DNA of 64,000 nucleotides from an uncultured Gammaproteobacteria bacterium. Its GTDB lineage: Bacteria > Patescibacteriota > Microgenomatia > UBA8517. Under the pieces are notes generated by a model. It made no database searches, was not told the origin of the DNA, and worked only from the letters and a program-made list of their open reading frames with translations. The DNA is taken from contig CAZRJH010000003.1 of assembly GCA_964600575.1 (NCBI GenBank), positions 81,640 through 145,639 of the forward strand, read 5' to 3'. This document shows, one piece after another, positions 1-64,000 of the stretch (positions within the stretch are counted from its first letter, which is position 1; each line of letters begins with the position of its first letter). A program made the position numbers and the translations under genes.

Positions 1-392
1 ACCAAAATTATCGAAACTTAGATGAATATCTGCAAAGATCAATCAGATACGCAAGCATAGAATCGGTTGAATTGATCAAAAACGGTTACGATTTTTCCTG
101 GAAAGACCTTGTTACAAAGCCCGCCAACGAATTTTTTAGCAGATATTTTTTTGGTTTAGGTTATAAAGACGGTATTCATGGTCTTGCCGTCGGCCTTTTG
201 CAGTCGTTTTCGGAACTTTTAATTTATCTTAAGGTTTGGGAAAACAAAAAGTTTATTGAAAACGAAGTCAGCTTAAGGGAGGTTAATCATGTAATTTCAA
301 AAAATATAAAAGATCTTAAATACTGGCAGCATGAATCAAATTTTAAAGAAACGGGAAATATTATGGACTTCATAAAAAAGAAAATAAGATGA
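1..392 (+). CDS. GT2-family glycosyltransferase, WaaE/KdtX-like; 5'-truncated, only the C-terminal part lies in the window
   Basis: The reading frame is open from base 3 with no upstream stop, so the gene starts before the window; the TTG at 72 is an artefact of the ORF caller. The C-terminal sequence '...GLGYKDGIHGLAVGLLQSFSELLIYLKVWE' matches the C-termini of the paralogs at 1309..2031 and 19143..20012 and the canonical WaaE-type GT2 tail. Confidence 0.55.
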   Translation, partial: QNYRNLDEYLQRSIRYASIESVELIKNGYDFSWKDLVTKPANEFFSRYFFGLGYKDGIHGLAVGLLQSFSELLIYLKVWENKKFIENEVSLREVNHVISKNIKDLKYWQHESNFKETGNIMDFIKKKIR

Positions 393-1330
393 AAAAAAGA
401 ATTAAAGTATCAATAATCATTTTAACCTGGAATGCTTGCAAAATGACTTTGGAACAACTTAAAGATGCCTCCAAATTAGATACAAGCGGACTAGATGTCG
501 AAATGATAATCGTTGATAACGGCTCGATAGATGAAACTCAAGAAAAACTTTCGGAATATAAAATGCCCAATATGTCGTATAAGTTTATAGAAACCGGTAA
601 AAACCTCGGATTTGCGGGCGGAAATAATTTTGGTATAAAAGATGCCTTAGGCAGAGGATCAGATTATATGATCTTAATGAACAACGACCTAATTCTTTCT
701 AAAAACATAATTAAGAGTTTGGTGGATTTAGCGGAGTCGGATGTAAACATAGGACTAATAGCTCCAAAGATGTATTTTGCAAAAGGATACGAATTCCATA
801 AGAACAGATATAACCCAAAAGATTTAGGCAACGTAATCTGGTATGCCGGCGGAATCATTGACAGGGATAACGTTTACTCCGAACACAGGGGTGTAGACGA
901 GGTGGATAAGGGTCAATACGACAAGATTCAAGAAACAGACTTCGCCAACGGTGCTTGTGTCCTGGTGTCCAGAAAACTAGTAGAAAAGATTGGAGTGATT
1001 GATGAAACATTCTTTTTGTATTGGGAGGATGCCGATTATTCGGAAAGTGCCAGAATAGCAGGTTTTAAAGTTATTTATACTCCCGATACGTGGTTGTGGC
1101 ACATGGTTTCTGCAAGCACGGGTAGTAGCGGTAGTCCTTCAAACGACTATTTTTTAACCAGGAATAGGCTAATATTCGGATTAAGATACTCACCCTTAAG
1201 GACTAAGTTTGCCTTGTTCCGCGATAGTATTAGGCTGCTTTTTACGGGAAGGCATTGGCAAAAATTGGGAGTTGTCGATTTTTACTTGGGCAACTGGGGC
1301 CCGGGTAGGTGGCTCAAAAGAAAAAAATGA
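389..1330 (+). CDS. GT2-family glycosyltransferase (rhamnosyltransferase-like GT-A)
   Basis: N-terminal 'VSIIILTWN' and 'IIVDNGS.DET', the D-x-D-like 'MNNDL', 'GACVLVSRKL' and 'FFLYWEDADYS' are the classic GT2 signature. The ATGA overlap with the upstream gene at 389-392 suggests translational coupling. Confidence 0.75.
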   Translation: MKKRIKVSIIILTWNACKMTLEQLKDASKLDTSGLDVEMIIVDNGSIDETQEKLSEYKMPNMSYKFIETGKNLGFAGGNNFGIKDALGRGSDYMILMNNDLILSKNIIKSLVDLAESDVNIGLIAPKMYFAKGYEFHKNRYNPKDLGNVIWYAGGIIDRDNVYSEHRGVDEVDKGQYDKIQETDFANGACVLVSRKLVEKIGVIDETFFLYWEDADYSESARIAGFKVIYTPDTWLWHMVSASTGSSGSPSNDYFLTRNRLIFGLRYSPLRTKFALFRDSIRLLFTGRHWQKLGVVDFYLGNWGPGRWLKRKK

Positions 1331-2031
1331 GTAAAATTAGCGCAATCCTTCTTGTCGGAGGCGACTACAACGAGAAGTTATACAAAAAATGTTTGGAGTC
1401 CGTTACTTTTTGTGATGAGGTAATCAAAGTTCCCACTAAAGATATACCGGGAAGTTTTTCTGAGTGGCGCAATTGGGGTGCCGATAAAGCCAGGGGTGAT
1501 TGGCTTTTGTATGTTGATATCGACGAGGAGGTTACTCCGGAGTTAAAAAAAGAAATATTGGACTCGGTGGAAAGTGATGAATTTTCGGCATACGCATTTC
1601 CCAGGAAAAATATACTTTTGGGCAAAAATTTAACCCGAGGAGGTTGGTATCCGGACTACGTTCTCCGTCTGATTAAAAAGGAAAAGTTGAAAGGTTGGAG
1701 CGGAAGGTTACATGAGCAGCCCAAAGTAGAAGGTAGTATTTCCCATCTTAAAAACACATTGACACATGTAAGTCATAGAAGTATTTCGGAAATGATTAAA
1801 AAAACCAATCAGTGGTCCCGGCCCGAAGCACAGCTGCTCTTTGAATCGGGGCATCCCCCCATGAATATTTTCCGTTTTTTTACGGCGGGTTTTAGGGAAT
1901 TTTGGAAAAGAGGAATTATTTTGGGCGGCCTTTTAGACGGCACAATCGGCGCTGTCGAAGTTTTTTATCAGACTTTTAGTCGTCTTGTAACTTATACAAA
2001 ACTTTGGGAAATGCAAATCAACAAAAAATGA
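1309..2031 (+). CDS. GT2-family glycosyltransferase, WaaE/KdtX-like (paralog of 19143..20012 and 44324..45160)
   Basis: 'GDWLLYVDIDEEVTPELKKEI', 'GGWYPDYVLRLIKK' and the C-terminal '...FYQTFSRLVTYTKLWE' align motif-for-motif with the ORF at 19143. An alternative start is at 1327 (MSKISA). Confidence 0.6.
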   Translation: MAQKKKMSKISAILLVGGDYNEKLYKKCLESVTFCDEVIKVPTKDIPGSFSEWRNWGADKARGDWLLYVDIDEEVTPELKKEILDSVESDEFSAYAFPRKNILLGKNLTRGGWYPDYVLRLIKKEKLKGWSGRLHEQPKVEGSISHLKNTLTHVSHRSISEMIKKTNQWSRPEAQLLFESGHPPMNIFRFFTAGFREFWKRGIILGGLLDGTIGAVEVFYQTFSRLVTYTKLWEMQINKK

Positions 2032-3050
2032 GAGCTGCAATATTTAATCCTTACTTTGACACCTTGGGTGGTGGGGAGCGTTATACTGCCGAGGTTGCTC
2101 GTACGCTGTTAAAAAACGGCTACGAGGTAGATATAGAGTGGAACAACGAATCTTTGATCAAAAATATTATGCTTCGTTTTGGGATTAACATACAAGGAGC
2201 CAGAGTTGTCGCCGATATAGGAAGGGGAGATGGTTACGATTTAACTTTTTGGGTTTCCGACGGTAGCGTCCCTACGCTAAAATCAAGAAAAAACATTCTT
2301 CATTTCCAAGTTCCTTTTCAAAAAGTGTCCGGGTCAAGTCTGGTTAACAGAATGAAGATGTATCGAATCGATCATGTGGTATGTAACTCCTATTTTACAA
2401 AGGAGGTTATTGATAAAGAGTTTTCGGTTAAAAGCGTTGTGGTTTACCCCCCTGTAGAGGTCGATAAATTTTTATCAAAAAGAAAAGAAAACACAATATT
2501 GTATGTAGGCAGATTCTCAAAACTTAAACAGTCCAAAAGGCAGGATGTTCTGGTAGAAGCTTTTAAAGAATTATATGATTCGGGGCTTAGAGATTGGAAA
2601 ATGGTTTTGGCGGGAGGGTCGGAGGTTGGAGATTCGGACTTTTCGGATTTTCTAAAAAAACAGTCCCAGGGATATCCGATACGCTTTGTTAAAAGCCCTA
2701 ACTTTAAAGAAATTACAAATTTATTCGGAGTCTCCAAGATTTTTTGGTCTGCCTCGGGTTTTGGAGTGGAGGAGGGTGTAAGCCCCGATCTGGTTGAGCA
2801 TTTTGGCATAACTGTAGTAGAGGCGATGGCAAGCGGAGGTGTTCCTTTTGTTTATAACGCAGGCGGTCACAAAGAAATAATAGACGAAGGAGTTAACGGT
2901 TTTTTGTGGAATACTACGGATGAATTAAAAAACAAAACACAAATATTTATAAAAGAAAACAAATTTAACTTGTTGTCCAAAGAAGCTAAAGCCAAAAGTG
3001 TTAAATTTTCCGCGGAAGAGTTCGAAAAGGCCTTTTTAGAGCTTGTTTAA
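2028..3050 (+). CDS. GT4-family (GT-B) glycosyltransferase
   Basis: The C-terminal 'VVEAMASGGVPFVYNAGGHKEIIDEGVNGFLW' is the GT4 E-x7-E region. The start is taken at ATG 2028 (MRAAIFNPYF), giving an ATGA overlap with the upstream stop. Confidence 0.75.
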   Translation: MRAAIFNPYFDTLGGGERYTAEVARTLLKNGYEVDIEWNNESLIKNIMLRFGINIQGARVVADIGRGDGYDLTFWVSDGSVPTLKSRKNILHFQVPFQKVSGSSLVNRMKMYRIDHVVCNSYFTKEVIDKEFSVKSVVVYPPVEVDKFLSKRKENTILYVGRFSKLKQSKRQDVLVEAFKELYDSGLRDWKMVLAGGSEVGDSDFSDFLKKQSQGYPIRFVKSPNFKEITNLFGVSKIFWSASGFGVEEGVSPDLVEHFGITVVEAMASGGVPFVYNAGGHKEIIDEGVNGFLWNTTDELKNKTQIFIKENKFNLLSKEAKAKSVKFSAEEFEKAFLELV

Positions 3051-3080
3051 CTACTGGCGTTGTTGGGTTATACTGCAAAC

Positions 3081-3980
3081 ATGTCAAAAAAGTACAAAGT
3101 CTCAATTATTATTCCAAATTTGAACGGGGAAAAACTTATGGAAAAGAATCTGCCTTTTTTTATGAAAGCCTGGGCCAATAAAGAAAACTCAATCTTGGAA
3201 ATGATAATAGTAGATGACGGAAGTTGGGATGGAAGTGTAAATTTTTTAAAAAACAATTATCCAAAAATTAGAGTAATTAAACACAAAACCAATAGAGGTT
3301 TTTCCGCGGCCGTAAACACTGGAGCCCGTGCTGCAAAGGGAGATTTATTACTACTTATCAATACTGATGTTATTCCTCAAGACAACTTTCTTGAAAGTGC
3401 CACCAAACTTTTCGATGATGCAAAGGTGTTTGCCGTTTCGCTTCATGAAAAAAATTACGGTCCGGCAAAAGGTAGTTTTTCGGAGGGTTACATTCAGTTG
3501 GCAATGGGTTTAGAAACAAAAGAAATTCAGCAAAGTTTTTATGTCAGCGGCGGGAGCGGTCTTTTTAGAAGGGAATATTGGATGGAGATGGGGGGTATGG
3601 ATGAAAAACTTTTGTCACCGTTTTATTGGGAGGACATAGACATTTGTTATCGTGCATCCAAACGCGGTTATATTAATTTGTGGTCACCCGACGGCAAAGT
3701 AGTTCACAATCACGAATCTACAATTAGTAAGTTGTCAAAAACTTATGTTCAAAGAGTCAGAGAAAGAAATCAACTTCTCGTTATTTGGAAAAACATACAC
3801 AGCATTAATTTGATGCGAAAACATGTAATGGGAGTCTTTAAAAGACTGGTATTGCACCCGGGCTATATCCGGATAGTGATATTTGCACTTACTCGTCTCC
3901 CTGCCGCACTAAAGGCAAGGAAAAAGGAAATTAAAGAAAGCAAACTCTCAGATGAGCTAATATTATCAAGGTTCAACTAA
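3081..3980 (+). CDS. GT2-family glycosyltransferase
   Basis: 'KVSIIIPNLNGEK', 'MIIVDDGSWDGS', 'INTDVIP' and 'FYWEDIDICYRA' are GT2 motifs. The start is at ATG 3081 (MSKKYKVS). Confidence 0.75.
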   Translation: MSKKYKVSIIIPNLNGEKLMEKNLPFFMKAWANKENSILEMIIVDDGSWDGSVNFLKNNYPKIRVIKHKTNRGFSAAVNTGARAAKGDLLLLINTDVIPQDNFLESATKLFDDAKVFAVSLHEKNYGPAKGSFSEGYIQLAMGLETKEIQQSFYVSGGSGLFRREYWMEMGGMDEKLLSPFYWEDIDICYRASKRGYINLWSPDGKVVHNHESTISKLSKTYVQRVRERNQLLVIWKNIHSINLMRKHVMGVFKRLVLHPGYIRIVIFALTRLPAALKARKKEIKESKLSDELILSRFN

Positions 3981-4820
3981 ATGACATTTGATTTATCAAT
4001 TGTAATAGTAAATTTAAACACCAAAGATCTCACTTTGGGTTGCCTCGAATCAATCAAAAAATATTCCAGCGAAGCAAAAATTGAGGTACTTCTAACAGAC
4101 AACGGGTCAAACGACGGTTCCGTTTCGGCATTCCAACAACTTAAAAAACAAGATTTCTGGAGAGAGAGACTAACTTTAATTTTAAACGACAGTAATACGG
4201 GTTACGCAAAAGCAAACAATCAGGGTTATAAAAAAGCAAAAGGAAAATATATTTTTCTTTTAAATAACGACACTGTTCTTCATAAAAACGCTCTCAAAAA
4301 TTTACTGAAGTTTGCCGAAAAAACCGAGGACGCAGGTGTTGTGGGGTCAAGACTTTTGAATATCGACGGCTCGCTTCAGATGTCTTGTTATCATTTTCCA
4401 ACTTTATCTAATGCCATAAAAGAATATTGGTTTGGTAAAAAAGGGCTCTTTGAGAAGTTTGCCCCCCAAGGGAACAGGCCTGTTTCTGTAGATTCGGTCG
4501 TAGGTGCTGCATTTTTGATAACACCAAAAGCTCAAAAACTTGTAGGCATGCTCGATGAGAGATATTTCGCATATTTCGAGGATATCGATTACTGCAGGCA
4601 AACTTGGAAAAAAGGACTTAGAGTTTACTATTTACCCAACTCCGTAATTACTCATTATCACGGGGCCACTTTTAAAAAGTTAGCAAACGAAGCCGAACGA
4701 TGGAAGAAGCTGATTCCTTCCAGTAAGGTTTATCACGGGTTTTTTATGCACTATATTATTAACTCTGTTTTGTGGGTGGGGCAAAAATGGCAAAAAGTTA
4801 TATCTAAATTCTCTCCATAA
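3981..4820 (+). CDS. GT2-family glycosyltransferase
   Basis: 'LSIVIVNLNTKD', 'LLTDNGSNDGS', 'GYAKANNQG', 'LLNNDTV' and 'FAYFEDIDYCRQ' are GT2 motifs. It abuts the upstream gene. Confidence 0.75.
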   Translation: MTFDLSIVIVNLNTKDLTLGCLESIKKYSSEAKIEVLLTDNGSNDGSVSAFQQLKKQDFWRERLTLILNDSNTGYAKANNQGYKKAKGKYIFLLNNDTVLHKNALKNLLKFAEKTEDAGVVGSRLLNIDGSLQMSCYHFPTLSNAIKEYWFGKKGLFEKFAPQGNRPVSVDSVVGAAFLITPKAQKLVGMLDERYFAYFEDIDYCRQTWKKGLRVYYLPNSVITHYHGATFKKLANEAERWKKLIPSSKVYHGFFMHYIINSVLWVGQKWQKVISKFSP

Positions 4821-6489
4821 ATATATATTCCTCGCTTCCGTCTTTTCGTTTGATCTTTTCGGTAACTTTAGCAGGCAGGCCTGCTTTTATCTGGCTGTCG
4901 TATGCGCAATTGTACGAAACTATTACGAGCAATTTTTTGTCGGAATATTTTGTAAACGCATATTCAGACGGGCATTTATCTTCGGTAAAAACAATGTTTT
5001 GCCAAACTCTTTCGTTGGTGGTTTTTTTATATGTTGATTTATTAAACAATCCCGGCTCTAGTTTGTTGAAAAACGCGTACCAAGGATAGGGGCTGTCGGG
5101 AAAATTTGTAACAACTATTTTGTCATAAGCATCTTTCTTTTCATTTACTTTTTGAACCAAGTCCATCATTCCGGAATTTCTAAATGTAGGGCTATCTACA
5201 AACAGATTCTTGTAAAAAGGTTTGTGATAAAAAGAGTGGCTGTAATACATATGCAAAAAATAAACCAGAAAAACAGCAGTTACAGTAAATAATGAAAAAA
5301 ATACCCACCCTCTTATTTTTTTGTTCAGATTTGTCAAAAAAATTAAACCTTGGGCCTCAATCATTACCAAAAAAGCGGTCATGATAAAGGCCCTGTGTAG
5401 ATTTGGCGAGTCCTCTGCTGTAATAGCTGCCGGTATGGGGGAGAGTAACAAAAATAGCAAAGGCAAAAATGAATTTTTACCTTTTGCTATCTGAGCTAAC
5501 CCTAAAATTAAAAGTAAAATTTCGGCGTAATTAAGAAGTCCTACTCCGGGTGTTGCGTATCTATAGGGTCTGGCATCATAGCCTATTAAAAAACCGGAAC
5601 TAAAATAATTTCCGTAAGACATTGCAACCGCCTTTAAATAAACTGTAACCTTGTTGTCAAAAACTTTAGATGTTAATTTTGGATTTGCGTTTTCATCCCG
5701 AATTCTCTGTAATTCATACGCGGAGTCAATGCTTTTAAGTACAGATACCTGGCTTAATCTGGAAAATCCTCCCGAGGTAGAACTAAAAAATGCCGTAATA
5801 ACAAACACCAAAACTGCAGTAATAATAAATCTTTTAATTAAACCTTTTTTAACAAGTATCTTGTAAAAAAACAAAATGAAACTTACATAAAAAAACGGAG
5901 CCAAAAGTCTCATTGAGTGGTAGAACATGTTTGCCACAAAAATCGAAAACACCGAAAATATTAGATATCTGATTTTTGTCTTTTCCAAAGACAAGAGTAA
6001 TAAATACATAGACAAGACTCCAAAAAAAAGTGATATAGCCGCCTCGCTAGTTGCACGGGAAACTTCGATATGCCATGCTGACACCGCCATAAATATTGCG
6101 GCAAAATTACCCGGTGTTAAACCTAATATTTTTCTATTTTTCTTTTCCAGTTTGTCTAAAAACAGTGAAACTATAATTACGGTTAATGCACCAAAAAAAG
6201 CAGACATAAACCTTGTTGCAAAAATAGTGTTTCCAAATAACAAAACAGAAGGGATCGCTGCTAAAAAAATTCCGGTAGGACGATAATCTCCGAATGAGTC
6301 GTAATAAAGCCCCGGCTTTTGGTTGTGGTCGTCTAAACCGCTTTTGATTATAGAGTAAGCGTTCCAGCCGACTTTGGCTTCATCAACATGGAAACCCCAC
6401 GGGAAATCGGATAGGTAAGCAAGTCTTAAAAGTAGGGCAAAAATAAATATCCAAAATAAGGGTTTTTTGAGTATTTTTTTAATATTCAC
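4804..6489 (-). CDS. GT-C membrane glycosyltransferase, PMT/ArnT-like (GT39/GT83-like); paralog 1 of 7
   Basis: The 561-aa polytopic protein has an N-terminal TM followed by 'HVDEAKVGWNAYSIIKSGLDDHNQKPGLYYDSFGDY', the loop-1 D-E motif characteristic of Dol-P/undecaprenyl-P-sugar-dependent PMT_2/ArnT enzymes. There are many hydrophobic segments and a soluble C-terminal domain. Confidence 0.7.
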   Translation of the reverse strand: MNIKKILKKPLFWIFIFALLLRLAYLSDFPWGFHVDEAKVGWNAYSIIKSGLDDHNQKPGLYYDSFGDYRPTGIFLAAIPSVLLFGNTIFATRFMSAFFGALTVIIVSLFLDKLEKKNRKILGLTPGNFAAIFMAVSAWHIEVSRATSEAAISLFFGVLSMYLLLLSLEKTKIRYLIFSVFSIFVANMFYHSMRLLAPFFYVSFILFFYKILVKKGLIKRFIITAVLVFVITAFFSSTSGGFSRLSQVSVLKSIDSAYELQRIRDENANPKLTSKVFDNKVTVYLKAVAMSYGNYFSSGFLIGYDARPYRYATPGVGLLNYAEILLLILGLAQIAKGKNSFLPLLFLLLSPIPAAITAEDSPNLHRAFIMTAFLVMIEAQGLIFLTNLNKKIRGWVFFSLFTVTAVFLVYFLHMYYSHSFYHKPFYKNLFVDSPTFRNSGMMDLVQKVNEKKDAYDKIVVTNFPDSPYPWYAFFNKLEPGLFNKSTYKKTTNERVWQNIVFTEDKCPSEYAFTKYSDKKLLVIVSYNCAYDSQIKAGLPAKVTEKIKRKDGSEEYIFMERI

Positions 6490-6536
6490 TTTTTGCAGGT
6501 TTGATTTAGCAAGTGGAGTATACAGGAAGGTCTAAA

Positions 6537-6546
6537 ATGATACAAT
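6537..6546 (+). promoter_or_regulatory. Candidate extended -10 promoter element (ATGATACAAT) for the PMT-like gene at 6554
   Basis: The TGn-TACAAT hexamer ends 7 nt before the ATG, implying a leaderless or near-leaderless transcript. It lies in the 64-bp divergent intergenic region 6490..6553. Confidence 0.3.
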
Positions 6547-6553
6547 TCTAATT

Positions 6554-8269
6554 ATGTCGGGCAAGATTAAGAAATATTTTTTAGTCATCATTCTCTTGCT
6601 GGCGTCTTTTTTAAGATTTAATAATCTTTCTTCAAATCCCCCTTCTATGTTTGGTGACGAACTCGACCTGGGATATCATGCTTATTCAATTTTAAAAACA
6701 GGACGGGATTATCAGGGGAACTTTGCTCCTATCAACTTTCATTCGCTGGCGGAATGGCGAACCCCGTTGTATCTTTACTCTGCGGTTCCAAGTGTTTTTA
6801 TCTTTGGCATATCAGCATTGGGTGTAAGGTTGCCCGCGGCTATTTTTGGAGTCCTTGGAGTGTGGGCTATATATCTTCTTTGTAAAAAGTTATTCGATTC
6901 CAAAAACGCTGGGATGATTGCCGCCTTTCTCTTAGCCGTTTCTCCTTGGCATATTCAGTATTCCAGAGCAGGTTTCGAAGTAACGGAAATGCTTTTTTTC
7001 CTTACAATCGGAGTATATTTTTATCTAAAGTCGTTCGATAACTCTAAGTATTTATGGTTGTCTGTTTTGTTTTTGGTTACAACCGCATGGGTTTATTCCA
7101 CAGCCAAACTTTTTACCCCATTTTTTATTTTGTTTCTGTTTGTCATCAATCATAAGGATATACTCAAATTTCCCAAAAACGATTTATTTAAAACTTTGAT
7201 CGTCGGTGCGGTTGTCGGTCTACCGCTCGTTTACGGAATATTTTTCGGGGGAGGGTCTCAGCGATTTAATTATATTAGTGTTTTTGCAGACCCCACAACC
7301 GAACCGGAAATAGGCAGCTCAAGAAGCATAGACTCTTTTGCTAGGGGAGAAACAGGGCTTGCCTTAAAACCCAAATTAATCGATAGGGTAATTCACAATA
7401 AATTTACATACTGGAGTAGTCAGATAATCACGAATTATTTCAAATCTTTTTCGACCCAATTCTTGTTTATAAAAGGCGACCCAAACCCCAGGCAGTCAGT
7501 TGGAGTGGGTGAGCTGTACAAGATAGAAATACTATCCCTAATTTTAGGTATAGTATTTTTCCTAACATCAAAGATTAACGGCAAATTAAAAATATTATTA
7601 TTATTTTGGTTGACGCTTTCACCATTACCCGCGGCTTTAACCAAAGACGGGGGTGATCATGCTACAAGGCTGATACTTATGCTTATTCCACTTACGGCAC
7701 TTTCGGCTTATGGATGGTTCTCTTTGTATTCCAACCTTTCAGGTGTTTTCAAAATAATTTTCGTACCTGTTTTGATAGTTGCCTATATTTTTAGCTTTTT
7801 CTTATATCTACATGAATATTTTGTTCATTATCCGTACTCGAGTGAAAGATGGTGGCATTATGGTTGGGGGCAGGCTCTAGCAGAAGTTAAAAAGATAGAT
7901 TCAAATTATGACAAGGTAATTATTTCTATGGCAGGCGAACCAGCTTGGATATTTTTTGCCGCATATTACCAATACGACCCTGTTAAATGGCAGAACGACT
8001 ATCCAATAGGAAAAGATGTTGAGTTAAAAGGTTTCGGCAATGTCTCCCATATAAATAAATATTATTTTGGAAGTCCTCAGAGTGATGTGCAAATCTACGG
8101 ACTTTCAAAAGTGATAGACGGTAAAACAATTTACCTGGCCAACGCTAAAGAAGTGGGTGAGAACTTAATAATAAATCCCGACAAAACCCCTTCGGGCCTC
8201 CGTTTGATAAAAGCAATTCCGTTTTTAACGGGTGAGCCGGCTTTCTACCTTTTTGACATAAAAAATTGA
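6554..8269 (+). CDS. GT-C membrane glycosyltransferase, PMT/ArnT-like; paralog 2
   Basis: 'FGDELDLGYHAYSILKTGRDYQGNFAPINFHSLAEW' is the same N-terminal D-E loop motif. The protein is 571 aa and polytopic. Confidence 0.7.
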   Translation: MSGKIKKYFLVIILLLASFLRFNNLSSNPPSMFGDELDLGYHAYSILKTGRDYQGNFAPINFHSLAEWRTPLYLYSAVPSVFIFGISALGVRLPAAIFGVLGVWAIYLLCKKLFDSKNAGMIAAFLLAVSPWHIQYSRAGFEVTEMLFFLTIGVYFYLKSFDNSKYLWLSVLFLVTTAWVYSTAKLFTPFFILFLFVINHKDILKFPKNDLFKTLIVGAVVGLPLVYGIFFGGGSQRFNYISVFADPTTEPEIGSSRSIDSFARGETGLALKPKLIDRVIHNKFTYWSSQIITNYFKSFSTQFLFIKGDPNPRQSVGVGELYKIEILSLILGIVFFLTSKINGKLKILLLFWLTLSPLPAALTKDGGDHATRLILMLIPLTALSAYGWFSLYSNLSGVFKIIFVPVLIVAYIFSFFLYLHEYFVHYPYSSERWWHYGWGQALAEVKKIDSNYDKVIISMAGEPAWIFFAAYYQYDPVKWQNDYPIGKDVELKGFGNVSHINKYYFGSPQSDVQIYGLSKVIDGKTIYLANAKEVGENLIINPDKTPSGLRLIKAIPFLTGEPAFYLFDIKN

Positions 8270-8293
8270 AATTATATGCCATCAATAATGTAA

Positions 8294-8320
8294 TTTTTCG
8301 TTGCCTCGCAACGTAAAAGA
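8294..8320. terminator. Candidate bidirectional intrinsic terminator between convergent genes
   Basis: The inverted repeat CGTTGC-ctc-GCAACG (8299..8313) is flanked by TTTTT (8294..8298) on one side and TAAAAGA on the other. It lies in the 51-bp gap between the 3' ends of 6554..8269 (+) and 8321..10006 (-). Confidence 0.45.
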
Positions 8321-10006
8321 TTAAATAGTCTTTCTTTTACTCATTACCGCCTCCCATTCCGGATTAGTTTTAACAATTCTGTAAGCGACCGTTCCGTCGG
8401 GGTATCTTATTTCTTTTATTAATTCTAGTTTATGAACTTTTATTTGATCCAAAGATATACCCAGCTCATCGGCGACCAAATACTCATCTTTGGTTAGGTC
8501 GGTCTTCCATTCAATTGGCCTTGTAACAAAACGACCTATGTGTTTTTGGGTGTTTCGTTTTAAATTCGTATAATATTCCGAATTTTCTACCTCAAAATTT
8601 TCTTTTTGATAAAGTTCGGGCGGATATTTTAAATAGAAAGCAATTTGTAAGTCGGGGTCGCTTCTGGCGTTATCAACAACTACGGGCAAATCGTCTTTGA
8701 TTTCCGAGATCGTTTTTACTACCTCCTGCCAACCCCAGTCCCAATATCTGGCCCTATAAAATTCGTTCAGAATAATTACCGAGCTGTAAAGTTTGAATAA
8801 CGATAAAACAAAAAGTCCGGCCAAAATAGAGCAAAAAAATATTTTTTGTAAGTTATTTTTAGTTAGTTTATAAACACCCAATATGCCGTAAGCAATAATA
8901 ATTAATTGGGGAACAACCAAAGGAAGTGCTCTAATTGTAGTATAAGGGTCGCGTGTTACGGCCGCTGGTATCGGGGAAACAAATAGTACTAAAAGTACTA
9001 AAAATTTAAAATCTGATGCTTTCTCTCTGATAATTCTCCAAAGCCCGTAAATATAAAAAGGAAACTGCCACAAAAAGAATGTAGAAAGCTCAGGGAAAGA
9101 ACTTCTCGGGCCGTAATCTCCAAGAACAAACATAAATCTAGGTGACAAATAAGAAAAATATAAACCCAAAAACTCCCTTGTAGACAAAAACCAGGAGCCG
9201 TTCACAAGCGGCCCTAATACCCCTTTATAAAAATCCAGAAATCCGTCCGGCATCTGTCTGGAATGCGAAAAAATATTTAACCCGCTTGCTCTGGCCAAAA
9301 AACCCGGTGTCCCCATAACGTTAATTGTCGGAAGACTAACTACAAATCCTATTAGCAGACCCCATACAAAATAAACAACTCTGTCTTTGTTAAGAATTAT
9401 TTTTTTGTATCTTATTAAAAGTAAAAGCATAGTAAGTGGAGTGATTATTCTTTGAGAGTGGTAAGCCGGGATAGCTATTGCAAATAAAAACGCGGACAAC
9501 AGAAGAAATTTTGGTTTTTCCAGGCTTTTGTAAAAAGTTAAGATTCCGCTTAAATAAAAAAACAATGCGACATTGCACTCAAAGTTGGTCCTCCCAAAAA
9601 GTATATGCCACGGAGATATTGCTAAAAGAAAAATACTAATAAGGGATAGCCCTACCGATCCCGTGAGTCTTTTTATTAACAAATAAAGGATGGGGAGGGT
9701 GGCTATGCTAAAAATAAAAGACGGAAGTCTTACTGTAAATGGGCTGAGTCCAAATACGGGTATCAATGGGGTAATTAAATATATGTAAACTGGAGTTTTA
9801 AAGTCGGTTAAAGATCTAAAAACTACAGGGAGTTCTTTACCAAATTCATCTTTCCCCGTTTTTAATATTGAATAAGCACTGTAACCCTGGCCAGCCTCGT
9901 CAACATAAAAGCCTTTAGGGGCATCTCCAAGCATAAATAACCGGGTTAGTACGGCAAGCGCAAGTGCGCAAACAATTAACAAGTGCTTAGAATAAGTTTT
10001 CAACAT
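8321..10006 (-). CDS. GT-C membrane glycosyltransferase, PMT/ArnT-like; paralog 3
   Basis: 'FYVDEAGQGYSAYSILKTGKDEFGKELPVVFRSLTDF' is the D-E loop motif. The protein is 561 aa and polytopic. Confidence 0.7.
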   Translation of the reverse strand: MLKTYSKHLLIVCALALAVLTRLFMLGDAPKGFYVDEAGQGYSAYSILKTGKDEFGKELPVVFRSLTDFKTPVYIYLITPLIPVFGLSPFTVRLPSFIFSIATLPILYLLIKRLTGSVGLSLISIFLLAISPWHILFGRTNFECNVALFFYLSGILTFYKSLEKPKFLLLSAFLFAIAIPAYHSQRIITPLTMLLLLIRYKKIILNKDRVVYFVWGLLIGFVVSLPTINVMGTPGFLARASGLNIFSHSRQMPDGFLDFYKGVLGPLVNGSWFLSTREFLGLYFSYLSPRFMFVLGDYGPRSSFPELSTFFLWQFPFYIYGLWRIIREKASDFKFLVLLVLFVSPIPAAVTRDPYTTIRALPLVVPQLIIIAYGILGVYKLTKNNLQKIFFCSILAGLFVLSLFKLYSSVIILNEFYRARYWDWGWQEVVKTISEIKDDLPVVVDNARSDPDLQIAFYLKYPPELYQKENFEVENSEYYTNLKRNTQKHIGRFVTRPIEWKTDLTKDEYLVADELGISLDQIKVHKLELIKEIRYPDGTVAYRIVKTNPEWEAVMSKRKTI

Positions 10007-10808
10007 AGCTTCTTAAAAATTCCGGGATTGAAAAGATAATAAGAACATAGGCAAACATTTTGTATAACTTGTTGTTAAGAACCTCTAGTGTATTTATGCC
10101 GTGATAGATAATAAGGCTTATGGGCAGATAAAGGATAAAATCGTTTCGATCAAAATTTTTCAAAATCATTAGGCAGATTATCGAAGATGTAAATAAAGTA
10201 AGAGTAAAGTTTTTTTGGCGAAAATTTTTAAGATAGTAAACGCCTATAAAAAAGAACACAAGTGAAACAAACGGGTATTTGTACAAATTTTGATTATCTA
10301 CACTGATCGGTCTGGGGTGCAAGGCAAAAAAGTAATTGTTTGGATCGGTCAATGTAAAAAAGTTACCGACTGCTTTATCGTAGTAAATCTTACCTTTGTT
10401 TTGAAACACTCTAGCCAGTAGCGGGTTTGGATACAAATGTATATTTCTTATCACCAATTGCTGGGCTTCGTAGTCTTTTGTAAAAATTGTTTGTCCAAAA
10501 AAAGGTTTAAAAAAAGCGACAAATATGGCTAAACTTATAAATAACGGAAGTAATAATTTTAAAGATCTTAGCCTTAAAATTTCTATGCAGAAATAAATAA
10601 CTGGAATCAATGTTAACTTTGGGGAAAATAAACCTATCAAAAGCAAAGGCAGATAATAATAGTCTGATTTTTTGAGATGGAGGACATAAGAAATTCCTGT
10701 CAAAACCAAAGGGACTGTATAGTTGAGAAAATCACCCGGGGTGTTGTTTAAATACAAATTAAGCGGCCATAGTCCAAAGACGGCAATAAGAATAATCTTT
10801 TTGAGCAT
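9987..10808 (-). CDS. Integral membrane protein of unknown function, co-transcribed upstream of PMT-like paralog 3
   Basis: The 273-aa protein is very hydrophobic (about 7-8 predicted TM segments) and has no D-E loop motif. It overlaps the start of 8321..10006 by 20 nt on the same strand. Confidence 0.4.
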   Translation of the reverse strand: MLKKIILIAVFGLWPLNLYLNNTPGDFLNYTVPLVLTGISYVLHLKKSDYYYLPLLLIGLFSPKLTLIPVIYFCIEILRLRSLKLLLPLFISLAIFVAFFKPFFGQTIFTKDYEAQQLVIRNIHLYPNPLLARVFQNKGKIYYDKAVGNFFTLTDPNNYFFALHPRPISVDNQNLYKYPFVSLVFFFIGVYYLKNFRQKNFTLTLFTSSIICLMILKNFDRNDFILYLPISLIIYHGINTLEVLNNKLYKMFAYVLIIFSIPEFLRSYVENLF

Positions 10809-10818
10809 ATATGGCTTG

Positions 10819-10828
10819 ATGATACAAT
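10819..10828 (+). promoter_or_regulatory. Candidate extended -10 promoter element (ATGATACAAT) for the PMT-like gene at 10843
   Basis: The 10-mer is identical to the one at 6537..6546. It lies in the 34-bp divergent gap, and an AGGA sits 5-8 nt upstream of the ATG. Confidence 0.3.
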
Positions 10829-10842
10829 CATATAGGAAAATA

Positions 10843-12495
10843 ATGAAGATTTTAGGTTTAAATTCGGAAAAAACAGTTCTGATACTGATACTTTTGCTTG
10901 CCTTTGTCGTCAGATTTTTTTCTTTAACTAAATTTCCGGTCGGTTTTAATGCAGACGAGGCCTCTTTTGGTTACGATGCTCACTCGATAATTCGCACCGG
11001 TAGAGATCAGTGGGGATCTGTGCCGGTGGTCTTAAAGTCCTTCGGAGATTACAAGTCTCCTGTCTATGCATACATAATCGCTCCTTTTGTTTTTGTGGGC
11101 GGATTAAATAGTTTTGCTGTCAGGCTCCCTAATGTAATTGTGGGAACATTGGCCGTATTTATTTTATATCTATTATTTAGAGAACTTTTTCCCGACAAAA
11201 AAAAGGAAGCGATTGTTTCAGCATTTCTTTTGGCCCTAAGCCCTTGGTCTGTGATGATGAGTAGGGGAGCATTTGAAGCCAATCTTGTTACGCTTTTTAT
11301 CCCCTTAGGTATATACCTTTTTCTTAAATCTCAAAAAAACACCAAATATGCCCTTTACTCATTTTTTATCTTCGGTTTAAGTCTTTTTACTTACCACTCC
11401 GCAAAAATTACTACCCCGCTTACTATTTTGTTCTTGGTAGTAATTTACTTTAAAGATGTTTCCAAAAATCTAAAACATTACATTTTACCTGTCTTTGTTT
11501 TTTCTTTGTTTGTTTTAGCCATGCTCTACACTCTTAAGATTGGAGGAGGGGCCAGAATTTCGGAAAGAAGTATTACAAGAGGTGCTTTGGAAGAGGGTGC
11601 AAAAGCTAAGATTGAATTAATCCAAAACGGCGTCAATCCAAACATCGCCAGATTTTTCCATAATAAATATCAAGTAGTTTTTTCCAGATTCACCTCTAAC
11701 TATTTACAATATTTTTCATATAAATTTTACTTGTCTAAAGGAGCCGGTGAATCTTACTACGGTATGAGACCCGGTATAGGTGTCCTTAGTCTGGTGGAGT
11801 TTATACTTTTTGTTTCTTCTTTAGTGTATTTTTACAAATTTGGCATCAAGGGAGGGGTGCTTTTTGTATTTCTCTGGCTATTAATCTCACCTCTCCCCGC
11901 CGCTTTGTCCACGGGTGTCGGGTATTCCGGTCATAGAGCCGAAACAATGATCCCCGTCCTACAAATTGTACAAGGGCTGGGACTAGCAGGTATTGCAAGC
12001 TTACTAAAAAAGACAAAAGTAAACTATGTTTCCGGGTTATATCTGGCGGTCTTTTTATCTAGTCTTGTTTTCTTTTCGATCTTCTGGAAAAGTTACACAA
12101 CCAATATTCCTTCGTCTTCGTTTAAAGAAATGCTATACGGTAATTTAGAGGTCTTTGATTGGCTTAACAACAATAAAGGAGACAAACAGGTATTCGTGAG
12201 TCGTAGCCTTAGCGAACCGCAAATATTTATCGGATTTTTGGGAATGGAACCTACGATATATCAAAACTATTCAAAAAGTTGGGATTTAAAGTCGGCGAAT
12301 GTGATGTGGGTAGATCAGCTCCCAGAATATGGCATCGAAAATTATAAAATAAAATCTATCGATTGGAAAAATGATACCAAGAACAAGAATATAATGATTG
12401 TAGCTAAAGCAGACGAGTTTCCCAAAGATGTTTTGCCCGATAAAATTTTTAGCTATCCCGACGGAACGGCCAATGTTTTTGTTAAAAAGTATTGA
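10843..12495 (+). CDS. GT-C membrane glycosyltransferase, PMT/ArnT-like; paralog 4
   Basis: The start is taken at ATG 10843 (MKILGLNSEK), because the ORF-track start 10723 would overlap the divergent gene. 'FNADEASFGYDAHSIIRTGRDQWGSVPVVLKSFGDY' is the D-E loop motif. Confidence 0.7.
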   Translation: MKILGLNSEKTVLILILLLAFVVRFFSLTKFPVGFNADEASFGYDAHSIIRTGRDQWGSVPVVLKSFGDYKSPVYAYIIAPFVFVGGLNSFAVRLPNVIVGTLAVFILYLLFRELFPDKKKEAIVSAFLLALSPWSVMMSRGAFEANLVTLFIPLGIYLFLKSQKNTKYALYSFFIFGLSLFTYHSAKITTPLTILFLVVIYFKDVSKNLKHYILPVFVFSLFVLAMLYTLKIGGGARISERSITRGALEEGAKAKIELIQNGVNPNIARFFHNKYQVVFSRFTSNYLQYFSYKFYLSKGAGESYYGMRPGIGVLSLVEFILFVSSLVYFYKFGIKGGVLFVFLWLLISPLPAALSTGVGYSGHRAETMIPVLQIVQGLGLAGIASLLKKTKVNYVSGLYLAVFLSSLVFFSIFWKSYTTNIPSSSFKEMLYGNLEVFDWLNNNKGDKQVFVSRSLSEPQIFIGFLGMEPTIYQNYSKSWDLKSANVMWVDQLPEYGIENYKIKSIDWKNDTKNKNIMIVAKADEFPKDVLPDKIFSYPDGTANVFVKKY

Positions 12496-12503
12496 ACACC
12501 CAT

Positions 12504-14168
12504 ATGTTAAAGGTGATTAAAGAATTTAAATACAAGCACATTATTTTGCTTCTAATCCTTAGTATTTTCACTTTTTGGAGAATGCTTAAGCCGGGTATGT
12601 ACTCCACCCAGGATTTCCATTTATTTAGACTTTACGAGTTTGATAAATGTGTAAAAAGTCTAGAAATACCTTGCAGATGGGCACCCGATGCTGGCCTTGG
12701 TTACGGTCAGCCGATTTTTAACTACTACGGTCAGTTTGCATACGCTTTAGGTGAAATATTCAATTTGGCTGGTTTTGGAACAATTAATTCTATGAAATTA
12801 CTTTTTATTCTTTCTTTAGCAGGCTCCGCTATTTTTATGTTTTACTTAGCCAAAAGAGTTTGGAAAAACGATATGGTTGCCTTACTTTCCTCTGTTTTAT
12901 ATCTTTTTGCCCCGTATCGATCGGTGGATGTTTGGGTTAGGGGAGCGCTTCCGGAATCATTTGCATTTGTATTTTACCCGCTGATTTTTTTGACGATTTT
13001 TAACTACTTCGAAACAAAAAAGAATCTGCATTTGTACTATTTTAGCCTTACACTTTTTTTGTTAATCATCACTCACAATTTGTCTGTCATTCTGTTTTTG
13101 CCGGCTTTAATAATGTGGAGTTTGGTTATCGCATTAAGAAAGGGTTATAAAAAGTCCGACATTTTAAGGCTGTGCACAGCCTCTTTGCTTTCTTTGCTGT
13201 TGTCATCTTTTTATTTGTTACCCTTAGTTTTTGAATCTAGATTTGTCAATTTAGCCTCTACTACACAAGGGTATTTTGACTTTCATAACCATTTTGCCAC
13301 ACTTAAACAACTATTCTTATCTAATTATTGGGGTTACGGGGCTTCTAATTGGGGTGACGGCGACGGTTTAAGTATGGCCGTTGGATATTTTCAGTGGATT
13401 TTGCCTTTGATTCTGATTCCTTTGGCTTTATTTAATAATAAATTTGTAAAAGCCGGTAAAGATAAATATTTATTTTTTTCTTTGGTGGCCACAGGAATAT
13501 TTTATTTATTGTTGACACATAATAAATCAACTTTTATTTGGGAAAAACTTCCATTTATGGCGTTTATACAATTTCCCTGGAGATTTCTGGGTCCTGCAAT
13601 CTTTTGTCTTTCCCTGGCGGTTGGTGTTGTAGGAAATATCTTTTCTAAGAAAACCTATTTGATTTTGGCTATCGTGCCGGTTGTTGTGGCTGTCAATTTC
13701 GGTTTTTTTAGAGAAGATATTTGGTATAAAGTTAAAGATAGTCATTATACGACTGGAGAAGAATGGATACGCCAACGGTCGGCATCCATAGGGGATTATC
13801 TGCCTGTAGGTGCGGCCCTTCCGCTAAACCCACCCGAGGCTTTTATGGGTAATTTTAGATATGAAGAAATGAAGTCGAACTACTATCTTTACAATATAGA
13901 AATCCAAGGCGGAGACTCGGGGAGTGTTACTCTCCCGGTCACTTATTTTCCGGGTTGGACAGGTAAAATTAACGGTAGTGCTGTCGGTGTAAATCCCGAT
14001 AAGGAAACAGGCAACATTAGCCTTAATCTCCCAAAAGGGCTAAATAAAGTAGAGCTGTTTTTTACGAACACTCCCGTAAGATGGATTGGCAACTTTATGT
14101 CTTTGTTTGCTTTTGTTTATCTCGGCTCAGTACTCTGGAAAGAAAAATATGGAAATAAAAATAGTTAA
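12504..14168 (+). CDS. Polytopic membrane protein, GT-C-like but atypical (no D-E loop motif; YfhO-like C-terminal beta-rich domain)
   Basis: About 12 hydrophobic segments are followed by a C-terminal '...TYFPGWTGKINGSAVGVNPDKETGNISLNLPKGLNKVELFF' domain reminiscent of YfhO-type and other GT-C C-termini. It sits inside the PMT-like array. The start is placed at ATG 12504; the family assignment is uncertain. Confidence 0.4.
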   Translation: MLKVIKEFKYKHIILLLILSIFTFWRMLKPGMYSTQDFHLFRLYEFDKCVKSLEIPCRWAPDAGLGYGQPIFNYYGQFAYALGEIFNLAGFGTINSMKLLFILSLAGSAIFMFYLAKRVWKNDMVALLSSVLYLFAPYRSVDVWVRGALPESFAFVFYPLIFLTIFNYFETKKNLHLYYFSLTLFLLIITHNLSVILFLPALIMWSLVIALRKGYKKSDILRLCTASLLSLLLSSFYLLPLVFESRFVNLASTTQGYFDFHNHFATLKQLFLSNYWGYGASNWGDGDGLSMAVGYFQWILPLILIPLALFNNKFVKAGKDKYLFFSLVATGIFYLLLTHNKSTFIWEKLPFMAFIQFPWRFLGPAIFCLSLAVGVVGNIFSKKTYLILAIVPVVVAVNFGFFREDIWYKVKDSHYTTGEEWIRQRSASIGDYLPVGAALPLNPPEAFMGNFRYEEMKSNYYLYNIEIQGGDSGSVTLPVTYFPGWTGKINGSAVGVNPDKETGNISLNLPKGLNKVELFFTNTPVRWIGNFMSLFAFVYLGSVLWKEKYGNKNS

Positions 14169-15855
14169 ATACTTGTTTTTGGTTATTTTAATCGGGACGT
14201 GTTTACGATTTGCCTATTTAACATATGTTCCTGCTTCTTTGAATTGGGACGAAGTTAGTCACGGTTATAATGCATACTCTTTGCTTAAAACAGGAAAAGA
14301 TCAATGGGGTCAACCTTGGCCGATATTTAACTTTAGAGCCTACGGCGACTACCCTACTGTACTTAACTTATATCTGACAATACCCTTTATATACTTGTTG
14401 GGATTAACCGATTTTGCCGTAAGAGCGCCTCATGCGATATTAGGGATACTTACTATACTTATGGCTTATTTTGCAGGAATCGGTCTAACTAAAAGGAGGA
14501 GTGTTGGGCTTGTAAGCGCATTTTTGGTTGCTTTTGGTCCCTGGTACATTTTTACTTCCAGATTTGTTCTTCAATCAAATCTTTCAGTTTTTCTTATAGC
14601 TTCAGCATTGGCGGCCTTTTTTAACAGAGATAAGCATAAGTATTTATTGCCACTTTCGTTTTTTCTTATTTTTTTGACGCTTTTTTCGTATCACACAACC
14701 AGAATATTTTCTCCGCTTGTAGTTTTGGCTTACATGGCAGTATATTCCAACGAAATATTAGATAGAGTTAGACAAAAAAAACTAATGTTTGCTTCGACAG
14801 TTGGAACAATCCTGGTATTTTTTATAACGGCCGGATACATATTGGGAACAAGTGATGCAAAAGCCAGAGGTTCGGTGCTTTTTATACTTGACCAGGGAGC
14901 GGTGAACAAAATTGAGAGCCTCCGAAACTCATCAAAATTTTCTCCTTTGGTAACAAAACTAATTTACAACAGACCGGTCTATTTTGTCGAGAGATTTGCT
15001 CAGAATTATGCAACTTATTTTTCTCCAGGGTTTTTATTTTTTAGCGGAGGGACACAATACCAGTTTAGCCTTCCAGGCCACGGTCTAATCCTTCTAGTCA
15101 ACCTGCCGTTTTTTTACTACGGTTTATATTTGTTAATCAGAAAAGCGTTTGATAATAAAGATTTTCTGATGGTGCTTTTAATGATTATTCTTTATCCGAT
15201 ACCGGCAAGTCTAACTAATGAGTCTTTTGCGGTTTTGCGTGCAACCACCTTACTTCCACTGTCAGAAATAGTAATCGCCTTGGCAATATTTACCTTTTAT
15301 CAAAAGTTACCGATAAAAATTAAACCTTACTTTGCGACTACTTACCTGGTTATAGTTTACTTCTTGTTGGAAGGTTTTTTGTTAAATTATTTTACTTCGT
15401 ATCGAACAAATTATTCTTGGAGCTGGCAGTATGGTTATTCAGAGGTGTCGGAGTATGTTAAATCCAACTACGATAAATATGACAAGATAGTGGTAACAAA
15501 AAAATACGGCGAGCCGCATGAATTTTTGCTGTTTAATCTAAAATGGGATCCGGATAGGTACCAAAATGACAAAACAGCTATCAGGTTCTTTCAGTCGGGG
15601 TGGTATTGGGTGGACAGCTTCGACAAATTCTACTTTGTTAACGATTGGCAGGTTGTAGACGAGTCTAAGGCAAATAAACATTTTATTTTAGAAAGCAAAA
15701 ACATAGTTGAGTGCATAGATGTTAAGTGTCTTTTGGTAACATCACCCGACAACGCCCCTTCAGGCTGGAGTAAAATAAAAGATATTAAATTCTTGGACGG
15801 TAAAACCGCCTTTAGTTTTTATGACAACAGTCGCTATGGCAATAAGAGCAAATAA
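14149..15855 (+). CDS. GT-C membrane glycosyltransferase, PMT/ArnT-like; paralog 5
   Basis: The start is at ATG 14149 (MEIKIVKYLF). 'LNWDEVSHGYNAYSLLKTGKDQWGQPWPIFNFRAYGDY' is the D-E loop motif. It overlaps the upstream gene by 20 nt. Confidence 0.7.
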   Translation: MEIKIVKYLFLVILIGTCLRFAYLTYVPASLNWDEVSHGYNAYSLLKTGKDQWGQPWPIFNFRAYGDYPTVLNLYLTIPFIYLLGLTDFAVRAPHAILGILTILMAYFAGIGLTKRRSVGLVSAFLVAFGPWYIFTSRFVLQSNLSVFLIASALAAFFNRDKHKYLLPLSFFLIFLTLFSYHTTRIFSPLVVLAYMAVYSNEILDRVRQKKLMFASTVGTILVFFITAGYILGTSDAKARGSVLFILDQGAVNKIESLRNSSKFSPLVTKLIYNRPVYFVERFAQNYATYFSPGFLFFSGGTQYQFSLPGHGLILLVNLPFFYYGLYLLIRKAFDNKDFLMVLLMIILYPIPASLTNESFAVLRATTLLPLSEIVIALAIFTFYQKLPIKIKPYFATTYLVIVYFLLEGFLLNYFTSYRTNYSWSWQYGYSEVSEYVKSNYDKYDKIVVTKKYGEPHEFLLFNLKWDPDRYQNDKTAIRFFQSGWYWVDSFDKFYFVNDWQVVDESKANKHFILESKNIVECIDVKCLLVTSPDNAPSGWSKIKDIKFLDGKTAFSFYDNSRYGNKSK

Positions 15856-17491
15856 ATATATTCTCGCAGTTATTGTACTTTTTGCAGCAGTATTTCGTTT
15901 GTGGAACTTGGGGTCCATCCCCCCCGGGCTAACACCGGACGAAGCCGCACTCGGTTACAACGCATACTCAATATTGCAAACAGGCAATGATGAGTATGGT
16001 GAAGTACTCCCTTTAATATTTAAGTCATTTGGAGACTATAAACCGGGTTTTTATGTATATACGGCCATACCTTTTGTCGCGATCTTGGGTTTATCCGAGT
16101 TCTCGGTTAGGTTGCCTTCTGTTGTTGCGGGTTTATTTACGGTTATTTCGATTTATCTAATTCTTAAAATTCTCTTTAAAAACGAACAAATAGGATTAGC
16201 AGGAGCATTTGCTGCAGCGGTTAATCCTTGGTTGATTTATTTTTCCAGAGGAGCTTGGGAGGCAAATTTATCTTTGGCGTTTACTCTTTTAGGAATTTTA
16301 TTCTTTCTTAAATCATTGGAAAAAGAAAAGAGTTTGCTCATAAGTGCCGCTTTTTTTGGTTTAACACTTATCACATACCAAGGGGCTAAAATCTCGACTT
16401 TGATTGTTGTTCTTATTCTTGCGGTTCTTTATAAATCAGAAATTTTAAAATTCAGAAAAGTAAATATCTTCTTATCACTTTTGATAGGTATTGTTTTTCT
16501 TATACCCGTTATATTCACTTTTTTAAACGGGCAAACATTTAGATTAAATATTTACAGTATATTTTCTTACAGAAGACCTGACACTGAGATTCAAAACATC
16601 AAAAATCAGGAGTTGTCTAATACGGAACTTAACTTTTTAGTATTTCACACGGAAAAAGTTAATTATGTTAGGGCTATTTTGGGTAGATATTTTAACAATT
16701 TTTCGGGTAGGTTTTTGTTTTTTGACGGTGATTGGGCAAATCCTGTTTCTACGCCGCCCTACCAGGGAGTACTACTCCTTTCGGATTTAATTTTATTACC
16801 TATCGGTTTTTACTTTTTACTAAAAAGCAAGGAAAATAAATCCAAGAACTTCATTTTTTTGTGGTTACTTATGGCTCCGATATCGGTGGCTCTTTCCAGA
16901 GACGAACTTAATGCGGTTAGAGATCTAAATTTAGCCGTTCCTCTTGTTGTGGTGTCGTCCTTTGGTGTTTACGGTTTACTTTCGAACAAAATAAAAAAAG
17001 TAAACCTATTTGGTGCTGTTTTGTGTGTTTTATCTATAGGGAGTGCTTTCTTATATTTTGCGGACGCTTATTACATTCACACACCGGCTCATAATTCTCA
17101 ATATTTTAGATATGGATATAAACAGGTTTTTGAGTTTGTAGAGCCTATCAGAGAAAAGTATAGCAAAGTAGTTTTTGAACAATCATTCAACCAACCTTAT
17201 ATTTATTACTTGTTTTATGGCTCTAAAGACCCCGGCATTTATCAGACCCAAGAAAAACTATCAGATAGCGAGTTTAAGGGGGATGTGGGGTATATCACAT
17301 CTCTTGATAATATAAGTTTCGAACGATTGGATTGGCAGGTCATTAAAAATAGCCATAATGTGTTAGTCGTTGCAGCACACACATCCGTTCCGCCCGAAGT
17401 TTTTGCCTACAAGGATAAATATGTTTTGCTAAATCAAATAAAATATCTTAACGGAAGAGATGTGGCTTTCGACATTTTCGAAATAAAATGA
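15821..17491 (+). CDS. GT-C membrane glycosyltransferase, PMT/ArnT-like; paralog 6
   Basis: 'LTPDEAALGYNAYSILQTGNDEYGEVLPLIFKSFGDY' is the D-E loop motif. An alternative start is at 15836 (MAIRAN). Confidence 0.7.
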   Translation: MTTVAMAIRANKYILAVIVLFAAVFRLWNLGSIPPGLTPDEAALGYNAYSILQTGNDEYGEVLPLIFKSFGDYKPGFYVYTAIPFVAILGLSEFSVRLPSVVAGLFTVISIYLILKILFKNEQIGLAGAFAAAVNPWLIYFSRGAWEANLSLAFTLLGILFFLKSLEKEKSLLISAAFFGLTLITYQGAKISTLIVVLILAVLYKSEILKFRKVNIFLSLLIGIVFLIPVIFTFLNGQTFRLNIYSIFSYRRPDTEIQNIKNQELSNTELNFLVFHTEKVNYVRAILGRYFNNFSGRFLFFDGDWANPVSTPPYQGVLLLSDLILLPIGFYFLLKSKENKSKNFIFLWLLMAPISVALSRDELNAVRDLNLAVPLVVVSSFGVYGLLSNKIKKVNLFGAVLCVLSIGSAFLYFADAYYIHTPAHNSQYFRYGYKQVFEFVEPIREKYSKVVFEQSFNQPYIYYLFYGSKDPGIYQTQEKLSDSEFKGDVGYITSLDNISFERLDWQVIKNSHNVLVVAAHTSVPPEVFAYKDKYVLLNQIKYLNGRDVAFDIFEIK

Positions 17492-19140
17492 AAAAAATAT
17501 CTTTTGAATTAAAAGTTTTGACTTTAGTCTTAGCTTTGGCGTTCATTCTGCGCTTTTTTAACTTGTCAAATTATCCCGCATTTAACGCCGACGAAGCGGC
17601 GATCGGCTACAACGCTTATTCATTAATACTTACCGGATTAGATGAACACGGACATACCTGGCCAGTCCATTTCCAGTCTTTTAATGATTGGAAACCTGGT
17701 ATGTATTTCTACCTTGTTATTCCTTTTGTTAAATTATTGGGGTTAAACGAACTTGCGGTCAGAATCCCGAACGCGGCTCTGGGAGTACTAACAGTTTATT
17801 TTGTGTATTTATTGTCTAATTTAATTTTTGACGCAAGAAAAATAAATTTAGGCAAATATACAGTTGAAATAGGGTTTGTGTCATCTTTGTTTCTTGCAAT
17901 ATCTCCTTGGCATATTCACTTTTCAAGGGGTGGTTGGGAAGTTGGTACTGCTACTTTTTTTATGACTTCTGGTTTTTATTATTTCCTCCGATCGGTAAAA
18001 AATAATCTTTCGTTAAAACCAATGCTTGTTTCAGTGTTTTTGCTGGTTATGTCGTTTTACACATATCATGCAGCAAGAGTTATTGTTCCCCTGCTTACAG
18101 TCGTAGGTATTTTGATATACAAAAACGATATTTTTTCAAAAATAAATATTAAAAATATTGTTTATGTTATTCTGTTCGGATTTGTCCTTATTCTCCCTTT
18201 AACAAAAGATTTAATATCGGGCGATGCCTTGTCCAGAGCAGCGGGGGTGGGTCTTTTTGCCGACAAAGGACCCATCAACAGAATTAACGAGCAGCGCGGA
18301 GAACATCAAAATGTTTCGGGGATCTTTACTAGGGTAGAACATAACAAAGCTGTAAATTATGCCTTGGCTTTTCTGCGAAACTGGTCAATGCATTATCAGG
18401 GGGAATTTTTGTTTATGACGGGGGACGGCATTCAAAGAAACAAGGTACCCGAAACAGGACAAATGTATCTTGCGGATATTGTTTTTCTGGCATTGGGTTT
18501 GATATTGCTAACCACTTTGCTTAAGAAAGAGACAGTGTTTTTGCTTTCGTGGCTTATCATTGCTCCAGTAGCCGCCGCCCTCACTTTTCAGGCGCCACAT
18601 GCACTTAGAGCAGAAAATATGGTTATTCCATTGGTTTTAATTAGCTCCTTGGGCTTTTTTAGTTTGTTAGAAAAGAAAAACAGATATTTTATTATCCTGA
18701 CTTCAATTTTTCTTGTGTGGTGTTTTGTCAGATATTTGCATATGTATTATATTCACATGAGTAAAGACTTTCCTTATTCTTCTCAATATGGGCTAAAGGA
18801 ATTATCGGAATATATAATTACAAATCAAGATAAATATAAAGACATAGTGGTTACGGATAGATATGATCAGCCTTATATTCTTTTTCTTTTTTATTCAAAA
18901 TATACTCCAAAGCTTTTTCAATTCAAACATTCGCTTAGTTCGAGAGATGACTTTGGCTTTTCTACCGTAAGAGATTTTGATAAATATCACTTTGTAAGTA
19001 TCGATTTTGAGTCGATTAAAAATAACTACCCGCAAAGCTTGATAGTCGGTACAAAGGATGAAATTCCTAAAGAGGCAAATGTTATTAAGAAAATCTACGG
19101 TACAAACGGTTTTGAATATTTTAATTTAGTAGCAAACTAA
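17488..19140 (+). CDS. GT-C membrane glycosyltransferase, PMT/ArnT-like; paralog 7
   Basis: 'FNADEAAIGYNAYSLILTGLDEHGHTWPVHFQSFNDW' is the D-E loop motif. There is an ATGA overlap with the upstream gene. Confidence 0.7.
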   Translation: MKKISFELKVLTLVLALAFILRFFNLSNYPAFNADEAAIGYNAYSLILTGLDEHGHTWPVHFQSFNDWKPGMYFYLVIPFVKLLGLNELAVRIPNAALGVLTVYFVYLLSNLIFDARKINLGKYTVEIGFVSSLFLAISPWHIHFSRGGWEVGTATFFMTSGFYYFLRSVKNNLSLKPMLVSVFLLVMSFYTYHAARVIVPLLTVVGILIYKNDIFSKINIKNIVYVILFGFVLILPLTKDLISGDALSRAAGVGLFADKGPINRINEQRGEHQNVSGIFTRVEHNKAVNYALAFLRNWSMHYQGEFLFMTGDGIQRNKVPETGQMYLADIVFLALGLILLTTLLKKETVFLLSWLIIAPVAAALTFQAPHALRAENMVIPLVLISSLGFFSLLEKKNRYFIILTSIFLVWCFVRYLHMYYIHMSKDFPYSSQYGLKELSEYIITNQDKYKDIVVTDRYDQPYILFLFYSKYTPKLFQFKHSLSSRDDFGFSTVRDFDKYHFVSIDFESIKNNYPQSLIVGTKDEIPKEANVIKKIYGTNGFEYFNLVAN

Positions 19141-19142
19141 CA

Positions 19143-20012
19143 ATGAAAAAACTGTCGGTAGTTTTGGCAACAAGAAACGAAGAGCAAAATATAGCCCGAT
19201 GCCTTGGCGCAATAGCGAATATTGCGGACGAAATAATAATCGTAGACGAACATTCAACAGACAAAACCAGAGAGATTGCTAAAAAATACGGCGCAAAAGT
19301 CTTTTTGGAGGAACACCACGACATATTTCACATAACAAAGCAAAAGGCTTTAGATAAAGCGTCGGGTGAGTGGGTTCTACAATTAGATGCGGATGAGGTG
19401 GTGACACCGGAGCTTGCAGCAGAAATTAAAAAAATAATCTCGGCAGAAGCTTCTACTCTCGCATCTCTGGAAATATCAGACAACAAAAAAGCAAGGCTTT
19501 TTAAGAAGCACCAGGAATCTGTTTTTAAAAGAGACGGCACTGCAAGTAACACTGATGGAGAAGTAAACGGTTTTTTTATTGCTAGGGAAAACATATTTTT
19601 AGGTAAACCCTTAATACATGCAGGTGTTTATCCCGATGGGGTTGTAAGGCTGGTTAGAAACGGTTATGCGAGTTTTCCGCAAAAAAGCGTACATGAACAA
19701 ATATCAGTCAAGGGTCAGATAAAATGGCTGGAAAACGACTTGGAACATTATGATTCACCGACCTTTTTTAGATATATCGAAAGAGCAAATCGCTATACGG
19801 ATCTAACCGCCGCGGAAATGCAAAAGATTAATGTTTCCAAAAACACCTTTAGTTTTATTAAGTACGCAATTTTTAAGCCTATACAAATTTTTGCCAGTCT
19901 TTACTTGTTTCATAGAGGTTTTTTGGATGGACCGCCCGGATTTATTTGGTCTGTTTTTTCGGGTTTACATTTTCCTTTAGCTTACTTTAAATATATTACG
20001 AACGAAACTTAG
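19143..20012 (+). CDS. GT2-family glycosyltransferase, WaaE/KdtX-like
   Basis: 'LSVVLATRNEEQNIARCL', 'IIIVDEHSTDKT', 'GEWVLQLDADEVVTPELAAEI', 'GVYPDGVVRL' and the C-terminal 'FHRGFLDGPPGFIWSVFSG' show the same architecture as 1309..2031. Confidence 0.65.
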   Translation: MKKLSVVLATRNEEQNIARCLGAIANIADEIIIVDEHSTDKTREIAKKYGAKVFLEEHHDIFHITKQKALDKASGEWVLQLDADEVVTPELAAEIKKIISAEASTLASLEISDNKKARLFKKHQESVFKRDGTASNTDGEVNGFFIARENIFLGKPLIHAGVYPDGVVRLVRNGYASFPQKSVHEQISVKGQIKWLENDLEHYDSPTFFRYIERANRYTDLTAAEMQKINVSKNTFSFIKYAIFKPIQIFASLYLFHRGFLDGPPGFIWSVFSGLHFPLAYFKYITNET

Positions 20013-20020
20013 AGCAATAA

Positions 20021-21061
20021 ATGCCAAATATCGATAAATATAAAATTGCAGTTGACGGAGGTCCCCTTAAAAGTGGAGACTCGATTCGAGGGATTGGTGT
20101 TTACACATCCGAACTTACTAAAAAGCTAGGAATAAACACCGTTGATGTTTTTTTGGAAGACCTTTCAAGATATCAAATAGTCCACTTTACTAGATTTAAC
20201 CCTTTTTTTAGAGCTTTTCCGTCAAAAAAACCGCAAGGGGTTAAGTTTGTACTTACTTTATACGACTTAATACCTTTAATTTACCCTGAAATATATAAAC
20301 CGGGCCTTAAAGGATCTATGAATTGGCAGATTAACAAATACAATATCGTTAGAAATTGCGATGCAGTAATAACAATTTCCGAAACTTCTAAAAAGGATAT
20401 CTGTAGGTTCACGGGAGTGGATCCAAATAAAGTTTTTGTCACTCATCTTGCCCCTAGATCAATTTTTAAAAAGATGAAAATAGACGATACCACCAAAAGC
20501 CATATCCTTAAGAAATACGGATTGCCTGATAAGTTTGTTCTCTATGTTGGGGATGTCAACTTTAACAAGAATATTCCGACTTTGGTTTCGGCATGTAATA
20601 AATACGGCGTTAAATTGGCGATAGCGGGAAAGCAGGTAAAAGAAATAGAAAATATGGATTTAAATCACCCCGAGCTTGCACATCTTAAAAACATCGCTTG
20701 GAAAGATGTTGCACGCTTGGGTTTTGTCGAAGACTCCGAGTTAAGCCTTCTATACAATCTGGCCTATGCTTACATTCAACCTTCTCTCTACGAAGGTTTT
20801 GGCCTTCCGGTCTTGGAAGCAATGGCCTGCGGCTGCCCTGTCGTCTCAAGCCGAACCCAAACGCTGGTAGAAATTTCCGGCGACACTTGTTTGTACGCGG
20901 ACCCGGATAGCGTAGAAGAATTTGCAAAATGCCTTAAAGCCTTGGAAGTCAAACAAACGAGAGATAAAGTTGTTAAACAACAAAGTTCCTGGCTAACTAA
21001 ATTTAATTGGCAAAAAACGGCGGCAGACACACTTAATGTATATGAAAAACTTCTTAGATAA
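20021..21061 (+). CDS. GT4-family glycosyltransferase (mannosyltransferase-like)
   Basis: 'YEGFGLPVLEAMACGCPVVSS' is the GT4 catalytic-region motif. It is a paralog of 51026..52123 and 52125..53240. Confidence 0.75.
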   Translation: MPNIDKYKIAVDGGPLKSGDSIRGIGVYTSELTKKLGINTVDVFLEDLSRYQIVHFTRFNPFFRAFPSKKPQGVKFVLTLYDLIPLIYPEIYKPGLKGSMNWQINKYNIVRNCDAVITISETSKKDICRFTGVDPNKVFVTHLAPRSIFKKMKIDDTTKSHILKKYGLPDKFVLYVGDVNFNKNIPTLVSACNKYGVKLAIAGKQVKEIENMDLNHPELAHLKNIAWKDVARLGFVEDSELSLLYNLAYAYIQPSLYEGFGLPVLEAMACGCPVVSSRTQTLVEISGDTCLYADPDSVEEFAKCLKALEVKQTRDKVVKQQSSWLTKFNWQKTAADTLNVYEKLLR

Positions 21062-22181
21062 GTTCGTTTTGTCAAAAATACTTTATTGGTTTATTTTTTT
21101 GCTTGTTATCCTTTTGTTTTCGGTTAATTTTGTAAAGCCGCAAAGAATTTTGTTAGGCGGCGGTTATGATAATTACATCAAAAACCCGTACTTGTTTGCT
21201 TTTGGCAACTTTGACGGCGAACATTATGCCTCTATCGCTAAAAGGGGTTATGTTTTGGGAGAGCGTGCTTTTTTCCCACTGTATCCCGGAATTTTGTATA
21301 TTTCTTCTAAAGTGTTTGGATCCGTCGATGCCTCGGTGTATTTTTCGGGGATTGTTGTCTCTTTGGTAAGTTTCTGTATTGGCCTAATCGGTCTTTATAG
21401 ATTAGTTAAAGAAGAGTTTGATGTCGGTATCGCAAAGCTTGTTGTTGTTTTGACTCTAGTCTTTCCCACATCTTTCTTTTTTGCCTCTGTTTACACGGAA
21501 GGTTTGTTTTTTGCGCTTTTGGTCTGGTCTTTTTACTTTGCGCGAAAAGGACAATTCATAAAAGCGTCAATTGTTGCCGCCTTTTTAACGGCAACCAGGT
21601 TCGTGGGGGTAATAATTATTCCTATAATAATCTGGGAGTGGTACCAAAAGTATTCAAACAAGAAACAAAAAACTCTTCCATGGTTTTTGGTTTTACCACC
21701 TCTTGGCCTTTTGGTTTACATGGTCTATTTAAACAACTCCGTAGGAGACCCTTTTGCTTTTTATAACAACATGTCTATATTCGGGGAACAAAGGTCATCT
21801 CACCCAATACTTCTTCCTCAAGTTATATACAGATATATTTTTAAAATTTTACCTTCTATAAATTTAAATTATTTTCCGGTGTTGTTTGTAACATTCCTTG
21901 AGTTTTTTATTGGCATAGGCTATTTATTTTTGACGGTATTTTCATTTTTTAAGTTGCCATTTTCTTATTCCGTACTTCTCGCGGCGGGGTATGTTATTCC
22001 TACTTTATCGGGTAGCTTTTCTTCTATGCCGAGGTATGTTTTGGTGCTTTTCCCCGCCTATATAATGACGGCGGTATGGCTTAGGAGCAATAAGAAATTG
22101 ACTTTTGCTTTTATATCTATATGCACTATACTTCTAATAATTTCCTTCACTCTTTTTAGTAGGGGGTATTGGATTTCCTAG
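21036..22181 (+). CDS. PIG-V/Gpi18-like (GT76-like) integral membrane mannosyltransferase
   Basis: 'FGNFDGEHYASIAKRGYVLGERAFFPLYPGIL' closely resembles the Mannosyl_trans2 signature (FDS.HFL.IAE.GY...E...AFFPL.P) of GPI mannosyltransferase II. The 381-aa protein has about 9 TM segments. Confidence 0.55.
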   Translation: MYMKNFLDKFVLSKILYWFIFLLVILLFSVNFVKPQRILLGGGYDNYIKNPYLFAFGNFDGEHYASIAKRGYVLGERAFFPLYPGILYISSKVFGSVDASVYFSGIVVSLVSFCIGLIGLYRLVKEEFDVGIAKLVVVLTLVFPTSFFFASVYTEGLFFALLVWSFYFARKGQFIKASIVAAFLTATRFVGVIIIPIIIWEWYQKYSNKKQKTLPWFLVLPPLGLLVYMVYLNNSVGDPFAFYNNMSIFGEQRSSHPILLPQVIYRYIFKILPSINLNYFPVLFVTFLEFFIGIGYLFLTVFSFFKLPFSYSVLLAAGYVIPTLSGSFSSMPRYVLVLFPAYIMTAVWLRSNKKLTFAFISICTILLIISFTLFSRGYWIS

Positions 22182-22186
22182 CTCAT

Positions 22187-23125
22187 ATGTCTAATAAATT
22201 TTGGAGTGATAAAAAAGTTTTAGTTACAGGGGGCAACGGCTTTTTGGGAACAAAACTGGTTAAAAAACTTAAGGACCTGGGGGTTAAAAAAGTTATTGTT
22301 CCGGGTTTTAAAGATTTTGATCTAAGACAATATGACAACTGTCTAAAAGTTTCCAAAGGGGTTGATGTTGTCATACATTTGGCGGCAAATGTCGGTGGCA
22401 TAGGCTATAACAGAGAGTTTCCCGGGACGCTTTTTGACGATAATATTTTAATGGGCACTCACATGATGATGGCTTCAAGAATAAACAAAGTTAAAAAGTA
22501 TGTAGCATTAGGCACTATTTGTGCATATCCAAAATTTACAAAAGTCCCATTCAAGGAAGAATATCTTTGGGACGGATACCCCGAAGAAACAAATGCCCCT
22601 TACGGGCTGGCGAAAAAGATGCAACTGGTTCAAGCCCAAGCATATCGTCAACAATACGGATTTAATGCTATTTTTCTGCTTCCTGTTAACTTGTACGGCC
22701 CGGGAGATAACTTTAGCCCAAAGTCATCTCATGTAATCCCCGCCCTTATCAAAAAGTTTGTTGAAGCTGAAAAAGATAATAAAAAAGAGGTTGAGATATG
22801 GGGAACAGGTCGGGCTTCCAGAGAGTTTTTATATGTGGACGACGCTGCGGAGGCCATAATATTGGCTGCAGAAAAATATAACAAAGCCGATCCTGTTAAT
22901 CTTGGTTCAGGTTTCGAAATAACAATAAAAGAGCTTGCTCAAAAGATTAAACGAATGACCGGTTTTGAGGGTAAGCTTATTTGGGATAAGACGAAACCTG
23001 ACGGTCAACCAAGAAGAATGTTGGATGTGTCAAAGGCAAAAAAAGAATTTGGATTTTTAGCTAAAACCGGATTTGAAGATGGTCTTGAGGAAACAATTTC
23101 CTGGTATCTTCAAAAGAATAAATGA
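22187..23125 (+). CDS. fcl: GDP-L-fucose synthase-like NAD(P)-dependent epimerase/reductase (GDP-4-keto-6-deoxymannose 3,5-epimerase/4-reductase family)
   Basis: The Rossmann N-terminus 'KVLVTGGNGFLGTKLVKKL' is followed by 'VIHLAANVGGIGYN' and 'ETNAPYGLAKKMQLVQAQAYRQQYGFNAIFLLPVNLYGPGDNF', which is the YxxxK plus substrate region typical of Fcl/WcaG. The start is at ATG 22187. Confidence 0.65.
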   Translation: MSNKFWSDKKVLVTGGNGFLGTKLVKKLKDLGVKKVIVPGFKDFDLRQYDNCLKVSKGVDVVIHLAANVGGIGYNREFPGTLFDDNILMGTHMMMASRINKVKKYVALGTICAYPKFTKVPFKEEYLWDGYPEETNAPYGLAKKMQLVQAQAYRQQYGFNAIFLLPVNLYGPGDNFSPKSSHVIPALIKKFVEAEKDNKKEVEIWGTGRASREFLYVDDAAEAIILAAEKYNKADPVNLGSGFEITIKELAQKIKRMTGFEGKLIWDKTKPDGQPRRMLDVSKAKKEFGFLAKTGFEDGLEETISWYLQKNK

Positions 23126-23781
23126 CAAAGACTGTGGTAATTGTCCCGTTTTATAACGAATCAAAGTCAATTGAGGGTGTTTTGCGAGGCATAGTGAAGT
23201 TGGGATACAAGGTGGTTGCTGTAGATGACGGCTCAAAAGACGGCGGCTTGACCGAGAAAATAAAAAATGTAACCCAATTACGACACAAAGTGAACTTGGG
23301 CAAAGGGGCTGCAATGAAGACTGGTGTTAAATGGGCTACGGATAACGGATATGACTTCTTTATTTTTATGGACGCTGACGATCAGCACGATCCGGAGGAT
23401 CTTAAAAACTTTTACAAACAAATTAGTTCCGGTAGGTACGATATAATTTTCGGATCTAGGAACATGAACTTCGCTGTACCTTTGGTTCGTTTTTTTGGAA
23501 ATAAACTAGCTTCAGCTGTAATATCTCTTCTTTTCGGTATTTACGTATCGGATGGTTTGTGCGGTTTCAGAGCTTTAACAAAAAAGGCGTTTCAAAAAAT
23601 CGAATGGGAATCAACGGGATACGGGGTAGAGTTGGAAATGGTAATCAGAACCGGTAAAAACAAGCTTCGCTATAAGGAAGTACCGGTGAAAACTAAGTAC
23701 CTCGACTCAGTCAAAGGCGTAACTGTCCTTGATGCTTTTGGAATTTTTTGGGAAGTTATTAAATGGAAAATAACTATCTGA
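23122..23781 (+). CDS. Polyprenol-phosphate sugar synthase, Dpm1/Ppm1/GtrB-like GT2
   Basis: The short (219 aa) GT2 has 'VVIVPFYNESKSI', 'VVAVDDGSKDG', 'VNLGKGAAMKTG', 'IFMDADDQHDPEDL' and 'IIFGSRN', the Dpm1-type motif set (DAD...H, then GSR). Confidence 0.65.
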   Translation: MTKTVVIVPFYNESKSIEGVLRGIVKLGYKVVAVDDGSKDGGLTEKIKNVTQLRHKVNLGKGAAMKTGVKWATDNGYDFFIFMDADDQHDPEDLKNFYKQISSGRYDIIFGSRNMNFAVPLVRFFGNKLASAVISLLFGIYVSDGLCGFRALTKKAFQKIEWESTGYGVELEMVIRTGKNKLRYKEVPVKTKYLDSVKGVTVLDAFGIFWEVIKWKITI

Positions 23782-23820
23782 CTTTAGCTATGATAGTGTA
23801 GAATATGCGTAGTTCTGTAT

Positions 23821-24153
23821 ATGATAATAGGAATACAAATAATAGGCATACTTTTCAGTTTTTCGATGGTTTATTTTGCCGTTCTCCACTACAAACGCTC
23901 AGAAATATCTAAAACCGAAATATTCACATGGCTTTTGATATGGTCGTTTGCGATAGTTGTTATTATATTCCCCGAAATATTAAGAGGTTTCTCGAACGCA
24001 TTTTTGGTAACCAGGGTTTTCGACCTTATGGTTATCGGCGGATTTGTCGTAAGTTTATCCTTAGTTGCAACTTCTTACGTTAAAACAAAAAAATTGGAAA
24101 AGAAAATTGAAGATTGGGTTAGAAAAGACGCTCTCAGTTCTAGGAAAAAGTGA
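23821..24153 (+). CDS. Small 3-4-TM membrane protein; possible GtrA/DUF2304-like partner of the adjacent Dpm1-like synthase
   Basis: The 110-aa protein has three clear hydrophobic helices and a basic C-terminus. Its position immediately downstream of the Dpm1-like GT2 mirrors GtrB-GtrA and Ppm1-accessory arrangements. Confidence 0.35.
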   Translation: MIIGIQIIGILFSFSMVYFAVLHYKRSEISKTEIFTWLLIWSFAIVVIIFPEILRGFSNAFLVTRVFDLMVIGGFVVSLSLVATSYVKTKKLEKKIEDWVRKDALSSRKK

Positions 24154-24929
24154 AATCGATTATGCCCAACCCTAAGATTTCGATCGTAATACCTTCACTT
24201 AATAAAGGGGAATATATAAAAAGGACACTAGATTCAATCTTTTCGCAAAGTTACAAAAATTTCGAGGTTATAGTAATGGATGGTGGGTCAACAGATCAAA
24301 CTCTCAAAATACTTAAAAAATTCACATCAAAATACCCCAACAAGATATCTGTTGAGTCAAAAAAAGACGAAGGACAAGCTGCGGCAGTGAATTCAGGCAT
24401 TAAAAAAAGCAGTGGCGATGTTGTCGCCTATATAAATGCTGACGATTATTATTTGGGAGAGGTTTTTTCTAAGATTGCTAAAGTCTATAAAGCGGCTGTA
24501 AATTGGTATGTCGGTGATGGTGTTGTGGTTAGTCAAGAAGGAGTGGAAATCTTTAAATTTGTAAGCTTTTACAAAAAGATACTCAAAAAGATTAATAGTT
24601 ACAAACTATTACTTGTAGTAAATTACATTGTTCAGCCTTCCGTTTTTCTATCAAGACGAGCATACGACGAATTTGGTCCTTTCAGCGGAAGTAAAAAATT
24701 CATAACCGAATACGAGATGTGGCTAAAGCTGGGAAAGATCGGTATGCCTAATTTGATCGATGAAGATGTTTCAGCATTTAGGATGTATCCTCAGACAATA
24801 ACAGGATCAAGTTCGGCTATATTACTACAAGAAGACGAGAGAATAGTAAAAAAGTATACAAAAAATAAGATCTATATTTTCTTGCACAGACTCAATAATT
24901 TAGCAAGGAAAATTGTTCAATCTTTGTAG
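24150..24929 (+). CDS. GT2-family glycosyltransferase
   Basis: 'ISIVIPSLNKGEYI', 'VIVMDGGSTDQT' and 'YINADDYY' are GT2 motifs. Confidence 0.7.
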   Translation: MKSIMPNPKISIVIPSLNKGEYIKRTLDSIFSQSYKNFEVIVMDGGSTDQTLKILKKFTSKYPNKISVESKKDEGQAAAVNSGIKKSSGDVVAYINADDYYLGEVFSKIAKVYKAAVNWYVGDGVVVSQEGVEIFKFVSFYKKILKKINSYKLLLVVNYIVQPSVFLSRRAYDEFGPFSGSKKFITEYEMWLKLGKIGMPNLIDEDVSAFRMYPQTITGSSSAILLQEDERIVKKYTKNKIYIFLHRLNNLARKIVQSL

Positions 24930-26387
24930 ATGAAAAATTTTTTTAATAAAAACAAATTTTTAATATTCATCTGCCTTTTGGGCTTCGTGTTATATTTTCC
25001 GTCACTTTTTGGATTTTACACTAACGATGATTTCTATCACCTAAAGTTGGCAAACGCAAAAACTGTAGGAGATTTTTTTAACTTCTTTAATCTTTTTAAA
25101 AGCGCCGGAGGACAGCTCTTGTATAGGCCGCTGACCACCCATGTCTTTTATTTCCTAGGCTGGTCTTTATTTGACCTAAACCCGTTGTGGCTTCACGTTG
25201 TTTCGTTTGTTATGTATTTTTTTACAATTTTTATTGTTCAAAGGATTTCTTTTGAAATCACACAAGACAACAAGAGGTCGATTTTGGTAGCATTCCTTTA
25301 CGGTGTTTCGGCAAGCCATTTTGGCCATTTATATTATTTGGCAACAGAAATTATTTTGGCGGTTTTTTTCTTTCCTGCCGTTTATTTTTTTATTAGGTAT
25401 ATAAAAAGCGGGAAGATTCTTTTCTACTTTTATACATTTGTATTCTTTGTGTTTGGGTTAATGGCTAAGGAAAACTCAATTGTTTTGCTTGGAGTATATC
25501 CGTTGTCTTTCGCTTTATTAAAATACAAAAAAATCTCGGTTGTTGATGCAAAATTATTTGTAAAGATTTATATTCCGTTTATTTTGATTTCAATGGTTTA
25601 TTTATATTTACATTTTTCAAAATACGGTGTTGTAAGTGGAGACACTTATTCATTTAACTTTTCACCTTTAAGAGCTGTCAATACCATTGCTTGGTATCTT
25701 TTTTGGTCATTCAACATTCCGGAAATGTTTTTGGATTTTATTGGTCCGGGTTTAAAAGTTAATCAAAACCTAACTCTGTTCTGGGGAGGATATGTCTATC
25801 CAATTGTCACACTGTTTATCTCACAGATTGTTATTCTTTCTGTGATTTTTTACAGAAGGATAAAAAATATTACCAATAATGTAACCATTTATTTGTTTTC
25901 TGTTGTCTGGTTTGTTTTTACCCTAGCTCCAATATTGTTTCTACCGGAACATAAGTTTAGTTTTTATTTAACTCTACCGCTTTTTGGGGTGGCATTGTTT
26001 ATTTCGGAAGTTATTTATAAACAAAATAAAAAGATGATAGTGCTATTCTTGTTGCTGTGGGTTTTCACATCAGTTTTGACGCTCAAGCTAACGTTTGTGA
26101 CCAACTGGATAACCCAAGGCCAAGCTATTTCTAAAAGGGTTGATTTATTTTTTAAGGAAAATTCTCAAAAATTCATAAATAAACAAATATATTTTATAGA
26201 TACGGATAAAGATGACAGCTTGCCTTGGTCTCCAACCGAAACTGTCAAGACGGCACTTTCGGATAAAAACTATTTCGACGTGTTTCACCCGGATATTTCT
26301 GAGAATATACATTATTGGGGATACGAAACCTTACCTGAAGAAAAAGATATTTATGTAATCAACTCCAGAATTTTTCTGGGTTATTGA
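24930..26387 (+). CDS. Polytopic GT-C-like membrane protein (PMT_2/DUF2723-like)
   Basis: The 485-aa protein has more than 10 TM segments. The N-terminal loop 'FYTNDDFYHLKLA' contains an acidic pair (a D-D variant of the GT-C loop-1 motif), and there is a short C-terminal soluble domain. Confidence 0.45.
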   Translation: MKNFFNKNKFLIFICLLGFVLYFPSLFGFYTNDDFYHLKLANAKTVGDFFNFFNLFKSAGGQLLYRPLTTHVFYFLGWSLFDLNPLWLHVVSFVMYFFTIFIVQRISFEITQDNKRSILVAFLYGVSASHFGHLYYLATEIILAVFFFPAVYFFIRYIKSGKILFYFYTFVFFVFGLMAKENSIVLLGVYPLSFALLKYKKISVVDAKLFVKIYIPFILISMVYLYLHFSKYGVVSGDTYSFNFSPLRAVNTIAWYLFWSFNIPEMFLDFIGPGLKVNQNLTLFWGGYVYPIVTLFISQIVILSVIFYRRIKNITNNVTIYLFSVVWFVFTLAPILFLPEHKFSFYLTLPLFGVALFISEVIYKQNKKMIVLFLLLWVFTSVLTLKLTFVTNWITQGQAISKRVDLFFKENSQKFINKQIYFIDTDKDDSLPWSPTETVKTALSDKNYFDVFHPDISENIHYWGYETLPEEKDIYVINSRIFLGY

Positions 26388-26397
26388 ATCAAATAAG

Positions 26398-27051
26398 ATG
26401 TCGAAAATTGCAGAACATTTTGACAATATTGCCAAAGATTATGACAGTTACAAGAAAAATAATAGTTTTTACTATTCAAACCTTAAGAATCTTTTGGCAA
26501 GATTAATACCAAAAAATTCAAAAGTTATGGAAATAGGTTGTGGAACGGGTGATATCTTAGCTCATCTTGAACCAAAAAGTGGTTATGGAGTCGACATCAG
26601 TCGTAATATGGTTAGGCTTGCCAAAAGCAAATACAAGCAATTAGATAACTTAACATTCTCAACAACATACCCTGACGGACTTTATGATTACGTTTTTATG
26701 GCCGACGTTGTGGAGCATTTAGATAATCCATTGCGCGTGTTTGAAGCAGCGTATAAACATCTGAGAAAGAAAGGCATTTTTGTGATTACTATGGCAAATC
26801 CGATATGGGAGCCGCTTTTAATGTTTTGGGAAAAAATGGGTTGGAAAATGCCCGAAGGCTATCACAAGCGTCTTGGTTACAAAGAAATAGTGAAGATGGT
26901 GAGAACGACCGGAAAATACAAAACTCGACATATTTACGAACTACTTATTCCTGTCAACATATTTTTCCTCACAAAATTTGTTAACAAATTTTTATTCAAA
27001 TATTTTGAAAGATTTTCTTTTATAGAGTGTCTGATTTTCACCAAACTTTAA
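26398..27051 (+). CDS. Class I SAM-dependent methyltransferase
   Basis: Motif I 'VMEIGCGTGDIL' and the post-I acidic residue 'GVDIS' are present, as is motif II/III 'DYVFMADVVEHLDNP'. Confidence 0.7.
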   Translation: MSKIAEHFDNIAKDYDSYKKNNSFYYSNLKNLLARLIPKNSKVMEIGCGTGDILAHLEPKSGYGVDISRNMVRLAKSKYKQLDNLTFSTTYPDGLYDYVFMADVVEHLDNPLRVFEAAYKHLRKKGIFVITMANPIWEPLLMFWEKMGWKMPEGYHKRLGYKEIVKMVRTTGKYKTRHIYELLIPVNIFFLTKFVNKFLFKYFERFSFIECLIFTKL

Positions 27052-28162
27052 ACTCCAAAAAAGCTCTAAATACCATTTTTATGAGTAGTAAACCGTGGTA
27101 AAACCTGTTTATGTTCGTTGAACCGTAAATGCGCTCTTTGTATCTAACTGGAACCTCCACAATTTTCAGTCTTCGCTTTACTGCAGTAAATATTAAAGCA
27201 AAATCGCCAAATGGGTCAGTTTCAAGATACTTTAAGTAGTCTTTCTTATATTTTATAAAATCTTTTCTGAATAATGCCTTAGTGCCGCATAAAGTATCCT
27301 TAAATCTGGTTTCAAAAATTCGACTGAATATTTTCCCAAAAAACATATTTGCGATTTTATTCAAAGTCCGCATGGCATCGACCTCCATGGGATATACAAG
27401 TCTGCACCCGTTTGCAAATTCGGCCTTTCCAGAAGCCAATAAGTTATAAAATTTCACTAAATCTTTTGAGCTAACAGTCATGTCAGCATCGTAGATTATT
27501 AATATATCTCCCGTTGCTTTTTCAAAACCCAGCCTAACGGCGTCAGACTTGCCGACACCCTTTTGTATATAGGCTTTTACATTTCGATATTTTTTTACAA
27601 TTTTTTGGATTTCTTTCCAGGTTCCGTCACTTGAGTGGCCCTCTACAAATATTATCTCTTGTTTTCTTCCGAACTTGGGAATACTTTTGATAATCTTGGG
27701 GATATTTCCAGCCTCGTTTTTTGCAGGAATAATAATTGTGGAGGTTAGCTTTTTAATTGTCGGTTGGTTTATAGGTTCAGCGGTTGTAAGATAAGTTGTT
27801 CCAAAAAACACTCTTTTTGTATTTGTAACCTTGTATCCTGATAAAAAAAGCATATTTTCCACGTCATCGGGGTCTGCCCAGTTTCTTAAATTTTTATTTT
27901 TCCTGATTCTGGCAAAATCGGCCAATTTAAAAAAAATTTCCAATAAATGGTTTGGATATATAACAAGTATTTTGGACTTGTTTCCGTTTCTGGAAGATCT
28001 CACTTTGGTGAAAAAACTTTGTATATCATGAGCGTTGGAAACGGTATCGACAAAAACTTTACCTTCAAATTTGCGAGACTCCAAATCGATGCCTTTGTGA
28101 TATGCTTGCCTTGGTTTGTTGGTTATAATGCGATAGAATTCGAGCAACTTGTTTTTTTGCAT
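27038..28162 (-). CDS. GT2-family glycosyltransferase (Dpm1/GtrB-like core) with a ~135-aa N-terminal extension
   Basis: 'IIIPAKNEAGNI', 'IIFVEGHSSDGT', 'GKSDAVRLG' and 'IIYDADMTV' are GT2/Dpm1-like motifs. The N-terminal 130 aa have no motif I recognise. Confidence 0.6.
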   Translation of the reverse strand: MQKNKLLEFYRIITNKPRQAYHKGIDLESRKFEGKVFVDTVSNAHDIQSFFTKVRSSRNGNKSKILVIYPNHLLEIFFKLADFARIRKNKNLRNWADPDDVENMLFLSGYKVTNTKRVFFGTTYLTTAEPINQPTIKKLTSTIIIPAKNEAGNIPKIIKSIPKFGRKQEIIFVEGHSSDGTWKEIQKIVKKYRNVKAYIQKGVGKSDAVRLGFEKATGDILIIYDADMTVSSKDLVKFYNLLASGKAEFANGCRLVYPMEVDAMRTLNKIANMFFGKIFSRIFETRFKDTLCGTKALFRKDFIKYKKDYLKYLETDPFGDFALIFTAVKRRLKIVEVPVRYKERIYGSTNINRFYHGLLLIKMVFRAFLEFKVW

Positions 28163-28210
28163 TGGTTAACACGATATTATAATCGAAGAGGTTAAAATCA
28201 CAATTAATTT

Positions 28211-29221
28211 ATGAAAAAAATTTCTAAAGCTGTTTATTTGCTTTTCCCTTTTTTCTCGGTATTGTCCTTGGCTGCGCTTTTTATAGAAAGCGTAACTTAT
28301 TCTGGTTTTTTTGCTAAATATGTTTTGTTGGATGCAAAGCTGATAATGATTTTTGACATAGCTTTGGGTCTCTTCTTGGTTATGGGTAAAAATGGTTTCG
28401 ATGTTCAAAAATCCAGTGTATACAACGGTTTACACAGCCTTGTTTTTCATCTTAGTTACTTGTTCTCACCAGTTCTAGTCCTTTTTTATTACTTGATGGT
28501 CTCTGTTGAGACTACAAACTATCCAAATTTTGTTTTCTCAAGCTACCATATTATCCCTGACAATTTTATGTATTTGGTTTTTTTGGATGTATACCTGGTG
28601 GTACTTGGTGTTTTGGTCGAAAAACCTCATTTGAAGGCACTTTTACCTAAGTTTTATAACTCAATTAATGACGACCGCGAGGACAAACTGATAAACTCTT
28701 CAAGAGTATTGCTTGGTCTCCAATCTTTGATTGTAATATTTGTTTTAAGTAATTTTGCCAAAACATCGCGTGAAATTCTAAAAAGTAATATTTTTATTTT
28801 TCATAATTTGAATTATTCATATGACCAAAAAATGACTTCAAGTTGGAACGATTTTTACAGGTTCATGTTTTTAGTTAAAAAAGTAACCCCCGAAAACTCA
28901 GTAATAGCGATACCGCCTTCCGTGAGACCTTGGTTATCTGAGGGAAATAGCGTTTTGGTCCGGTATTTTCTCTATCCTAGAAAGTTGATCTCGCCGGATG
29001 AACCAAAAACACAAAATCTAACCCCTCAATATTATTTATTGGCAAAAGGGTTGTGGAAGGCAAGCAACCCCGAAGATTACGGCTGGCCAAAAATTAGAAT
29101 TGATTCAGAAGAGATTTTCTATTTTGATTTAGCATCGGGTAAAGTAGTCGCTAAGAAATCGGGTTATAATCCGGAAGACCTAGCTAATAAGGATGCTTGG
29201 GGTGTAATAAAAACTAAATAA
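28211..29221 (+). CDS. Integral membrane protein of unknown function
   Basis: The 336-aa protein has an N-terminal signal/TM segment and about 6 hydrophobic segments in its N-terminal half, with a soluble C-terminal domain. It has no recognisable catalytic motif. Confidence 0.35.
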   Translation: MKKISKAVYLLFPFFSVLSLAALFIESVTYSGFFAKYVLLDAKLIMIFDIALGLFLVMGKNGFDVQKSSVYNGLHSLVFHLSYLFSPVLVLFYYLMVSVETTNYPNFVFSSYHIIPDNFMYLVFLDVYLVVLGVLVEKPHLKALLPKFYNSINDDREDKLINSSRVLLGLQSLIVIFVLSNFAKTSREILKSNIFIFHNLNYSYDQKMTSSWNDFYRFMFLVKKVTPENSVIAIPPSVRPWLSEGNSVLVRYFLYPRKLISPDEPKTQNLTPQYYLLAKGLWKASNPEDYGWPKIRIDSEEIFYFDLASGKVVAKKSGYNPEDLANKDAWGVIKTK

Positions 29222-29224
29222 CCA

Positions 29225-30568
29225 ATGTTTACCTCATTTATAACTATATTCATTTTTGCACTGATAACTTTGTTTGGTTATTTTGTTGTCAACATAATCC
29301 AGGGGCGTAATTTACAGTTTTTAGAAAAGTTAGCATTGGGTTTTCTTGTTGGTATCGGTTTTCATACGCTTGTACTATTTATCTTAAACATATTTGGATA
29401 CAAGTTTTCTCCTGGCAACGCCTTTTTTGTTTTGACCATGGAAGTGGTGTTTGCAATATTTTTGAATTTATTAAGTTCGAAGTTTAGAGTTAACGGAAAT
29501 AAAAAGAATACTAAATTAGACGACAAACTCGATTTGTTAGAAAAGCTTGGTTTCTCTTTGCTTGCGATCCTTTTTATGTCTTCGTTAGCTCACAACCTTT
29601 ATTGGCCCATCGCCGACTGGGACGCACTTACGTTGTATGATTTTCGGGCGAGGGTGTTTGCAGAAACAGGATTCATGGATCAAGTATTATCGATTCATAG
29701 GTATTATTTGGGGTATCCGTTGTTTACCTCGATAACTCACACCGTTGTATATTTATATGGTTCCACAAACGCTCATTTTGTTTATTCACTTTTCTACGGC
29801 TCTTTCATCCTTCTATTTTTTAAAAGGCTTTCTGTTGTTGTTCAAAGAAAAAAAGCACTATTCTTTGCATTGGCTTTGGCGCTGACGGGTGAAATATATT
29901 CTCATTCCACATTGGCATACACAAATTTGCCATACACCATTTATTATTCGTTAGGTTTAATTTATCTTTTTTCTTGGCTTAGAACTAAATCGATTGGCGA
30001 TCTAATAACTTCGGCCTTGTTAGTGGGGCTTAGCAGTTGGGTAAGAAGCTCGGAGCCATTTTGGGTCGCTCCCGTTATAGTGGTGGCATTGGTAACTTTC
30101 GTTGAACGTAGTTGGGGTAAGGGTTTATTTTATGCATTGGCTGTGTTGGGTTTCAAAGCTCCGTGGAACGCTTTTCTGAGAAGCTTTTATCCCGACACGA
30201 CATCTTCTTGGGTTGTGCAGCAAAAGGTTGATTTATATTTATTATTTTACAGGTTTATTGAGGTCGCCACTTATGTTGCTAAAAATGTTATCAAAAAAGA
30301 AATGCTGCTGTATGCCATGTTTGCTCTAAGTTTGTTTTTGATAAAGAAGAAAGAAAAATCTACAAAAATATTTGCCAGTATTATTATTTTAAACATGTTA
30401 ATAGTTTTTGGTGGAATATATGTATATAGCTTCGTCTATGCTAAATGGGTTTTGGTAGGGGACTCTGTTTCTAGAATGTCGATGATTTTTATACCTTTAG
30501 TTATTTTCTTTCTTGCACTTTTTTTCAACGATGAAAACCCTGCTAAGGCCAGGTCTAAAAAGAAATGA
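29225..30568 (+). CDS. Polytopic membrane protein, possible GT-C-fold glycosyltransferase
   Basis: The 447-aa protein has more than 10 TM helices. The periplasmic-loop segment 'WPIADWDALTLYDFRARVFAE' carries acidic and aromatic residues. The family is uncertain. Confidence 0.35.
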   Translation: MFTSFITIFIFALITLFGYFVVNIIQGRNLQFLEKLALGFLVGIGFHTLVLFILNIFGYKFSPGNAFFVLTMEVVFAIFLNLLSSKFRVNGNKKNTKLDDKLDLLEKLGFSLLAILFMSSLAHNLYWPIADWDALTLYDFRARVFAETGFMDQVLSIHRYYLGYPLFTSITHTVVYLYGSTNAHFVYSLFYGSFILLFFKRLSVVVQRKKALFFALALALTGEIYSHSTLAYTNLPYTIYYSLGLIYLFSWLRTKSIGDLITSALLVGLSSWVRSSEPFWVAPVIVVALVTFVERSWGKGLFYALAVLGFKAPWNAFLRSFYPDTTSSWVVQQKVDLYLLFYRFIEVATYVAKNVIKKEMLLYAMFALSLFLIKKKEKSTKIFASIIILNMLIVFGGIYVYSFVYAKWVLVGDSVSRMSMIFIPLVIFFLALFFNDENPAKARSKKK

Positions 30569-31647
30569 CAAACATACTTTTTGTGGGTTTTGGATTATCG
30601 AAATCAAGGCACGAAGCCGTTTCTAAAAACACGATTTCTTTAATAAAAATTTTAGGCACCAGCTCTAAAGCAAGTATTTACAACATCGGTTATTCTAGAG
30701 GAAAGAAGTCGGGTATCTTAACAATGTTCGCGGCCGTTTTAAACTATAAAAAAATTAGGTCTGACATTGTCAAAATCTCAAAGAGGAGGAAGATTACGCA
30801 CTTATACGATACATTTGTGATGCCGGGGGCTTCGCTCATATTTACACTTCCGCTTAAGCATGAACTACCAAATATCTCTTTTATAAAAGAGATTCATAAT
30901 AACTACGGGTTTTCCAAGAGTCGCGAACCGGAAAGTCTTATAAGGTTTTTTTTAAATACAAGATGGCAGCTAAAGAAAATAATAAGCGGTTTCGATAAGA
31001 TAGTTGCAAGGAATTTATACTTGGCAAAAAAACATCGGGGTATATATCTGCCTCCGTTGATAAATATTTTTCCTCATAAAAGACGAAGTTCGAACAGAAA
31101 AAAGCTTAGATTTTGTTACCTAGGACATTCTATGAAAAAGAAAGGCCTGGACGAACTATTGAGGTTGTTGTCGATTTTGCCGAAGTCTTTAATAAGTGAG
31201 GTCGTTTTTACTTTTGCTTTGAGTCCTATAGGAAAACCCGAATTTTTTAGGAAAAAAATAGAAGAGATATCAATTAAAAAAAATATCAGTTCTGTCTGTG
31301 TAACACATGTTAAACCTGAAGTTTTTTTTAGGCAGCAGGATGTTTTGTGCCTACCGCTAAGAGATGAGTTTGGCTCTGCCGGAGGTTTCAATACGGCACT
31401 TGAAGCAATGGAGGCTGGTTGTTTGGTTTTAACTACCTCGACAAAAATATCAAAATCAATAATTCAAAACAATAAAAACGGGTTCTTAGTTAAAAAAGGG
31501 GATGCCGTTTCAATTCTTAAAGTATTGAAAAAAATCGTAAGGAAACAAATCTCGATTTCACGGATTACAGAAAAGGCCAGGGCTGATATAATTGGAAACC
31601 ATTCAATGGAAGAGGTAAGAAAAGTATTATTAAATATTTATGAGTAA
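30565..31647 (+). CDS. GT4-family glycosyltransferase
   Basis: 'FGSAGGFNTALEAMEAGCLVLTTS' and 'NGFLVKKGD' are the GT4 E-x7-E region. Confidence 0.65.
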   Translation: MTNILFVGFGLSKSRHEAVSKNTISLIKILGTSSKASIYNIGYSRGKKSGILTMFAAVLNYKKIRSDIVKISKRRKITHLYDTFVMPGASLIFTLPLKHELPNISFIKEIHNNYGFSKSREPESLIRFFLNTRWQLKKIISGFDKIVARNLYLAKKHRGIYLPPLINIFPHKRRSSNRKKLRFCYLGHSMKKKGLDELLRLLSILPKSLISEVVFTFALSPIGKPEFFRKKIEEISIKKNISSVCVTHVKPEVFFRQQDVLCLPLRDEFGSAGGFNTALEAMEAGCLVLTTSTKISKSIIQNNKNGFLVKKGDAVSILKVLKKIVRKQISISRITEKARADIIGNHSMEEVRKVLLNIYE

Positions 31648-32380
31648 GGCAGATTTAATAGAAATAAAAAAACACTATTCAGAAGGTGGTGTCGTAAAAG
31701 AATACAATCGAATTAGATTTGGAGGGATCGGCGGCAGATATATAAATGACAATGAGATTTCTCCAAACATAACTTTACTGAAATCTACCTTCAAAAATCC
31801 GAGCAAAATTAAAGTTTTGGATATTGGAGCAGGCAGGGGCCGTCTTTCACATCCGGTAAAAAAGTTGGGGTTTGACGTTTATTGTCTGGATTCCAGCAAG
31901 GAGATGGTTAAGGTGTTAAGAAAGGTAATTTCTAGGAAAAACATATTTATTCAATCTGCCTTCGAGAGGATAAAATCTCAAGATAAATTTAACGTTGTTA
32001 CAGCGATGAGATTTTTTGACCACTTCAAGCTTTCGGATCAAAAAAAGATTTTGCTAAACGTAAAGAAAAATATTTCAAAAAACGGTTATGTATTGTTCTC
32101 TGCACTTAATGCCCAAGGAATGGAAAGCCTGGTGTCCAGCTTGTTTTATTTCGGTAAAGTTAATTTTTATTATCCTCATAGCGATTACGAAAAGATGTTC
32201 AAAGACTGCGGTTTTAAAGTTGTGGCAAGAGAGGATAAGTTCTTTTTTCCCAGAGGAGTATTTTTACGTCTGCAAAATATATCATTTCTTGTTAAACCTG
32301 TAATATTCTTGGATATACTTCTTAGCAAGGTGTTTAAGTCGAGTTGTTCTTATTTTGTTTACCTTCTCCAAATCAAATGA
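31640..32380 (+). CDS. Class I SAM-dependent methyltransferase
   Basis: Motif I 'VLDIGAGRGRLS' and the post-I acidic residue 'CLDSS' are present. Confidence 0.65.
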   Translation: MSKADLIEIKKHYSEGGVVKEYNRIRFGGIGGRYINDNEISPNITLLKSTFKNPSKIKVLDIGAGRGRLSHPVKKLGFDVYCLDSSKEMVKVLRKVISRKNIFIQSAFERIKSQDKFNVVTAMRFFDHFKLSDQKKILLNVKKNISKNGYVLFSALNAQGMESLVSSLFYFGKVNFYYPHSDYEKMFKDCGFKVVAREDKFFFPRGVFLRLQNISFLVKPVIFLDILLSKVFKSSCSYFVYLLQIK

Positions 32381-33441
32381 TCTGTATTTTCCTAGGAACA
32401 AGACCTGAGATCATTAAACTTTCACCTGTTATCAAATTGCTTATTGGTACAAACAAGAAGTTTAAAATTATTCATACCAATCAGCACTTTTCATCAAACA
32501 TGGATAGTGATTTCTTTAGATCTTTGGAAATTCCCAAGCCCGATTTTAATTTAAAAGTAAAAGAACGCACTAATAGTGCGATGGTGTCGGAAATTATTTT
32601 TAAAAGCGTAAAGGTTTTGGAAAAAATTAAACCCGATGTTGTTTTGGTTCAAGGTGATACCAACAGTGTTTTAGGCGGAGCCATATCATCAGTCAAATTG
32701 AGAATTCCTGTAGGACATGTGGAGGCAGGACTTAGGAGCTATGACGACTCCATGCCGGAGGAATTCAACAGAAGATTGACGGATCATGTGTCTTCCTTTT
32801 TATTTTGTCCGACTCGACAGCAGAAAAACATTCTATTAAAAGAGGGGATTTCGAAGCATAAAATCTTTATCACCGGCAACACAATTGTTGATGCAGTTAA
32901 AAATAACTTGGAGTTGGTAAGAGAAAATAGAACAGTGTTATCAAAATATTTACTTCTTACAGTTCATAGACCTTCAAATGTTGACGACAAAGCTACATTT
33001 ATGAAGATTATTCGTGGTATCGAAGTTCTGTCAAAAAAACTTAAAATGAACGTGGTATTTCCGGTTCACCCCAGAACTAAAAAGAAGTTGTCTGATTTTA
33101 AAATAAAATTAAATAAAGATGTTTTTAAAACTCTAGAACCTGTGGGTTATCTTGAGATGTTAAATTATCAAAAAGATGCACAAATTATATTAACGGATTC
33201 GGGTGGCGTGCAGGAGGAAGCCTGCATACTCAACGTACCGTGTGTAACTATAAGGGATAATACGGAAAGGCCCGAGACAGTTGGTGTCGGTGCAAACATG
33301 CTTGCCGGTACCAACACTGACAGTATTGTTAAAAGTTCTCTACAAATGTTCAAAGCTGTACGTGGTTGGAGCAACCCTTATGGAGACGGCACATCGGCAA
33401 AAAAAATACTGAACATTTTAGACCAAAACCACCTTCTATGA
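32377..33441 (+). CDS. wecB: UDP-N-acetylglucosamine 2-epimerase (non-hydrolysing), WecB/MnaA family
   Basis: 'FLGTRPEIIKLSPVI', 'IHTNQHF', 'VLVQGDTNSVLGGAISS', 'PVGHVEAGLRSYD..MPEEFNRRLTDH', 'TVHRPSNVDD', 'PVHPRT' and 'ILTDSGGVQEEACILNVPCVTIRDNTERPETV' are the canonical epimerase_2 motifs. The start at ATG 32377 gives an ATGA overlap with the upstream methyltransferase. Confidence 0.85.
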   Translation: MICIFLGTRPEIIKLSPVIKLLIGTNKKFKIIHTNQHFSSNMDSDFFRSLEIPKPDFNLKVKERTNSAMVSEIIFKSVKVLEKIKPDVVLVQGDTNSVLGGAISSVKLRIPVGHVEAGLRSYDDSMPEEFNRRLTDHVSSFLFCPTRQQKNILLKEGISKHKIFITGNTIVDAVKNNLELVRENRTVLSKYLLLTVHRPSNVDDKATFMKIIRGIEVLSKKLKMNVVFPVHPRTKKKLSDFKIKLNKDVFKTLEPVGYLEMLNYQKDAQIILTDSGGVQEEACILNVPCVTIRDNTERPETVGVGANMLAGTNTDSIVKSSLQMFKAVRGWSNPYGDGTSAKKILNILDQNHLL

Positions 33442-34607
33442 ACATTTTGTTTGTTGTAGATTATTATCAGCCGGAGATCGGATACGGTTCTTATTATATA
33501 CCAAGGGAGCTTGCCAAAAGCGGGCATAAAGTGACAATCCTTACCTCAAACTATTATTACCCATTTCCAAACTACAACGAGACGGCCGGTAAAATACTGG
33601 GACCCAGGAGGTTAAAACCAGGCACAAACCTCTCTAACGGGGTTAGGGTGGTGCGCCAGCATATGTGGTTCGAGATTTTTACTAGGGCCTTTTTTGGCGG
33701 TCATTTACAGGCGCTCCGTCGCTATAAGCCAAGTATTGTAATAGTAGACAAAACTGCGGGGTATAGTCAGGTTCTTATGTGCTTATTTAAACATGCCTAC
33801 AATTACAGACTTATTTCGATCGATGCCCACCTGCCCTCCGGTTTTGTTGCTGAAGGAAATTTGTTAGCAAAAAACCTTTTCTACTGGTTTTTCCGGTTTT
33901 TTTTCTCGGGAATTGTAAACAAAAACGTAGACAAGTTCATTGCAGTTCAGGAGGAAACAAAATCTATCATGAAAAAATATTATGGTATAAAAGGCAAGAT
34001 AGTTGACATTCCCCTAGGTACGGATATTGATGTTTTCCGTTTTAGTAAAAAGCAAAGATTAAAAGTTAGGAAAGACTTTGGGATTGGCGCCGGCGATTTT
34101 GTTGTTATATACACGGGTAAAATAATAGTCGAAAAGGGTGTTCATCTACTTTTTGAAGCAATGGATAAACTTTGCAAGAATAATAAAAACCTTAAACTTT
34201 TGCTTGTCGGTAGCGGAACAAAGGAGTATTTAGATAGTTGTTATTCAAAAATAAGTCCTAAATACAAAAAAAACATCATAGAAGCCGGATTCGTTGTAGC
34301 CAGAGACTTACCAAAATTTTATTCCGCATCGGATTTGGCGGTATGGCCCTTGCAGGAGTCTATGTCAATGAACGATGCCGCGGCTTGCTGTTTGCCATTC
34401 ATAGCAAACAACAAAATTGGTGCCAAATTTAGAATCAAAAACGACAATGCACTTCTTTATAAGAAAGGAAATAGTGACGATCTTGCCGAAAAAATCGGCT
34501 ATCTGTATCGAAATAAAACTTTGGCAAAAGAAATGGGCAACAGGGGAAGACACTTGATGGAGAAAGATCTTAGTTGGAAAAAAATTGCCGCGAGGTATAT
34601 ATCATGA
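33438..34607 (+). CDS. GT4-family glycosyltransferase
   Basis: The start is at ATG 33438 (MNILFVVDYY), giving an ATGA overlap with wecB. It has a GT-B N-terminal domain and a C-terminal 'SMSMNDAAACCLPFIANNKIG' region. Confidence 0.6.
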   Translation: MNILFVVDYYQPEIGYGSYYIPRELAKSGHKVTILTSNYYYPFPNYNETAGKILGPRRLKPGTNLSNGVRVVRQHMWFEIFTRAFFGGHLQALRRYKPSIVIVDKTAGYSQVLMCLFKHAYNYRLISIDAHLPSGFVAEGNLLAKNLFYWFFRFFFSGIVNKNVDKFIAVQEETKSIMKKYYGIKGKIVDIPLGTDIDVFRFSKKQRLKVRKDFGIGAGDFVVIYTGKIIVEKGVHLLFEAMDKLCKNNKNLKLLLVGSGTKEYLDSCYSKISPKYKKNIIEAGFVVARDLPKFYSASDLAVWPLQESMSMNDAAACCLPFIANNKIGAKFRIKNDNALLYKKGNSDDLAEKIGYLYRNKTLAKEMGNRGRHLMEKDLSWKKIAARYIS

Positions 34608-35746
34608 GAATAATAAAAATTGTCTTAAGGGATTTCCTAGGATTAAAGTTTAAGGTTTTTAAAAACATTCGTCATATAAAAAGTGCTGTTTCTTGGGTTA
34701 AGGAAGCCCAGTTGGTTACAGGAACGGGTGGTGTCTCTGCATGGTACAGATTTGATAAAGGTTGGGGCGAACCTTTTATAGAGACCACCGGTTATCTCAT
34801 TACTACAATGCTTGAAACTTTTTCCTTACTTAATATTAAATCCTGCCGACAAATGGCTTATTCGATGGCGGACTTCGTTGTCAAAATGCAATTACCGAGT
34901 GGAGGATTCAGAACATATATCACAAACGACAACCCTACAATATTTAACACAGCCCAAGATTTATCTGGTTTGTGTGATATATACAAATATTCCAAATTAA
35001 AGCGTTATTACTCATCCGCAAAACTAGCAGCCGATTTCTTGATAAAAAACCAAAATAAAGACGGTTCATGGGTTAAATATTCGTACGACGGAAGGTCACA
35101 CTCTTACGATAGCAAGGTCGGCCATGCCCTACTCAAATTTTATCAAATATCAAAGAAAACCAAATACAAGAAGGCTGCAGTCTTGTGTTTACATAAGGTG
35201 CTAAAATACCAAGACAACAACGGTTGGTTCAAAAATGCCGAATTACCCGGATTTGTAAACCCGCCCACTCATACAATAGCTTATGTTATAGAAGGCCTGC
35301 TGGATTCCGGAATATTACTAAAAAACAAAAATTTTATTAAGGCGGCAAGTAGGGCAGCTGACAAATTAATGCAATATTTTGAAAATAACAAATTCATGCC
35401 GGCTACTTTTAATAACATTTGGGAATCTTACGACAAATATTCTTGTCTTACCGGAAACGCTCAGATTTCGGTTGTGTGGTCGAAGCTTTACAAGATAACG
35501 AACAATAAAAAGTACTTGATAAATACAATAGAAATTAATAACTACTTAAAATCTTTACAAGATTGTAGTAGCAAGAGCAAGAATATACTGGGGGGAATTA
35601 AGGGTAGTCACCCTGTATACGGTGATTTGTTTAAAAACAAAGGTTATTGTAGATTTGCGTTTATTAATTGGGGAGCGAAATATTTTATAGATGCGTTGTT
35701 AATGGAGGAGTCAATTACAAAAGCAAAGGAGGTTTTATATGTTTAA
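34604..35746 (+). CDS. Prenyltransferase/squalene-cyclase-like alpha/alpha-toroid repeat protein (unknown function)
   Basis: There are three evenly spaced Q-x2-3-(D/N)-G-(S/G)-(W/F) repeats ('QLPSGGF', 'QNKDGSW', 'QDNNGWF'), the PF00432/SQHop_cyclase-type repeat. The protein is soluble and has no TM segments. The start at ATG 34604 gives an ATGA overlap. Confidence 0.5.
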   Translation: MRIIKIVLRDFLGLKFKVFKNIRHIKSAVSWVKEAQLVTGTGGVSAWYRFDKGWGEPFIETTGYLITTMLETFSLLNIKSCRQMAYSMADFVVKMQLPSGGFRTYITNDNPTIFNTAQDLSGLCDIYKYSKLKRYYSSAKLAADFLIKNQNKDGSWVKYSYDGRSHSYDSKVGHALLKFYQISKKTKYKKAAVLCLHKVLKYQDNNGWFKNAELPGFVNPPTHTIAYVIEGLLDSGILLKNKNFIKAASRAADKLMQYFENNKFMPATFNNIWESYDKYSCLTGNAQISVVWSKLYKITNNKKYLINTIEINNYLKSLQDCSSKSKNILGGIKGSHPVYGDLFKNKGYCRFAFINWGAKYFIDALLMEESITKAKEVLYV

Positions 35747-36593
35747 TCAGATTTCCGCTTTGTGGGATGTCTTAAATCACCCTTTAAATAAGCAAAACAG
35801 ATTAAGGGCATTTTTTAGGATTATTTGGTGGAAATTAAACCAAATCATTCTAAAAATCCCGGCTATTGTTGAAATGGAAAAAGGAGTTGTTTGCGTATGC
35901 TATCCGGATAGCTCTTATAGCGGGTTGGTTGTTTACAAACGTTTGCCGGAATACAACGAAATGAAGTACGTCTACAGTAATCTGAAAGAAGGCGAAATAT
36001 TTATTGATATTGGTGCCAATATTGGTGCGGTAAGTTTACTAGCCGCCTCAAAAGTTGGCTCAAAGGGTATTGTTTATGCATTCGAACCCGACAAAAACGT
36101 ATTGCCGAGATTGTATGAAAATATAAATCTAAACAACTTTCATAATGTTGAAGTAATTAATAGTGCGGTTTCAGATAAAATTTCCAAATTAAAGTTCGTT
36201 AACGAGGGTCTTTCTGAGGTCAGCCATTTGGCTTATACCGATAAACAAAAGAACGGCAAATCTAATTTGATATCATCAACCACCCTAGATAGATTCTTAA
36301 AACAAAGAAAAATTAAAAAGATTAAGATGGTGAAAGTAGATGTTGAGGGTGCGGAAATGAAAGTTCTAAAAGGGGCTAGGAATGCGCTTTTGTCAACTAA
36401 GCTTCTGTTGATAGAAATAAATAAAAATTCAATCAAGTACGGATATACTTTCAGCCAATCGTTAAATTTTATAAAGAATCTAGGTTTCTACACCTATATA
36501 TTTGAGGCGTCCGGAAAACTTACCAAAATTGACGATCCTGTAGCGTTCGATAAATCGATAAACATTCTGGCTATAAATCAAAAATGGAAATGA
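35739..36593 (+). CDS. FkbM-family SAM-dependent methyltransferase
   Basis: 'GEIFIDIGANIGAVSL', 'VYAFEPDKNVLPRLYEN', 'ISKLKF' and 'VKVDVEGAEMKVLKGA' are the FkbM-domain motifs. Confidence 0.75.
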   Translation: MFNQISALWDVLNHPLNKQNRLRAFFRIIWWKLNQIILKIPAIVEMEKGVVCVCYPDSSYSGLVVYKRLPEYNEMKYVYSNLKEGEIFIDIGANIGAVSLLAASKVGSKGIVYAFEPDKNVLPRLYENINLNNFHNVEVINSAVSDKISKLKFVNEGLSEVSHLAYTDKQKNGKSNLISSTTLDRFLKQRKIKKIKMVKVDVEGAEMKVLKGARNALLSTKLLLIEINKNSIKYGYTFSQSLNFIKNLGFYTYIFEASGKLTKIDDPVAFDKSINILAINQKWK

Positions 36594-37315
36594 AAAATGT
36601 CAGGTTAACACATCCGACCTACAAAATAATGACCTCCTTTTTGGACGAATATCTAAAAGATAAAAAAAGGGTATCATTATTAGATTACGGATGTGGTAGC
36701 GGTTATTTGCTTGAGCTATTGCCGAAACGTAAGATAGCAAAATATACCGGTTACGAGACCTCGGCCAACGCTATTAGTACGGCACGGAAAAATTACGAGA
36801 AATTAAAAAATGTAAGATTTGTTAAAGTCGACGTGCAAAAACCGTTACGTTTTAATCAGAGTAAAGTCGATATTGTTATTGCAATTGGCGTTTTGCAATA
36901 CATGTCGCAGGAACAGGTGGCTAACTTTATCGTACAAGTTTCTAATATTTTAAAAAAGGGCGGCATTCTCCTTATCAGTACGGTTACTGATCATTTAGCA
37001 TATAGATTTTTCAACTTGTACGGCTTGTTTTTACCTAACAGGTTTCTTAACAAAAAGAAAACGGTGTCAGGGATTACTAAACGTGGACTTATAATTGAAA
37101 AAGTCTTTGAAAAAGGATTATTTTTTGGACCGCTTTTTTATCACAATTTGGTTTTAGCTTTTGATTTTGTTGACAAAGTACTTTTTAGGACCAAAGGTAC
37201 ATTAGGGCCATTTGGAAAAACATCCAGAAAAGCAGCTTATTTTGTTGCAGAAGCGGAATATTTACTACCATTTAATGTCGGTTATACAATGTATATAAAG
37301 GCACATAAGAAATGA
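36584..37315 (+). CDS. Class I SAM-dependent methyltransferase
   Basis: Motif I 'LLDYGCGSGYLL', the post-I acidic residue 'GYETS', and motif II/III 'VDIVIAIGVLQYM' are present. Confidence 0.65.
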   Translation: MEMKNVRLTHPTYKIMTSFLDEYLKDKKRVSLLDYGCGSGYLLELLPKRKIAKYTGYETSANAISTARKNYEKLKNVRFVKVDVQKPLRFNQSKVDIVIAIGVLQYMSQEQVANFIVQVSNILKKGGILLISTVTDHLAYRFFNLYGLFLPNRFLNKKKTVSGITKRGLIIEKVFEKGLFFGPLFYHNLVLAFDFVDKVLFRTKGTLGPFGKTSRKAAYFVAEAEYLLPFNVGYTMYIKAHKK

Positions 37316-38976
37316 AAAAAATAGTTAATATTCTGTTCGCTTCCGGTTTCTTTTTGTTCTTGTTTGCCTTGATTTTGTCATTGGTGACCTATAAATTTTC
37401 GGGGAATAAATATCTGTCCTTTTCGGACTCGGCAAAGTTCGCAGATGTTGCTAGAAGTATAAGCACAGGGGAGGGGTACTATTCAAATTTTAAATTTTTC
37501 AGCTGGTTGTCGTTGTCCGATTTAAAAAATGATATTTCCGACGCCTCGGGGATATTGCCTTTGTATCCTTTGGTTTTGTCTGTCTTCTTCAGGTTTGCCG
37601 GTGTCTCTGATTTCGTAGTAATGACATGCTCGGCTATTTTCTTTGGATTTACGGTTTGGATAACTTATCATCTTGCCCTAAAGATGTTTGGCAAGACGGT
37701 CGGAATTTTCTCCGCTCTTGCAGTAGCTGTTGATAAAAGCATGCTTTATTATTCAACAAGCGGTGCATCGGAAACTCTTTTTATATTTCTAATACTTTTA
37801 ACACTCTACTTTTTCGGTAACGAAAGCCGGCACGGCAGGTACTTAGGCTTTTTGGGTTTGATTTTTTTGTATTTTACTAAGTTTCAGTCGTTGATATACA
37901 TATTTCCGCTAATCATTTTTTATTGCCTAAATAAATTTGAGATTAAAAAAGCGTTAGTTGTTTTTCTTGGAATGGTTATTTTACTTTTTACTTTGGATAA
38001 GATTTATTTTAGTTTTGTAAAGACTCCACTTTTTCTATATTCAATCAGTACACAGACCAAGAGTGCTGTTTTAAATTACACCTCCGGTTCCGGATCAGCG
38101 TCGGGTTTTTTGCGAGGTGTACAAACAAGTTTGGATTTGACAGAAGTATTCAAGAAAGTGTTTTACAATCTTTATAATTTTTATAAATTATTACCCGACA
38201 TTCTCAATCCCTATATATTTTCATTTTTCCTTGTAGGGTTGTTCGTTTTTAAAGGAGGTGGCAGGACTTTTATCTTTAAGCTAACAGCATTTTTTATGGT
38301 CTCACTCACTTTTCTGGTAGCCGCCTCAAGTATACCTTTCTTTAGATATATCCACCCTATTATACCCTTGGTCTACATTATTGGAGTTGCTACTTTAAAC
38401 GACTTTGTAAGTTTAATTAATTTTCCTTTGGGTGGAAAGTTTATAAAGCAAAACAAACCAACACAAGATTTATACAGGTTGTTTTTGTTATCAATACTAC
38501 TGGCTTACTTTGCTCTTGGCCAGACAGTAGGCTCGATATTTTTAGACACCAGATTTGCCAAAGGGGTCTACAATTTTGATAAGCCCCCGGTTTATGTTCA
38601 ACTCTCAAACGTTTTGAAAGAAAAATTAAAAAAGGATGACATTGTAATAACCAATCTTGATACCTGGGGCAGCTGGTACGGTAAAACCAAAACTGTTTGG
38701 TATCCTTACTACCCAAAAATGCTTATTGATAGGCAAACTAACACAATCCCATTTGATGCGATATATTTGACTAGTTATAAGATGAATGATGAAAATTACT
38801 ATATGGCGGAGGAGTGGAGACAAATATTTAACAACCCGGATGATAAAAGTAAATGGACTTGTGAAGGTTGCGACATTATTGCTAAAGAATTTGAGATAAA
38901 AGGTAAATATTTATTCGAAGGCAACTCAAATTACGAGAATGAGGTGGCAAGATCTTTGCTTCTTGTGAGAAAATAA
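37312..38976 (+). CDS. GT-C membrane glycosyltransferase, ArnT/PMT_2-like
   Basis: The 554-aa polytopic protein has an N-terminal loop 'SFSDSAKFADVARSISTGEGYY' (D/E pair) followed by more than 10 TM helices and a C-terminal soluble domain. Confidence 0.55.
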   Translation: MKKIVNILFASGFFLFLFALILSLVTYKFSGNKYLSFSDSAKFADVARSISTGEGYYSNFKFFSWLSLSDLKNDISDASGILPLYPLVLSVFFRFAGVSDFVVMTCSAIFFGFTVWITYHLALKMFGKTVGIFSALAVAVDKSMLYYSTSGASETLFIFLILLTLYFFGNESRHGRYLGFLGLIFLYFTKFQSLIYIFPLIIFYCLNKFEIKKALVVFLGMVILLFTLDKIYFSFVKTPLFLYSISTQTKSAVLNYTSGSGSASGFLRGVQTSLDLTEVFKKVFYNLYNFYKLLPDILNPYIFSFFLVGLFVFKGGGRTFIFKLTAFFMVSLTFLVAASSIPFFRYIHPIIPLVYIIGVATLNDFVSLINFPLGGKFIKQNKPTQDLYRLFLLSILLAYFALGQTVGSIFLDTRFAKGVYNFDKPPVYVQLSNVLKEKLKKDDIVITNLDTWGSWYGKTKTVWYPYYPKMLIDRQTNTIPFDAIYLTSYKMNDENYYMAEEWRQIFNNPDDKSKWTCEGCDIIAKEFEIKGKYLFEGNSNYENEVARSLLLVRK

Positions 38977-38981
38977 AATGG

Positions 38982-41069
38982 ATGAAAGTTGTAATAATCC
39001 AAAGCCTACTTTCCCCGTATAGGTATCCGCTTTTCGATGTTCTTTCTTATGTTTACGATCTTAGCGTTTGGTTTATGGGACGTCGTGTTAAGAATAGGGT
39101 GTGGAATATTTCAGATATAAAATACCACCTTTTTAAATATAGGTTTTTATCGGGGGTTACTTTGAATATTGGTATTGAAGATAATTATCCGTTTTGGATA
39201 AATCTCACAACTCCAATAGAGATTTACAAAACAAAGCCGCAAGTTGTAGTAATTTTTGGATGGGACTCTCTAACCTCGTTTTTAGTTGTTTACTTTAGGT
39301 TCATGTACCCCTCAACAAAAATCATAATTTTTTCTGAAAGTACAAAGTACGAACTAAGTTGGAGAAGAGATATAACTAAGCCGTTGGTAAGAAGTATGTT
39401 AAGTAGGGTTGATTTTTGTCTAGCGGCAGGAGATAGAGCATCTTCCTATCTGGAAACATTGGGAGTTGCGGGTAATAAAATTGCAATTGCCCCAACAACA
39501 AACGATGTTGATAAGTATGTTTACCTTACAGACAAATACAAAAAGCAAAGGGAAGCGCTTAGGAATGCGATGGGGTACAACGAAAACGATGTCGTTGTTA
39601 TGTTTTATGGACAGTTAATAAAACGAAAAGGCGTCGATCTTCTTGTGGAAGCCTATTCTCGATTGACCCAAACATGCGGCTACTTAAAGTTGCTTATAAT
39701 AGGCGACGGAAAATTATTACCCGACTTAATAAAAAAAGTATCCGACCTCAATTTATCCGATGTGACAATTCTTCCAAACCCGGGAGATCATGCCATTTGT
39801 AAGTATTATGCATCTGCAGATATATTTGTTTTACCTTCCAGGAATGACACTTGGGGGTTAGTGGTCAACGAAGCTATGTGTTCTGGTTTGCCTGTTATTG
39901 TTTCTGACAAAGTGGGTTCCGGAAGCGAGTTGGTTAAAGAGGGTGAAAATGGTTTTGTTTTTAAGTCTGATGATGTTGACGATTTGGTTAGAGTAGTTAA
40001 TAAATTAGCGGAAGACGAAGGATTGCGTCGTAAATTTGGAAAAGCCTCCTCAAAAATAATTCAAAACTTTAGACCGGAAAACACACTCAAAGGGTATGTA
40101 GAGGCGATAGGTAGGACTATAGATTTGGCTTTGGGTCCTTCCACTTACAGAAATATAAAATTTTTAAAAGATAAAAAAGCAGATTTTGCTTCCGTAATAA
40201 TTCCCGTATTTAATGACCCGGCGGGGCTTGAAGCTACGTTAAGTTCTTTGTTTGTAAGTGGTGTTGAAAAGAGGGCGGAGATAATTGTGGCTAACGATGG
40301 TGGCTATGAAACGGTTTCGAATGTTTGCGGCAAATACAAAGTTTTTGAAGTAAAAACCAAATACCGAAAAGGGTCTTATAACGCCAGAAATTTGGCAGTT
40401 TCATCTTCCTGTGGTGAAAAAATACTATTTGTAGATGCCGGAACGGCGGTTGGAAAAAATTGGTTTGACGCCGCGGTTTCAACTTTGAAAGACTGTGATT
40501 ACGTTGGAGGACCAATTAATGTAACTGGTGGTGGGGGTTTTTTGAATGTGTTCGAAAGAGAAAGAGAATTTCCTGTAAGAGAGTTTATGGAAGACATGAA
40601 CTTTGCGCCTACTACTAACCTTGGAATCACAAGGCAACTTATAGAAACAGTAGGGGGGTTTGATGCCAGGCTCGAATCTTCGGGGGACTATGAGTTTGGA
40701 AACAGGGTATTTTTGAAGGCTGGTTATACCCAAATTTTTAACGAAAAAATGGTAGTTTATCATCACCCGCGAAACTTCAAAGATATGTTAATAAAACAAA
40801 AAAGACTTGCAAAAGGTTTTGTAGATCTTGGGCGGTATTATCCGGATCGCTTTGTCGGTATAAAAAAAAGTTTGATTGTTTCGTTAATAAAGGCGGTAAT
40901 CCCGCCTTTCTGGCTTTTTTTTAAGAATTCTTGGAGAAAGTTAAGTTTTTCGGATAAGATTCCTGTTTTTCTGTTTAGTTATATATTTTCGTTCATCCAG
41001 CACGTGTTTTTTGCGGGATACATATTTAAATCGATTATTAAACCCCGTGTGAAAGTTCACGCTCAGTGA
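38982..41069 (+). CDS. Bifunctional glycosyltransferase: N-terminal GT4 (GT-B) fused to C-terminal GT2 (GT-A)
   Basis: Residues about 1-380 carry 'TWGLVVNEAMCSGLPVIVSDKVGSGSELVKEGENGFVF' (GT4). Residues about 395-690 carry 'ASVIIPVFNDPAGL', 'IIVANDGG' and 'FVDAGT' (GT2). The C-terminal tail is hydrophobic. Confidence 0.65.
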   Translation: MKVVIIQSLLSPYRYPLFDVLSYVYDLSVWFMGRRVKNRVWNISDIKYHLFKYRFLSGVTLNIGIEDNYPFWINLTTPIEIYKTKPQVVVIFGWDSLTSFLVVYFRFMYPSTKIIIFSESTKYELSWRRDITKPLVRSMLSRVDFCLAAGDRASSYLETLGVAGNKIAIAPTTNDVDKYVYLTDKYKKQREALRNAMGYNENDVVVMFYGQLIKRKGVDLLVEAYSRLTQTCGYLKLLIIGDGKLLPDLIKKVSDLNLSDVTILPNPGDHAICKYYASADIFVLPSRNDTWGLVVNEAMCSGLPVIVSDKVGSGSELVKEGENGFVFKSDDVDDLVRVVNKLAEDEGLRRKFGKASSKIIQNFRPENTLKGYVEAIGRTIDLALGPSTYRNIKFLKDKKADFASVIIPVFNDPAGLEATLSSLFVSGVEKRAEIIVANDGGYETVSNVCGKYKVFEVKTKYRKGSYNARNLAVSSSCGEKILFVDAGTAVGKNWFDAAVSTLKDCDYVGGPINVTGGGGFLNVFEREREFPVREFMEDMNFAPTTNLGITRQLIETVGGFDARLESSGDYEFGNRVFLKAGYTQIFNEKMVVYHHPRNFKDMLIKQKRLAKGFVDLGRYYPDRFVGIKKSLIVSLIKAVIPPFWLFFKNSWRKLSFSDKIPVFLFSYIFSFIQHVFFAGYIFKSIIKPRVKVHAQ

Positions 41070-42024
41070 TTTTGTCGTATATTAGGTTGGGATAAAACAA
41101 TGCGGTTAGTCCCCCAATGCCTATGATAAATACATTGATCAGCCCGATTAGCATTCCCGGGAGGACATGTTTAATGTTGGTATATTTTTCCGACATTAAA
41201 ATTAAACCGTTAGTAAACATTCTAAAAATTTTCCAGGGTATTAAAAAGAGTAAGTTGGCAAATCTTCTTAAAAAGGACCTCGACTCATAGATCGCCATAT
41301 TTTGTGTCACACCAAAATCTGCCATCCTAACAAAGTCGGCGCCATAGGCAAGCATTCTGAACAACCAATCGGTCAAGTTGCCGGGAGGTGCGTGATAACC
41401 TCTGGTATGTGGAGATCTTACAATCTCAAATCCGGAGTGTTTAAGAATCTTTTCCCATAGAGGTATTTTGTTTCTATAAAGGGCAACATCTTTTGGAATC
41501 GGGTATTTCAAAAGATCAGACCTATAAATTGCGAAGTTGTTTAATGGAAAATAATATGTTGGTACAGGGCTGGTGACCTTATCCGATAGAAGTTGAACCA
41601 TCCAGGTCATGTTTAGTGATGCTTTATAAGCCGAGTTGGTTTCGAGTCTGGTGTCACCTGAAACTATTAACTTTTCTTTAGTCTTTTCAAACGGTTTTAG
41701 GATGTTTTCCAACCATTCTTTTTGGTATCTCATGTCTGAGTCTGCAAAAACAACGATGTCGCTTTTTGCAATCTCGGCACCTAACATTTTTGACCCTGTG
41801 TAATCTATGTTTTTGTCAGTTTTTGAAATTTTGATAAAAGGATATTTACCTTTAAGATATTCTTGGACTTCTGTAGAAACATGACTGGCTACAATAAGAT
41901 AAACACCTTCTGATTCTTTGATCGGTAATGTTTGTTTCTCAATAGAGTCTAAGCTGGCTTCAAGATCCTCGAGATCTGCCATACCTAGATTTTCGGTTTC
42001 CAAAACTATACAAAAGTTGCGCAT
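41038..42024 (-). CDS. GT-A-fold glycosyltransferase-like protein (GT2-related)
   Basis: 'IVVFADSDMRYQKEWLENIL' is a DxD-containing core resembling the WaaE-like paralogs. The 328-aa protein has a hydrophobic C-terminal tail. Confidence 0.45.
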   Translation of the reverse strand: MRNFCIVLETENLGMADLEDLEASLDSIEKQTLPIKESEGVYLIVASHVSTEVQEYLKGKYPFIKISKTDKNIDYTGSKMLGAEIAKSDIVVFADSDMRYQKEWLENILKPFEKTKEKLIVSGDTRLETNSAYKASLNMTWMVQLLSDKVTSPVPTYYFPLNNFAIYRSDLLKYPIPKDVALYRNKIPLWEKILKHSGFEIVRSPHTRGYHAPPGNLTDWLFRMLAYGADFVRMADFGVTQNMAIYESRSFLRRFANLLFLIPWKIFRMFTNGLILMSEKYTNIKHVLPGMLIGLINVFIIGIGGLTALFYPNLIYDKITERELSHGV

Positions 42025-42064
42025 CTAAATAATGATATTACACATTAAATAATGTTCAAGGACC

Positions 42065-42868
42065 ATGCTTGCAGGCAAAACATTTGATGATAAAATGCCA
42101 AATGGATTGGGGGCCACTATGGTTTTGTCAGAAGCAGAACTTATAAAAAATTTAAAAATAAGAAAAAAAGACAAGGTGTTGGATTTGGGCGGAAGCATGA
42201 AACAGCACAAATTGATTGAGGTAGACACATTGGCGGATATTATTCGTCCCGAAGAAGCTCCCTATGGAAAATCAAAGCTTCTTGCTAAAAAATTTGTTAA
42301 AGTCGACTTTACTAAAAATAAACTACCCTTCAGAGACAAGCAGTTTGATGTTGTTTTGTGCACACATGTTCTTGAGGATCTTCCCTCGCCGTTTTTGTTG
42401 TTGTCCGAAATGGAAAGAGTTGCAAAGAGGGGATTTATAGCTACGCCGGAGATGGGAAGGGATTTGGTTTTTTCCCATTTTAATTTGACAGATTGGGGAA
42501 CCGGTTCAAGGCGCGTACCTGGATGGTCACATCATAAGTGGTTGTTTTATTCACCAAACAGTAGAAAACACAAAAACTCCTTTGTAATTTTACCGAAAAA
42601 TTATGGAGTATTATATTCTTCAATGTTCCATTTTGTTAATTGGAGCGGAAACGAGGAATTTAGATATTATTGGAAGAAAAAAATAAATTTTAGAGTTGTT
42701 GACGATTTAGATTTACATAAATTAATAACGGAATACAAAAAATATGTGTCAAAAAACAAAAAAATGCTGACAAAGGGCGCCCCGCTTGTCTATTTGGATA
42801 GCCCTTTTTATATACTAAAGGAATTGATTAAAAAAATATTCAAAAGAGGAAAAAGTTTTAACAGATAG
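42065..42868 (+). CDS. Class I SAM-dependent methyltransferase (Methyltransf_11-like)
   Basis: 'VLDLGGSMKQ' and 'FDVVLCTHVLEDLPSPFLLLSEMERVAKRG' are methyltransferase motifs I and II/III. Confidence 0.55.
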   Translation: MLAGKTFDDKMPNGLGATMVLSEAELIKNLKIRKKDKVLDLGGSMKQHKLIEVDTLADIIRPEEAPYGKSKLLAKKFVKVDFTKNKLPFRDKQFDVVLCTHVLEDLPSPFLLLSEMERVAKRGFIATPEMGRDLVFSHFNLTDWGTGSRRVPGWSHHKWLFYSPNSRKHKNSFVILPKNYGVLYSSMFHFVNWSGNEEFRYYWKKKINFRVVDDLDLHKLITEYKKYVSKNKKMLTKGAPLVYLDSPFYILKELIKKIFKRGKSFNR

Positions 42869-42940
42869 GGTTCCCATATATCTGTAAAACTTATTGAAGG
42901 TTCTGTTGGAATACACATACCGTTATATTTAAGTTAAAAT

Positions 42941-44236
42941 TTGATTGTGAGAAAATATTACAACAAGGCCAAGAGTCTTCTTGTGTCTTCAACTGCAAAA
43001 GATACATACATATCGTTTATCGGAAGTTTGTTTTCAGCATTTTGGGGTTTTGTGTTTACTTTAATTATCGCCAGACAGCTAAGCGTTTCCGATTTCGGTA
43101 TTTTTTCTGCCGTTTTGAATCTTGTTGTAATACTGTCATCACTCGCGGATGTTGGTATATCAACAGGCTCAATTAAATTTGTTGCAGAAAATTTTGCTAG
43201 AGGAGATGTCAAAAAAGCTGACACTTATACCAAGGCCTCATATGTTGTAAGGGTATGGATAGTCTTAGCCCTTGCCTTGTTGGTTATTCTTTTTTCGGGT
43301 CATGTTTCAAAATTTCTACTCGCGACCTCCGACTCGTATGCGGCAATTTGGGCGGCGGTTCTGTCTGTATTTATATTTCCTGTAATGTTTTTTCCAAACA
43401 TACTTCAGGCAAAAAGACAATTTTTGGAGTCTGTTGTACTGGATAATTCGTTTTACATTGGAAGGCTCTTGTTGGCGTTGGTTTTTTTGTTTTTTGGTGT
43501 TTTGAATATGCAAAACACATATCTCACTTTCGGTTTTGGTTTTTTGATTTCACTTCTTTTAACATACAAATATATAGGTAAAGATTTTTTGTACACACAA
43601 CCTTCAGGTGAGAATTACAAGTCTTTGATGAACTTTTCTTGGTGGATTGCTGTGAATAGAGTAATATCGTCAATATCCGGAAGGTTGGATATTCAGATGT
43701 TAGCCGCCATGGCAGGAGCCACGGCAACAGGTCTCTATTCTATACCGTCAAGATTGGCCTCGTTTGTAATAGTGCTGGCCGGTAGCTACTCCTCAGTCTT
43801 GGCTCCAAGAATGTCCTCGTTTGACAACAAACAAAAAGAATGGTCGTACGTCCTCAAGTCAACCTTGGCGCTGATCCCAATATCTCTTGGTATTGTTTTG
43901 TGGGCAGTGTTTGCAAAGGAATTCACACTTTTGTTGTTTGGTGAAAAGTACGTTAGCTCGGCGCCAATTTTAAAAACGCTCCTTATTGCCCAGATACCAT
44001 TTTTATTTACAGTTCCTCCGGTTACTGCCATTGTCTACTCAATGAAAAAGACGGTTTATATCGGGATGTTCTCTTTTTTCCAAATAGCCGCAATTTTTCT
44101 TTTGAATTTTTTGTTTATACCCAAATATGGCCCAATCGGACCGACGTTTACCTTTGGTGTAGTAAACATGATCTTAGCCATATATACTTGGGCCATAACC
44201 GCACGATATTATGCAAAGGAGTTACATAGTTTTTAG
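42941..44236 (+). CDS. Wzx-type oligosaccharide flippase (MOP/PST family polysaccharide biosynthesis protein)
   Basis: The 431-aa protein has 12-14 TM helices. The N-terminal 'FIGSLFSAFWGFVFTLIIARQLSVSDFGIFSA' is the typical PST-family start, and the C-terminal half repeats the pattern. Confidence 0.65.
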   Translation: MIVRKYYNKAKSLLVSSTAKDTYISFIGSLFSAFWGFVFTLIIARQLSVSDFGIFSAVLNLVVILSSLADVGISTGSIKFVAENFARGDVKKADTYTKASYVVRVWIVLALALLVILFSGHVSKFLLATSDSYAAIWAAVLSVFIFPVMFFPNILQAKRQFLESVVLDNSFYIGRLLLALVFLFFGVLNMQNTYLTFGFGFLISLLLTYKYIGKDFLYTQPSGENYKSLMNFSWWIAVNRVISSISGRLDIQMLAAMAGATATGLYSIPSRLASFVIVLAGSYSSVLAPRMSSFDNKQKEWSYVLKSTLALIPISLGIVLWAVFAKEFTLLLFGEKYVSSAPILKTLLIAQIPFLFTVPPVTAIVYSMKKTVYIGMFSFFQIAAIFLLNFLFIPKYGPIGPTFTFGVVNMILAIYTWAITARYYAKELHSF

Positions 44237-44323
44237 AATTTATTTTGAATAAGCGAAAACTAATAATTCTGATTTTGCAAAAACCCCGTAGTTGAAACTT
44301 CTAAAAAAAGTTAAAATAAGTAA

Positions 44324-45160
44324 ATGAGAGTTTGGGGCCACACCTTGATAAAAAATGAAGGTAGATGGCTGTGGTTCTCCGTAACTTCTGTAATCGATTA
44401 TCTGGATAAACTGCTCATTTGGGATACCGGCAGCAGTGACGATACGGAGTTAATAATAAACAAACTTATCGATAAATATCCCCAAAAAATAAACTACAAA
44501 AAAAGGTTGTTAAAAAGTCCACAAGACTTCTCCAAAATTAGACAGGAAATGTTGGACGAAACCGACGCGGATTGGTTTGGGGTGATAGATGGTGATGAGA
44601 TATGGTGGAAAGACTCTATCTCCAAAGCTATTGAGTCAATTAATAAAAACAAAGATTTTGAGTCGATTGTTGTTCCAACTGTGAACTTGGTGGGAGATAT
44701 ATATCATTATCAAGAAAAACACTCCGGAAACTACAGGCTCGCAGGCAGGGTCGGTCACTATAATTTAAGGTTTATTAACAGGAAAATTCCGGGATTGTCT
44801 TCCTTTGGTGGTCATGGACAGTGGGGTTGGGTGGATGGTTACGGAAAAATGATTCAAGACAGGGACCCAAAAAAAATACTTTTTGTAGACGCACCTTATA
44901 TACATGCAACAAACATCCAACGATCTTCTGTTAACTCTGGGGACATGGAAGTTATTAAACGCAAAAACAAAATCAAGTATGACCTTGGCATAAACTTTCC
45001 TTTGGACTACTTCTATCCCGAGTCGTTATTTCAAGAAAGGCCTGATTTTATCGAAAGTCCATGGAGGACTAGAAATAGCAGCTTTGTTGCAAGAGCTGTT
45101 ATAGAAACCCCGCTTAAAAAAATCAAAAGAAGATATTGGTTTAAAAGAGTAGGATACTAA
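44324..45160 (+). CDS. GT2-family glycosyltransferase, WaaE/KdtX-like (4th paralog)
   Basis: 'HTLIKNEGRWL', 'LLIWDTGSSDDTELI' and 'ADWFGVIDGDEIWWKDSISKAIESI' parallel 'LATRNEEQNIARCL', 'IIIVDEHSTDKTREI' and 'GEWVLQLDADEVV' of 19143..20012. Confidence 0.5.
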   Translation: MRVWGHTLIKNEGRWLWFSVTSVIDYLDKLLIWDTGSSDDTELIINKLIDKYPQKINYKKRLLKSPQDFSKIRQEMLDETDADWFGVIDGDEIWWKDSISKAIESINKNKDFESIVVPTVNLVGDIYHYQEKHSGNYRLAGRVGHYNLRFINRKIPGLSSFGGHGQWGWVDGYGKMIQDRDPKKILFVDAPYIHATNIQRSSVNSGDMEVIKRKNKIKYDLGINFPLDYFYPESLFQERPDFIESPWRTRNSSFVARAVIETPLKKIKRRYWFKRVGY

Positions 45161-45163
45161 ACG

Positions 45164-46531
45164 ATGATAATAATTTCTGTACTGGCGTTGCACATAGTAG
45201 GGCTTATCAACTTAAAATTCACTGCTTGGCCCGAAATGCTTCTGTGGCCTTACCTTATGATTAAAGGTTGGCTTCCTTATCAGGATATTGCTATTGCTCA
45301 TACACCCAACTTAATCTTTGCACTTAAATATTTCATGGGCTTTTTTGGTGTCGGTATCTTACAACTTAAATTATTTACCTGGTTACTTATAATTTTGACG
45401 GATGTCATATTCTTTTTTGTAATAAGAAAACTTTTTATTTTAAGGGGTTTTTACGATAAGACTAAACCTAAAAACGACTTCAATAAAAAGGTAACAATAT
45501 CCCTGTTGGCCTTTATATTTTGGCAAATGTATTTTGATGGTAATGGTTTGTGGTTCGAAATAGCAGTTTTGCCTTTATCGATAATCCTTTTTTATTTGTT
45601 TTATAAAAAGAAATTTTTCTTAAGCGGATTGGTTTTTGCTTTTGCATTTTTTACAAAACAGACTGCTGTTTGGTTTTTGCTTCCTGTTATCTATCAAATC
45701 TTTTTCTTCGAAAAAAACAAAAAGGAAATATTGATAAAGTTTATTTTAGGTGTGGGATCCGTTTCTCTGATTTTACTATTGGCTTTTTGGATTGTTGGAA
45801 TTCTTCCCTCGTTTTATAGGTGGGCGATAAACTTTGGTATTTTTACGCTTCCTAGATCACAAGGACAAATTCAGTTTCCAGCACTCCGACCTCTGTTTGT
45901 AGCACTATTTCCGTTTTTGGTTTTTTTACCGGGACTTTTCAAAAAAGATAAAAAAATTATTAATCTTTTAGTTTGGGCTTTTGCAGGCGGGTTTGCTGCA
46001 TATCCAAGATTCGAGTTTTTCCACATTCAAACAGCAATTCCTTTTTTGGCGATCGCCACATCAATCTTTTTTGTTGATGCGGTAAAATTCCGATATCAAA
46101 ATTTGTTCAACGGTTTTTATTTAGCCGCCTGTTTACTTTTATTTTCCGGATTTTTTATAAGAAATATTTCCGAAGGGACCAGATTTTATGATACGGATGT
46201 AAAAGAGTTGCAGGAGTTTATAGTAAAAAACACAGTACAAGGTCAAAAGATATTTATAATGAATTACTGGGATAATTTGTATCCACTAACGGATACGTTA
46301 CCTGCAACTCGGCCTTGGATTCCCCAGCTGGGATGGTATGTTGAACAACCAGGGGTTCAAGAGAAAATGGTTGAAGAGCTAAAAAGAGAACAACCCGAAC
46401 TTGTAATATTAAATCCATACACCGAGTCCGGTCTTTCATCGTATGTTCCCAGAAAAATATACGATTTTGTAACAACAAACTATAAATTTAAACAAAAAAA
46501 AGCCGGGATGGACGTTCTAATATTGCGATGA
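45164..46531 (+). CDS. Polytopic membrane protein, GT-C-like
   Basis: The 455-aa protein has more than 10 TM helices, and the first loop has 'LPYQDIAIAHTP'. It has a C-terminal soluble domain of about 120 aa. Confidence 0.4.
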   Translation: MIIISVLALHIVGLINLKFTAWPEMLLWPYLMIKGWLPYQDIAIAHTPNLIFALKYFMGFFGVGILQLKLFTWLLIILTDVIFFFVIRKLFILRGFYDKTKPKNDFNKKVTISLLAFIFWQMYFDGNGLWFEIAVLPLSIILFYLFYKKKFFLSGLVFAFAFFTKQTAVWFLLPVIYQIFFFEKNKKEILIKFILGVGSVSLILLLAFWIVGILPSFYRWAINFGIFTLPRSQGQIQFPALRPLFVALFPFLVFLPGLFKKDKKIINLLVWAFAGGFAAYPRFEFFHIQTAIPFLAIATSIFFVDAVKFRYQNLFNGFYLAACLLLFSGFFIRNISEGTRFYDTDVKELQEFIVKNTVQGQKIFIMNYWDNLYPLTDTLPATRPWIPQLGWYVEQPGVQEKMVEELKREQPELVILNPYTESGLSSYVPRKIYDFVTTNYKFKQKKAGMDVLILR

Positions 46532-47790
46532 AAAATTTATTTAGCAACAAGCTCCACCTGTTTATTTTTATAGCGATAACTATTCTTTCGATTTATTCAC
46601 ATTTTAAAAATTATACTAATTTAGTTAACTTCAACTTAGACCCGCCTACTCATCTAACCGATGCTAAAAATATAGTTGAGTCGGGAAAGATTAATCTTGT
46701 CGGCCCCATGATAACTAGCAAAGAAGTCTTTGGAAGAAAGATTTTTTTGGGTCCATTTTATTATTACCTCTTGCAAGCTGCAGGGATAGTTACAAGATGG
46801 GATGTCATTATGATAAGTGTTTTTTTTACAATGATTTGGCCAGTCACTTTAGCAATTTTGTTTTTTTGGATAAGCGGTTTATTTGGGCCTTTAATTGCCC
46901 TCCCGATTTACGCAATCAGTTCCTTTATTCCTGAATTTATTGTATTTTCCCGACAGATTTGGAATTTGCAGCTGATACCTTTGTTTTCACTTTTGTTTTT
47001 GATTTTTGTTTTTCGTAGAAAAAATATTTATGACTACTTTTGGGCCGGTTTATTTTGGGGGCTATCATTTAATGTTCACTATGCCTCAATACTTTTTTTG
47101 CCCATCGCCGTTTACTTTTTTGCAAAAGACATTAAATCTAAAAGCAACTTTGTTAACAATTGGGCAACGGTTGCTTTCGGTTTGGCTTTGGCGGAGTTAC
47201 CCCTGATCATTTTTGAACTAAGGCACAATTTTTACAATCTACAAACAATTATTTTTCAATTAAAATACGGGGAATTATCCGCAGGCTATAAATTCAATCT
47301 TTGGTATTATTATGTACTTCCACTCTTCCCGCTCGCTTTTTACTTGATTGCTTCAAAGCTTGGCAATGTGAGAAACAAGAAACACCTTAAATACTTTCTA
47401 TTGTTGACTTGGCTACTTGCCGGTTTACTTTTTGTTAGCTCGGTAAACAGTCCGGGCCAGAGGCCTTTGCACCCGCCAGGGTGGACAGTAAATAGACAAA
47501 AGGAAATTGCCGATATAATAGTAAGTGAGAAGGAGAGGAATTTTGAGGTAGCCCAGACTATAAGTTCGGATACAAGATCGATGGAGCTCAGATGGTGGCT
47601 TAGACAAAAGGGAGTATTGCCGATGAGTGTGGAAGACTATCCCAAGGCAAGTGTGTTGTATTTGGTTTCAACCAAAGATAGACCGCCGGAAACAGAAGGT
47701 GTGTGGGAGGTGTCTTCCATAAGGCCCTTTAAAGTGGTTTACGAGAAAGATTTTGGCGACGGGATCGTGTTTTACAAACTTAAAAAATAA
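46528..47790 (+). CDS. Polytopic membrane protein, GT-C-like
   Basis: The 420-aa protein has about 10 TM helices followed by a C-terminal soluble domain. There is an ATGA overlap with the upstream gene. Confidence 0.4.
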   Translation: MKNLFSNKLHLFIFIAITILSIYSHFKNYTNLVNFNLDPPTHLTDAKNIVESGKINLVGPMITSKEVFGRKIFLGPFYYYLLQAAGIVTRWDVIMISVFFTMIWPVTLAILFFWISGLFGPLIALPIYAISSFIPEFIVFSRQIWNLQLIPLFSLLFLIFVFRRKNIYDYFWAGLFWGLSFNVHYASILFLPIAVYFFAKDIKSKSNFVNNWATVAFGLALAELPLIIFELRHNFYNLQTIIFQLKYGELSAGYKFNLWYYYVLPLFPLAFYLIASKLGNVRNKKHLKYFLLLTWLLAGLLFVSSVNSPGQRPLHPPGWTVNRQKEIADIIVSEKERNFEVAQTISSDTRSMELRWWLRQKGVLPMSVEDYPKASVLYLVSTKDRPPETEGVWEVSSIRPFKVVYEKDFGDGIVFYKLKK

Positions 47791-47815
47791 GAACTGTTTT
47801 TACAAGTCTAAAATT

Positions 47816-48832
47816 ATGAGAATACTTTTTATAAACATATATCAAACACTTGTGTCACGAGGTGCGGAAACTTTTGTGAGAGAACTTTCGCAAAGATTGT
47901 CCGGTGAAGTAGATATTATTTCGGGTAGTAAGCTACCTCCAAATAGATCCTCATTTCTGTGGCGTTTTTTTGTTGACCCAAACGGACTGGCTATTGCTTG
48001 GTTTACTCTTAGAAATATAACAAAAATAGTAAAGGGTAAATACGACATAATTATTCCGCTAAACGGTGGCTGGCAATCTGTGATTGTTAGGATTGTTAGT
48101 TTTGTTACGGGTTCAAAAATGGTTATTTCGGGTCAATCCGGAAACGGCTGGGATGACAGAGTTAATATATGTTCACTCCCTGATTGTTTTATTGCCCTAA
48201 CAGAATATTCAAAGTCTTGGGCAAGAGGTTTAAATAAATTAACACGAGTAGAAAAAATTGCCAACGGGGTGGATCTTAAAAAGTTTACACCCAACGGAGA
48301 TGTTTTTAGGAGCGGCCTCAAAAAACCGGTTGTTCTGGCTGTTGGGGCCTTTACATTGCAGAAAAATTTAGAGGCCGTAATAGAGGCAGTATCACTGCTC
48401 AATAATGTAAATCTCTTATTGGTTGGAGGAAATGGAGATCAAAAAGATTTTTTACAAAGCCTTGGTGTAAATAAGTTGGGGAATCGTTTTAAAATCTTAA
48501 CGGTTCCATATAATGACATGCCCAAAGTTTACCGATCTGCCGATGTTTTTACACTTGTATCTGAGTCGTCGGAAGCATTTGGTAATGTCTATGTAGAGGC
48601 CTTGGCTACCGGTTTACCTGTTATTGCCACAGACGACCCTCAAAGAAGAGAGGTTGTAGGAGATGCAGGCATCTTTGTCGATCCTAAAGATATAACAAAA
48701 TACTCCAAAGCTCTGGAAAGAGCACTGACTTCAAAGAGCAGGCAAAAATCGATAACACAAGCAGAAAATTTTTCCTGGGATAATATTGCAAAGAGATATG
48801 ATGATCTTTTTACTAAATTAATATCAAAATGA
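47816..48832 (+). CDS. GT4-family glycosyltransferase
   Basis: The start is at ATG 47816 (MRILFINI). 'SESSEAFGNVYVEALATGLPVIATDD' is the GT4 catalytic region. Confidence 0.7.
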   Translation: MRILFINIYQTLVSRGAETFVRELSQRLSGEVDIISGSKLPPNRSSFLWRFFVDPNGLAIAWFTLRNITKIVKGKYDIIIPLNGGWQSVIVRIVSFVTGSKMVISGQSGNGWDDRVNICSLPDCFIALTEYSKSWARGLNKLTRVEKIANGVDLKKFTPNGDVFRSGLKKPVVLAVGAFTLQKNLEAVIEAVSLLNNVNLLLVGGNGDQKDFLQSLGVNKLGNRFKILTVPYNDMPKVYRSADVFTLVSESSEAFGNVYVEALATGLPVIATDDPQRREVVGDAGIFVDPKDITKYSKALERALTSKSRQKSITQAENFSWDNIAKRYDDLFTKLISK

Positions 48833-49662
48833 TATCCGTAATCATACCCACGTACAACGAAGAAAAAGATCTAAAAAATTGTATTTTGTCGTTGGGGGAG
48901 CAAACACATAGAGATTTCGAGATACTTGTAGTTGATGACGGCTCTACCGATTCAACACCCGATATGATGAATAATTTGGCCCAAACTCTCCCAGGCGTTA
49001 CTTTTTTAAAACAAAATCACAAAGGTCCTGGAGCTGCCCGTAATTTTGGCGCAGCGAGGGCAAAAGGTGAAATACTGGTTTTTGTTGACGCGGATATGAC
49101 TTTTGATAAAGATTTCCTTAAGAATCTTATCAAACCTATTGGTCCAGAAATCCCGGGAACATTTAGTAAGGATGAATATGTGTCCAACTGGGATAATGTT
49201 TGGTCAAGGTGTTGGAATCTAAACGAAGGTTGGGCTGCAAAAAGGAGGCATCCGGCGACTTACCCCGACCAACAACCGGTTTTTAGGGCGATTTTAAAAA
49301 AAGAGTTTGATAAAGTTGGCGGATTCACACCGGGAGGATATGACGACGATTGGAGTTTGTCTAAGAAGTTGGGATATATGGCCGTTTCCGCACAAGATGC
49401 CCTTTTTTATCATAAAAATCCCTCAGATCTTAAAGAGATATTTAATCATGCCAAATGGGTTGCCAAAAGAAAATATAAATTCGGAAATTTCGGTTTGGTC
49501 ATCGGCCTCGTAAGAGTGTCTTTTCTGATGTCGCTACTTATCGGGTTTTACAAGTCCATAAGGGCAGGAGTGCCTGCCTTTGTGGTTTTTAAAATTGTTT
49601 ACGACCTGGGGCAGTTTGTCGGGATTCTGGATTTTTTGTTTTCTAAAAACGGTTCTAAGTAA
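48829..49662 (+). CDS. GT2-family glycosyltransferase with C-terminal TM anchor
   Basis: 'ISVIIPTYNEEKDL', 'ILVVDDGSTDST' and 'LVFVDADMTF' are GT2 motifs. The C-terminal stretch 'FGLVIGLVRVSFLMSLLIGF' is hydrophobic. Confidence 0.75.
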   Translation: MISVIIPTYNEEKDLKNCILSLGEQTHRDFEILVVDDGSTDSTPDMMNNLAQTLPGVTFLKQNHKGPGAARNFGAARAKGEILVFVDADMTFDKDFLKNLIKPIGPEIPGTFSKDEYVSNWDNVWSRCWNLNEGWAAKRRHPATYPDQQPVFRAILKKEFDKVGGFTPGGYDDDWSLSKKLGYMAVSAQDALFYHKNPSDLKEIFNHAKWVAKRKYKFGNFGLVIGLVRVSFLMSLLIGFYKSIRAGVPAFVVFKIVYDLGQFVGILDFLFSKNGSK

Positions 49663-49679
49663 GTCTGAGCAAATTAAAA

Positions 49680-51008
49680 ATGAATATACTTGCTATTTTA
49701 ATATTCGGTTTAGTTTTGAGAATGATAAGTCTAAATCAATCGTTGTGGTTAGATGAGGCAACGACCTCTCTGGTATCAAACATGTCTCTAAGCGATATTT
49801 TTACAAAATTTCTTCCGGGGGACTTTCATCCGCCTTTGTATTATCTTTTGATGAAGATTTGTGTTTTATTTTTTGGAGGTTCCGAAATATCCCTCAGAAT
49901 CCCCTCGGTTATTTTTGGATTAGGAACAATTTTTTTGGTTTACAAAATAGCAAGCCATTATTTTGATGATTTGACTGGCAAAGTAGCAGCTTTTTTAACT
50001 GCAACATCGGGTCTTTTAATTTATTATTCTCAGGAAGCCAGAATGTATAGTCTTGCAGCTTTTCTGGTCGCGCTTTGTTTTTATTTGTTAAGTAAAAGGC
50101 TATATTTGTTGTTTGGAATATTTCTGATGTTACTTGGAGCCAACGACTACGTTTCATTATTGATTGTACCTGTTTTTTGGGTGATTTCTTTAAAAGATAG
50201 ATCTAAATTTTACAAATCTTTGCTTCCGCTTGGTGTCTTTTTTGTATTTTGGTCGACGACCTTTTTAAGACAGCTAGGGTATGGATTAGATGTTGCCGGT
50301 ACTGCTTGGGGGCGAATATTGGGGCCCTCGACACTTAAAAATATATTACTGATCCCCGTTAAATTCGTTTTTGGAAGAATAGGGTTTTCGGACCAGTTGG
50401 TTTATACACTCATTGTTGCCACTACATTTGTTTTTATTATTGCAATTTTCTATAGATCCAAACCTGCCAGGTCTTCCAAAATCTTTTGGCTTTGGCTAAT
50501 TTTACCTACAGTGTTAGGGATAATAGTTAGTTTAAAAATTCCGACCCTAAGCTATTTTAGATTTATTTTTACACTTCCCTCAATGTACATACTTATTGCA
50601 AGCGCCTTGGTTAATTCGGGTAACATTAAAAAACTGGGACTGGTACTTATGATTTGTTTGAACATTGCAACCTCACTTACATATCTTTTTAATTCCAGGT
50701 TTCAAAGAGAGGACTGGAGAAGCGCCGTTAAATACATAGAAAATCTAAAATCGGATAAGTCGATTACAATTTTTGTTTCTAAATCTAATTGGGAGGCTTA
50801 CAGATATTATGCTCCTGATGCTAAAATTGGAAGTTCCGAATCATTAAACAAAGATTATGATCAAATATTTTTGATGAGATATGTTCAAGATATTTTTGAT
50901 CCGGAGGACACTGTTGCCAAAAGGGTTTTGGAGTTGGGTTATAAATACGAGAATACAATAGACTTTAATGGCGTTGTTGCCTACAGGTATACAGGCCAAA
51001 AGCAATAA
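49680..51008 (+). CDS. GT-C membrane glycosyltransferase, PMT/ArnT-like (shorter paralog)
   Basis: 'SLWLDEATTSLVSNMSLSDIF' is the D-E loop motif right after TM1. The protein is 442 aa and polytopic. Confidence 0.6.
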   Translation: MNILAILIFGLVLRMISLNQSLWLDEATTSLVSNMSLSDIFTKFLPGDFHPPLYYLLMKICVLFFGGSEISLRIPSVIFGLGTIFLVYKIASHYFDDLTGKVAAFLTATSGLLIYYSQEARMYSLAAFLVALCFYLLSKRLYLLFGIFLMLLGANDYVSLLIVPVFWVISLKDRSKFYKSLLPLGVFFVFWSTTFLRQLGYGLDVAGTAWGRILGPSTLKNILLIPVKFVFGRIGFSDQLVYTLIVATTFVFIIAIFYRSKPARSSKIFWLWLILPTVLGIIVSLKIPTLSYFRFIFTLPSMYILIASALVNSGNIKKLGLVLMICLNIATSLTYLFNSRFQREDWRSAVKYIENLKSDKSITIFVSKSNWEAYRYYAPDAKIGSSESLNKDYDQIFLMRYVQDIFDPEDTVAKRVLELGYKYENTIDFNGVVAYRYTGQKQ

Positions 51009-51025
51009 AGCCATGCTAAAAATAT

Positions 51026-52123
51026 ATGAAAATTGCAATTGATATATCACAAATTGTTTACGGAACGGGTGTGTCTTTTTATACCCAAAACCTTGTTTCT
51101 AATTTATTATCCTTGGATAACCAAAATGAATATTTGCTTTTTGCAGGAGCTTTAAGGCAAATTGGAGAGATAAATAACTTTGTAAAAACCCTAAACGGCA
51201 AGTTTTCGGTTAAGACTCTACCTCTGCCGCCGGTTTTATCCGAGTTAATATGGAACAGATATCACCGCATACCTTTAGAGAAAATTATCGGCAATTTTGA
51301 CTTGTTACATACTTCGGATTGGACTGAGCCTTTTACAAACTTTAATAAAGTTACTACCGTTCACGATTTAGCCCCTGTTTTGTATCCGGGATTATTCCCC
51401 AGAGACTCGGTTAGAAATATCGTTCGAGTTCATACCAAAAAATTAGAATTGGTTAAAAAAGAATCCAAGTTCATAATTACCCCTTCCTTGGCAACCAAGA
51501 ATGACTTGGTTGGTTTGGGTTTTGAATTGGATCGAGTCAGGGTTATTCCTGAAGCCGTCGGCTCTAATTTTGCAAAGGTCGAAGACTCAAGGGTAGAGGA
51601 GCTTAAAAGAAATTACAAAATATCCGGAAGTTATGTTCTGGCAGTCGGAATTAACGCCAGAAAAAACACAAAAAGAATAATCGAGGCTTTTAATAGAGTA
51701 ATGGCCGGTAAAGACTTAAAGTTGGTGATAATCGGGAATGATAAATATTCGGAAATAAAAGATCAAAGAAATGTAAGAGTAACAGGCTATGTTCCAAACA
51801 ATTTGCTCCCAGTGCTTTACTCAGGGGCTTCGGCTTTACTTTACCCGTCATTCTACGAAGGCTTTGGGCTACCTATTTTGGAAGCTTTCGCTTGTGGTTG
51901 TCCGGTAGTTACATCAAATCTGTCATCCATGAAAGAGGTTGCGGGGGGTGCGGCGTGTTTAGTTGATCCCGATTCTGTGGACTCCATAGTCGAAGGGTTA
52001 GAAAAAGTGTTAAGGGGTCCTAAGGCGTTTACGGATGGAGGTTATAAACGTGCTGCCGAATTTTCATGGATGGACACGGCAAAAAAGACATTGGAAATTT
52101 ACAAAGAAGCTGTTAAAAAATAA
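51026..52123 (+). CDS. GT4-family glycosyltransferase (mannosyltransferase-like)
   Basis: 'YEGFGLPILEAFACGCPVVTSN' is the GT4 motif. It is a paralog of 20021..21061. Confidence 0.75.
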   Translation: MKIAIDISQIVYGTGVSFYTQNLVSNLLSLDNQNEYLLFAGALRQIGEINNFVKTLNGKFSVKTLPLPPVLSELIWNRYHRIPLEKIIGNFDLLHTSDWTEPFTNFNKVTTVHDLAPVLYPGLFPRDSVRNIVRVHTKKLELVKKESKFIITPSLATKNDLVGLGFELDRVRVIPEAVGSNFAKVEDSRVEELKRNYKISGSYVLAVGINARKNTKRIIEAFNRVMAGKDLKLVIIGNDKYSEIKDQRNVRVTGYVPNNLLPVLYSGASALLYPSFYEGFGLPILEAFACGCPVVTSNLSSMKEVAGGAACLVDPDSVDSIVEGLEKVLRGPKAFTDGGYKRAAEFSWMDTAKKTLEIYKEAVKK

Positions 52124-52124
52124 T

Positions 52125-53240
52125 ATGATTATTGGAATCGACGGAAACGAAGCTAATGTAGAAAATCGTGTCGGAATTAATGTTTACGGTTACGAACTGC
52201 TCTGGGGACTCTACCGACTACAGGAAGAGTGGAAAAATGATCTTGAGCTCATAGTTTATCTTAAAAACGACCCAATCGCCGATCTACCGAAAGAAACACA
52301 AAAGTTTAGATACAAAGTTATAAGGGGTGGGGGTAACTGGATATTTAAAAATCTTACTCCCGAACTGATGTTTTCAAAACCCAAGCCCGACTTGTTTTTC
52401 TCTCCAGGTCATTATGTTCCTGTTTTTGCGACGCAGACTAAGGTTTGTTCAATTATGGACCTGGGTTACCTCGAATTCTCGGGACAATTTAGAAAAAAAG
52501 ACTTTTGGCAGTTAAAGCTATGGAGTGCTATTAGTATATATGTATCAAAAGCGGTCATTGCGATATCAAACAGTACAAAACAAGACATTGTACGACATTA
52601 CCCGACAGTTGAATCAAAAGTTTACATTACACATTTGGGTTATGATAGCTCTAAGTTCAACCCCGACATAAGTCCAAATGATGTGCGACGTGTCAAAAAT
52701 AAGTACTCCATAGTTGATGACTATGTGTTATACATTGGCACTCTCAAGCCTAGTAAAAATGTTAAATCACTAATTCAGGCTGTTTGTCAAATAAAAAATG
52801 CAAAATTGGTGATAGCCGGTAAAAAAGGATGGTTGTTTAACGATATATACGACGAAGTAAAAAAGTTAAATGCCGAGGATAAAATAATATTCACCGATTT
52901 TGTGGAAGAGGGTGATAAACCGGGTTTAATAAAAGGTGCAAAAGTTTTGGCAATGCCATCATACTGGGAAGGTTTTGGCTTGGACGCTTTGAACGCAATG
53001 GCAAGTGGTGTCCCAGTTGTTGTGTCGGACAGAGGCTCATTACCCGAAGTAGTGGGCCAGGCTGGGGTCTTGGTGGACCCGGCGGATGTAAACAGTATAA
53101 GAGAAGGTCTGGAAAAAATACTATTTATGAACCCGAAACGCTATAATGATCAAAAGAAACTGGTTATCAAGCAGGCTAAAAAGTTTTCTTGGGAAGAAAC
53201 CAGCAAAAAAACTTTAGAGATAATAAAAAAATATGCTTAG
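52125..53240 (+). CDS. GT4-family glycosyltransferase (mannosyltransferase-like)
   Basis: The start is at ATG 52125 ([10 protein letters not shown]). '[31 protein letters not shown]' is the GT4 motif. Confidence 0.75.
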
Positions 53241-53829
53241 AGATAAAAACGGTAAAACTTTGGGGGCGACAGAGGTTGCTCAAAAAGGAATTACTCGTAT
53301 TTACAACTATTTAACGGATTTTGAGCTAATGGTGCTTAGAATCGTCGGTGGCGTTCCGTTTCATTCTTTTCGTAATCTCTTTTATAAAATAGCAGGTGTG
53401 CGCATGGGTAAAGGGTCGGCAATTCATATGTGGGCCAACTTCTTTGAGCCTTCGAATATTTCAATAGGCAGCGATACTATTATAGGGGACCATGTCTTTT
53501 TGGACGGTCGAGCGAAGCTTGTAATCGGAAATCATGTAGATATTGCTTCGCAAGTACTTATTTACAATTCCGAACACGATATAAATAGTTCTGATTTTTC
53601 GGCGGTAAATGCCCAAGTTGTAATTGAGGATTATGTATTCATAGGGCCAAGGTCGGTCATTCTACCAGGGGTTAAGCTTGGAAAGGGATCTGTCGTTGCT
53701 GCGGGTGCCGTGGTTACTAAAGATGTTCCCGATTTTGCTATTGTAGGAGGAGTTCCTGCAAAAATAATCGGAGAGAGAACAAACAGGCACCCATCTTACA
53801 AACTAGGCCGTGCCAGACTTTTCCAATAA
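53233..53829 (+). CDS. Hexapeptide-repeat (left-handed beta-helix) sugar O-acetyltransferase
   Basis: Tandem [LIV]-G-x4 hexapeptides are present: '[17 protein letters not shown]', '[11 protein letters not shown]', '[33 protein letters not shown]' and '[14 protein letters not shown]'. Confidence 0.75.
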
Positions 53830-54366
53830 ATGAGAAAATTCTTAAAGTTGGTTTTTTTCTCCCTTTTTGCTTTACTCCTTTTTTATCTAATATTCCCTAG
53901 TCCCGAGTTTCCAAAGCCTTTGCCTGATTCTATTCAATCACACGAACCCGCCGACATCGAAACGCCTTTTAGGAGGGCATATTTTACTAACTACGGAAGA
54001 CAGGAGGTTGTAGATTGGTATACTTCGGAGTTCAATAAGCCTACAATTTTCAATATAAAGTTTAGTTCGATAAGACTAAATTACGGTCCGGAAGAAGCGG
54101 GTACTATTATAAGAGATCAAACAAGGAGTACTTTCTTGGAAGAAGTCGCCCACCCGTTAAGAGAAAGTATTTATATTAATGGTTTCGAGCCTAAAGATCC
54201 CAAAGACGAAATATTCATTGAAAATCGGCATTGGAAACAAAAGATAATAGTTAGACATGTACAAAGTTCGGCTTTGGCTCGTTTGTTGGTGTTTGCCGGA
54301 TTAGTTGTTTCAACCATTCTGATTGAACAGGCTGTAACCGGTTTGGTGAAAAAAGGTAAAAAATGA
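53830..54366 (+). CDS. Hypothetical bitopic membrane protein (N- and C-terminal TM helices)
   Basis: The 178-aa protein has hydrophobic stretches at both ends. It has no recognisable catalytic motif. Confidence 0.3.
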   Translation: MRKFLKLVFFSLFALLLFYLIFPSPEFPKPLPDSIQSHEPADIETPFRRAYFTNYGRQEVVDWYTSEFNKPTIFNIKFSSIRLNYGPEEAGTIIRDQTRSTFLEEVAHPLRESIYINGFEPKDPKDEIFIENRHWKQKIIVRHVQSSALARLLVFAGLVVSTILIEQAVTGLVKKGKK

Positions 54367-54383
54367 TTTGATATAATTTCAAT

Positions 54384-55310
54384 ATGAAAAATCCCGACAT
54401 TTCGATCGTAATAGTTTCCACAAATATAGAGGACTTACTGAGAAAGTGTTTAAAGTCCTTGGTTCCCGCACTCAAAAGCATTAGTTCGGAGGTCATCGTT
54501 GTAGATAACGCCTCAAAAGACAAAACTCCGGATATGGTTGCAAAGGAGTTTCCCTGGGTAAAGCTCATAAGAAAACACGAGAATAGAGGTTTTGGAGCCA
54601 ATAATAATTTTGGAATGAAGGTTGCTAAAGGTCGGTATGTGCTTTTATTAAATTCCGATACCGAAATAATTGATAAAAATATTTTTAAAGAAATGATTGA
54701 ATGGATGGACTCCCATGCCGATGTGGGTGTTACAACTTCCGCATTGGTAAACCCTGATAGAAAGACCTACCAAGGTTCCGGCGGTTCTTTCCCGGATCTT
54801 CTTCGTGTTTTTGCTTGGATGTTTTTTATAGACGATATTCCCGGGCTTGATAACTTAATTAAGCCGTATCATCCGCTTCACGGTTTTTCTCCGTTAAATA
54901 CCAATGAGGATTATTTCAAAAAAGAGCACGAACAAGATTGGTTAACGGGCGCCTTTTATATGATGAGAAAAACGGCAATGGACGAGTCGGGGTTGTTTGA
55001 CGAAGACTTCTTTTTATATGTAGAAGAAGTCGAACTTTCCTATAGATTCAAAAAGAACGGTTGGAGATTGTGGTATTTGCCAAAGTGGAAGATTGTACAT
55101 TACGGAATGGTGACAAACGGAAGCGAAAAAGCGATGATTTTTGAAATGCAGAACATAAAGCTGCTTTACAAAAAACATATGCCGGGATGGCAGTTACCAA
55201 TACTTACTTTGATTCTCAAACTAGGGGCTCTTATCAGAATTGCGATTTTTGGAATTCTTAGCGGTCCCAAAGTCGCAAAAATATATGCAAAAGCGTTCAT
55301 GGCTATTTGA
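54384..55310 (+). CDS. GT2-family glycosyltransferase
   Basis: 'ISIVIVSTNIEDLL', 'VIVVDNASKDKT', 'GFGANNNFG', 'LLLNSDTEI' and 'FFLYVEEVELSYR' are GT2 motifs. Confidence 0.75.
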   Translation: MKNPDISIVIVSTNIEDLLRKCLKSLVPALKSISSEVIVVDNASKDKTPDMVAKEFPWVKLIRKHENRGFGANNNFGMKVAKGRYVLLLNSDTEIIDKNIFKEMIEWMDSHADVGVTTSALVNPDRKTYQGSGGSFPDLLRVFAWMFFIDDIPGLDNLIKPYHPLHGFSPLNTNEDYFKKEHEQDWLTGAFYMMRKTAMDESGLFDEDFFLYVEEVELSYRFKKNGWRLWYLPKWKIVHYGMVTNGSEKAMIFEMQNIKLLYKKHMPGWQLPILTLILKLGALIRIAIFGILSGPKVAKIYAKAFMAI

Positions 55311-56679
55311 GAAAGCGGCCAAATATCTGTTGGCTGCCGTTTTGGTGATAGTTCCACTTTTCCCTAAATTTCCTTTAATCACCGTAGGCGGGACATATGT
55401 TGCTGTAAGGTTCGAAGATTTATTAATTCTAGTCTTGGGGATTTTGGTTGGAATCAACTTTGTTTTAAATATTAAAACTTACCTCAAGCAAAAACTGTTC
55501 TTTGCCATAGCCGTTTTCTTTTTTGTAGGAATGTTGTCAACCGTAAGTGCCGCTTTTTTAACCCAAACAATTTCTCTCAAAATTGGACTTCTCCATTTAT
55601 TTAGAAGACTTGAGTATTTAATACCTTTTTTTGCTGTTTTAACTCTCTTACCAAAACAAAAAGCAAGCGAATATTTTAACTTTTATCTAAAGATTTTGGT
55701 AATAGTTACAGCTGTCGCCTTTGTTTACGGTTTTGGCCAAAGATACTTTCGTTTTCCGATAATAATTACACAAAACGAGGAATACTCAAAAGGTGTGGCA
55801 TTGTTTTGGACACCCGGTAGTCATATCAACTCTACTTTTGCTGGGCATTATGACGAGGCTGCCGTTATGGTTCTTCTTTTGTCTATTTTTCTTGCGCTAT
55901 ATCCGTCAGTTAAGGAATTTTGGTCCAAACTTAGCTTGGCCTGCGCATCATTAATGGGAATTTGGCTTCTGGTAAATTCTCTTTCCAGAATTGCGCAGGT
56001 TTCTTATCTTGTTGCAGTCAGCGTCCCTTTGATACTGTCAAAAAAGTTTAAATTTTTGGGTTTTGTGGCATTTGTAAGCCTTTTAATAATAGGATCTTCG
56101 TCTGGTCTGGCCGGCCGATTTTCAAGAATAATAGAAGTTTTTTACAAAAAAATATCGATCGGAAGCCCGATCAGCTATATTAATCAGGCCTTTATTGTTA
56201 ACGCCGCCGATACAACACTTCCCTTAAAAAGAGATAGTGCAACTCCCACGCCCACTCCCGTTCCGGTATTTGAAGACAGATCAACTTCTATAAGGCTGAA
56301 TGTCGAGTGGCCGAGAGCAATACGGGCTTTTAATAAAAACATATTTTTAGGAACAGGTTACTCTTCTATAAATCTGGCCACTGACAACGACTACCTGCGT
56401 CTCCTTGGGGAAACCGGTATTTTTGGCTTTACTTCGTTTTGGATTATTATTTTCTATCTTGGTTCGGAATTTTTTGAATTCTATAAAAATAGAGCCAAAT
56501 TCGAAGAGAATAAGCGAATGTTTATATTTGCCGTTATCGGGGGCGCTTTGGGAACATTCTTGAGCGTTTTATTTCTTGACCTTTTTGAAGCTTCTAAATT
56601 TGCATTGTTATTCTGGTTTTTGATTGGTTTCTCAATATACTTAAAGCGGTCAGTGCTTTCCGATTATGAAAACATATAA
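55285..56679 (+). CDS. O-antigen ligase/polymerase-like membrane protein (Wzy/WaaL superfamily)
   Basis: There are about 10-12 TM helices and a large external loop (residues about 300-360 with 'TPTPTPVP'). The N-terminus 'KAAKYLLAAVLVIVPLFPKFP' and the segment 'NSLSRIAQVSYLVAV' are as in Wzy_C-type proteins. The start is taken at ATG 55285, downstream of the overlap with the previous gene. Confidence 0.5.
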   Translation: MQKRSWLFEKAAKYLLAAVLVIVPLFPKFPLITVGGTYVAVRFEDLLILVLGILVGINFVLNIKTYLKQKLFFAIAVFFFVGMLSTVSAAFLTQTISLKIGLLHLFRRLEYLIPFFAVLTLLPKQKASEYFNFYLKILVIVTAVAFVYGFGQRYFRFPIIITQNEEYSKGVALFWTPGSHINSTFAGHYDEAAVMVLLLSIFLALYPSVKEFWSKLSLACASLMGIWLLVNSLSRIAQVSYLVAVSVPLILSKKFKFLGFVAFVSLLIIGSSSGLAGRFSRIIEVFYKKISIGSPISYINQAFIVNAADTTLPLKRDSATPTPTPVPVFEDRSTSIRLNVEWPRAIRAFNKNIFLGTGYSSINLATDNDYLRLLGETGIFGFTSFWIIIFYLGSEFFEFYKNRAKFEENKRMFIFAVIGGALGTFLSVLFLDLFEASKFALLFWFLIGFSIYLKRSVLSDYENI

Positions 56680-58147
56680 CAAATTATTAAAATTCATTAA
56701 TACGGGTTTTTTTGAATACGCACTACTTTTTATTGTTTTGATTTTCGGTTTTGCAATAAGGCTTTACAAGGTAGATAACCCCATAGCCGATTGGCACTCC
56801 TGGAGACAGGCGGACACTGCAAGTGTCACAAGGTCTTTTATAAAAGAAGGAATCAGCTTTTTGTATCCAACTTACCATGATATCTCAAGTATCCAAACGG
56901 GTATATTTAACCCTAACGGATACAGAATGGTCGAGTTACCAATTTATAACGCCGCACATGCAGTTCTTGCTAAAAATTTACCTTTTTTGAGTTTGGAGAT
57001 TTGGGGTAGAGTTTTGACTATAACAATTGCGGTGATAACGGCACTTTTTTTGTATTTAATAGGAAAAAGACTTTTAAACAAATGGGGCGGACTTCTAGCG
57101 TGTTTTTTCTATCTTTTTATACCTTTTAACATTTATTTTACAAGGGTAATACTTCCGGATCCGTTGGGAGTGATGTTCGGAGTGGTTTCCGTTTGGGCTT
57201 TTTTGGTCTACACACAAAGTCTTAAAACTTTATTTTTCTACACATCGGCGGTATTTATGTCGTTTACTTTTTTGATTAAGCCCTACCTGGCTTTTTATAT
57301 GTTTCCGATTTTTTATTTAACTTTCCAAAAATTCGGTTTTAAACAAATATTTAAAGATAAAAAACTTTTGAACAAATTTATTATTTATGCATTGATTTCT
57401 CTTGTTCCGTTTTTGGTTTATAGGGCTTGGGAGGCAAGGTTCCCTGAAGGAATCCCTTTTTATAAATGGGCGTTTAATGGTAACGGAATAAGATTCAAAC
57501 CTTCATTTTGGTATTGGATTTTTGGTCAGAGGCTATCTCATTTGATTTTGGGAGGGCTGGGTATAATTCCGTTTGTATTTGGAGTTTTTAACACCAAAGT
57601 AAAAAACCAATTTATCAGTTATTTTCTTTTGGGAGCGTTTGTTTATATAACTTTGGTTGCCAATGCCAATGTAATGCATGACTATTATCAAATTCCCGTA
57701 ATTCCCGTTATCGCACTGGCACTTGCTTCGGGTTCAATTTATTTGTGGGAGGGTGGCGGGTTCAATAAAATTCTTACCAGGTTAACACTTTTAATATCAA
57801 TCGGAGTTATGTTGATAACCGGATGGAGTCTGATAAAAGACAATTACAATGTTAATCATCCCGAGATTATTGCTGCAGGCAATAGAGTAGACAAAATTAC
57901 CCCCAAAGACGCCTTAATACTGGCACCATACAATGGTGACACAGCCTTTTTATATCAGACAAAAAGAAACGGATGGCCGGCGGTTGATGATTCAATAGAG
58001 AATATTATTAAAAAAGGAGCTTCGTTTTACGCATCGGTGGACTTGGGTAGTCCGGACACTAGATTGGTTGAGTCGGAATATAAGACTTTGGAAAAGACTG
58101 ATAAATTTATAATAATCGATCTTCGTGCACCCTTAAAAACAAAATGA
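56666..58147 (+). CDS. GT-C membrane glycosyltransferase, ArnT/PMT_2-like
   Basis: 'DWHSWRQADTASVTRSF' (R-x-x-D-T loop) and 'YRMVELPIYNAAHAVLAK' are typical of undecaprenyl-phosphate-sugar-dependent GT-C transferases. The protein is 493 aa and polytopic. Confidence 0.6.
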   Translation: MKTYNKLLKFINTGFFEYALLFIVLIFGFAIRLYKVDNPIADWHSWRQADTASVTRSFIKEGISFLYPTYHDISSIQTGIFNPNGYRMVELPIYNAAHAVLAKNLPFLSLEIWGRVLTITIAVITALFLYLIGKRLLNKWGGLLACFFYLFIPFNIYFTRVILPDPLGVMFGVVSVWAFLVYTQSLKTLFFYTSAVFMSFTFLIKPYLAFYMFPIFYLTFQKFGFKQIFKDKKLLNKFIIYALISLVPFLVYRAWEARFPEGIPFYKWAFNGNGIRFKPSFWYWIFGQRLSHLILGGLGIIPFVFGVFNTKVKNQFISYFLLGAFVYITLVANANVMHDYYQIPVIPVIALALASGSIYLWEGGGFNKILTRLTLLISIGVMLITGWSLIKDNYNVNHPEIIAAGNRVDKITPKDALILAPYNGDTAFLYQTKRNGWPAVDDSIENIIKKGASFYASVDLGSPDTRLVESEYKTLEKTDKFIIIDLRAPLKTK

Positions 58148-59343
58148 AAATTTTAATGCTTACTCCTTACTTACCGTTCCCTGATTCCTCGGGCGGTCAG
58201 ATCCGTTCGTATAATTTAATTAAATATTTAAGTAAAAAACACGACATCACACTTTTTTCTCTTATCAAAGACGATTCGGAAAAACGGTTTGTTTCGGAAC
58301 TTGAGAAATATTGTAAAAAGGTAAAAGTTTTTAAAAGATCCAAATCTCCTTGGACTCTTCGTAACATCCTTTTAACCGGATTTGGGCCTTACCCGTTTCT
58401 TGTTATAAGAAATCTCTCACCCAGAGAAAGATTTGCCGTTATTAAAGAAATAGAAGACGAAAAGTACGATCTTATTCACGCCGAGACTTTTTATGTAATG
58501 CCTCATATTCCTAAAACAAAAATACCCATACTTTTAGTGGAACAGACAATCGAGTATTTAGTTTACAAGCATTATGTGGAAGGTTTAAAAAATATCTTTC
58601 TGAGACTTTTGCTTTCGATAGATGTTGCAAAACTTCGTTTCTGGGAAACTTCATTTTGGAAAAAAGCCGACGGAGTTGTTGCCGTTTCCGAAGCAGACAA
58701 AAACGAAATGCTTAAACTGGCACCCGATTTGGACGTAGGTCTGGTTCCCAATGGCGTAAACTTGGATTTTTTCCAGGTTAAAGGCAGTTGGACTGCAAAA
58801 AATCCAAAAATACTGTTCGTCGCAAATTTTAAGTGGCTACAAAATGTAGAGGCTGCGGAGCTACTTTTGGATCATGTTTTCCCTGCTGTCAAAAAGAAAA
58901 ATCCCAGCGTTAAAGTTTGGGTAGTCGGGCAATACATTCCCGAGCATATTTTAAAAAGGAAAAGTAAGGATATCATCGTAGATAATCTTAAAGAAGATGA
59001 CCAGGAGGGTATTAGAAAAGCATACTACGAAGCTTCAGCTTTTGTGTCACCTCTAAAAGGTCCGGGAGGTACGCGTTTAAAGCATTTTGCTGCAATGGCG
59101 GCAAAGCTACCCTTGATAACGACTTCCGTGGGGGCTGAGGGTTTAGGAGCAACTCATTCCCACAACATTATTATTCAGGATGAACCGATGTCTTTGGCAG
59201 AAGCAACCTTGGAAATAATTGGAGACTCAAAAAAAGCAAAAATAATTGCAGATAATGCAAGAAAGCTGGTTGAAGAAAAATATAGTTGGTATAAAATGAG
59301 CGAGTACCTCGACTCAATATACGTTGAAAACGCAAAAAAATGA
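58144..59343 (+). CDS. GT4-family glycosyltransferase
   Basis: The N-terminal 'KILMLTPYLPFPDSSGGQIRSYNLIKYL' is a GT4_N motif. The C-terminus 'RLKHFAAMAAKLPLITTSVGAEG' completes the GT-B domain. Confidence 0.7.
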   Translation: MKILMLTPYLPFPDSSGGQIRSYNLIKYLSKKHDITLFSLIKDDSEKRFVSELEKYCKKVKVFKRSKSPWTLRNILLTGFGPYPFLVIRNLSPRERFAVIKEIEDEKYDLIHAETFYVMPHIPKTKIPILLVEQTIEYLVYKHYVEGLKNIFLRLLLSIDVAKLRFWETSFWKKADGVVAVSEADKNEMLKLAPDLDVGLVPNGVNLDFFQVKGSWTAKNPKILFVANFKWLQNVEAAELLLDHVFPAVKKKNPSVKVWVVGQYIPEHILKRKSKDIIVDNLKEDDQEGIRKAYYEASAFVSPLKGPGGTRLKHFAAMAAKLPLITTSVGAEGLGATHSHNIIIQDEPMSLAEATLEIIGDSKKAKIIADNARKLVEEKYSWYKMSEYLDSIYVENAKK

Positions 59344-60221
59344 AAAGACCCGAACTGTCGGTAATAATTCTTAATTACAACACAAAAGAACTCTTGGAGG
59401 ATTGTTTGAATTCAATCAAAAGAATCATAAAAGAGGTTAAAATGGAAATAATTGTTTCGGACAATAGTTCGACCGACGGAAGTCCGGATATGGTTAGAAA
59501 AAAGTTCCCGTGGGTTAAACTTATAGAGGGTCCAAACGAAGGTTTTTCCAGAGGAAACAACAGAGCAAGACCGCTGGCTAGGGGAGATATGATATTGTTC
59601 TTGAATCCCGACACGGTTGTGCATCCGGGCGTATTTTCTAAGAATGTAGCTTACTTAAAAAAACACTCTGAAGTTGGAGCCCTCACTTGCAAATTGGTTT
59701 TGCCGGACGGTTCAATGGATAAAGATGTAAGAAGAAGATTTCCTACCCCGAGAGTTTCCTTTAATAGATTAATTTTGGGTAAAACCAGAGAGTATTATTA
59801 CGAAGACATACCGAACACAAAAACCCACGAGGTGGATGCCATACAGGGCGCTTTTTTCCTGTCGTGGAAGAGAATTTTGGATAAAGTGGGATGGTTCGAC
59901 CCGGAATACTTTTTCGACGGCGAAGATGTGGATTTGTGTTATCAAATACACAAAGAAGGTTATAAACTAGTCTATTATCCGGAAACCTACATTACACATT
60001 TAAAAGGAGTAACAAAAGGTAAAGTAAAAAAATGGAAATTTAAAACCACTCCCGAACACAGAAAAAAACTTAGACTTGCAGGGGTTGCCTCAATGGAAAG
60101 ATTTTTTAGAAAGAACCTTTGGGATAGATACCCGATCTGGTTCGACTATTTTGTCCTTTTTGGAATAAATGTTTTCAAAGTAATCCGTTATGTTAAAGTC
60201 GCACTTCTTTCTTCTTACTAA
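59340..60221 (+). CDS. GT2-family glycosyltransferase
   Basis: 'LSVIILNYNTKELL', 'IIVSDNSSTDGS', 'GFSRGNN', 'LFLNPDTVV' and 'YFFDGEDVDLCYQ' are GT2 motifs. Confidence 0.75.
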   Translation: MKRPELSVIILNYNTKELLEDCLNSIKRIIKEVKMEIIVSDNSSTDGSPDMVRKKFPWVKLIEGPNEGFSRGNNRARPLARGDMILFLNPDTVVHPGVFSKNVAYLKKHSEVGALTCKLVLPDGSMDKDVRRRFPTPRVSFNRLILGKTREYYYEDIPNTKTHEVDAIQGAFFLSWKRILDKVGWFDPEYFFDGEDVDLCYQIHKEGYKLVYYPETYITHLKGVTKGKVKKWKFKTTPEHRKKLRLAGVASMERFFRKNLWDRYPIWFDYFVLFGINVFKVIRYVKVALLSSY

Positions 60222-61375
60222 TGAAAATACTAATTGACGGACGTTTATACGGCTTGGAAAATGCCGGTTTAGGAAGATATATCATGAGTTTGGTAACCGA
60301 ACTTTCAAAGATTGACAACAAAAACCGCTACATCCTTTTATTAACAAAAAAATATGCGTCAAAAGTAGTTCTTCCCGAAAACTGGAAGATTGTAACCGCC
60401 AACTTTAGACACTACAGTTTCTTTGAACAATTTTTTTTACCCAAGATTATCAAAGAAGAAAAACCGGATATTACACATTTCCCGCATTTTAATGTTCCTA
60501 TTTTTTTTAAAGGTAATTTCGTGGTAACGGTCCACGATCTTTTGATGCACAAGCAAACGGGACTGGCGGCAACCACCTTAATTCCACCTATGTATTTTCT
60601 TAAAAGAACCGCTTACAAATCCGTTTTTAGATACGCGGTTATGCGGTCAAAAAGGATAATAGTTCCCAGTATAGCTGTACAAGAAGAAGTTCAAAAATAT
60701 TACGGAATCGATGATAAAAAAATTGATGTTGTTTATGAAGGTTTCGAAGAAAAAAATATTGAAAAAAAGATTGTTTTTGATCCCAAAAAATACGGTTTAG
60801 GAAGCTTATACATTTCTTATGTCGGAAACGCATACCCTCATAAAAATCTAAAGAGATTAATAGAAGCAGTTGTTTTGTACAATGAAAATTCGGGTAGAAA
60901 TCTAACATTGGCACTAGCTTCGGCAAGAAACCAATTTACCAAACGGTTAGAAAAGACCATTGTCGAGTTGGGTGCACAGAAATATGTAAAAATGGTGGGT
61001 TTTGTGCCCGACGAACAGCTTCCTGACTTTTTAAGAAAATCTGTCGGTCTTTTTACCCCGTCTTTGTCGGAGGGTTTTGGACTTCCAGGCCTCGAGGCGA
61101 TGAGTTTTGGAACTTTTGTTGCGGCGTCGGAAATACCCGTCTACAAAGAGATTTACAAAGATAACGCACTCTATTTTAACCCGTTCGATTTTACATCAAT
61201 CGAGAATGCCATATCGCGTGTTGTAAATATGAACCAAAAAGATAAAATAGACCGAATCAAAAAATCGGAAGAATTTATAAAAAGATATTCGTGGAAAAAA
61301 GCTGCCCAGGAAACACTTTTAGTTTATGAAAAAGCGTACGGCAACAGTTTACCGCAAAGTAGAAACCAAACTTAA
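60221..61375 (+). CDS. GT4-family glycosyltransferase
   Basis: 'SEGFGLPGLEAMSFGTFVAASEIPVYKEIY' is the GT4 motif. Confidence 0.75.
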   Translation: MKILIDGRLYGLENAGLGRYIMSLVTELSKIDNKNRYILLLTKKYASKVVLPENWKIVTANFRHYSFFEQFFLPKIIKEEKPDITHFPHFNVPIFFKGNFVVTVHDLLMHKQTGLAATTLIPPMYFLKRTAYKSVFRYAVMRSKRIIVPSIAVQEEVQKYYGIDDKKIDVVYEGFEEKNIEKKIVFDPKKYGLGSLYISYVGNAYPHKNLKRLIEAVVLYNENSGRNLTLALASARNQFTKRLEKTIVELGAQKYVKMVGFVPDEQLPDFLRKSVGLFTPSLSEGFGLPGLEAMSFGTFVAASEIPVYKEIYKDNALYFNPFDFTSIENAISRVVNMNQKDKIDRIKKSEEFIKRYSWKKAAQETLLVYEKAYGNSLPQSRNQT

Positions 61376-62447
61376 TAAGCTTAAAATTGCTTTGGTTTAC
61401 GATAGGGTAAATAAATGGGGAGGTGCCGAACGTGTCCTTTTGGCTCTCCACCAAATCTTTCCTGAAGCTCCGCTTTTTACTTCGGTTTACGATAAAAATA
61501 AAGCAAAATGGGCCGGGGTGTTTCCTAAAATATACACAAGTTTTTTGCAAAACATACCGTTTGCAAAAGGTAACCACGAGTTTTTGGCCCCCCTAATGGC
61601 TCTTGCTTTTGAGTCGTTCGATTTTTCCAGCTACGATTTGGTTATAAGTGTTACAAGTGAGTTCTCCAAATCCATAAGGACGGGGGTAAACACAAAACAT
61701 ATCTGCTATTGTTTAACCCCGACGAGATATTTATGGAGCGGTTACAATACATATTTCAAAAGCAAATCCTTTTTGAGTTTATTTGGAAGGATTTTGGTCC
61801 CTTATCTTAGAAGACTAGACAAAACTCTCGCCCAAAGGCCGGATAAAATAATTGCTATTTCTTCGGAGGTTTCCAAAAGAATCAAAAAATATTACGGAAG
61901 AAATGCAAAGATAGTTTTTCCACCTGTTAACATTCCAAAATACAAAACCGGGTCCCACAAAAGAAAACATTTTTTAGTTGTTAGTAGATTGGTAAGTTAC
62001 AAAAGAGTTGATTTGGCTATCAAAGTTTTTAACAAGATAAAACATAGACTTCTGATTGTTGGAACGGGTAGAGAATATAGTAATCTTAAAAAAATATCCA
62101 AAAGTAATATTAAGTTTTTGGGCAATGTTAGCGAAAACAGATTACGAAAAATTTATTCCGAATCTCTGGGTTTTATAATGCCGCAGGAAGAGGATTTTGG
62201 AATTGCGGCAATAGAAGCCCAGTCCTTTGGGGTACCCGTTTTAGCTTTTGATAAAGGCGGTTCGAAAGATACAGTTTTGCACAAAAAGACCGGGATATTA
62301 TTTTCCCGTCAAAATATAGATTCTTTACATAAGGCAATAAAAATTTTTGAAAAAACAAATTTCAACAAAAAGTATATTAAAAGTCATGCCGCAGGTTTTT
62401 CTACAATAAAATTCCAAAAAGCGTTTACTAAGGTAGCTTTTGAATAG
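61326..62447 (+). CDS. GT4-family glycosyltransferase
   Basis: The N-terminal 'KIALVYDRVNKWGGAERVLLAL' is a GT4_N motif, and the C-terminal 'QEEDFGIAAIEAQSFGVPVLAFDKGGSKD' is the GT4 catalytic region. The start is uncertain: ATG 61326 overlaps the upstream gene by 50 nt. Confidence 0.7.
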   Translation: MKKRTATVYRKVETKLNKLKIALVYDRVNKWGGAERVLLALHQIFPEAPLFTSVYDKNKAKWAGVFPKIYTSFLQNIPFAKGNHEFLAPLMALAFESFDFSSYDLVISVTSEFSKSIRTGVNTKHICYCLTPTRYLWSGYNTYFKSKSFLSLFGRILVPYLRRLDKTLAQRPDKIIAISSEVSKRIKKYYGRNAKIVFPPVNIPKYKTGSHKRKHFLVVSRLVSYKRVDLAIKVFNKIKHRLLIVGTGREYSNLKKISKSNIKFLGNVSENRLRKIYSESLGFIMPQEEDFGIAAIEAQSFGVPVLAFDKGGSKDTVLHKKTGILFSRQNIDSLHKAIKIFEKTNFNKKYIKSHAAGFSTIKFQKAFTKVAFE

Positions 62448-62473
62448 CCTTCTTTGTTGTTTGTCATTTTTTA

Positions 62474-62486
62474 AACAGGTGTTAAA
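62474..62486 (+). promoter_or_regulatory. Candidate extended -10 (TGTTAAAAT) upstream of manC
   Basis: It lies in the 47-bp intergenic region 62448..62494. TGn-TAAAAT is 8 nt upstream of the ATG. Confidence 0.25.
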
Positions 62487-62494
62487 ATAAACCC

Positions 62495-63613
62495 ATGGAT
62501 GAAAACGGATTCCAAAAACATCTTTACGCTCTTGTCTTAGCAGGAGGCGGAGGAACCAGATTGTGGCCAAAAAGTCGCAACGACACCCCAAAACAATTTC
62601 TAAAACTTTTTAAGGATCAGACTCTTACACAAATTACAATCCAGAGACTCAGGAAAATTATCCCTTTGGAAAAAATATTTATAGTTACCGTCTCCGAGGC
62701 ATACAGGGACGAAATTAAAGCAGAGATACCTGACTTTATAGACGAAAACATAATAGTAGAACCGGTGAGAAGAGAAACAGGGCCTGCTTATGCCCTAGGT
62801 GCACTTCATATTCACGAAAAAGACAACGACGCAGTCATTATTACGGAAGCGGCAGATAGGTTGGTTAGACCTATTCCACTTTACCTAGATACTTTGACAA
62901 CAGCGGCAAAAGTAGCATACGAACAAAAAGTTATGATTGCTATGGGAATCGAACCGCGCTATCCCCACCCCGGCTTGGGGCATATTAAAAAGGGCAAAAA
63001 GAAAGACACAATAAACGGTTTAGACTTTTATGAACTTGCAGACTTTGTAGAAAAACCTCCCATAGAAGTTGCCAAAGAATATACGGAGTCGGGTCAATAT
63101 TTGTGGAACGCCGGGCAATATGTTTGGAGGGCAGATACACTTCTTAATTCCTATAAGGTTAACGCTTCGGAAATTTATGACATTTTGGAAAACATACGAC
63201 CCCATGTTTTCCATCAGGACGAACGGGTTTTACTTAAAGCACAATATGAAAAGATGCCTTCGATTGCTGTTGATTATGCAATTTCCGAGAAAGATAAGAA
63301 TTTTCTGGCCGCAGCAGCAGATTTCTATTGGACAGATATCGGCGATTGGAAAGAAGTTTGGGGAAATTTGCCTAAGGATTCAGGTGGGAATGTCATAATT
63401 TCGGGTAGTGGTGGCAATACCGAGGTAATAAATGTTGATACAACAGACTCGCTTATCCATACGGACGGTAGGCTTATAGCAATTGTTGATGTGGACAATA
63501 TTGTGGTTGTAGACACAAATGACGCGCTTCTTATCACCACAAAAAGCCGTGCTCAGAGCGTAAAGAAAGTTGTGGAAAGACTTAAAGAAGAAGGTAAGGA
63601 TGAATTGCTCTGA
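62495..63613 (+). CDS. manC: Mannose-1-phosphate guanylyltransferase (GDP-mannose pyrophosphorylase), nucleotidyltransferase only
   Basis: 'LYALVLAGGGGTRLWPKSRNDTPKQFLKL' is the NTP_transferase G-rich loop typical of ManC/CpsB. 'IVEPVRRETGPAYALGA' is also present. At 372 aa there is no C-terminal phosphomannose isomerase domain. Confidence 0.75.
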   Translation: MDENGFQKHLYALVLAGGGGTRLWPKSRNDTPKQFLKLFKDQTLTQITIQRLRKIIPLEKIFIVTVSEAYRDEIKAEIPDFIDENIIVEPVRRETGPAYALGALHIHEKDNDAVIITEAADRLVRPIPLYLDTLTTAAKVAYEQKVMIAMGIEPRYPHPGLGHIKKGKKKDTINGLDFYELADFVEKPPIEVAKEYTESGQYLWNAGQYVWRADTLLNSYKVNASEIYDILENIRPHVFHQDERVLLKAQYEKMPSIAVDYAISEKDKNFLAAAADFYWTDIGDWKEVWGNLPKDSGGNVIISGSGGNTEVINVDTTDSLIHTDGRLIAIVDVDNIVVVDTNDALLITTKSRAQSVKKVVERLKEEGKDELL

Positions 63614-63632
63614 TGTCTAATTTTTAAGAGTT

Positions 63633-64000
63633 ATGTACTATGATGCAATAAAAAGAATCGTCGATATTTGTATGTCGGTAGTTCTTATAATATTGTTCGC
63701 TCCGATAATGCTGGTTACTGCACTTGTTATAAAATTTACTTCTCCCGGACCAGTGCTTGTAGAAAGAGGAAACAAAACAGCCCAAAGAGTAGGTAAAGAC
63801 GGTAGGATTTTTTATCATTACAAATTTAGATCGATGATAGTTGATGCTTACCGACTTCTTAAAACAGACCCTAAATTTAAAAAGCTTTATCGGGAGTACA
63901 AGGAGTCCAGTTTTAAACTTCATAAAGACCCGAGAGTCACAAAGTTTGGAAAATTTATTCGTAAATATTCAATCGATGAAATGCCTCAGCTTTTTAATGT
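63633..64000 (+). CDS. Monotopic phosphoglycosyl transferase (bacterial sugar transferase, PglC/WbaP C-terminal-domain family); 3'-truncated by the window end
   Basis: The translation 'MYYDAIKRIVDICMSVVLIILFAPIMLVTALVIKFTSPGPVLVERGNKTAQRVGKDGRIFYHYKFRSMIVDAY...RVTKFGKFIRKYSIDEMPQLFNV' has the KR-x-D/re-entrant helix, 'SPGPV', 'YKFRSM' and 'DE(M/L)PQL(F/I)NV' signatures of the Bac_transf family. It is absent from the supplied ORF track because no stop codon falls in the window. Confidence 0.8.
   Translation, partial: MYYDAIKRIVDICMSVVLIILFAPIMLVTALVIKFTSPGPVLVERGNKTAQRVGKDGRIFYHYKFRSMIVDAYRLLKTDPKFKKLYREYKESSFKLHKDPRVTKFGKFIRKYSIDEMPQLFN

Follow-up and report, generated by a model that had tools for sequence, protein, structure and literature searches.

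A GT2 glycosyltransferase and its DUF2304 partner as a probable two-subunit polyprenyl-phosphate sugar synthase in a Microgenomates glycosylation locus

What does a small membrane protein do for the short GT2 glycosyltransferase whose gene directly precedes its own, which sugar would the two handle, and which enzymes would use the product? The 64-kb window analyzed here (the whole stretch of DNA, 64,000 nucleotides long) raises these questions in the Microgenomates, which are uncultured, have small genomes and have cell envelopes that are essentially uncharacterized; our search of the literature on CPR/Patescibacteria GT-C systems returned nothing. The first-pass annotation of the window had likened the pair to GtrB and GtrA of phage seroconversion and to actinobacterial Ppm1 with its accessory protein, that is, to a synthase of polyprenyl-phosphate-hexose with a small partner that assists flipping, ManC supplying GDP-mannose and GT-C enzymes using the lipid-linked sugar. 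The analysis below indicates that the pair is most likely a two-part enzyme of a known type (GacI/GacJ, WpsA/WpsB, PpgS/Rv3632) in a new lineage, the Microgenomates (CPR).

The 219-aa GT2 and its small membrane partner

Both open reading frames are present with the coordinates, lengths and motifs previously claimed for them, and both start with ATG:

23122–23781, plus strand: SYN, a 219-aa GT2 without transmembrane (TM) helices, predicted polyprenyl-phosphate glycosyltransferase and catalytic subunit (PF00535, 7e-24)
23821–24153, plus strand: DUF2304 protein (GacJ/WpsB/Rv3632 family), a 110-aa, three-TM subunit with a basic C-terminal helix that is predicted to be cytoplasmic

Judged by the large numbers of their homologs in a word-indexed search (1408 for SYN and 270 for the small protein), both are genuine genes and not chance ORFs; in a set clustered at 50% identity, 358 representative sequences match the 110-aa protein as well.

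SYN carries the motifs DDGS (at residue 35), DAD (84–86), QH (88–89), GSRN (111–114) and DGLCGF (144), and its single hydrophobic stretch by the Kyte-Doolittle measure (residues 129–147) is not a transmembrane helix. The closest PDB sequences are DPMS (5mlz, 1.6e-12), GtrB (2e-8) and ArnC (1.7e-5), and the top 23 Foldseek matches of its AlphaFold model (pLDDT 88.4) are all ArnC, GtrB or DPMS, with TM-scores of 0.61–0.78; identity to DPMS 5mm1 in the Foldseek comparison is 28%, and the DAD, QH and GSR motifs align with those of DPMS. The PpgS model (NCBIfam NF058614) matches SYN end to end (94.4 bits, 3–214 of 226 model positions) and the AglJ model (TIGR04182) matches its catalytic part alone (96 bits, 3–192 of 293 model positions). 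These scores lie far under the respective equivalog cut-offs of 370 and 325, so SYN is orthologous to no characterized enzyme and its donor is not readable from homology. When GT2b, the next GT2 of the locus, was put through the same searches as an internal control, chondroitin synthase, GalT1 and SpsA came first, unlike for SYN. Sequence and modeled fold together support the placement of SYN in the polyprenyl-phosphate GT2 clade (DPMS/GtrB/ArnC/PpgS/AglJ) and not among the soluble GT-A enzymes, as the first-pass annotation had proposed.

The small protein is membrane-embedded, as had been expected of it, with hydrophobic helices at residues 1–19, 36–54 and 66–84 (Kyte-Doolittle) and a basic C-terminal tail (10 K/R in residues 86–110); its AlphaFold model (pLDDT 72) has helices at 2–25, 31–57 and 61–109. 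By profile comparison it is a clear DUF2304 member (PF10066: 69 bits against a cut-off of 25.5, E = 4.8e-19, 2–104 of 106 model positions) and not GtrA. A GtrA identity was rejected on the absence of any PF04138 signal up to E = 10, and Pfam gives no GtrA match among the annotated ORFs of the window. Many of the conserved residues on the soluble side fall in the C-terminal helix: T89, E93 and R101 never vary, and conservation is 90% or more at K94, K95, E97 and A104; these positions agree with the WpsB interface (residues 93–115).

This family assignment bears directly on what the partner might do. GacJ, WpsB and Rv3632 bind and stimulate a TM-less polyprenyl-phosphate-HexNAc synthase, and the experiments with them do not show flipping: GacJ and GacI form a detergent-stable complex in which the Km for undecaprenyl phosphate (Und-P) falls from 18.7 to 1.1 μM, WpsB makes WpsA more active and an active WpsB-WpsA fusion exists, and Rv3632 stimulates PpgS. 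Flipping in DUF2304 systems has been assigned to a separate, proposed Wzx-type protein. The idea of a GtrA-like partner that aids flipping is therefore not borne out by the DUF2304 match and the characterized activators, and in mycobacteria the exact counterpart is PpgS/Rv3632 and not Ppm1 with its accessory protein. For annotation the gain is that “DUF2304 domain-containing protein” can here be read as “GacJ-like synthase subunit”.

Neighboring genes and the conserved block

The genes on which the following sections draw are:

4804–19140: GT-C array of eight PMT_2/PMT/PTPS_related membrane glycosyltransferase genes (Pfam)
9987–10808, minus strand: unannotated 273-aa ORF within the GT-C array
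21036–22181, plus strand: PIG-V-like GT-C, a 381-aa polytopic protein with eight hydrophobic segments, candidate consumer of the lipid-linked sugar
22169–23125, plus strand: Fcl/GMER-like SDR (GDP-L-fucose synthase homolog) whose stop overlaps the SYN start (ATGA), candidate donor-sugar supplier
24150–24929, plus strand: GT2b, a 259-aa soluble-type GT2 in the WpsC position, candidate elongating transferase (PF00535, 2.6e-30)
24930–26387, plus strand: weakly PMT_2-like 485-aa polytopic protein with nine hydrophobic segments, second candidate GT-C consumer
27038–28162, minus strand: second Dpm1/AglJ-like GT2, 374 aa, with a ~140-aa N-terminal extension and no TM helix
42941–44236, plus strand: Wzx-type (Polysacc_synt) flippase candidate (PF01943, 5e-25), 19 kb from the pair
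62495–63613, plus strand: ManC, GDP-mannose pyrophosphorylase domain (NTP_transferase plus ManC beta-helix)

The SYN gene lies directly upstream of the DUF2304 gene in 31 of 31 species-level loci of related genomes, and the median gap is −4 bp. This count comes from a genome scan with a 17-sequence DUF2304 alignment that covered Microgenomates-group genomes and one record labeled Woesearchaeota; outside the Microgenomates the adjacency is known from the literature, and a tblastn search of plasmids with the DUF2304 protein gave zero matches. The order in the conserved block is GT-C, (GDP-fucose-synthase-like SDR), SYN, DUF2304, GT2, GT-C, so that GT-C genes are kept on both flanks of the pair, and the proposed link of the pair with GT-C enzymes holds in the synteny of related genomes; the GT2a and GT4 genes upstream of the pair (19143–21061) are also kept. 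A promoter and terminator scan of 18500–28500 stayed at chance level (25 sites with 30.3 expected, and 10 with 7.7 expected); it placed no terminator-like plus-strand site between 22169 and 24929, which is compatible with one operon.

The GT-C genes differ in how clearly they are recognized. The 381-aa protein of the window has zero Pfam matches, and its orthologs match PF04188 (Mannosyl_trans2) in 16 of 24 cases (best 2.8e-17), PMT_2 in five and GT87 in three; most loci keep the gene upstream of SYN. The 485-aa protein matches PMT_2 under the cut-off (E = 0.0016), and 15 of the 31 loci keep it behind GT2b. The PMT-like array noted earlier is real: PMT_2, PMT or PTPS_related is matched above the Pfam cut-off by nine ORFs of the window and weakly by five more. 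In loci L003–L010 comparable GT-C arrays precede the conserved block.

The Fcl-like SDR immediately precedes SYN in 16 of the 31 loci, and six further loci carry it at another position. GDP-L-fucose synthases fill the first 18 places among its PDB matches (8.6e-61 for 1bsv of E. coli), and it scores 294 bits (1.4e-87) with NF047922, under the cut-off of 500. It keeps the GMER catalytic residues (T/C in GTICAYP, YxxxK, and H in SSHV), whose roles we take to be those of the S/T, C, YxxxK and H residues of E. coli GMER. Gmd, which would complete a GDP-fucose pathway, turned up neither in the window nor in the 10 kb that follow ManC. The flanking SDR varies by lineage along with other neighbors: the pair has Fcl-like and GT2 neighbors in Microgenomates, and in the variant locus L041 GalE-like and deacetylase genes flank it, the deacetylase, not a glycosyltransferase, coming after DUF2304.

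The start of GT2b overlaps or abuts the DUF2304 stop, and such stop/start overlap is frequent across loci; of 27 loci, 20 have GT2b as the next gene after DUF2304 and 25 have it within 4.1 kb. Its PDB matches are ordinary GT-A enzymes (the three named above and the WrtF fucosyltransferase, 9omh/9omm). A natural fusion, P0311, joins an N-terminal DUF2304 part to a C-terminal GT2b part; it forms one 90% cluster (n = 3, from separate Logan contigs) and has a SYN-like GT2 upstream. As proof that DUF2304 scaffolds two enzymes it was set aside as a weak hint, being one cluster of three among 1649 GT2b homologs. The tight GT2b linkage and this one fusion point to elongation of the lipid-linked sugar, and they count against its use as a monosaccharide donor.

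The more distant genes complete the inventory. The second Dpm1/AglJ-like GT2 (AglJ model 101 bits; best PDB match DPMS at 3.7e-13, then ArnC) is present in 14 of 31 loci and is a rival supplier of lipid-linked sugar that could equally feed the PMT-like array. The conserved core holds no flippase; two unannotated downstream membrane proteins (336 aa and 447 aa) match no informative family, nor do their orthologs. Only by analogy with GacK and WpsG might the Wzx-type gene serve the pair. ManC does have the mannose-1-phosphate guanylyltransferase domain attributed to it (TIGR01479, 276 bits, guanylyltransferase part only), and it lies 39 kb from the pair in a separate Wzx/Wzy-type module that continues beyond the window with Bac_transf (initiating transferase) and DUF4012.

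Proposed mechanism, donor sugar and alternatives

We consider it very probable that SYN and the DUF2304 protein make up a two-subunit polyprenyl-phosphate sugar synthase of the GacI/GacJ type. By homology with the characterized pairs, the two proteins would form a complex, the small one would stimulate the large one, the acceptor would be a polyprenyl phosphate and the active site would face the cytoplasm. SYN would be held on the cytoplasmic face by amphipathic interface helices (~121–138 and ~202–218 in the model) and by the DUF2304 subunit, which the positive-inside rule predicts to be N-out/C-in and whose conserved basic C-terminal helix (~85–109) may dock on SYN and turn the active site to the lipid. 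With a metal bound by its DxD motif, SYN would then move one sugar from a nucleotide sugar to a polyprenyl monophosphate, and the partner would improve catalytic efficiency, as GacJ lowers the Km for undecaprenyl phosphate, and would not itself flip the lipid. Flipping of the lipid-linked monosaccharide would fall to another protein (the sole annotated candidate being the Wzx-type gene 19 kb away), and the flipped product would be the donor for GT-C enzymes, most likely the 381-aa PIG-V-like and 485-aa proteins and possibly the PMT_2 array. For the two-subunit synthase and this monosaccharide-donor fate taken jointly, the chances seem to us about even.

The characterized DUF2304-partnered synthases all use UDP-HexNAc, and on that precedent HexNAc is our tentative first choice for the sugar that SYN handles; mannose or glucose is possible but somewhat less favored, L-fucose or another GDP-6-deoxyhexose, suggested by the coupled Fcl-like gene, is rather doubtful, and some other sugar is improbable. 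The adjacent SDR changes with lineage in step with the flanking genes, as expected of a donor maker, and this lends support to the specific idea, which we nevertheless regard as unlikely, that SYN uses the Fcl-like enzyme's own product (GDP-L-fucose or a related GDP-6-deoxyhexose) to make polyprenyl-phosphate-fucose. A literature search found no precedent for a lipid-phosphate-fucose donor. The identity of SYN does not follow the presence of the Fcl-like gene in the locus, so no inference on the donor can be drawn from SYN identity. If polyprenyl-phosphate-fucose is made, some of the many Microgenomates GT-C enzymes would be extracytoplasmic fucosyltransferases.

The alternative that weighs most keeps the same synthase and changes the fate of its product. 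As in the WpsA/WpsB/WpsC system, the polyprenyl-phosphate-monosaccharide could be a primer that is elongated on the cytoplasmic face by GT2b, and perhaps by the GT2/GT4 enzymes of 19143–21061, after which the polyprenyl-phosphate-oligosaccharide would be flipped by the Wzx-type flippase and transferred en bloc by a GT-C enzyme; the Fcl-like enzyme would then give GDP-fucose to an elongating transferase and not to SYN. We hold this to be possible, on the unlikely side. The order of synthase, DUF2304 and glycosyltransferase is that of wpsA-wpsB-wpsC, where WpsC elongates GlcNAc-P-C55, and the close coupling of GT2b to DUF2304 in most loci, the P0311 fusion with its SYN-like neighbor, the resemblance of GT2b to elongating GT-A enzymes (including WrtF, which uses GDP-fucose), the conserved GT2a and GT4 genes and the Wzx-like and Wzy_C genes of the window all fit it. 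However, the fusion, as a single cluster among the GT2b homologs, could be a frameshift that joins overlapping genes, 19–31 kb separate the pair from the Wzx and Wzy genes, whose module has a Bac_transf initiator of its own, the many GT-C genes fit monosaccharide donors, and L041 has its deacetylase where an elongating enzyme should be.

Two further readings touch the synthase itself. That SYN makes polyprenyl-phosphate-mannose from ManC-derived GDP-mannose while the small protein aids flipping, in the manner of GtrB/GtrA or Ppm1, draws on the clade that SYN shares with GtrB and DPMS, on the ManC gene and on the PIG-V-like neighbor and PMT_2-like array, whose families both use Dol-P-Man in eukaryotes; a flipping role of DUF2304 proteins has also never been directly excluded. 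We judge it quite improbable in view of the three-TM DUF2304 nature of the partner, without PF04138 similarity at E = 10, the activator role of its characterized relatives beside a separately proposed flippase, the second Dpm1-like GT2 available for mannose, and the distance of ManC, which sits by Bac_transf in a different module while the gene that overlaps SYN is Fcl-like and the known DUF2304-partnered synthases use UDP-HexNAc. The three-tier scheme of nucleotide sugar, lipid-linked sugar and extracytoplasmic transfer put forward in the first-pass annotation was thus broadly right, and its flipping partner and its ManC-to-mannose route are the parts left unsupported. More improbable again is a soluble or other acceptor for SYN (as in glycosyl-3-phosphoglycerate synthase, or a lipid-linked glycan) with DUF2304 as a mere tether. 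GpgS, MGS and WrtF do occur among its lower-ranked Foldseek matches, and Pfam Osmo_MPGsynth matches weakly, under the cut-off (E = 5.6e-4), but the best 23 fold matches and the best sequence matches are all polyprenyl-phosphate GT2s, obligate DUF2304 pairing is a hallmark of polyprenyl-phosphate-HexNAc synthases, and GT2b, from the same locus and searches, illustrates how a GT2 with another kind of acceptor looks.

The finding does not overturn current understanding. It places a well-characterized Gram-positive/mycobacterial module, a polyprenyl-phosphate sugar synthase with its probable DUF2304 activator, at the center of a conserved Microgenomates glycosylation block, and it gives a short list of proteins from which to identify the lipid-linked sugar of these organisms: SYN, DUF2304, GT2b and two GT-C proteins of the block, the PIG-V-like one and the one of 485 aa.

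Comparison with known systems

In the GacI/J/K/L system of Streptococcus pyogenes, GacI is the GlcNAc-P-undecaprenol synthase and GacJ its activator, and there as here a TM-less GT2 is followed by a three-TM DUF2304 protein of ~110 aa with GT-C enzymes encoded nearby, a likeness of gene order and Pfam family and not of direct sequence comparison with GacI. The setting differs: the Wzx-type flippase is not adjacent here, and in place of a rhamnan cluster there is a CPR glycosylation island rich in GT-C genes. WpsA/WpsB/WpsC of Lactococcus (GlcNAc-P-C55 synthase, activator and elongating glycosyltransferase) show exactly our three-gene order, and the architecture of a TM-less synthase with a three-TM partner is that of WpsA/WpsB; our DUF2304 model, like the published one of WpsB, is a helical hairpin with a long helix at the C terminus. 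The DUF2304 part is N-terminal both in the WpsB-WpsA fusion and in P0311, whose fusion partner is the third gene (GT2b) and not the synthase. The rhamnan pathway of the Lactococcus system is absent here.

PpgS (Rv3631) and Rv3632 of Mycobacterium tuberculosis, a polyprenyl-phosphate-GalNAc synthase and its stimulatory small membrane protein with the GT-C enzyme Rv3779 as consumer, resemble our pair in the minimal length of the synthase, in having a DUF2304 partner and a nucleotide-sugar SDR close by, and in their GT-C consumers (candidate ones here). The neighboring SDR is Fcl-like here, not GalE-like, and L041 is the closer functional look-alike.

GtrB/GtrA/GtrX of phage seroconversion and ArnC/ArnE-F/ArnT have the same GT2 fold and, by prediction, the same chemistry, and the same three-tier logic ending in a GT-C enzyme. 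GtrB and ArnC, however, have C-terminal TM helices of their own and SYN has none, and GtrA and ArnE/F are flippase candidates of families unrelated to DUF2304. Among the Dol-P-Man synthases, archaeal DPMS (5mlz) is the best PDB sequence match of SYN; the Pyrococcus DPMS chain itself carries four TM helices. The human pair DPM1/DPM3 resembles the present one in concept, with a small membrane subunit that tethers a catalytic subunit lacking TM helices; DPM3 and the D1 part of mycobacterial Ppm1 (D1/D2) are not DUF2304 proteins, unlike the partner of SYN.

The probable synthase gene and its DUF2304 partner

Two adjacent genes that the first-pass annotation had called, a Dpm1/GtrB-type GT2 (here SYN) and a small membrane protein, were both found in place, and they are listed here with the neighboring genes discussed below:

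22169–23125, + strand: GDP-L-fucose synthase homolog (Fcl-like SDR)
23122–23781, + strand: SYN, 219-aa GT2
23821–24153, + strand: 110-aa DUF2304 protein (PF10066)
24150–24929, + strand: GT2b, 259-aa GT2
27038–28162, − strand: second Dpm1/AglJ-like GT2 with no TM segment (best PDB match DPMS, 3.7e-13)

SYN carries DDGS at residue 35, DAD at 84–86 followed by QH at 88–89, GSRN at 111–114 and DGLCGF at 144, so that the predicted DAD...H (84–89) and GSRN motifs are both present, and its hydropathy profile contains no transmembrane helix. It matches the Pfam GT2 family (7e-24), and in NCBIfam it scores highest with the models of two dolichyl/polyprenyl-phosphate enzymes, AglJ at 96 bits and PpgS at 94 bits (end-to-end over model positions 3–214 of 226), and less well with those of a haloarchaeal Dol-P hexose transferase, of PgfS and of ArnC; the equivalog cut-offs are far above all of these scores. 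Among PDB sequences the Pyrococcus Dol-P-Man synthase ranks first (1.6e-12, query residues 3–216), then GtrB (2e-8) and ArnC (1.7e-5). In a Foldseek search of the PDB with the SYN AlphaFold model (pLDDT 88.4, pTM 0.87) the best 23 matches are ArnC, GtrB and DPMS structures (E from 6.9e-15, TM-scores 0.61–0.78), and the soluble GT-A enzymes GpgS, MGS and WrtF rank below them. The same PDB sequence search with GT2b as an internal control returned chondroitin synthase, GalT1 and SpsA first; thus SYN groups with the polyprenyl-phosphate GT2s rather than with soluble transferases, and its Dpm1/GtrB-type assignment holds.

The 110-aa protein has hydrophobic helices at residues 1–19, 36–54 and 66–84, as expected of the three-helix protein described earlier, plus a basic tail. 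Its proposed likeness to GtrA did not survive profile comparison, which gave PF10066 at 69 bits (cut-off 25.5; model positions 2–104 of 106) and no GtrA signal at E = 10. The flippase label was rejected as well, since characterized DUF2304 proteins activate a synthase and flipping is assigned to Wzx-type proteins. At E ≤ 1e-3 the protein has matches to the representatives of 358 clusters (50% identity); in a set of 50 diverse members, W41 and P51 never vary, and Q6, Y18, W37, R65, D68 and A104 hardly do. A PDB search found no related solved structure; the structure model (pLDDT 72) is a hairpin followed by a long helix, residues 61–109. Many of the conserved soluble-side residues sit on the C-terminal helix, where, among close homologs, T89, E93 and R101 do not vary and K94, K95, E97 and A104 reach at least 90% conservation.

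A conserved block within a glycosylation island

The stop codon of the Fcl-like SDR overlaps the SYN start codon (ATGA), and GT2b starts either at GTG 24150, overlapping the DUF2304 stop, or at ATG 24162 as in the source annotation; no + strand terminator-like site was seen within 22169–24929, in a scan that was at chance level overall. The window sequence is present in metagenome assemblies SRR16481186 and SRR16481187 and on a 146-kb NCBI contig, and close homologs carry the label Candidatus Microgenomates or Patescibacteria. With each GTDB species represented by a single genome, a scan gave 31 loci, from Woesebacteria, Daviesbacteria, other Microgenomates and one genome labelled Woesearchaeota. 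A SYN homolog lies directly upstream of DUF2304 in all 31 (gap −28 to +54 bp, median −4), and in the 27 loci that extend far enough downstream a GT2b homolog follows DUF2304 directly in 20 cases and is no more than 4.1 kb away in 25. The conserved block runs from a GT-C array through a GT2 (~285 aa), a GT4, a 381-aa membrane protein (21036–22181, +), the Fcl-like SDR (immediately before SYN in 16 of 31 loci and at another place in the locus in a further 6), SYN and DUF2304 to GT2b, a 485-aa membrane protein (24930–26387, +), a methyltransferase, the divergently transcribed AglJ-like GT2 and, last, a pair of membrane proteins. The SDR is its most conserved gene (71–77% identity among the closest loci).

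The AglJ-like GT2 has an N-terminal extension of ~140 aa and no DUF2304 partner, is transcribed divergently from the genes of two unannotated membrane proteins (28211–30568), and is kept in 14 of 31 loci; its ortholog in locus L003 has a weak Methyltransf_23 match. It is another candidate to supply the PMT_2 array with lipid-linked sugar. In one Microgenomates lineage an AbiEii toxin-family gene (PF08843) interrupts the block between this GT2 and a 315-aa membrane protein (L008 14388–15047, L009 14388–15053, L010 14347–15006). The block, typical of Microgenomates, is found at 38–74% identity in thirteen MAGs that serve as GTDB representatives and whose records bear the title "uncultured Gammaproteobacteria bacterium" (L011–L013, L015, L018, L025, L028, L029, L032, L035–L037 and L039); this naming is apparently a placeholder or a taxonomic error.

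Nearly all annotated ORFs of the window are glycosylation genes. GT-C-like ORFs number at least 14, of which 9 pass Pfam cut-offs, and they are joined by many GT2 and GT4 genes, several methyltransferase genes, WecB, Wzx- and Wzy_C-like genes and one for an acetyltransferase. Long contigs with close homologs are ~0.6–1.1 Mb, so if this is near genome size the window is a very large genome share. A 695-aa protein (38982–41069) joins a GT4 (Glycos_transf_1, residues 190–357) to a GT2 (404–672). A 390-aa ORF (34574–35746) among GT4 and methyltransferase genes has weak alpha/alpha-toroid matches (Pec_lyase 2.3e-7, above cut-off; Prenyltrans and SQHop_cyclase_C at 2e-4, both below), unusual for a glycosylation cluster.

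Donor sugar and fate of the product

ManC (62495–63613, +), which had been proposed to feed GDP-mannose to SYN, is real, and GDP-mannose is diffusible and also a GDP-fucose precursor; however, ManC lies 39 kb from the pair and precedes a gene for an initiating transferase (Bac_transf), in a module that also contains GT4, GT2, Wzy_C, acetyltransferase and Wzx-like genes, so a specific ManC-to-synthase link is unsupported. Beyond the right edge of the window, the genes after ManC encode a Bac_transf phosphoglycosyl transferase (216 aa) and a DUF4012 protein (683 aa; L043 3144–5902), and 8 kb further on there is an LCP-family (LytR_cpsA_psr) gene (L043 11322–12380). The glycosylation island ends here, and these genes suggest a Wzx/Wzy-type pathway for a cell-wall-attached polymer as the function of the right-hand module.

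The SDR upstream of SYN scores 294 bits with the Fcl model, its best 18 PDB matches are all GDP-fucose synthases (E. coli 1bsv, 8.6e-61), and it keeps the catalytic residues of GMER. No Gmd gene (GDP-mannose 4,6-dehydratase) was found in the window or the 10 kb past its right end. One outlier locus, from a MAG labelled Woesearchaeota (archaeal), flanks the pair with a different set of genes:

L041 5385–9096: MraY-like, GalE-like SDR (epimerase), PpgS-like GT2 (115 bits), DUF2304, NodB-type deacetylase

The gene order resembles a route from polyprenyl-P-HexNAc to HexN and reproduces the HexNAc-to-HexN logic of mycobacteria and Francisella. Either the locus was acquired by horizontal transfer, or the contig belongs to a CPR genome and was mis-binned or mislabelled. 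The comparison suggests that the SDR beside the pair supplies the donor sugar, and if so the Microgenomates enzyme could use GDP-fucose. Our literature search found no precedent for fucose as a lipid-phosphate donor, and the fucose user could equally be GT2b, whose PDB matches include the WrtF fucosyltransferase, or another transferase.

Orthologs of the 381-aa protein (n = 24) match PF04188 (PIG-V mannosyltransferase) in 16 cases (best 2.8e-17), PMT_2 in 5 and GT87 in 3, so that it is, by family membership, a predicted GT-C. Conservation of GT-C genes in the block supports the earlier proposal that the synthase serves such enzymes, and the likeliest users of its product are the two GT-C-like proteins within the block. 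We give roughly even odds that the product is a monosaccharide donor for GT-C enzymes. That it is instead a primer, elongated as by WpsC, seems less likely, though the tight SYN, DUF2304, GT2b arrangement mirrors wpsA-wpsB-wpsC and there is one natural fusion of DUF2304 with a GT2b homolog:

L042 2944–4092: P0311, DUF2304 (N-terminal) fused to a GT2b homolog (C-terminal), not to a synthase homolog

P0311 is 36% identical to GT2b (8e-46) and 24% to SYN, and a SYN-like GT2 is still present upstream. DUF2304 could thus dock more than one GT2, or a frameshift could have merged overlapping genes; as a single cluster of three members, each on a separate Logan contig, among 1649 homologs, the fusion is only a hint.

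Comparison with known synthase and DUF2304 pairs

In S. pyogenes, GacI makes GlcNAc-P-undecaprenol and forms a CHAPS-stable complex with GacJ, a 113-aa three-TM DUF2304 protein encoded directly downstream, which brings the apparent Km for Und-P down from 18.7 to 1.1 µM; the Wzx-type GacK is credited with flipping and the GT-C enzyme GacL with transfer (Rush et al., bioRxiv 10.1101/180810). The M. tuberculosis GacJ homolog Rv3632 stimulates the polyprenyl-P-GalNAc synthase PpgS (Rv3631) (bioRxiv 10.1101/180810; PMC3485146). The Lactococcus homologs WpsA, which has no TM segment, and WpsB have the same kind of activity, the WpsB C-terminal helix (residues 93–115) touches WpsA when the complex is modelled with AlphaFold, WpsB fused to WpsA is active, and the GlcNAc-P-C55 is elongated by WpsC (next gene) before Wzx-type flipping and GT-C transfer (PMC10821137).

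Whether its product is donor or primer, SYN with its DUF2304 protein probably constitutes a two-subunit polyprenyl-P sugar synthase. A known pair type thereby gains a member in an uncultured lineage, the donor sugar being the sole potentially novel element. Judged from sequence, the predicted pair is a synthase and activator of the GacI/GacJ, WpsA/WpsB or PpgS/Rv3632 type and not of the GtrB/GtrA type: it has the same architecture as GacI/GacJ and WpsA/WpsB, a TM-less GT2 with a three-TM DUF2304 protein, and with GT2b it follows the wpsA-wpsB-wpsC gene order.

Follow-up and report, generated by a model that had tools for sequence, protein, structure and literature searches.

Among described systems, the archaeal N-glycan epimerases Agl32 (Halobacterium salinarum VNG1058H) and AglQ (Haloferax volcanii HVO_1523) are among the closest to the protein discussed here (PMC12624080, PMC13308652, PMC3827465). 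The conversion of GlcA to IdoA by Agl32 was established by genetics, and epimerisation has been proposed for AglQ. The structural neighbours of the two proteins are cellobiose 2-epimerase, AGE, mannose isomerase, GH88, and PL10, with the catalytic residues of these neighbours missing (PMC12624080, PMC13308652, PMC3827465). Another described system is the four-gene mycobacterial methylmannose polysaccharide (MMP) cluster, which encodes a GT4 (ManT), MmpH, and two methyltransferases (PMC9883506). MmpH, a cytoplasmic (alpha/alpha)6 endo-alpha-(1,4)-mannosidase of ~373 aa, cuts chains into primers that are re-elongated by ManT and decorated by the methyltransferases (PMC9883506).

The window, i.e., the whole 64-kb stretch of DNA that was analysed, carries a gene for a 380 aa protein (hereafter the barrel protein) within an eleven-gene operon (Table 1). 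The ORF has no internal stop codon, and public assemblies use the identical gene model (P0001, 100% identical, 380 aa). In order, the operon encodes two multi-pass membrane proteins, a GT4, a methyltransferase, a WecB-like enzyme, another GT4, the barrel protein, an FkbM methyltransferase, a further methyltransferase, a GT-C (PMT_2), and a GT4-GT2 fusion, and this gene order is repeated in loci L003/L008. As is typical of surface-glycan loci, the surrounding island contains a flippase gene, Wzy-like genes, and numerous GT-C genes. An earlier sequence-only reading of this DNA had proposed translational coupling of the barrel gene to the GT4 upstream, and indeed the barrel gene's ATG (34604) and the GT4 gene's TGA share bases (ATGA), with a GAGG 8 nt upstream; the FkbM and SAM-dependent methyltransferase genes that it placed downstream follow with overlaps of 8 nt and 10 nt. 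Its suggestion that all of these act in the same pathway is strengthened, since the WecB-GT4-barrel-FkbM-methyltransferase cassette is kept in relatives at 42-63% identity, i.e., down to 42-47%, and natural GT4::barrel fusions occur. One such fusion, P0127, has a GT4 half orthologous to the window's GT4 (phmmer 3.4e-133). No UDP-sugar 6-dehydrogenase was found beside the two closest relatives or in the whole 64-kb window, so a uronic acid is not documented at the window locus.

Table 1. Features of the barrel gene, its product, and its operon (positions are those of the window)
Feature	Position	Strand	Details
Eleven-gene operon	28211..41069	+	Overlaps of 4-10 nt or gaps of <=5 nt
WecB-like, non-hydrolysing-type UDP-GlcNAc 2-epimerase	32377..33441	+	PF02350 1.3e-105; best PDB match 4NEQ, 2e-115
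Upstream GT4 glycosyltransferase	33438..34607	+	389 aa from ATG at 33438; Pfam; stop overlaps barrel start (ATGA)
Barrel gene	34604..35746	+	380 aa, predicted single six-hairpin (alpha/alpha)6 barrel, cytoplasmic; translation, AlphaFold2, Foldseek vs PDB, family searches
Hairpin-loop motif 1, degenerate, Q36-LVTGTGG-V44	34709..34735	+	Family consensus Q-D-x-x-x-D-G-G-V
E60-T-T-G-Y64, helix start after long loop 1	34781..34795	+	E60, Y64 99%
Hairpin-loop motif 2, QLPSGGF	34889..34909	+	aa 96-102
F114-N-T-A-Q118, helix start after long loop 2	34943..34957	+	F114 invariant; T116, Q118 >90%
Hairpin-loop motif 3, QNKDGSW	35051..35071	+	aa 150-156
Hairpin-loop motif 4, QDNNGWF	35210..35230	+	aa 203-209
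H223-T-I-A-Y227, helix start after long loop 4	35270..35284	+	H223, Y227 each 374/375
C281-L-T-G-N-A-Q287, helix start after long loop 5	35444..35464	+	C281 372/375 (99%), Q287 100%
Sixth loop, Q319...G330-G-I-K-G334	35558..35605	+	Q 85-96%; G330, G334 ~99%
Y348 (loop), W356-G-A-K359-Y-F-I-D363 (last helix start)	35645..35692	+	Y348, W356, K359, D363 >=99%
FkbM-family methyltransferase	35739..36593	+	PF05050 1.7e-21; 8-nt overlap with barrel gene
Class I SAM-dependent methyltransferase	36584..37315	+	10-nt overlap with FkbM gene

The barrel protein is soluble, as had been claimed, and cytoplasmic: no membrane segment was detected, and no 19-residue stretch is sufficiently hydrophobic. AlphaFold2, run on a 51-sequence alignment, returned a model with a mean pLDDT of 97.7 and a pTM of 0.95 in which 12 long helices form six hairpins, and the predicted fold is thus the (alpha/alpha)6 barrel, the toroid that the sequence-only reading had anticipated. 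Foldseek searches of the PDB placed GH88 and AGE-type barrels closest (TM 0.72-0.74 over the full length, identity 10-17%), with cellobiose 2-epimerase, glucose 2-epimerase, and mannose isomerase at TM 0.68-0.73, whereas terpene synthases/cyclases (drimenyl-diphosphate synthase, oxidosqualene cyclase) reached only 0.53-0.56. A glycan-processing (alpha/alpha)6 barrel, one of the options listed before any structure was predicted, is the right class. The top match is the GH88 hydrolase 3wiw (TM 0.74/0.76, 17% identity); a hydrolase in first place among the structural matches speaks against an epimerase. GH88 unsaturated glucuronyl hydrolases and the AGE superfamily (cellobiose 2-epimerase, N-acylglucosamine 2-epimerase, YihS) have the same (alpha/alpha)6 fold, but their role is catabolic, with free oligosaccharides or reducing ends as substrates, whereas the barrel family is found in biosynthetic loci.

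The first reading had called the protein prenyltransferase/terpene-cyclase-like because of three regularly spaced repeats. These are where it located them: the motif Q-x3-G-x-(W/F) occurs three times, at spacings of 54 and 53 residues, and two degenerate copies (Q36...G43 and Q319...G330/G334) accompany the three clear ones as QW-type hairpin repeats. Among 200,000 shuffled versions of the protein, at least one motif was present in 1% and three motifs in none, and the Q, G, and aromatic positions are kept across 51 homologues (in the degenerate motif 1, Q36 in 48/51 and G43 in 51/51). The Q-x-x-D-G-x-W hairpin motif is, nevertheless, common to the whole six-hairpin/toroid superfamily, so it is not diagnostic of prenyl chemistry and does not carry the label. 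The barrel protein scored 20.3 bits with PF00432 (Prenyltrans; cut-off 26.5), 20.9 with PF13243 (SQHop_cyclase_C; cut-off 26.1), and 27.4 with TIGR01787 (cut-off 322.7); the DxDD motif of class II cyclases is absent; and the Asp-x-Cys...His zinc site of prenyltransferase beta subunits has no counterpart, as there is no D-x-C pair and the conserved order is His223...Cys281...Asp363. Given the sub-threshold Pfam scores, the absence of DxDD, and the poorer fold match, a prenyltransferase/squalene cyclase identity was rejected. Profile support for the repeats is incomplete: the two prenyl-type models fall short, and the PL10 pectate lyase model PF09492 lies just above threshold (30.9 bits, cut-off 22) but aligns residues 112-172 with profile positions 35-95 of 292, i.e., 61/292.

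Assignment to other toroid families fared similarly. The barrel protein scored 28.6 bits with the PL10 model TIGR02474 (cut-off 189.8), 17.9 with the GH88 model PF07470 (cut-off 26.6), and 15.8 with the LanC model PF05147 (cut-off 23.2), and neither the D-glucuronyl C5-epimerase model PF06662 nor the GH127 model PF07944 matched it at E <=10. Within the family, the AGE model PF07221 matched 1/51 members (1e-3), PF06662 matched 45/51 relatives weakly (one hairpin only, profile positions 31-82), and a GH127 catalytic-domain model gave weak matches in 47/51, the best at E 2e-11. When the family profile was compared to PDB sequences, the best match was a squalene-hopene cyclase (E 9e-9, summed over repeats); cellobiose 2-epimerase (E 3e-6) was matched over one hairpin only, and Glce, the glucuronyl C5-epimerase, at E 2e-3 with no significant stretch. 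Glce (C5-epim_C, PF06662) also has a helical toroid domain and modifies a polymer after glycosyl transfer, but its extra beta-hairpin and beta-sandwich domains are absent from the barrel protein. As for the two catalytic His of AGE enzymes, H223 is by sequence the sole invariant His, and K359 lies in the region of the expected second one. The Cys-Cys-His zinc site of LanC and the Glu-Cys3 site of GH127 are both absent, because only one Cys is conserved, and a LanC-like modifier, another option of the first reading, fails as a family assignment for the same reason. Nevertheless, the profile of the C-terminal half matched LanC-like 2 and LANCL1 best in the PDB. The invariant Cys opens an inner-type helix as C-x-x-G-x-A-(Q/G), compared to C-H-G-x-A-G in LanC/LANCL proteins, and C-L-T-G-N-A-Q aligns with the zinc-ligand helix start G-L-C-H-G-S-A-G of LANCL1, one residue out of register.

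We scored residue conservation over 375 family members. Nine residues (E60, Y64, H223, Y227, C281, Q287, Y348, K359, and D363) are each kept in at least 99%; six helices come after long loops, and the nine residues sit either in the loops leading into these helices or in their opening turns. From the topology of the model, the nine residues would form one pocket, in which H223/Y227 are a candidate acid/base pair. Uronate lyases and epimerases typically have a His/Tyr/Lys/Gln set.

The barrel family comprises ~5,500 clusters at 50% identity and occurs in at least 573 species representatives of Bacteria and Archaea, a range that takes in CPR bacteria and haloarchaea. Neither Pfam nor NCBIfam has a model dedicated to this family, and its members carry five incompatible database labels (prenyltransferase/squalene oxidase repeat, terpene cyclase, pectate lyase, GH88, and glucuronyl C5-epimerase); NCBI names several of them prenyltransferase/terpene cyclase and one a "D-glucuronyl C5-epimerase family protein". 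Such a protein had been thought unexpected in a polysaccharide locus, which proved wrong because the family lives almost only in polysaccharide/cell-surface glycan loci, most of them Wzx/Wzy- or exosortase-type. Members are cytoplasmic, with a hydrophobic N-terminus in only one, and 358/381 are single-domain proteins; the 23 natural fusions join the barrel to a GT4 (at least seven cases), GT26, GT2, formyltransferase, AAC(3)-like acetyltransferase, or class I methyltransferases. Unfused members likewise adjoin GT4, GT2, GT26, and formyl-, acetyl-, and methyltransferases. Across 80 loci, WecB lies within 6 kb in 26-27, an AsnB-type amidotransferase is a neighbour in 17, and a UDP-sugar 6-dehydrogenase in 11, with at least one uronate-linked marker in 29; in haloarchaea, the barrel gene has wecB, a dehydrogenase gene, and GT4, "sulfatase", and "alginate lyase family" genes as its neighbours. 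AAC(3)-like N-acetyltransferases (18/80) and formyltransferases (16/80), both also found as fusion partners, are mutually exclusive as neighbours, and in 15 loci of N-acyltransferase type, DegT-type aminotransferases and CE4/PIG-L deacetylases fall outside the 25 commonest families. The best explanation of these observations is that the barrel protein belongs to a large unnamed family within the six-hairpin superfamily, and that this family works in line with glycosyltransferases as cell-surface glycans are assembled.

Similar to the barrel protein, Agl32 and AglQ are soluble single toroids of ~370 aa, encoded in glycan-assembly clusters beside glycosyltransferases and methyltransferases (PMC12624080, PMC3827465), and their fold neighbours are the same. 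The sequences point to kinship at the superfamily level only, and in the profile search of PDB sequences, squalene cyclase, cellobiose epimerase, GH76, GH127, and LanC-like proteins score comparably. Barrel protein and AglQ/Agl32 show no significant full-length similarity, and hhalign of the barrel family against AglQ-like proteins gave 96.4% probability (E 1.3e-9; 112 columns) with an offset of one hairpin. With the family HMM, AglQ and AglQ-like N-terminal fragments reached 10-21 bits, compared to -2 bits for the C-terminal half; at one locus, an AglQ-like N-terminal fragment reached 21.5 bits compared to 5.2 for a genuine GH88-type protein. The AglQ-like protein in locus L088 has no counterpart of C281, since Cys is absent from its C-terminal half, and none of the 120 best relatives of a haloarchaeal family member is a Halobacterium or Haloferax protein. 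Moreover, Agl32 and AglQ act on glucuronic acid residues, whereas the window encodes no uronate pathway.

By analogy with Agl32/AglQ, we tentatively suggest that the barrel protein could be a glycan-level epimerase, an enzyme that probably modifies a sugar after its addition. For the substrate, order of steps, and epimerase chemistry that we infer, the adjacent WecB-like UDP-GlcNAc 2-epimerase would provide UDP-ManNAc, of which it is presumably the source for the GT4, and the upstream GT4 would transfer ManNAc onto a growing, probably lipid-linked oligosaccharide. The barrel protein would then bind the new residue in an aromatic-lined pocket at one barrel mouth and change it chemically, after which the FkbM and class I methyltransferases would decorate the product. 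The most likely chemistry would be cofactor-free proton abstraction and re-addition, i.e., epimerisation of a glycan-bound sugar, with H223/Y227 on one face of the sugar, C281/K359 on the other, and E60, Q287, and D363 positioning the substrate. To our knowledge, uronic acids are the sole sugar type with chemically easy cofactor-free C5 epimerisation.

The sequence-only reading had instead drawn a parallel to MmpH. As an analogy of gene content this is fair, with a GT4, a barrel, and two methyltransferases in the MMP cluster (PMC9883506) as in the window cassette, but a relation in sequence was not found: MmpH is absent among the 60 PDB sequence matches listed for the family profile (E <=1), and also among the 50 Foldseek matches listed. 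Its closest folds are GH15 and GH125, whereas those of the barrel protein are GH88 and AGE, and the MMP product is an intracellular polymer whereas the window's island is of surface-glycan type. That the protein is an MmpH-like glycoside hydrolase or endo-glycanase, trimming or priming the polymer made by the GT4, is in our estimate unlikely. Besides the gene content, it would account for the GH88 match and for the GH76 mannanases that match too, and the near-invariant carboxylates E60 and D363 could be its acid/base pair; however, D363 lies two turns into its helix, and the other invariant residues (His, Tyr, Cys, Lys, and Gln) do not make a typical GH pair. The cytoplasm in Wzx/Wzy- or exosortase-type loci holds only short lipid-linked repeat units, and a hydrolase joined to the very transferase that supplies its substrate, as in at least seven of the fusions, would work in vain except as a generator of primers. 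Rather doubtful, too, is a Cys/His-dependent, possibly zinc-containing toroid enzyme like LanC, GH127, or prenyltransferase beta, with C281 as metal ligand or nucleophile; it could be a glycosidase/transglycosylase with a thioglycosyl intermediate, or an amide hydrolase (de-N-acylase) exposing an amine for the N-formyl or N-acetyl transferases. The near-invariance of C281 and H223 at the starts of adjacent helices after long loops, the LanC-like and GH127 profile matches, and the mutually exclusive N-acyltransferase partners without common DegT or CE4/PIG-L neighbours all argue for such an enzyme. Yet the LanC and GH127 sites are lacking and the LanC Pfam score is sub-threshold, a third metal ligand was not found, the window's own cassette has methyltransferases instead of N-acyltransferases, and for the AAC(3)-linked members there would be little point in removing an N-acyl group only to acetylate again.

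A scaffold or carrier-binding subunit with no catalysis of its own, which would keep a polyprenyl-linked intermediate or the glycan in place for the GT4 and tailoring transferases, would suit the promiscuity of the partners. It would also suit the resemblance of the motif to those of squalene cyclases and prenyltransferases, enzymes with isoprenoid-binding cavities. The retention of nine polar or ionisable residues in at least 99% of members across bacteria and archaea is, however, an active-site pattern, no segment for membrane association is present, and terpene cyclases match less well than carbohydrate-active barrels, which makes such a subunit improbable. Genuine prenyltransferase or class II terpene cyclase activity on an isoprenoid is disfavoured to the point of being scarcely credible: the QW-like repeats, the sub-threshold PF00432 and PF13243 scores, the squalene-hopene cyclase as best PDB sequence match, and the NCBI names lean that way, but TIGR01787 is far below its cut-off, the protein is a single barrel where cyclases have a two-domain architecture, and the genomic context is exclusively glycan biosynthesis.

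Alongside the glycan-level epimerase that we tentatively prefer, there is a small chance that the family represents a pan-prokaryotic Cys/His toroid enzyme, cofactor-free or metal-assisted, which performs an undescribed cytoplasmic tailoring of lipid-linked glycans, e.g., non-uronate amino-sugar epimerisation or N-acyl removal. If true, N-acyl removal would hand a free amine to the flanking or fused N-formyl, N-acetyl, or methyl transferases, and with this enzyme, the diversification of surface glycans would gain a general step that had been missing, present in at least 573 species.

The barrel family is firmly tied to glycosyltransferases, and its active-site signature is sharply conserved. 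Once its reaction is defined, thousands of annotations would be put right, and models of how O-antigen, capsule, exopolysaccharide, and archaeal N-glycans are assembled would probably gain a tailoring step. The reaction would also show if the recently discovered Agl32-type epimerisation is a special case of a wider enzyme class. For CPR and DPANN organisms, the surfaces of which are almost unknown, the family flags a conserved five-gene module (WecB, GT4, barrel, and two methyltransferases), and the product of this module is likely a methylated ManNAc-type epitope.

The protein picked out by the sequence-only reading, a repeat protein encoded within a glycan locus, is confirmed as an observation. 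The gene model of public callers is identical (P0001, 380 aa, 100% identity), and the three regularly spaced motifs are exactly as described, i.e., QLPSGGF at residues 96-102, QNKDGSW at 150-156, and QDNNGWF at 203-209. These motifs are not a matter of chance: when the protein was shuffled (n=200,000), one such motif appeared in 1% of the shuffles and three in none. The Q, G, and aromatic positions are kept across homologues, and degenerate copies of the motif are seen at Q36...G43 and Q319...G334. No membrane-like segment was found in the protein, in keeping with its description as soluble. The suggested translational coupling to the upstream GT4 gene is also real, as the start codon of the barrel gene overlaps the GT4 stop codon (ATGA) and a GAGG lies 8 nt upstream of the ATG, and the FkbM methyltransferase gene was correctly placed directly downstream, where it overlaps the 3' end of the barrel gene by 8 nt. 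The barrel gene is the seventh of eleven in a plus-strand run (window 28211-41069) in which all junctions are overlaps of 4-10 nt or gaps of at most 5 nt.

Coordinates of the barrel gene and of other features in the window and in related loci
Feature	Location	Strand	Remarks
Barrel ORF, 380 aa	window 34604-35746	+	translation
Eight consecutive GT-C genes	window 4804-19140	two on minus strand	PMT_2, PMT or PTPS_related matches
Two further GT-C genes	window 37312-38976, 49680-51008		
Two ORFs opening the operon	window 28211-29221, 29225-30568		no Pfam match; predicted membrane segments
Four more ORFs	window 24930-26387, 45164-46531, 46528-47790, 21036-22181		no Pfam match; predicted membrane segments
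GT4-GT2 domain fusion, 695 aa	window 38982-41069		last gene of the operon; kept in relative L003/L008
AglQ-like gene split by a frameshift	L088 6001-7084; L089 1394-2243		158-aa and 213-aa ORFs
Hypothetical ORF, 65-75 aa, directly after the barrel gene	L090 13131-13358; L091 13073-13270		haloarchaeal megaplasmid loci; 4-nt overlap (L090), 4-nt gap (L091)

To describe the fold, an AlphaFold2 model was built with a 51-sequence alignment (mean pLDDT 97.7, pTM 0.95). [quoted passage not shown] The top Foldseek match in the PDB was the GH88 unsaturated glucuronyl hydrolase 3wiw (TM 0.74, 17% identity), followed by cellobiose 2-epimerases, a glucose 2-epimerase, a mannose isomerase, and an AGE-family protein (TM 0.68-0.73), and then by GH76. 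Model and matches bear out the proposed alpha/alpha toroid and point to a carbohydrate-active six-hairpin type. The prenyltransferase/terpene-cyclase label fails, as terpene synthases and cyclases rank lower in the Foldseek search (TM 0.53-0.56) and the Pfam models Prenyltrans and SQHop_cyclase_C both stay below threshold on the window barrel.

Profile support for the repeats was partial, in that Pec_lyase (PL10) was the one Pfam model above threshold, over 61 residues only, and GH88, Pectate_lyase_2, and LANC_like joined the two cyclase-type models below it. An NCBIfam search of the protein returned nothing near the cut-offs. Among 51 homologues, Pfam matches were to Pec_lyase (51), SQHop_cyclase_C (48), GH127 (47), C5-epim_C (45), GH88 (40), and LANC (33), with similar and weak E-values across these models of one superfamily. 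The family profile behaved in the same manner against PDB sequences, where it matched squalene cyclase (9e-9), a GH127-like protein (2e-7), GH76 (5e-7), cellobiose 2-epimerase (3e-6), PL10 (1e-5), LANCL2 (2e-5), and Glce (2e-3). Similar weak scores over so many models mark the barrel family as distinct, with only the generic hairpin motif in common with its neighbours. Prenyltransferase/cyclase, PL10, LanC, and GH127 identities were all rejected because their defining features are missing.

The signature of the family is a set of residues conserved in at least 98-99% of 375 aligned members, namely E60, Y64, H223, Y227, C281, Q287, Y348, K359, D363, W54, W156, W356, and F114, every one of which is carried by the window barrel. 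Each sits either in a long loop or within the opening turn or two of one of the six helices that come after such loops. In (alpha/alpha)6 enzymes, helix starts of this kind come together at the barrel's catalytic mouth, which favours an enzyme over a scaffold. When a profile of the C-terminal half was compared with the PDB, LanC-like proteins were the best matches, and the helix start C281-L-T-G-N-A-Q aligned, one residue off register, with the zinc-ligand helix start G-L-C-H-G-S-A-G of LANCL1. Nevertheless, C281 is the sole conserved Cys, so the metal sites of LanC and GH127 are both absent, and together with the sub-threshold LANC_like match this speaks against the LanC-like modifier that had been offered as one option. 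The window barrel departs from a strong family consensus at A117 (G in 92%), K171 (R in 87%), H174 (W in 88%), and K198 (W in 93%), encoded within nt 34952-35197 and all outside the invariant set; these departures may mean that the CPR subgroup acts on a different substrate.

The family comprises 5,558 representatives at 50% identity with E <=1e-3 (1,207 with E <=1e-30) and is carried by at least 573 GTDB species. Carriers include CPR bacteria (Woesebacteria, Microgenomates, Paceibacterota, and Saccharibacteria), archaea (Woesearchaeota, Nanoarchaeota, Promethearchaeota, Methanosarcinales, and haloarchaea), Acidobacteriota, Chloroflexota, Bacteroidota, Zoogloea, and Dechloromonas denitrificans ATCC BAA-841. 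Database names for its members conflict, ranging over 'prenyltransferase/squalene oxidase repeat-containing protein', 'terpene cyclase/mutase', 'pectate lyase', 'glycoside hydrolase family 88', 'D-glucuronyl C5-epimerase family', 'YyaL', 'DUF1680', and 'ulvan lyase N-terminal domain'. We found no published work on the family in the literature on Ulvan_lyase_N/PF25840, on squalene-oxidase-repeat proteins in polysaccharide loci, or on exosortase floc-formation clusters. We would like to note that the closest relatives of the window's CPR-like island (L003/L008, GCA_964599625.1, in which the operon order is preserved, and L009; 63% and 47% identity) were deposited as 'uncultured Gammaproteobacteria bacterium' MAGs and that Woesebacteria, Microgenomates, and Patescibacteria come next in relatedness; the Gammaproteobacteria label of these MAGs looks doubtful.

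The entire window is a glycosylation island, with eight tandem GT-C paralogues, at least 12 GT2/GT4 genes, at least six methyltransferases, a Wzx-type flippase, a Wzy_C protein, and an NAD-dependent epimerase. The GT-C array, whose products are multi-pass membrane proteins of 550-590 aa, is an unusually dense set of lipid-linked-sugar transferase paralogues. The six ORFs lacking Pfam matches, with 5-9 predicted membrane segments each, may belong to unrecognised families of polymerases, ligases, or flippases; the two that open the operon travel with the cassette in the related loci L008 and L011 at 33-58% identity.

Relatives at 63%, 47%, 45%, and 42-43% identity also carry the module of WecB, GT4, barrel, FkbM methyltransferase, and class I methyltransferase, and some of them have a UDP-sugar 6-dehydrogenase as well, either as an extra gene or as a fusion with WecB. 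The nearest match of the window's WecB-like protein is a Methanocaldococcus UDP-GlcNAc 2-epimerase (2e-115). Within the family, 358 of 381 members are single-domain with a median N-terminal extension of 7 residues, and just one has a hydrophobic N-terminus, which makes the family cytoplasmic. The remaining 23 are fusions, at least seven of them with GT4 in either order; other partners are GT26 (WecG/TagA), GT2, formyltransferase, and class I methyltransferase (two each) and AAC(3)-like (one). In one natural GT4::barrel fusion, P0127, the N-terminal half is orthologous to the upstream GT4 of the window (phmmer 3.4e-133), and the domain order matches that of the two window genes, which amounts to Rosetta-stone evidence for exactly this pair. 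The recurring module and this fusion uphold the proposal that the barrel belongs to the same pathway as the GT4 and the methyltransferases.

In a survey of 80 loci from different species, the flanks were overwhelmingly glycan-biosynthetic, GT4 was the commonest immediate neighbour, and WecB lay within 6 kb of the barrel gene in 26-27 loci. A 6-dehydrogenase was present in 11 of the 80 and an AsnB-type amidotransferase in 17, and an AAC(3)-like N-acetyltransferase (18 loci) and a formyltransferase-domain protein (16 loci) never co-occurred. Both of the latter classes are also seen as fusion partners of the barrel; in the CPR cassette, FkbM and class I methyltransferases take the place of N-acyltransferases. 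Enzymes that commonly provide free amines (DegT aminotransferase, CE4 or PIG-L deacetylase) were looked for in 15 N-acyltransferase-linked loci and were missing from the 25 families found there most often, a result that is suggestive only. Dechloromonas carries the barrel gene within an exosortase-type exopolysaccharide cluster. A protein search of the plasmid collection matched two haloarchaeal megaplasmids only, where by automatic annotation alone the barrel is accompanied by wecB, sugar dehydrogenase, GT4, 'sulfatase', and 'alginate lyase family' genes; the small ORF after the barrel gene there, which may encode a partner subunit, has no counterpart in the window.

To our knowledge, soluble single-domain toroids with genetic evidence for a role in glycan assembly are archaeal only. 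One is AglQ (HVO_1523; PMC3827465), and deletion of Agl32 (VNG1058H) leaves GlcA in place of IdoA in the Halobacterium N-glycan (PMC12624080; PMC13308652). The structural neighbours reported for the two proteins are those of the barrel (cellobiose 2-epimerase, AGE, mannose isomerase, GH88, and PL10), and, as may also be the case for the barrel, they lack the catalytic residues of these neighbours. AglQ residues 28-123 were reconstructed from published mutagenesis primers, and this fragment as a query retrieved short AglQ-like fragments only. The two families aligned by hhalign (probability 96.4%, 112 columns) with a one-hairpin shift, the barrel family HMM scored 10-21 bits on AglQ and AglQ-like fragments, and an AglQ-like C-terminal half, in contrast to the barrel with its C281, has no Cys. 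As compared through partial AglQ and fragments, the relatedness holds at the level of the superfamily but not of the family, which makes AglQ/Agl32 a sister of the barrel family. The frameshift of the AglQ-like gene is identical in two independent assemblies, one from ENA and one from Logan; the gene may truly consist of two pieces, be recoded, or owe its split to an assembly error common to both. A genuine GH88-type protein and a Pect-lyase_RHGA_epim protein are encoded in the same cluster.

Of the earlier interpretation, then, fold and pathway membership stand and the prenyltransferase label does not. Judged from sequence and gene context, the barrel is probably a tailoring enzyme that acts after glycosyl transfer, on the residue that the coupled GT4 has attached. 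By analogy, epimerisation is the most likely chemistry, although we hold it tentatively; it would proceed by a two-base mechanism, with H223/Y227 set against C281/K359. Its main weakness is that the window encodes no uronic-acid pathway: when this link was tested, UDP-sugar 6-dehydrogenase, AsnB, heparinase-like, and sulfatase-like genes were all absent from the 64 kb.

Of the two main alternatives, a hydrolase that trims or primes chains in the manner of MmpH is possible but doubtful. The MmpH cluster, in which an (alpha/alpha)6 protein is encoded together with a GT4 and two methyltransferases (PMC9883506), is alike in gene content, as the sequence-only reading had proposed, but no homology to MmpH was detected among the matches listed for the family profile against the PDB. 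The other, which we consider somewhat less likely, is that the barrel is a Cys/His enzyme, possibly metal-dependent, acting as a thiol glycosidase or as a de-N-acylase that feeds the N-acyltransferases. A scaffold is unlikely, given near-invariant residues at helix starts, and true prenyl chemistry hardly enters into consideration.

The preferred reading, a tailoring enzyme, would make the protein one of the six-hairpin carbohydrate-active barrels for glycan tailoring, which are a known kind, and in kind it is not surprising. Within them the barrel family is a new, uncharacterised variant that is very widespread, mis-annotated, and marked by a crisp signature.
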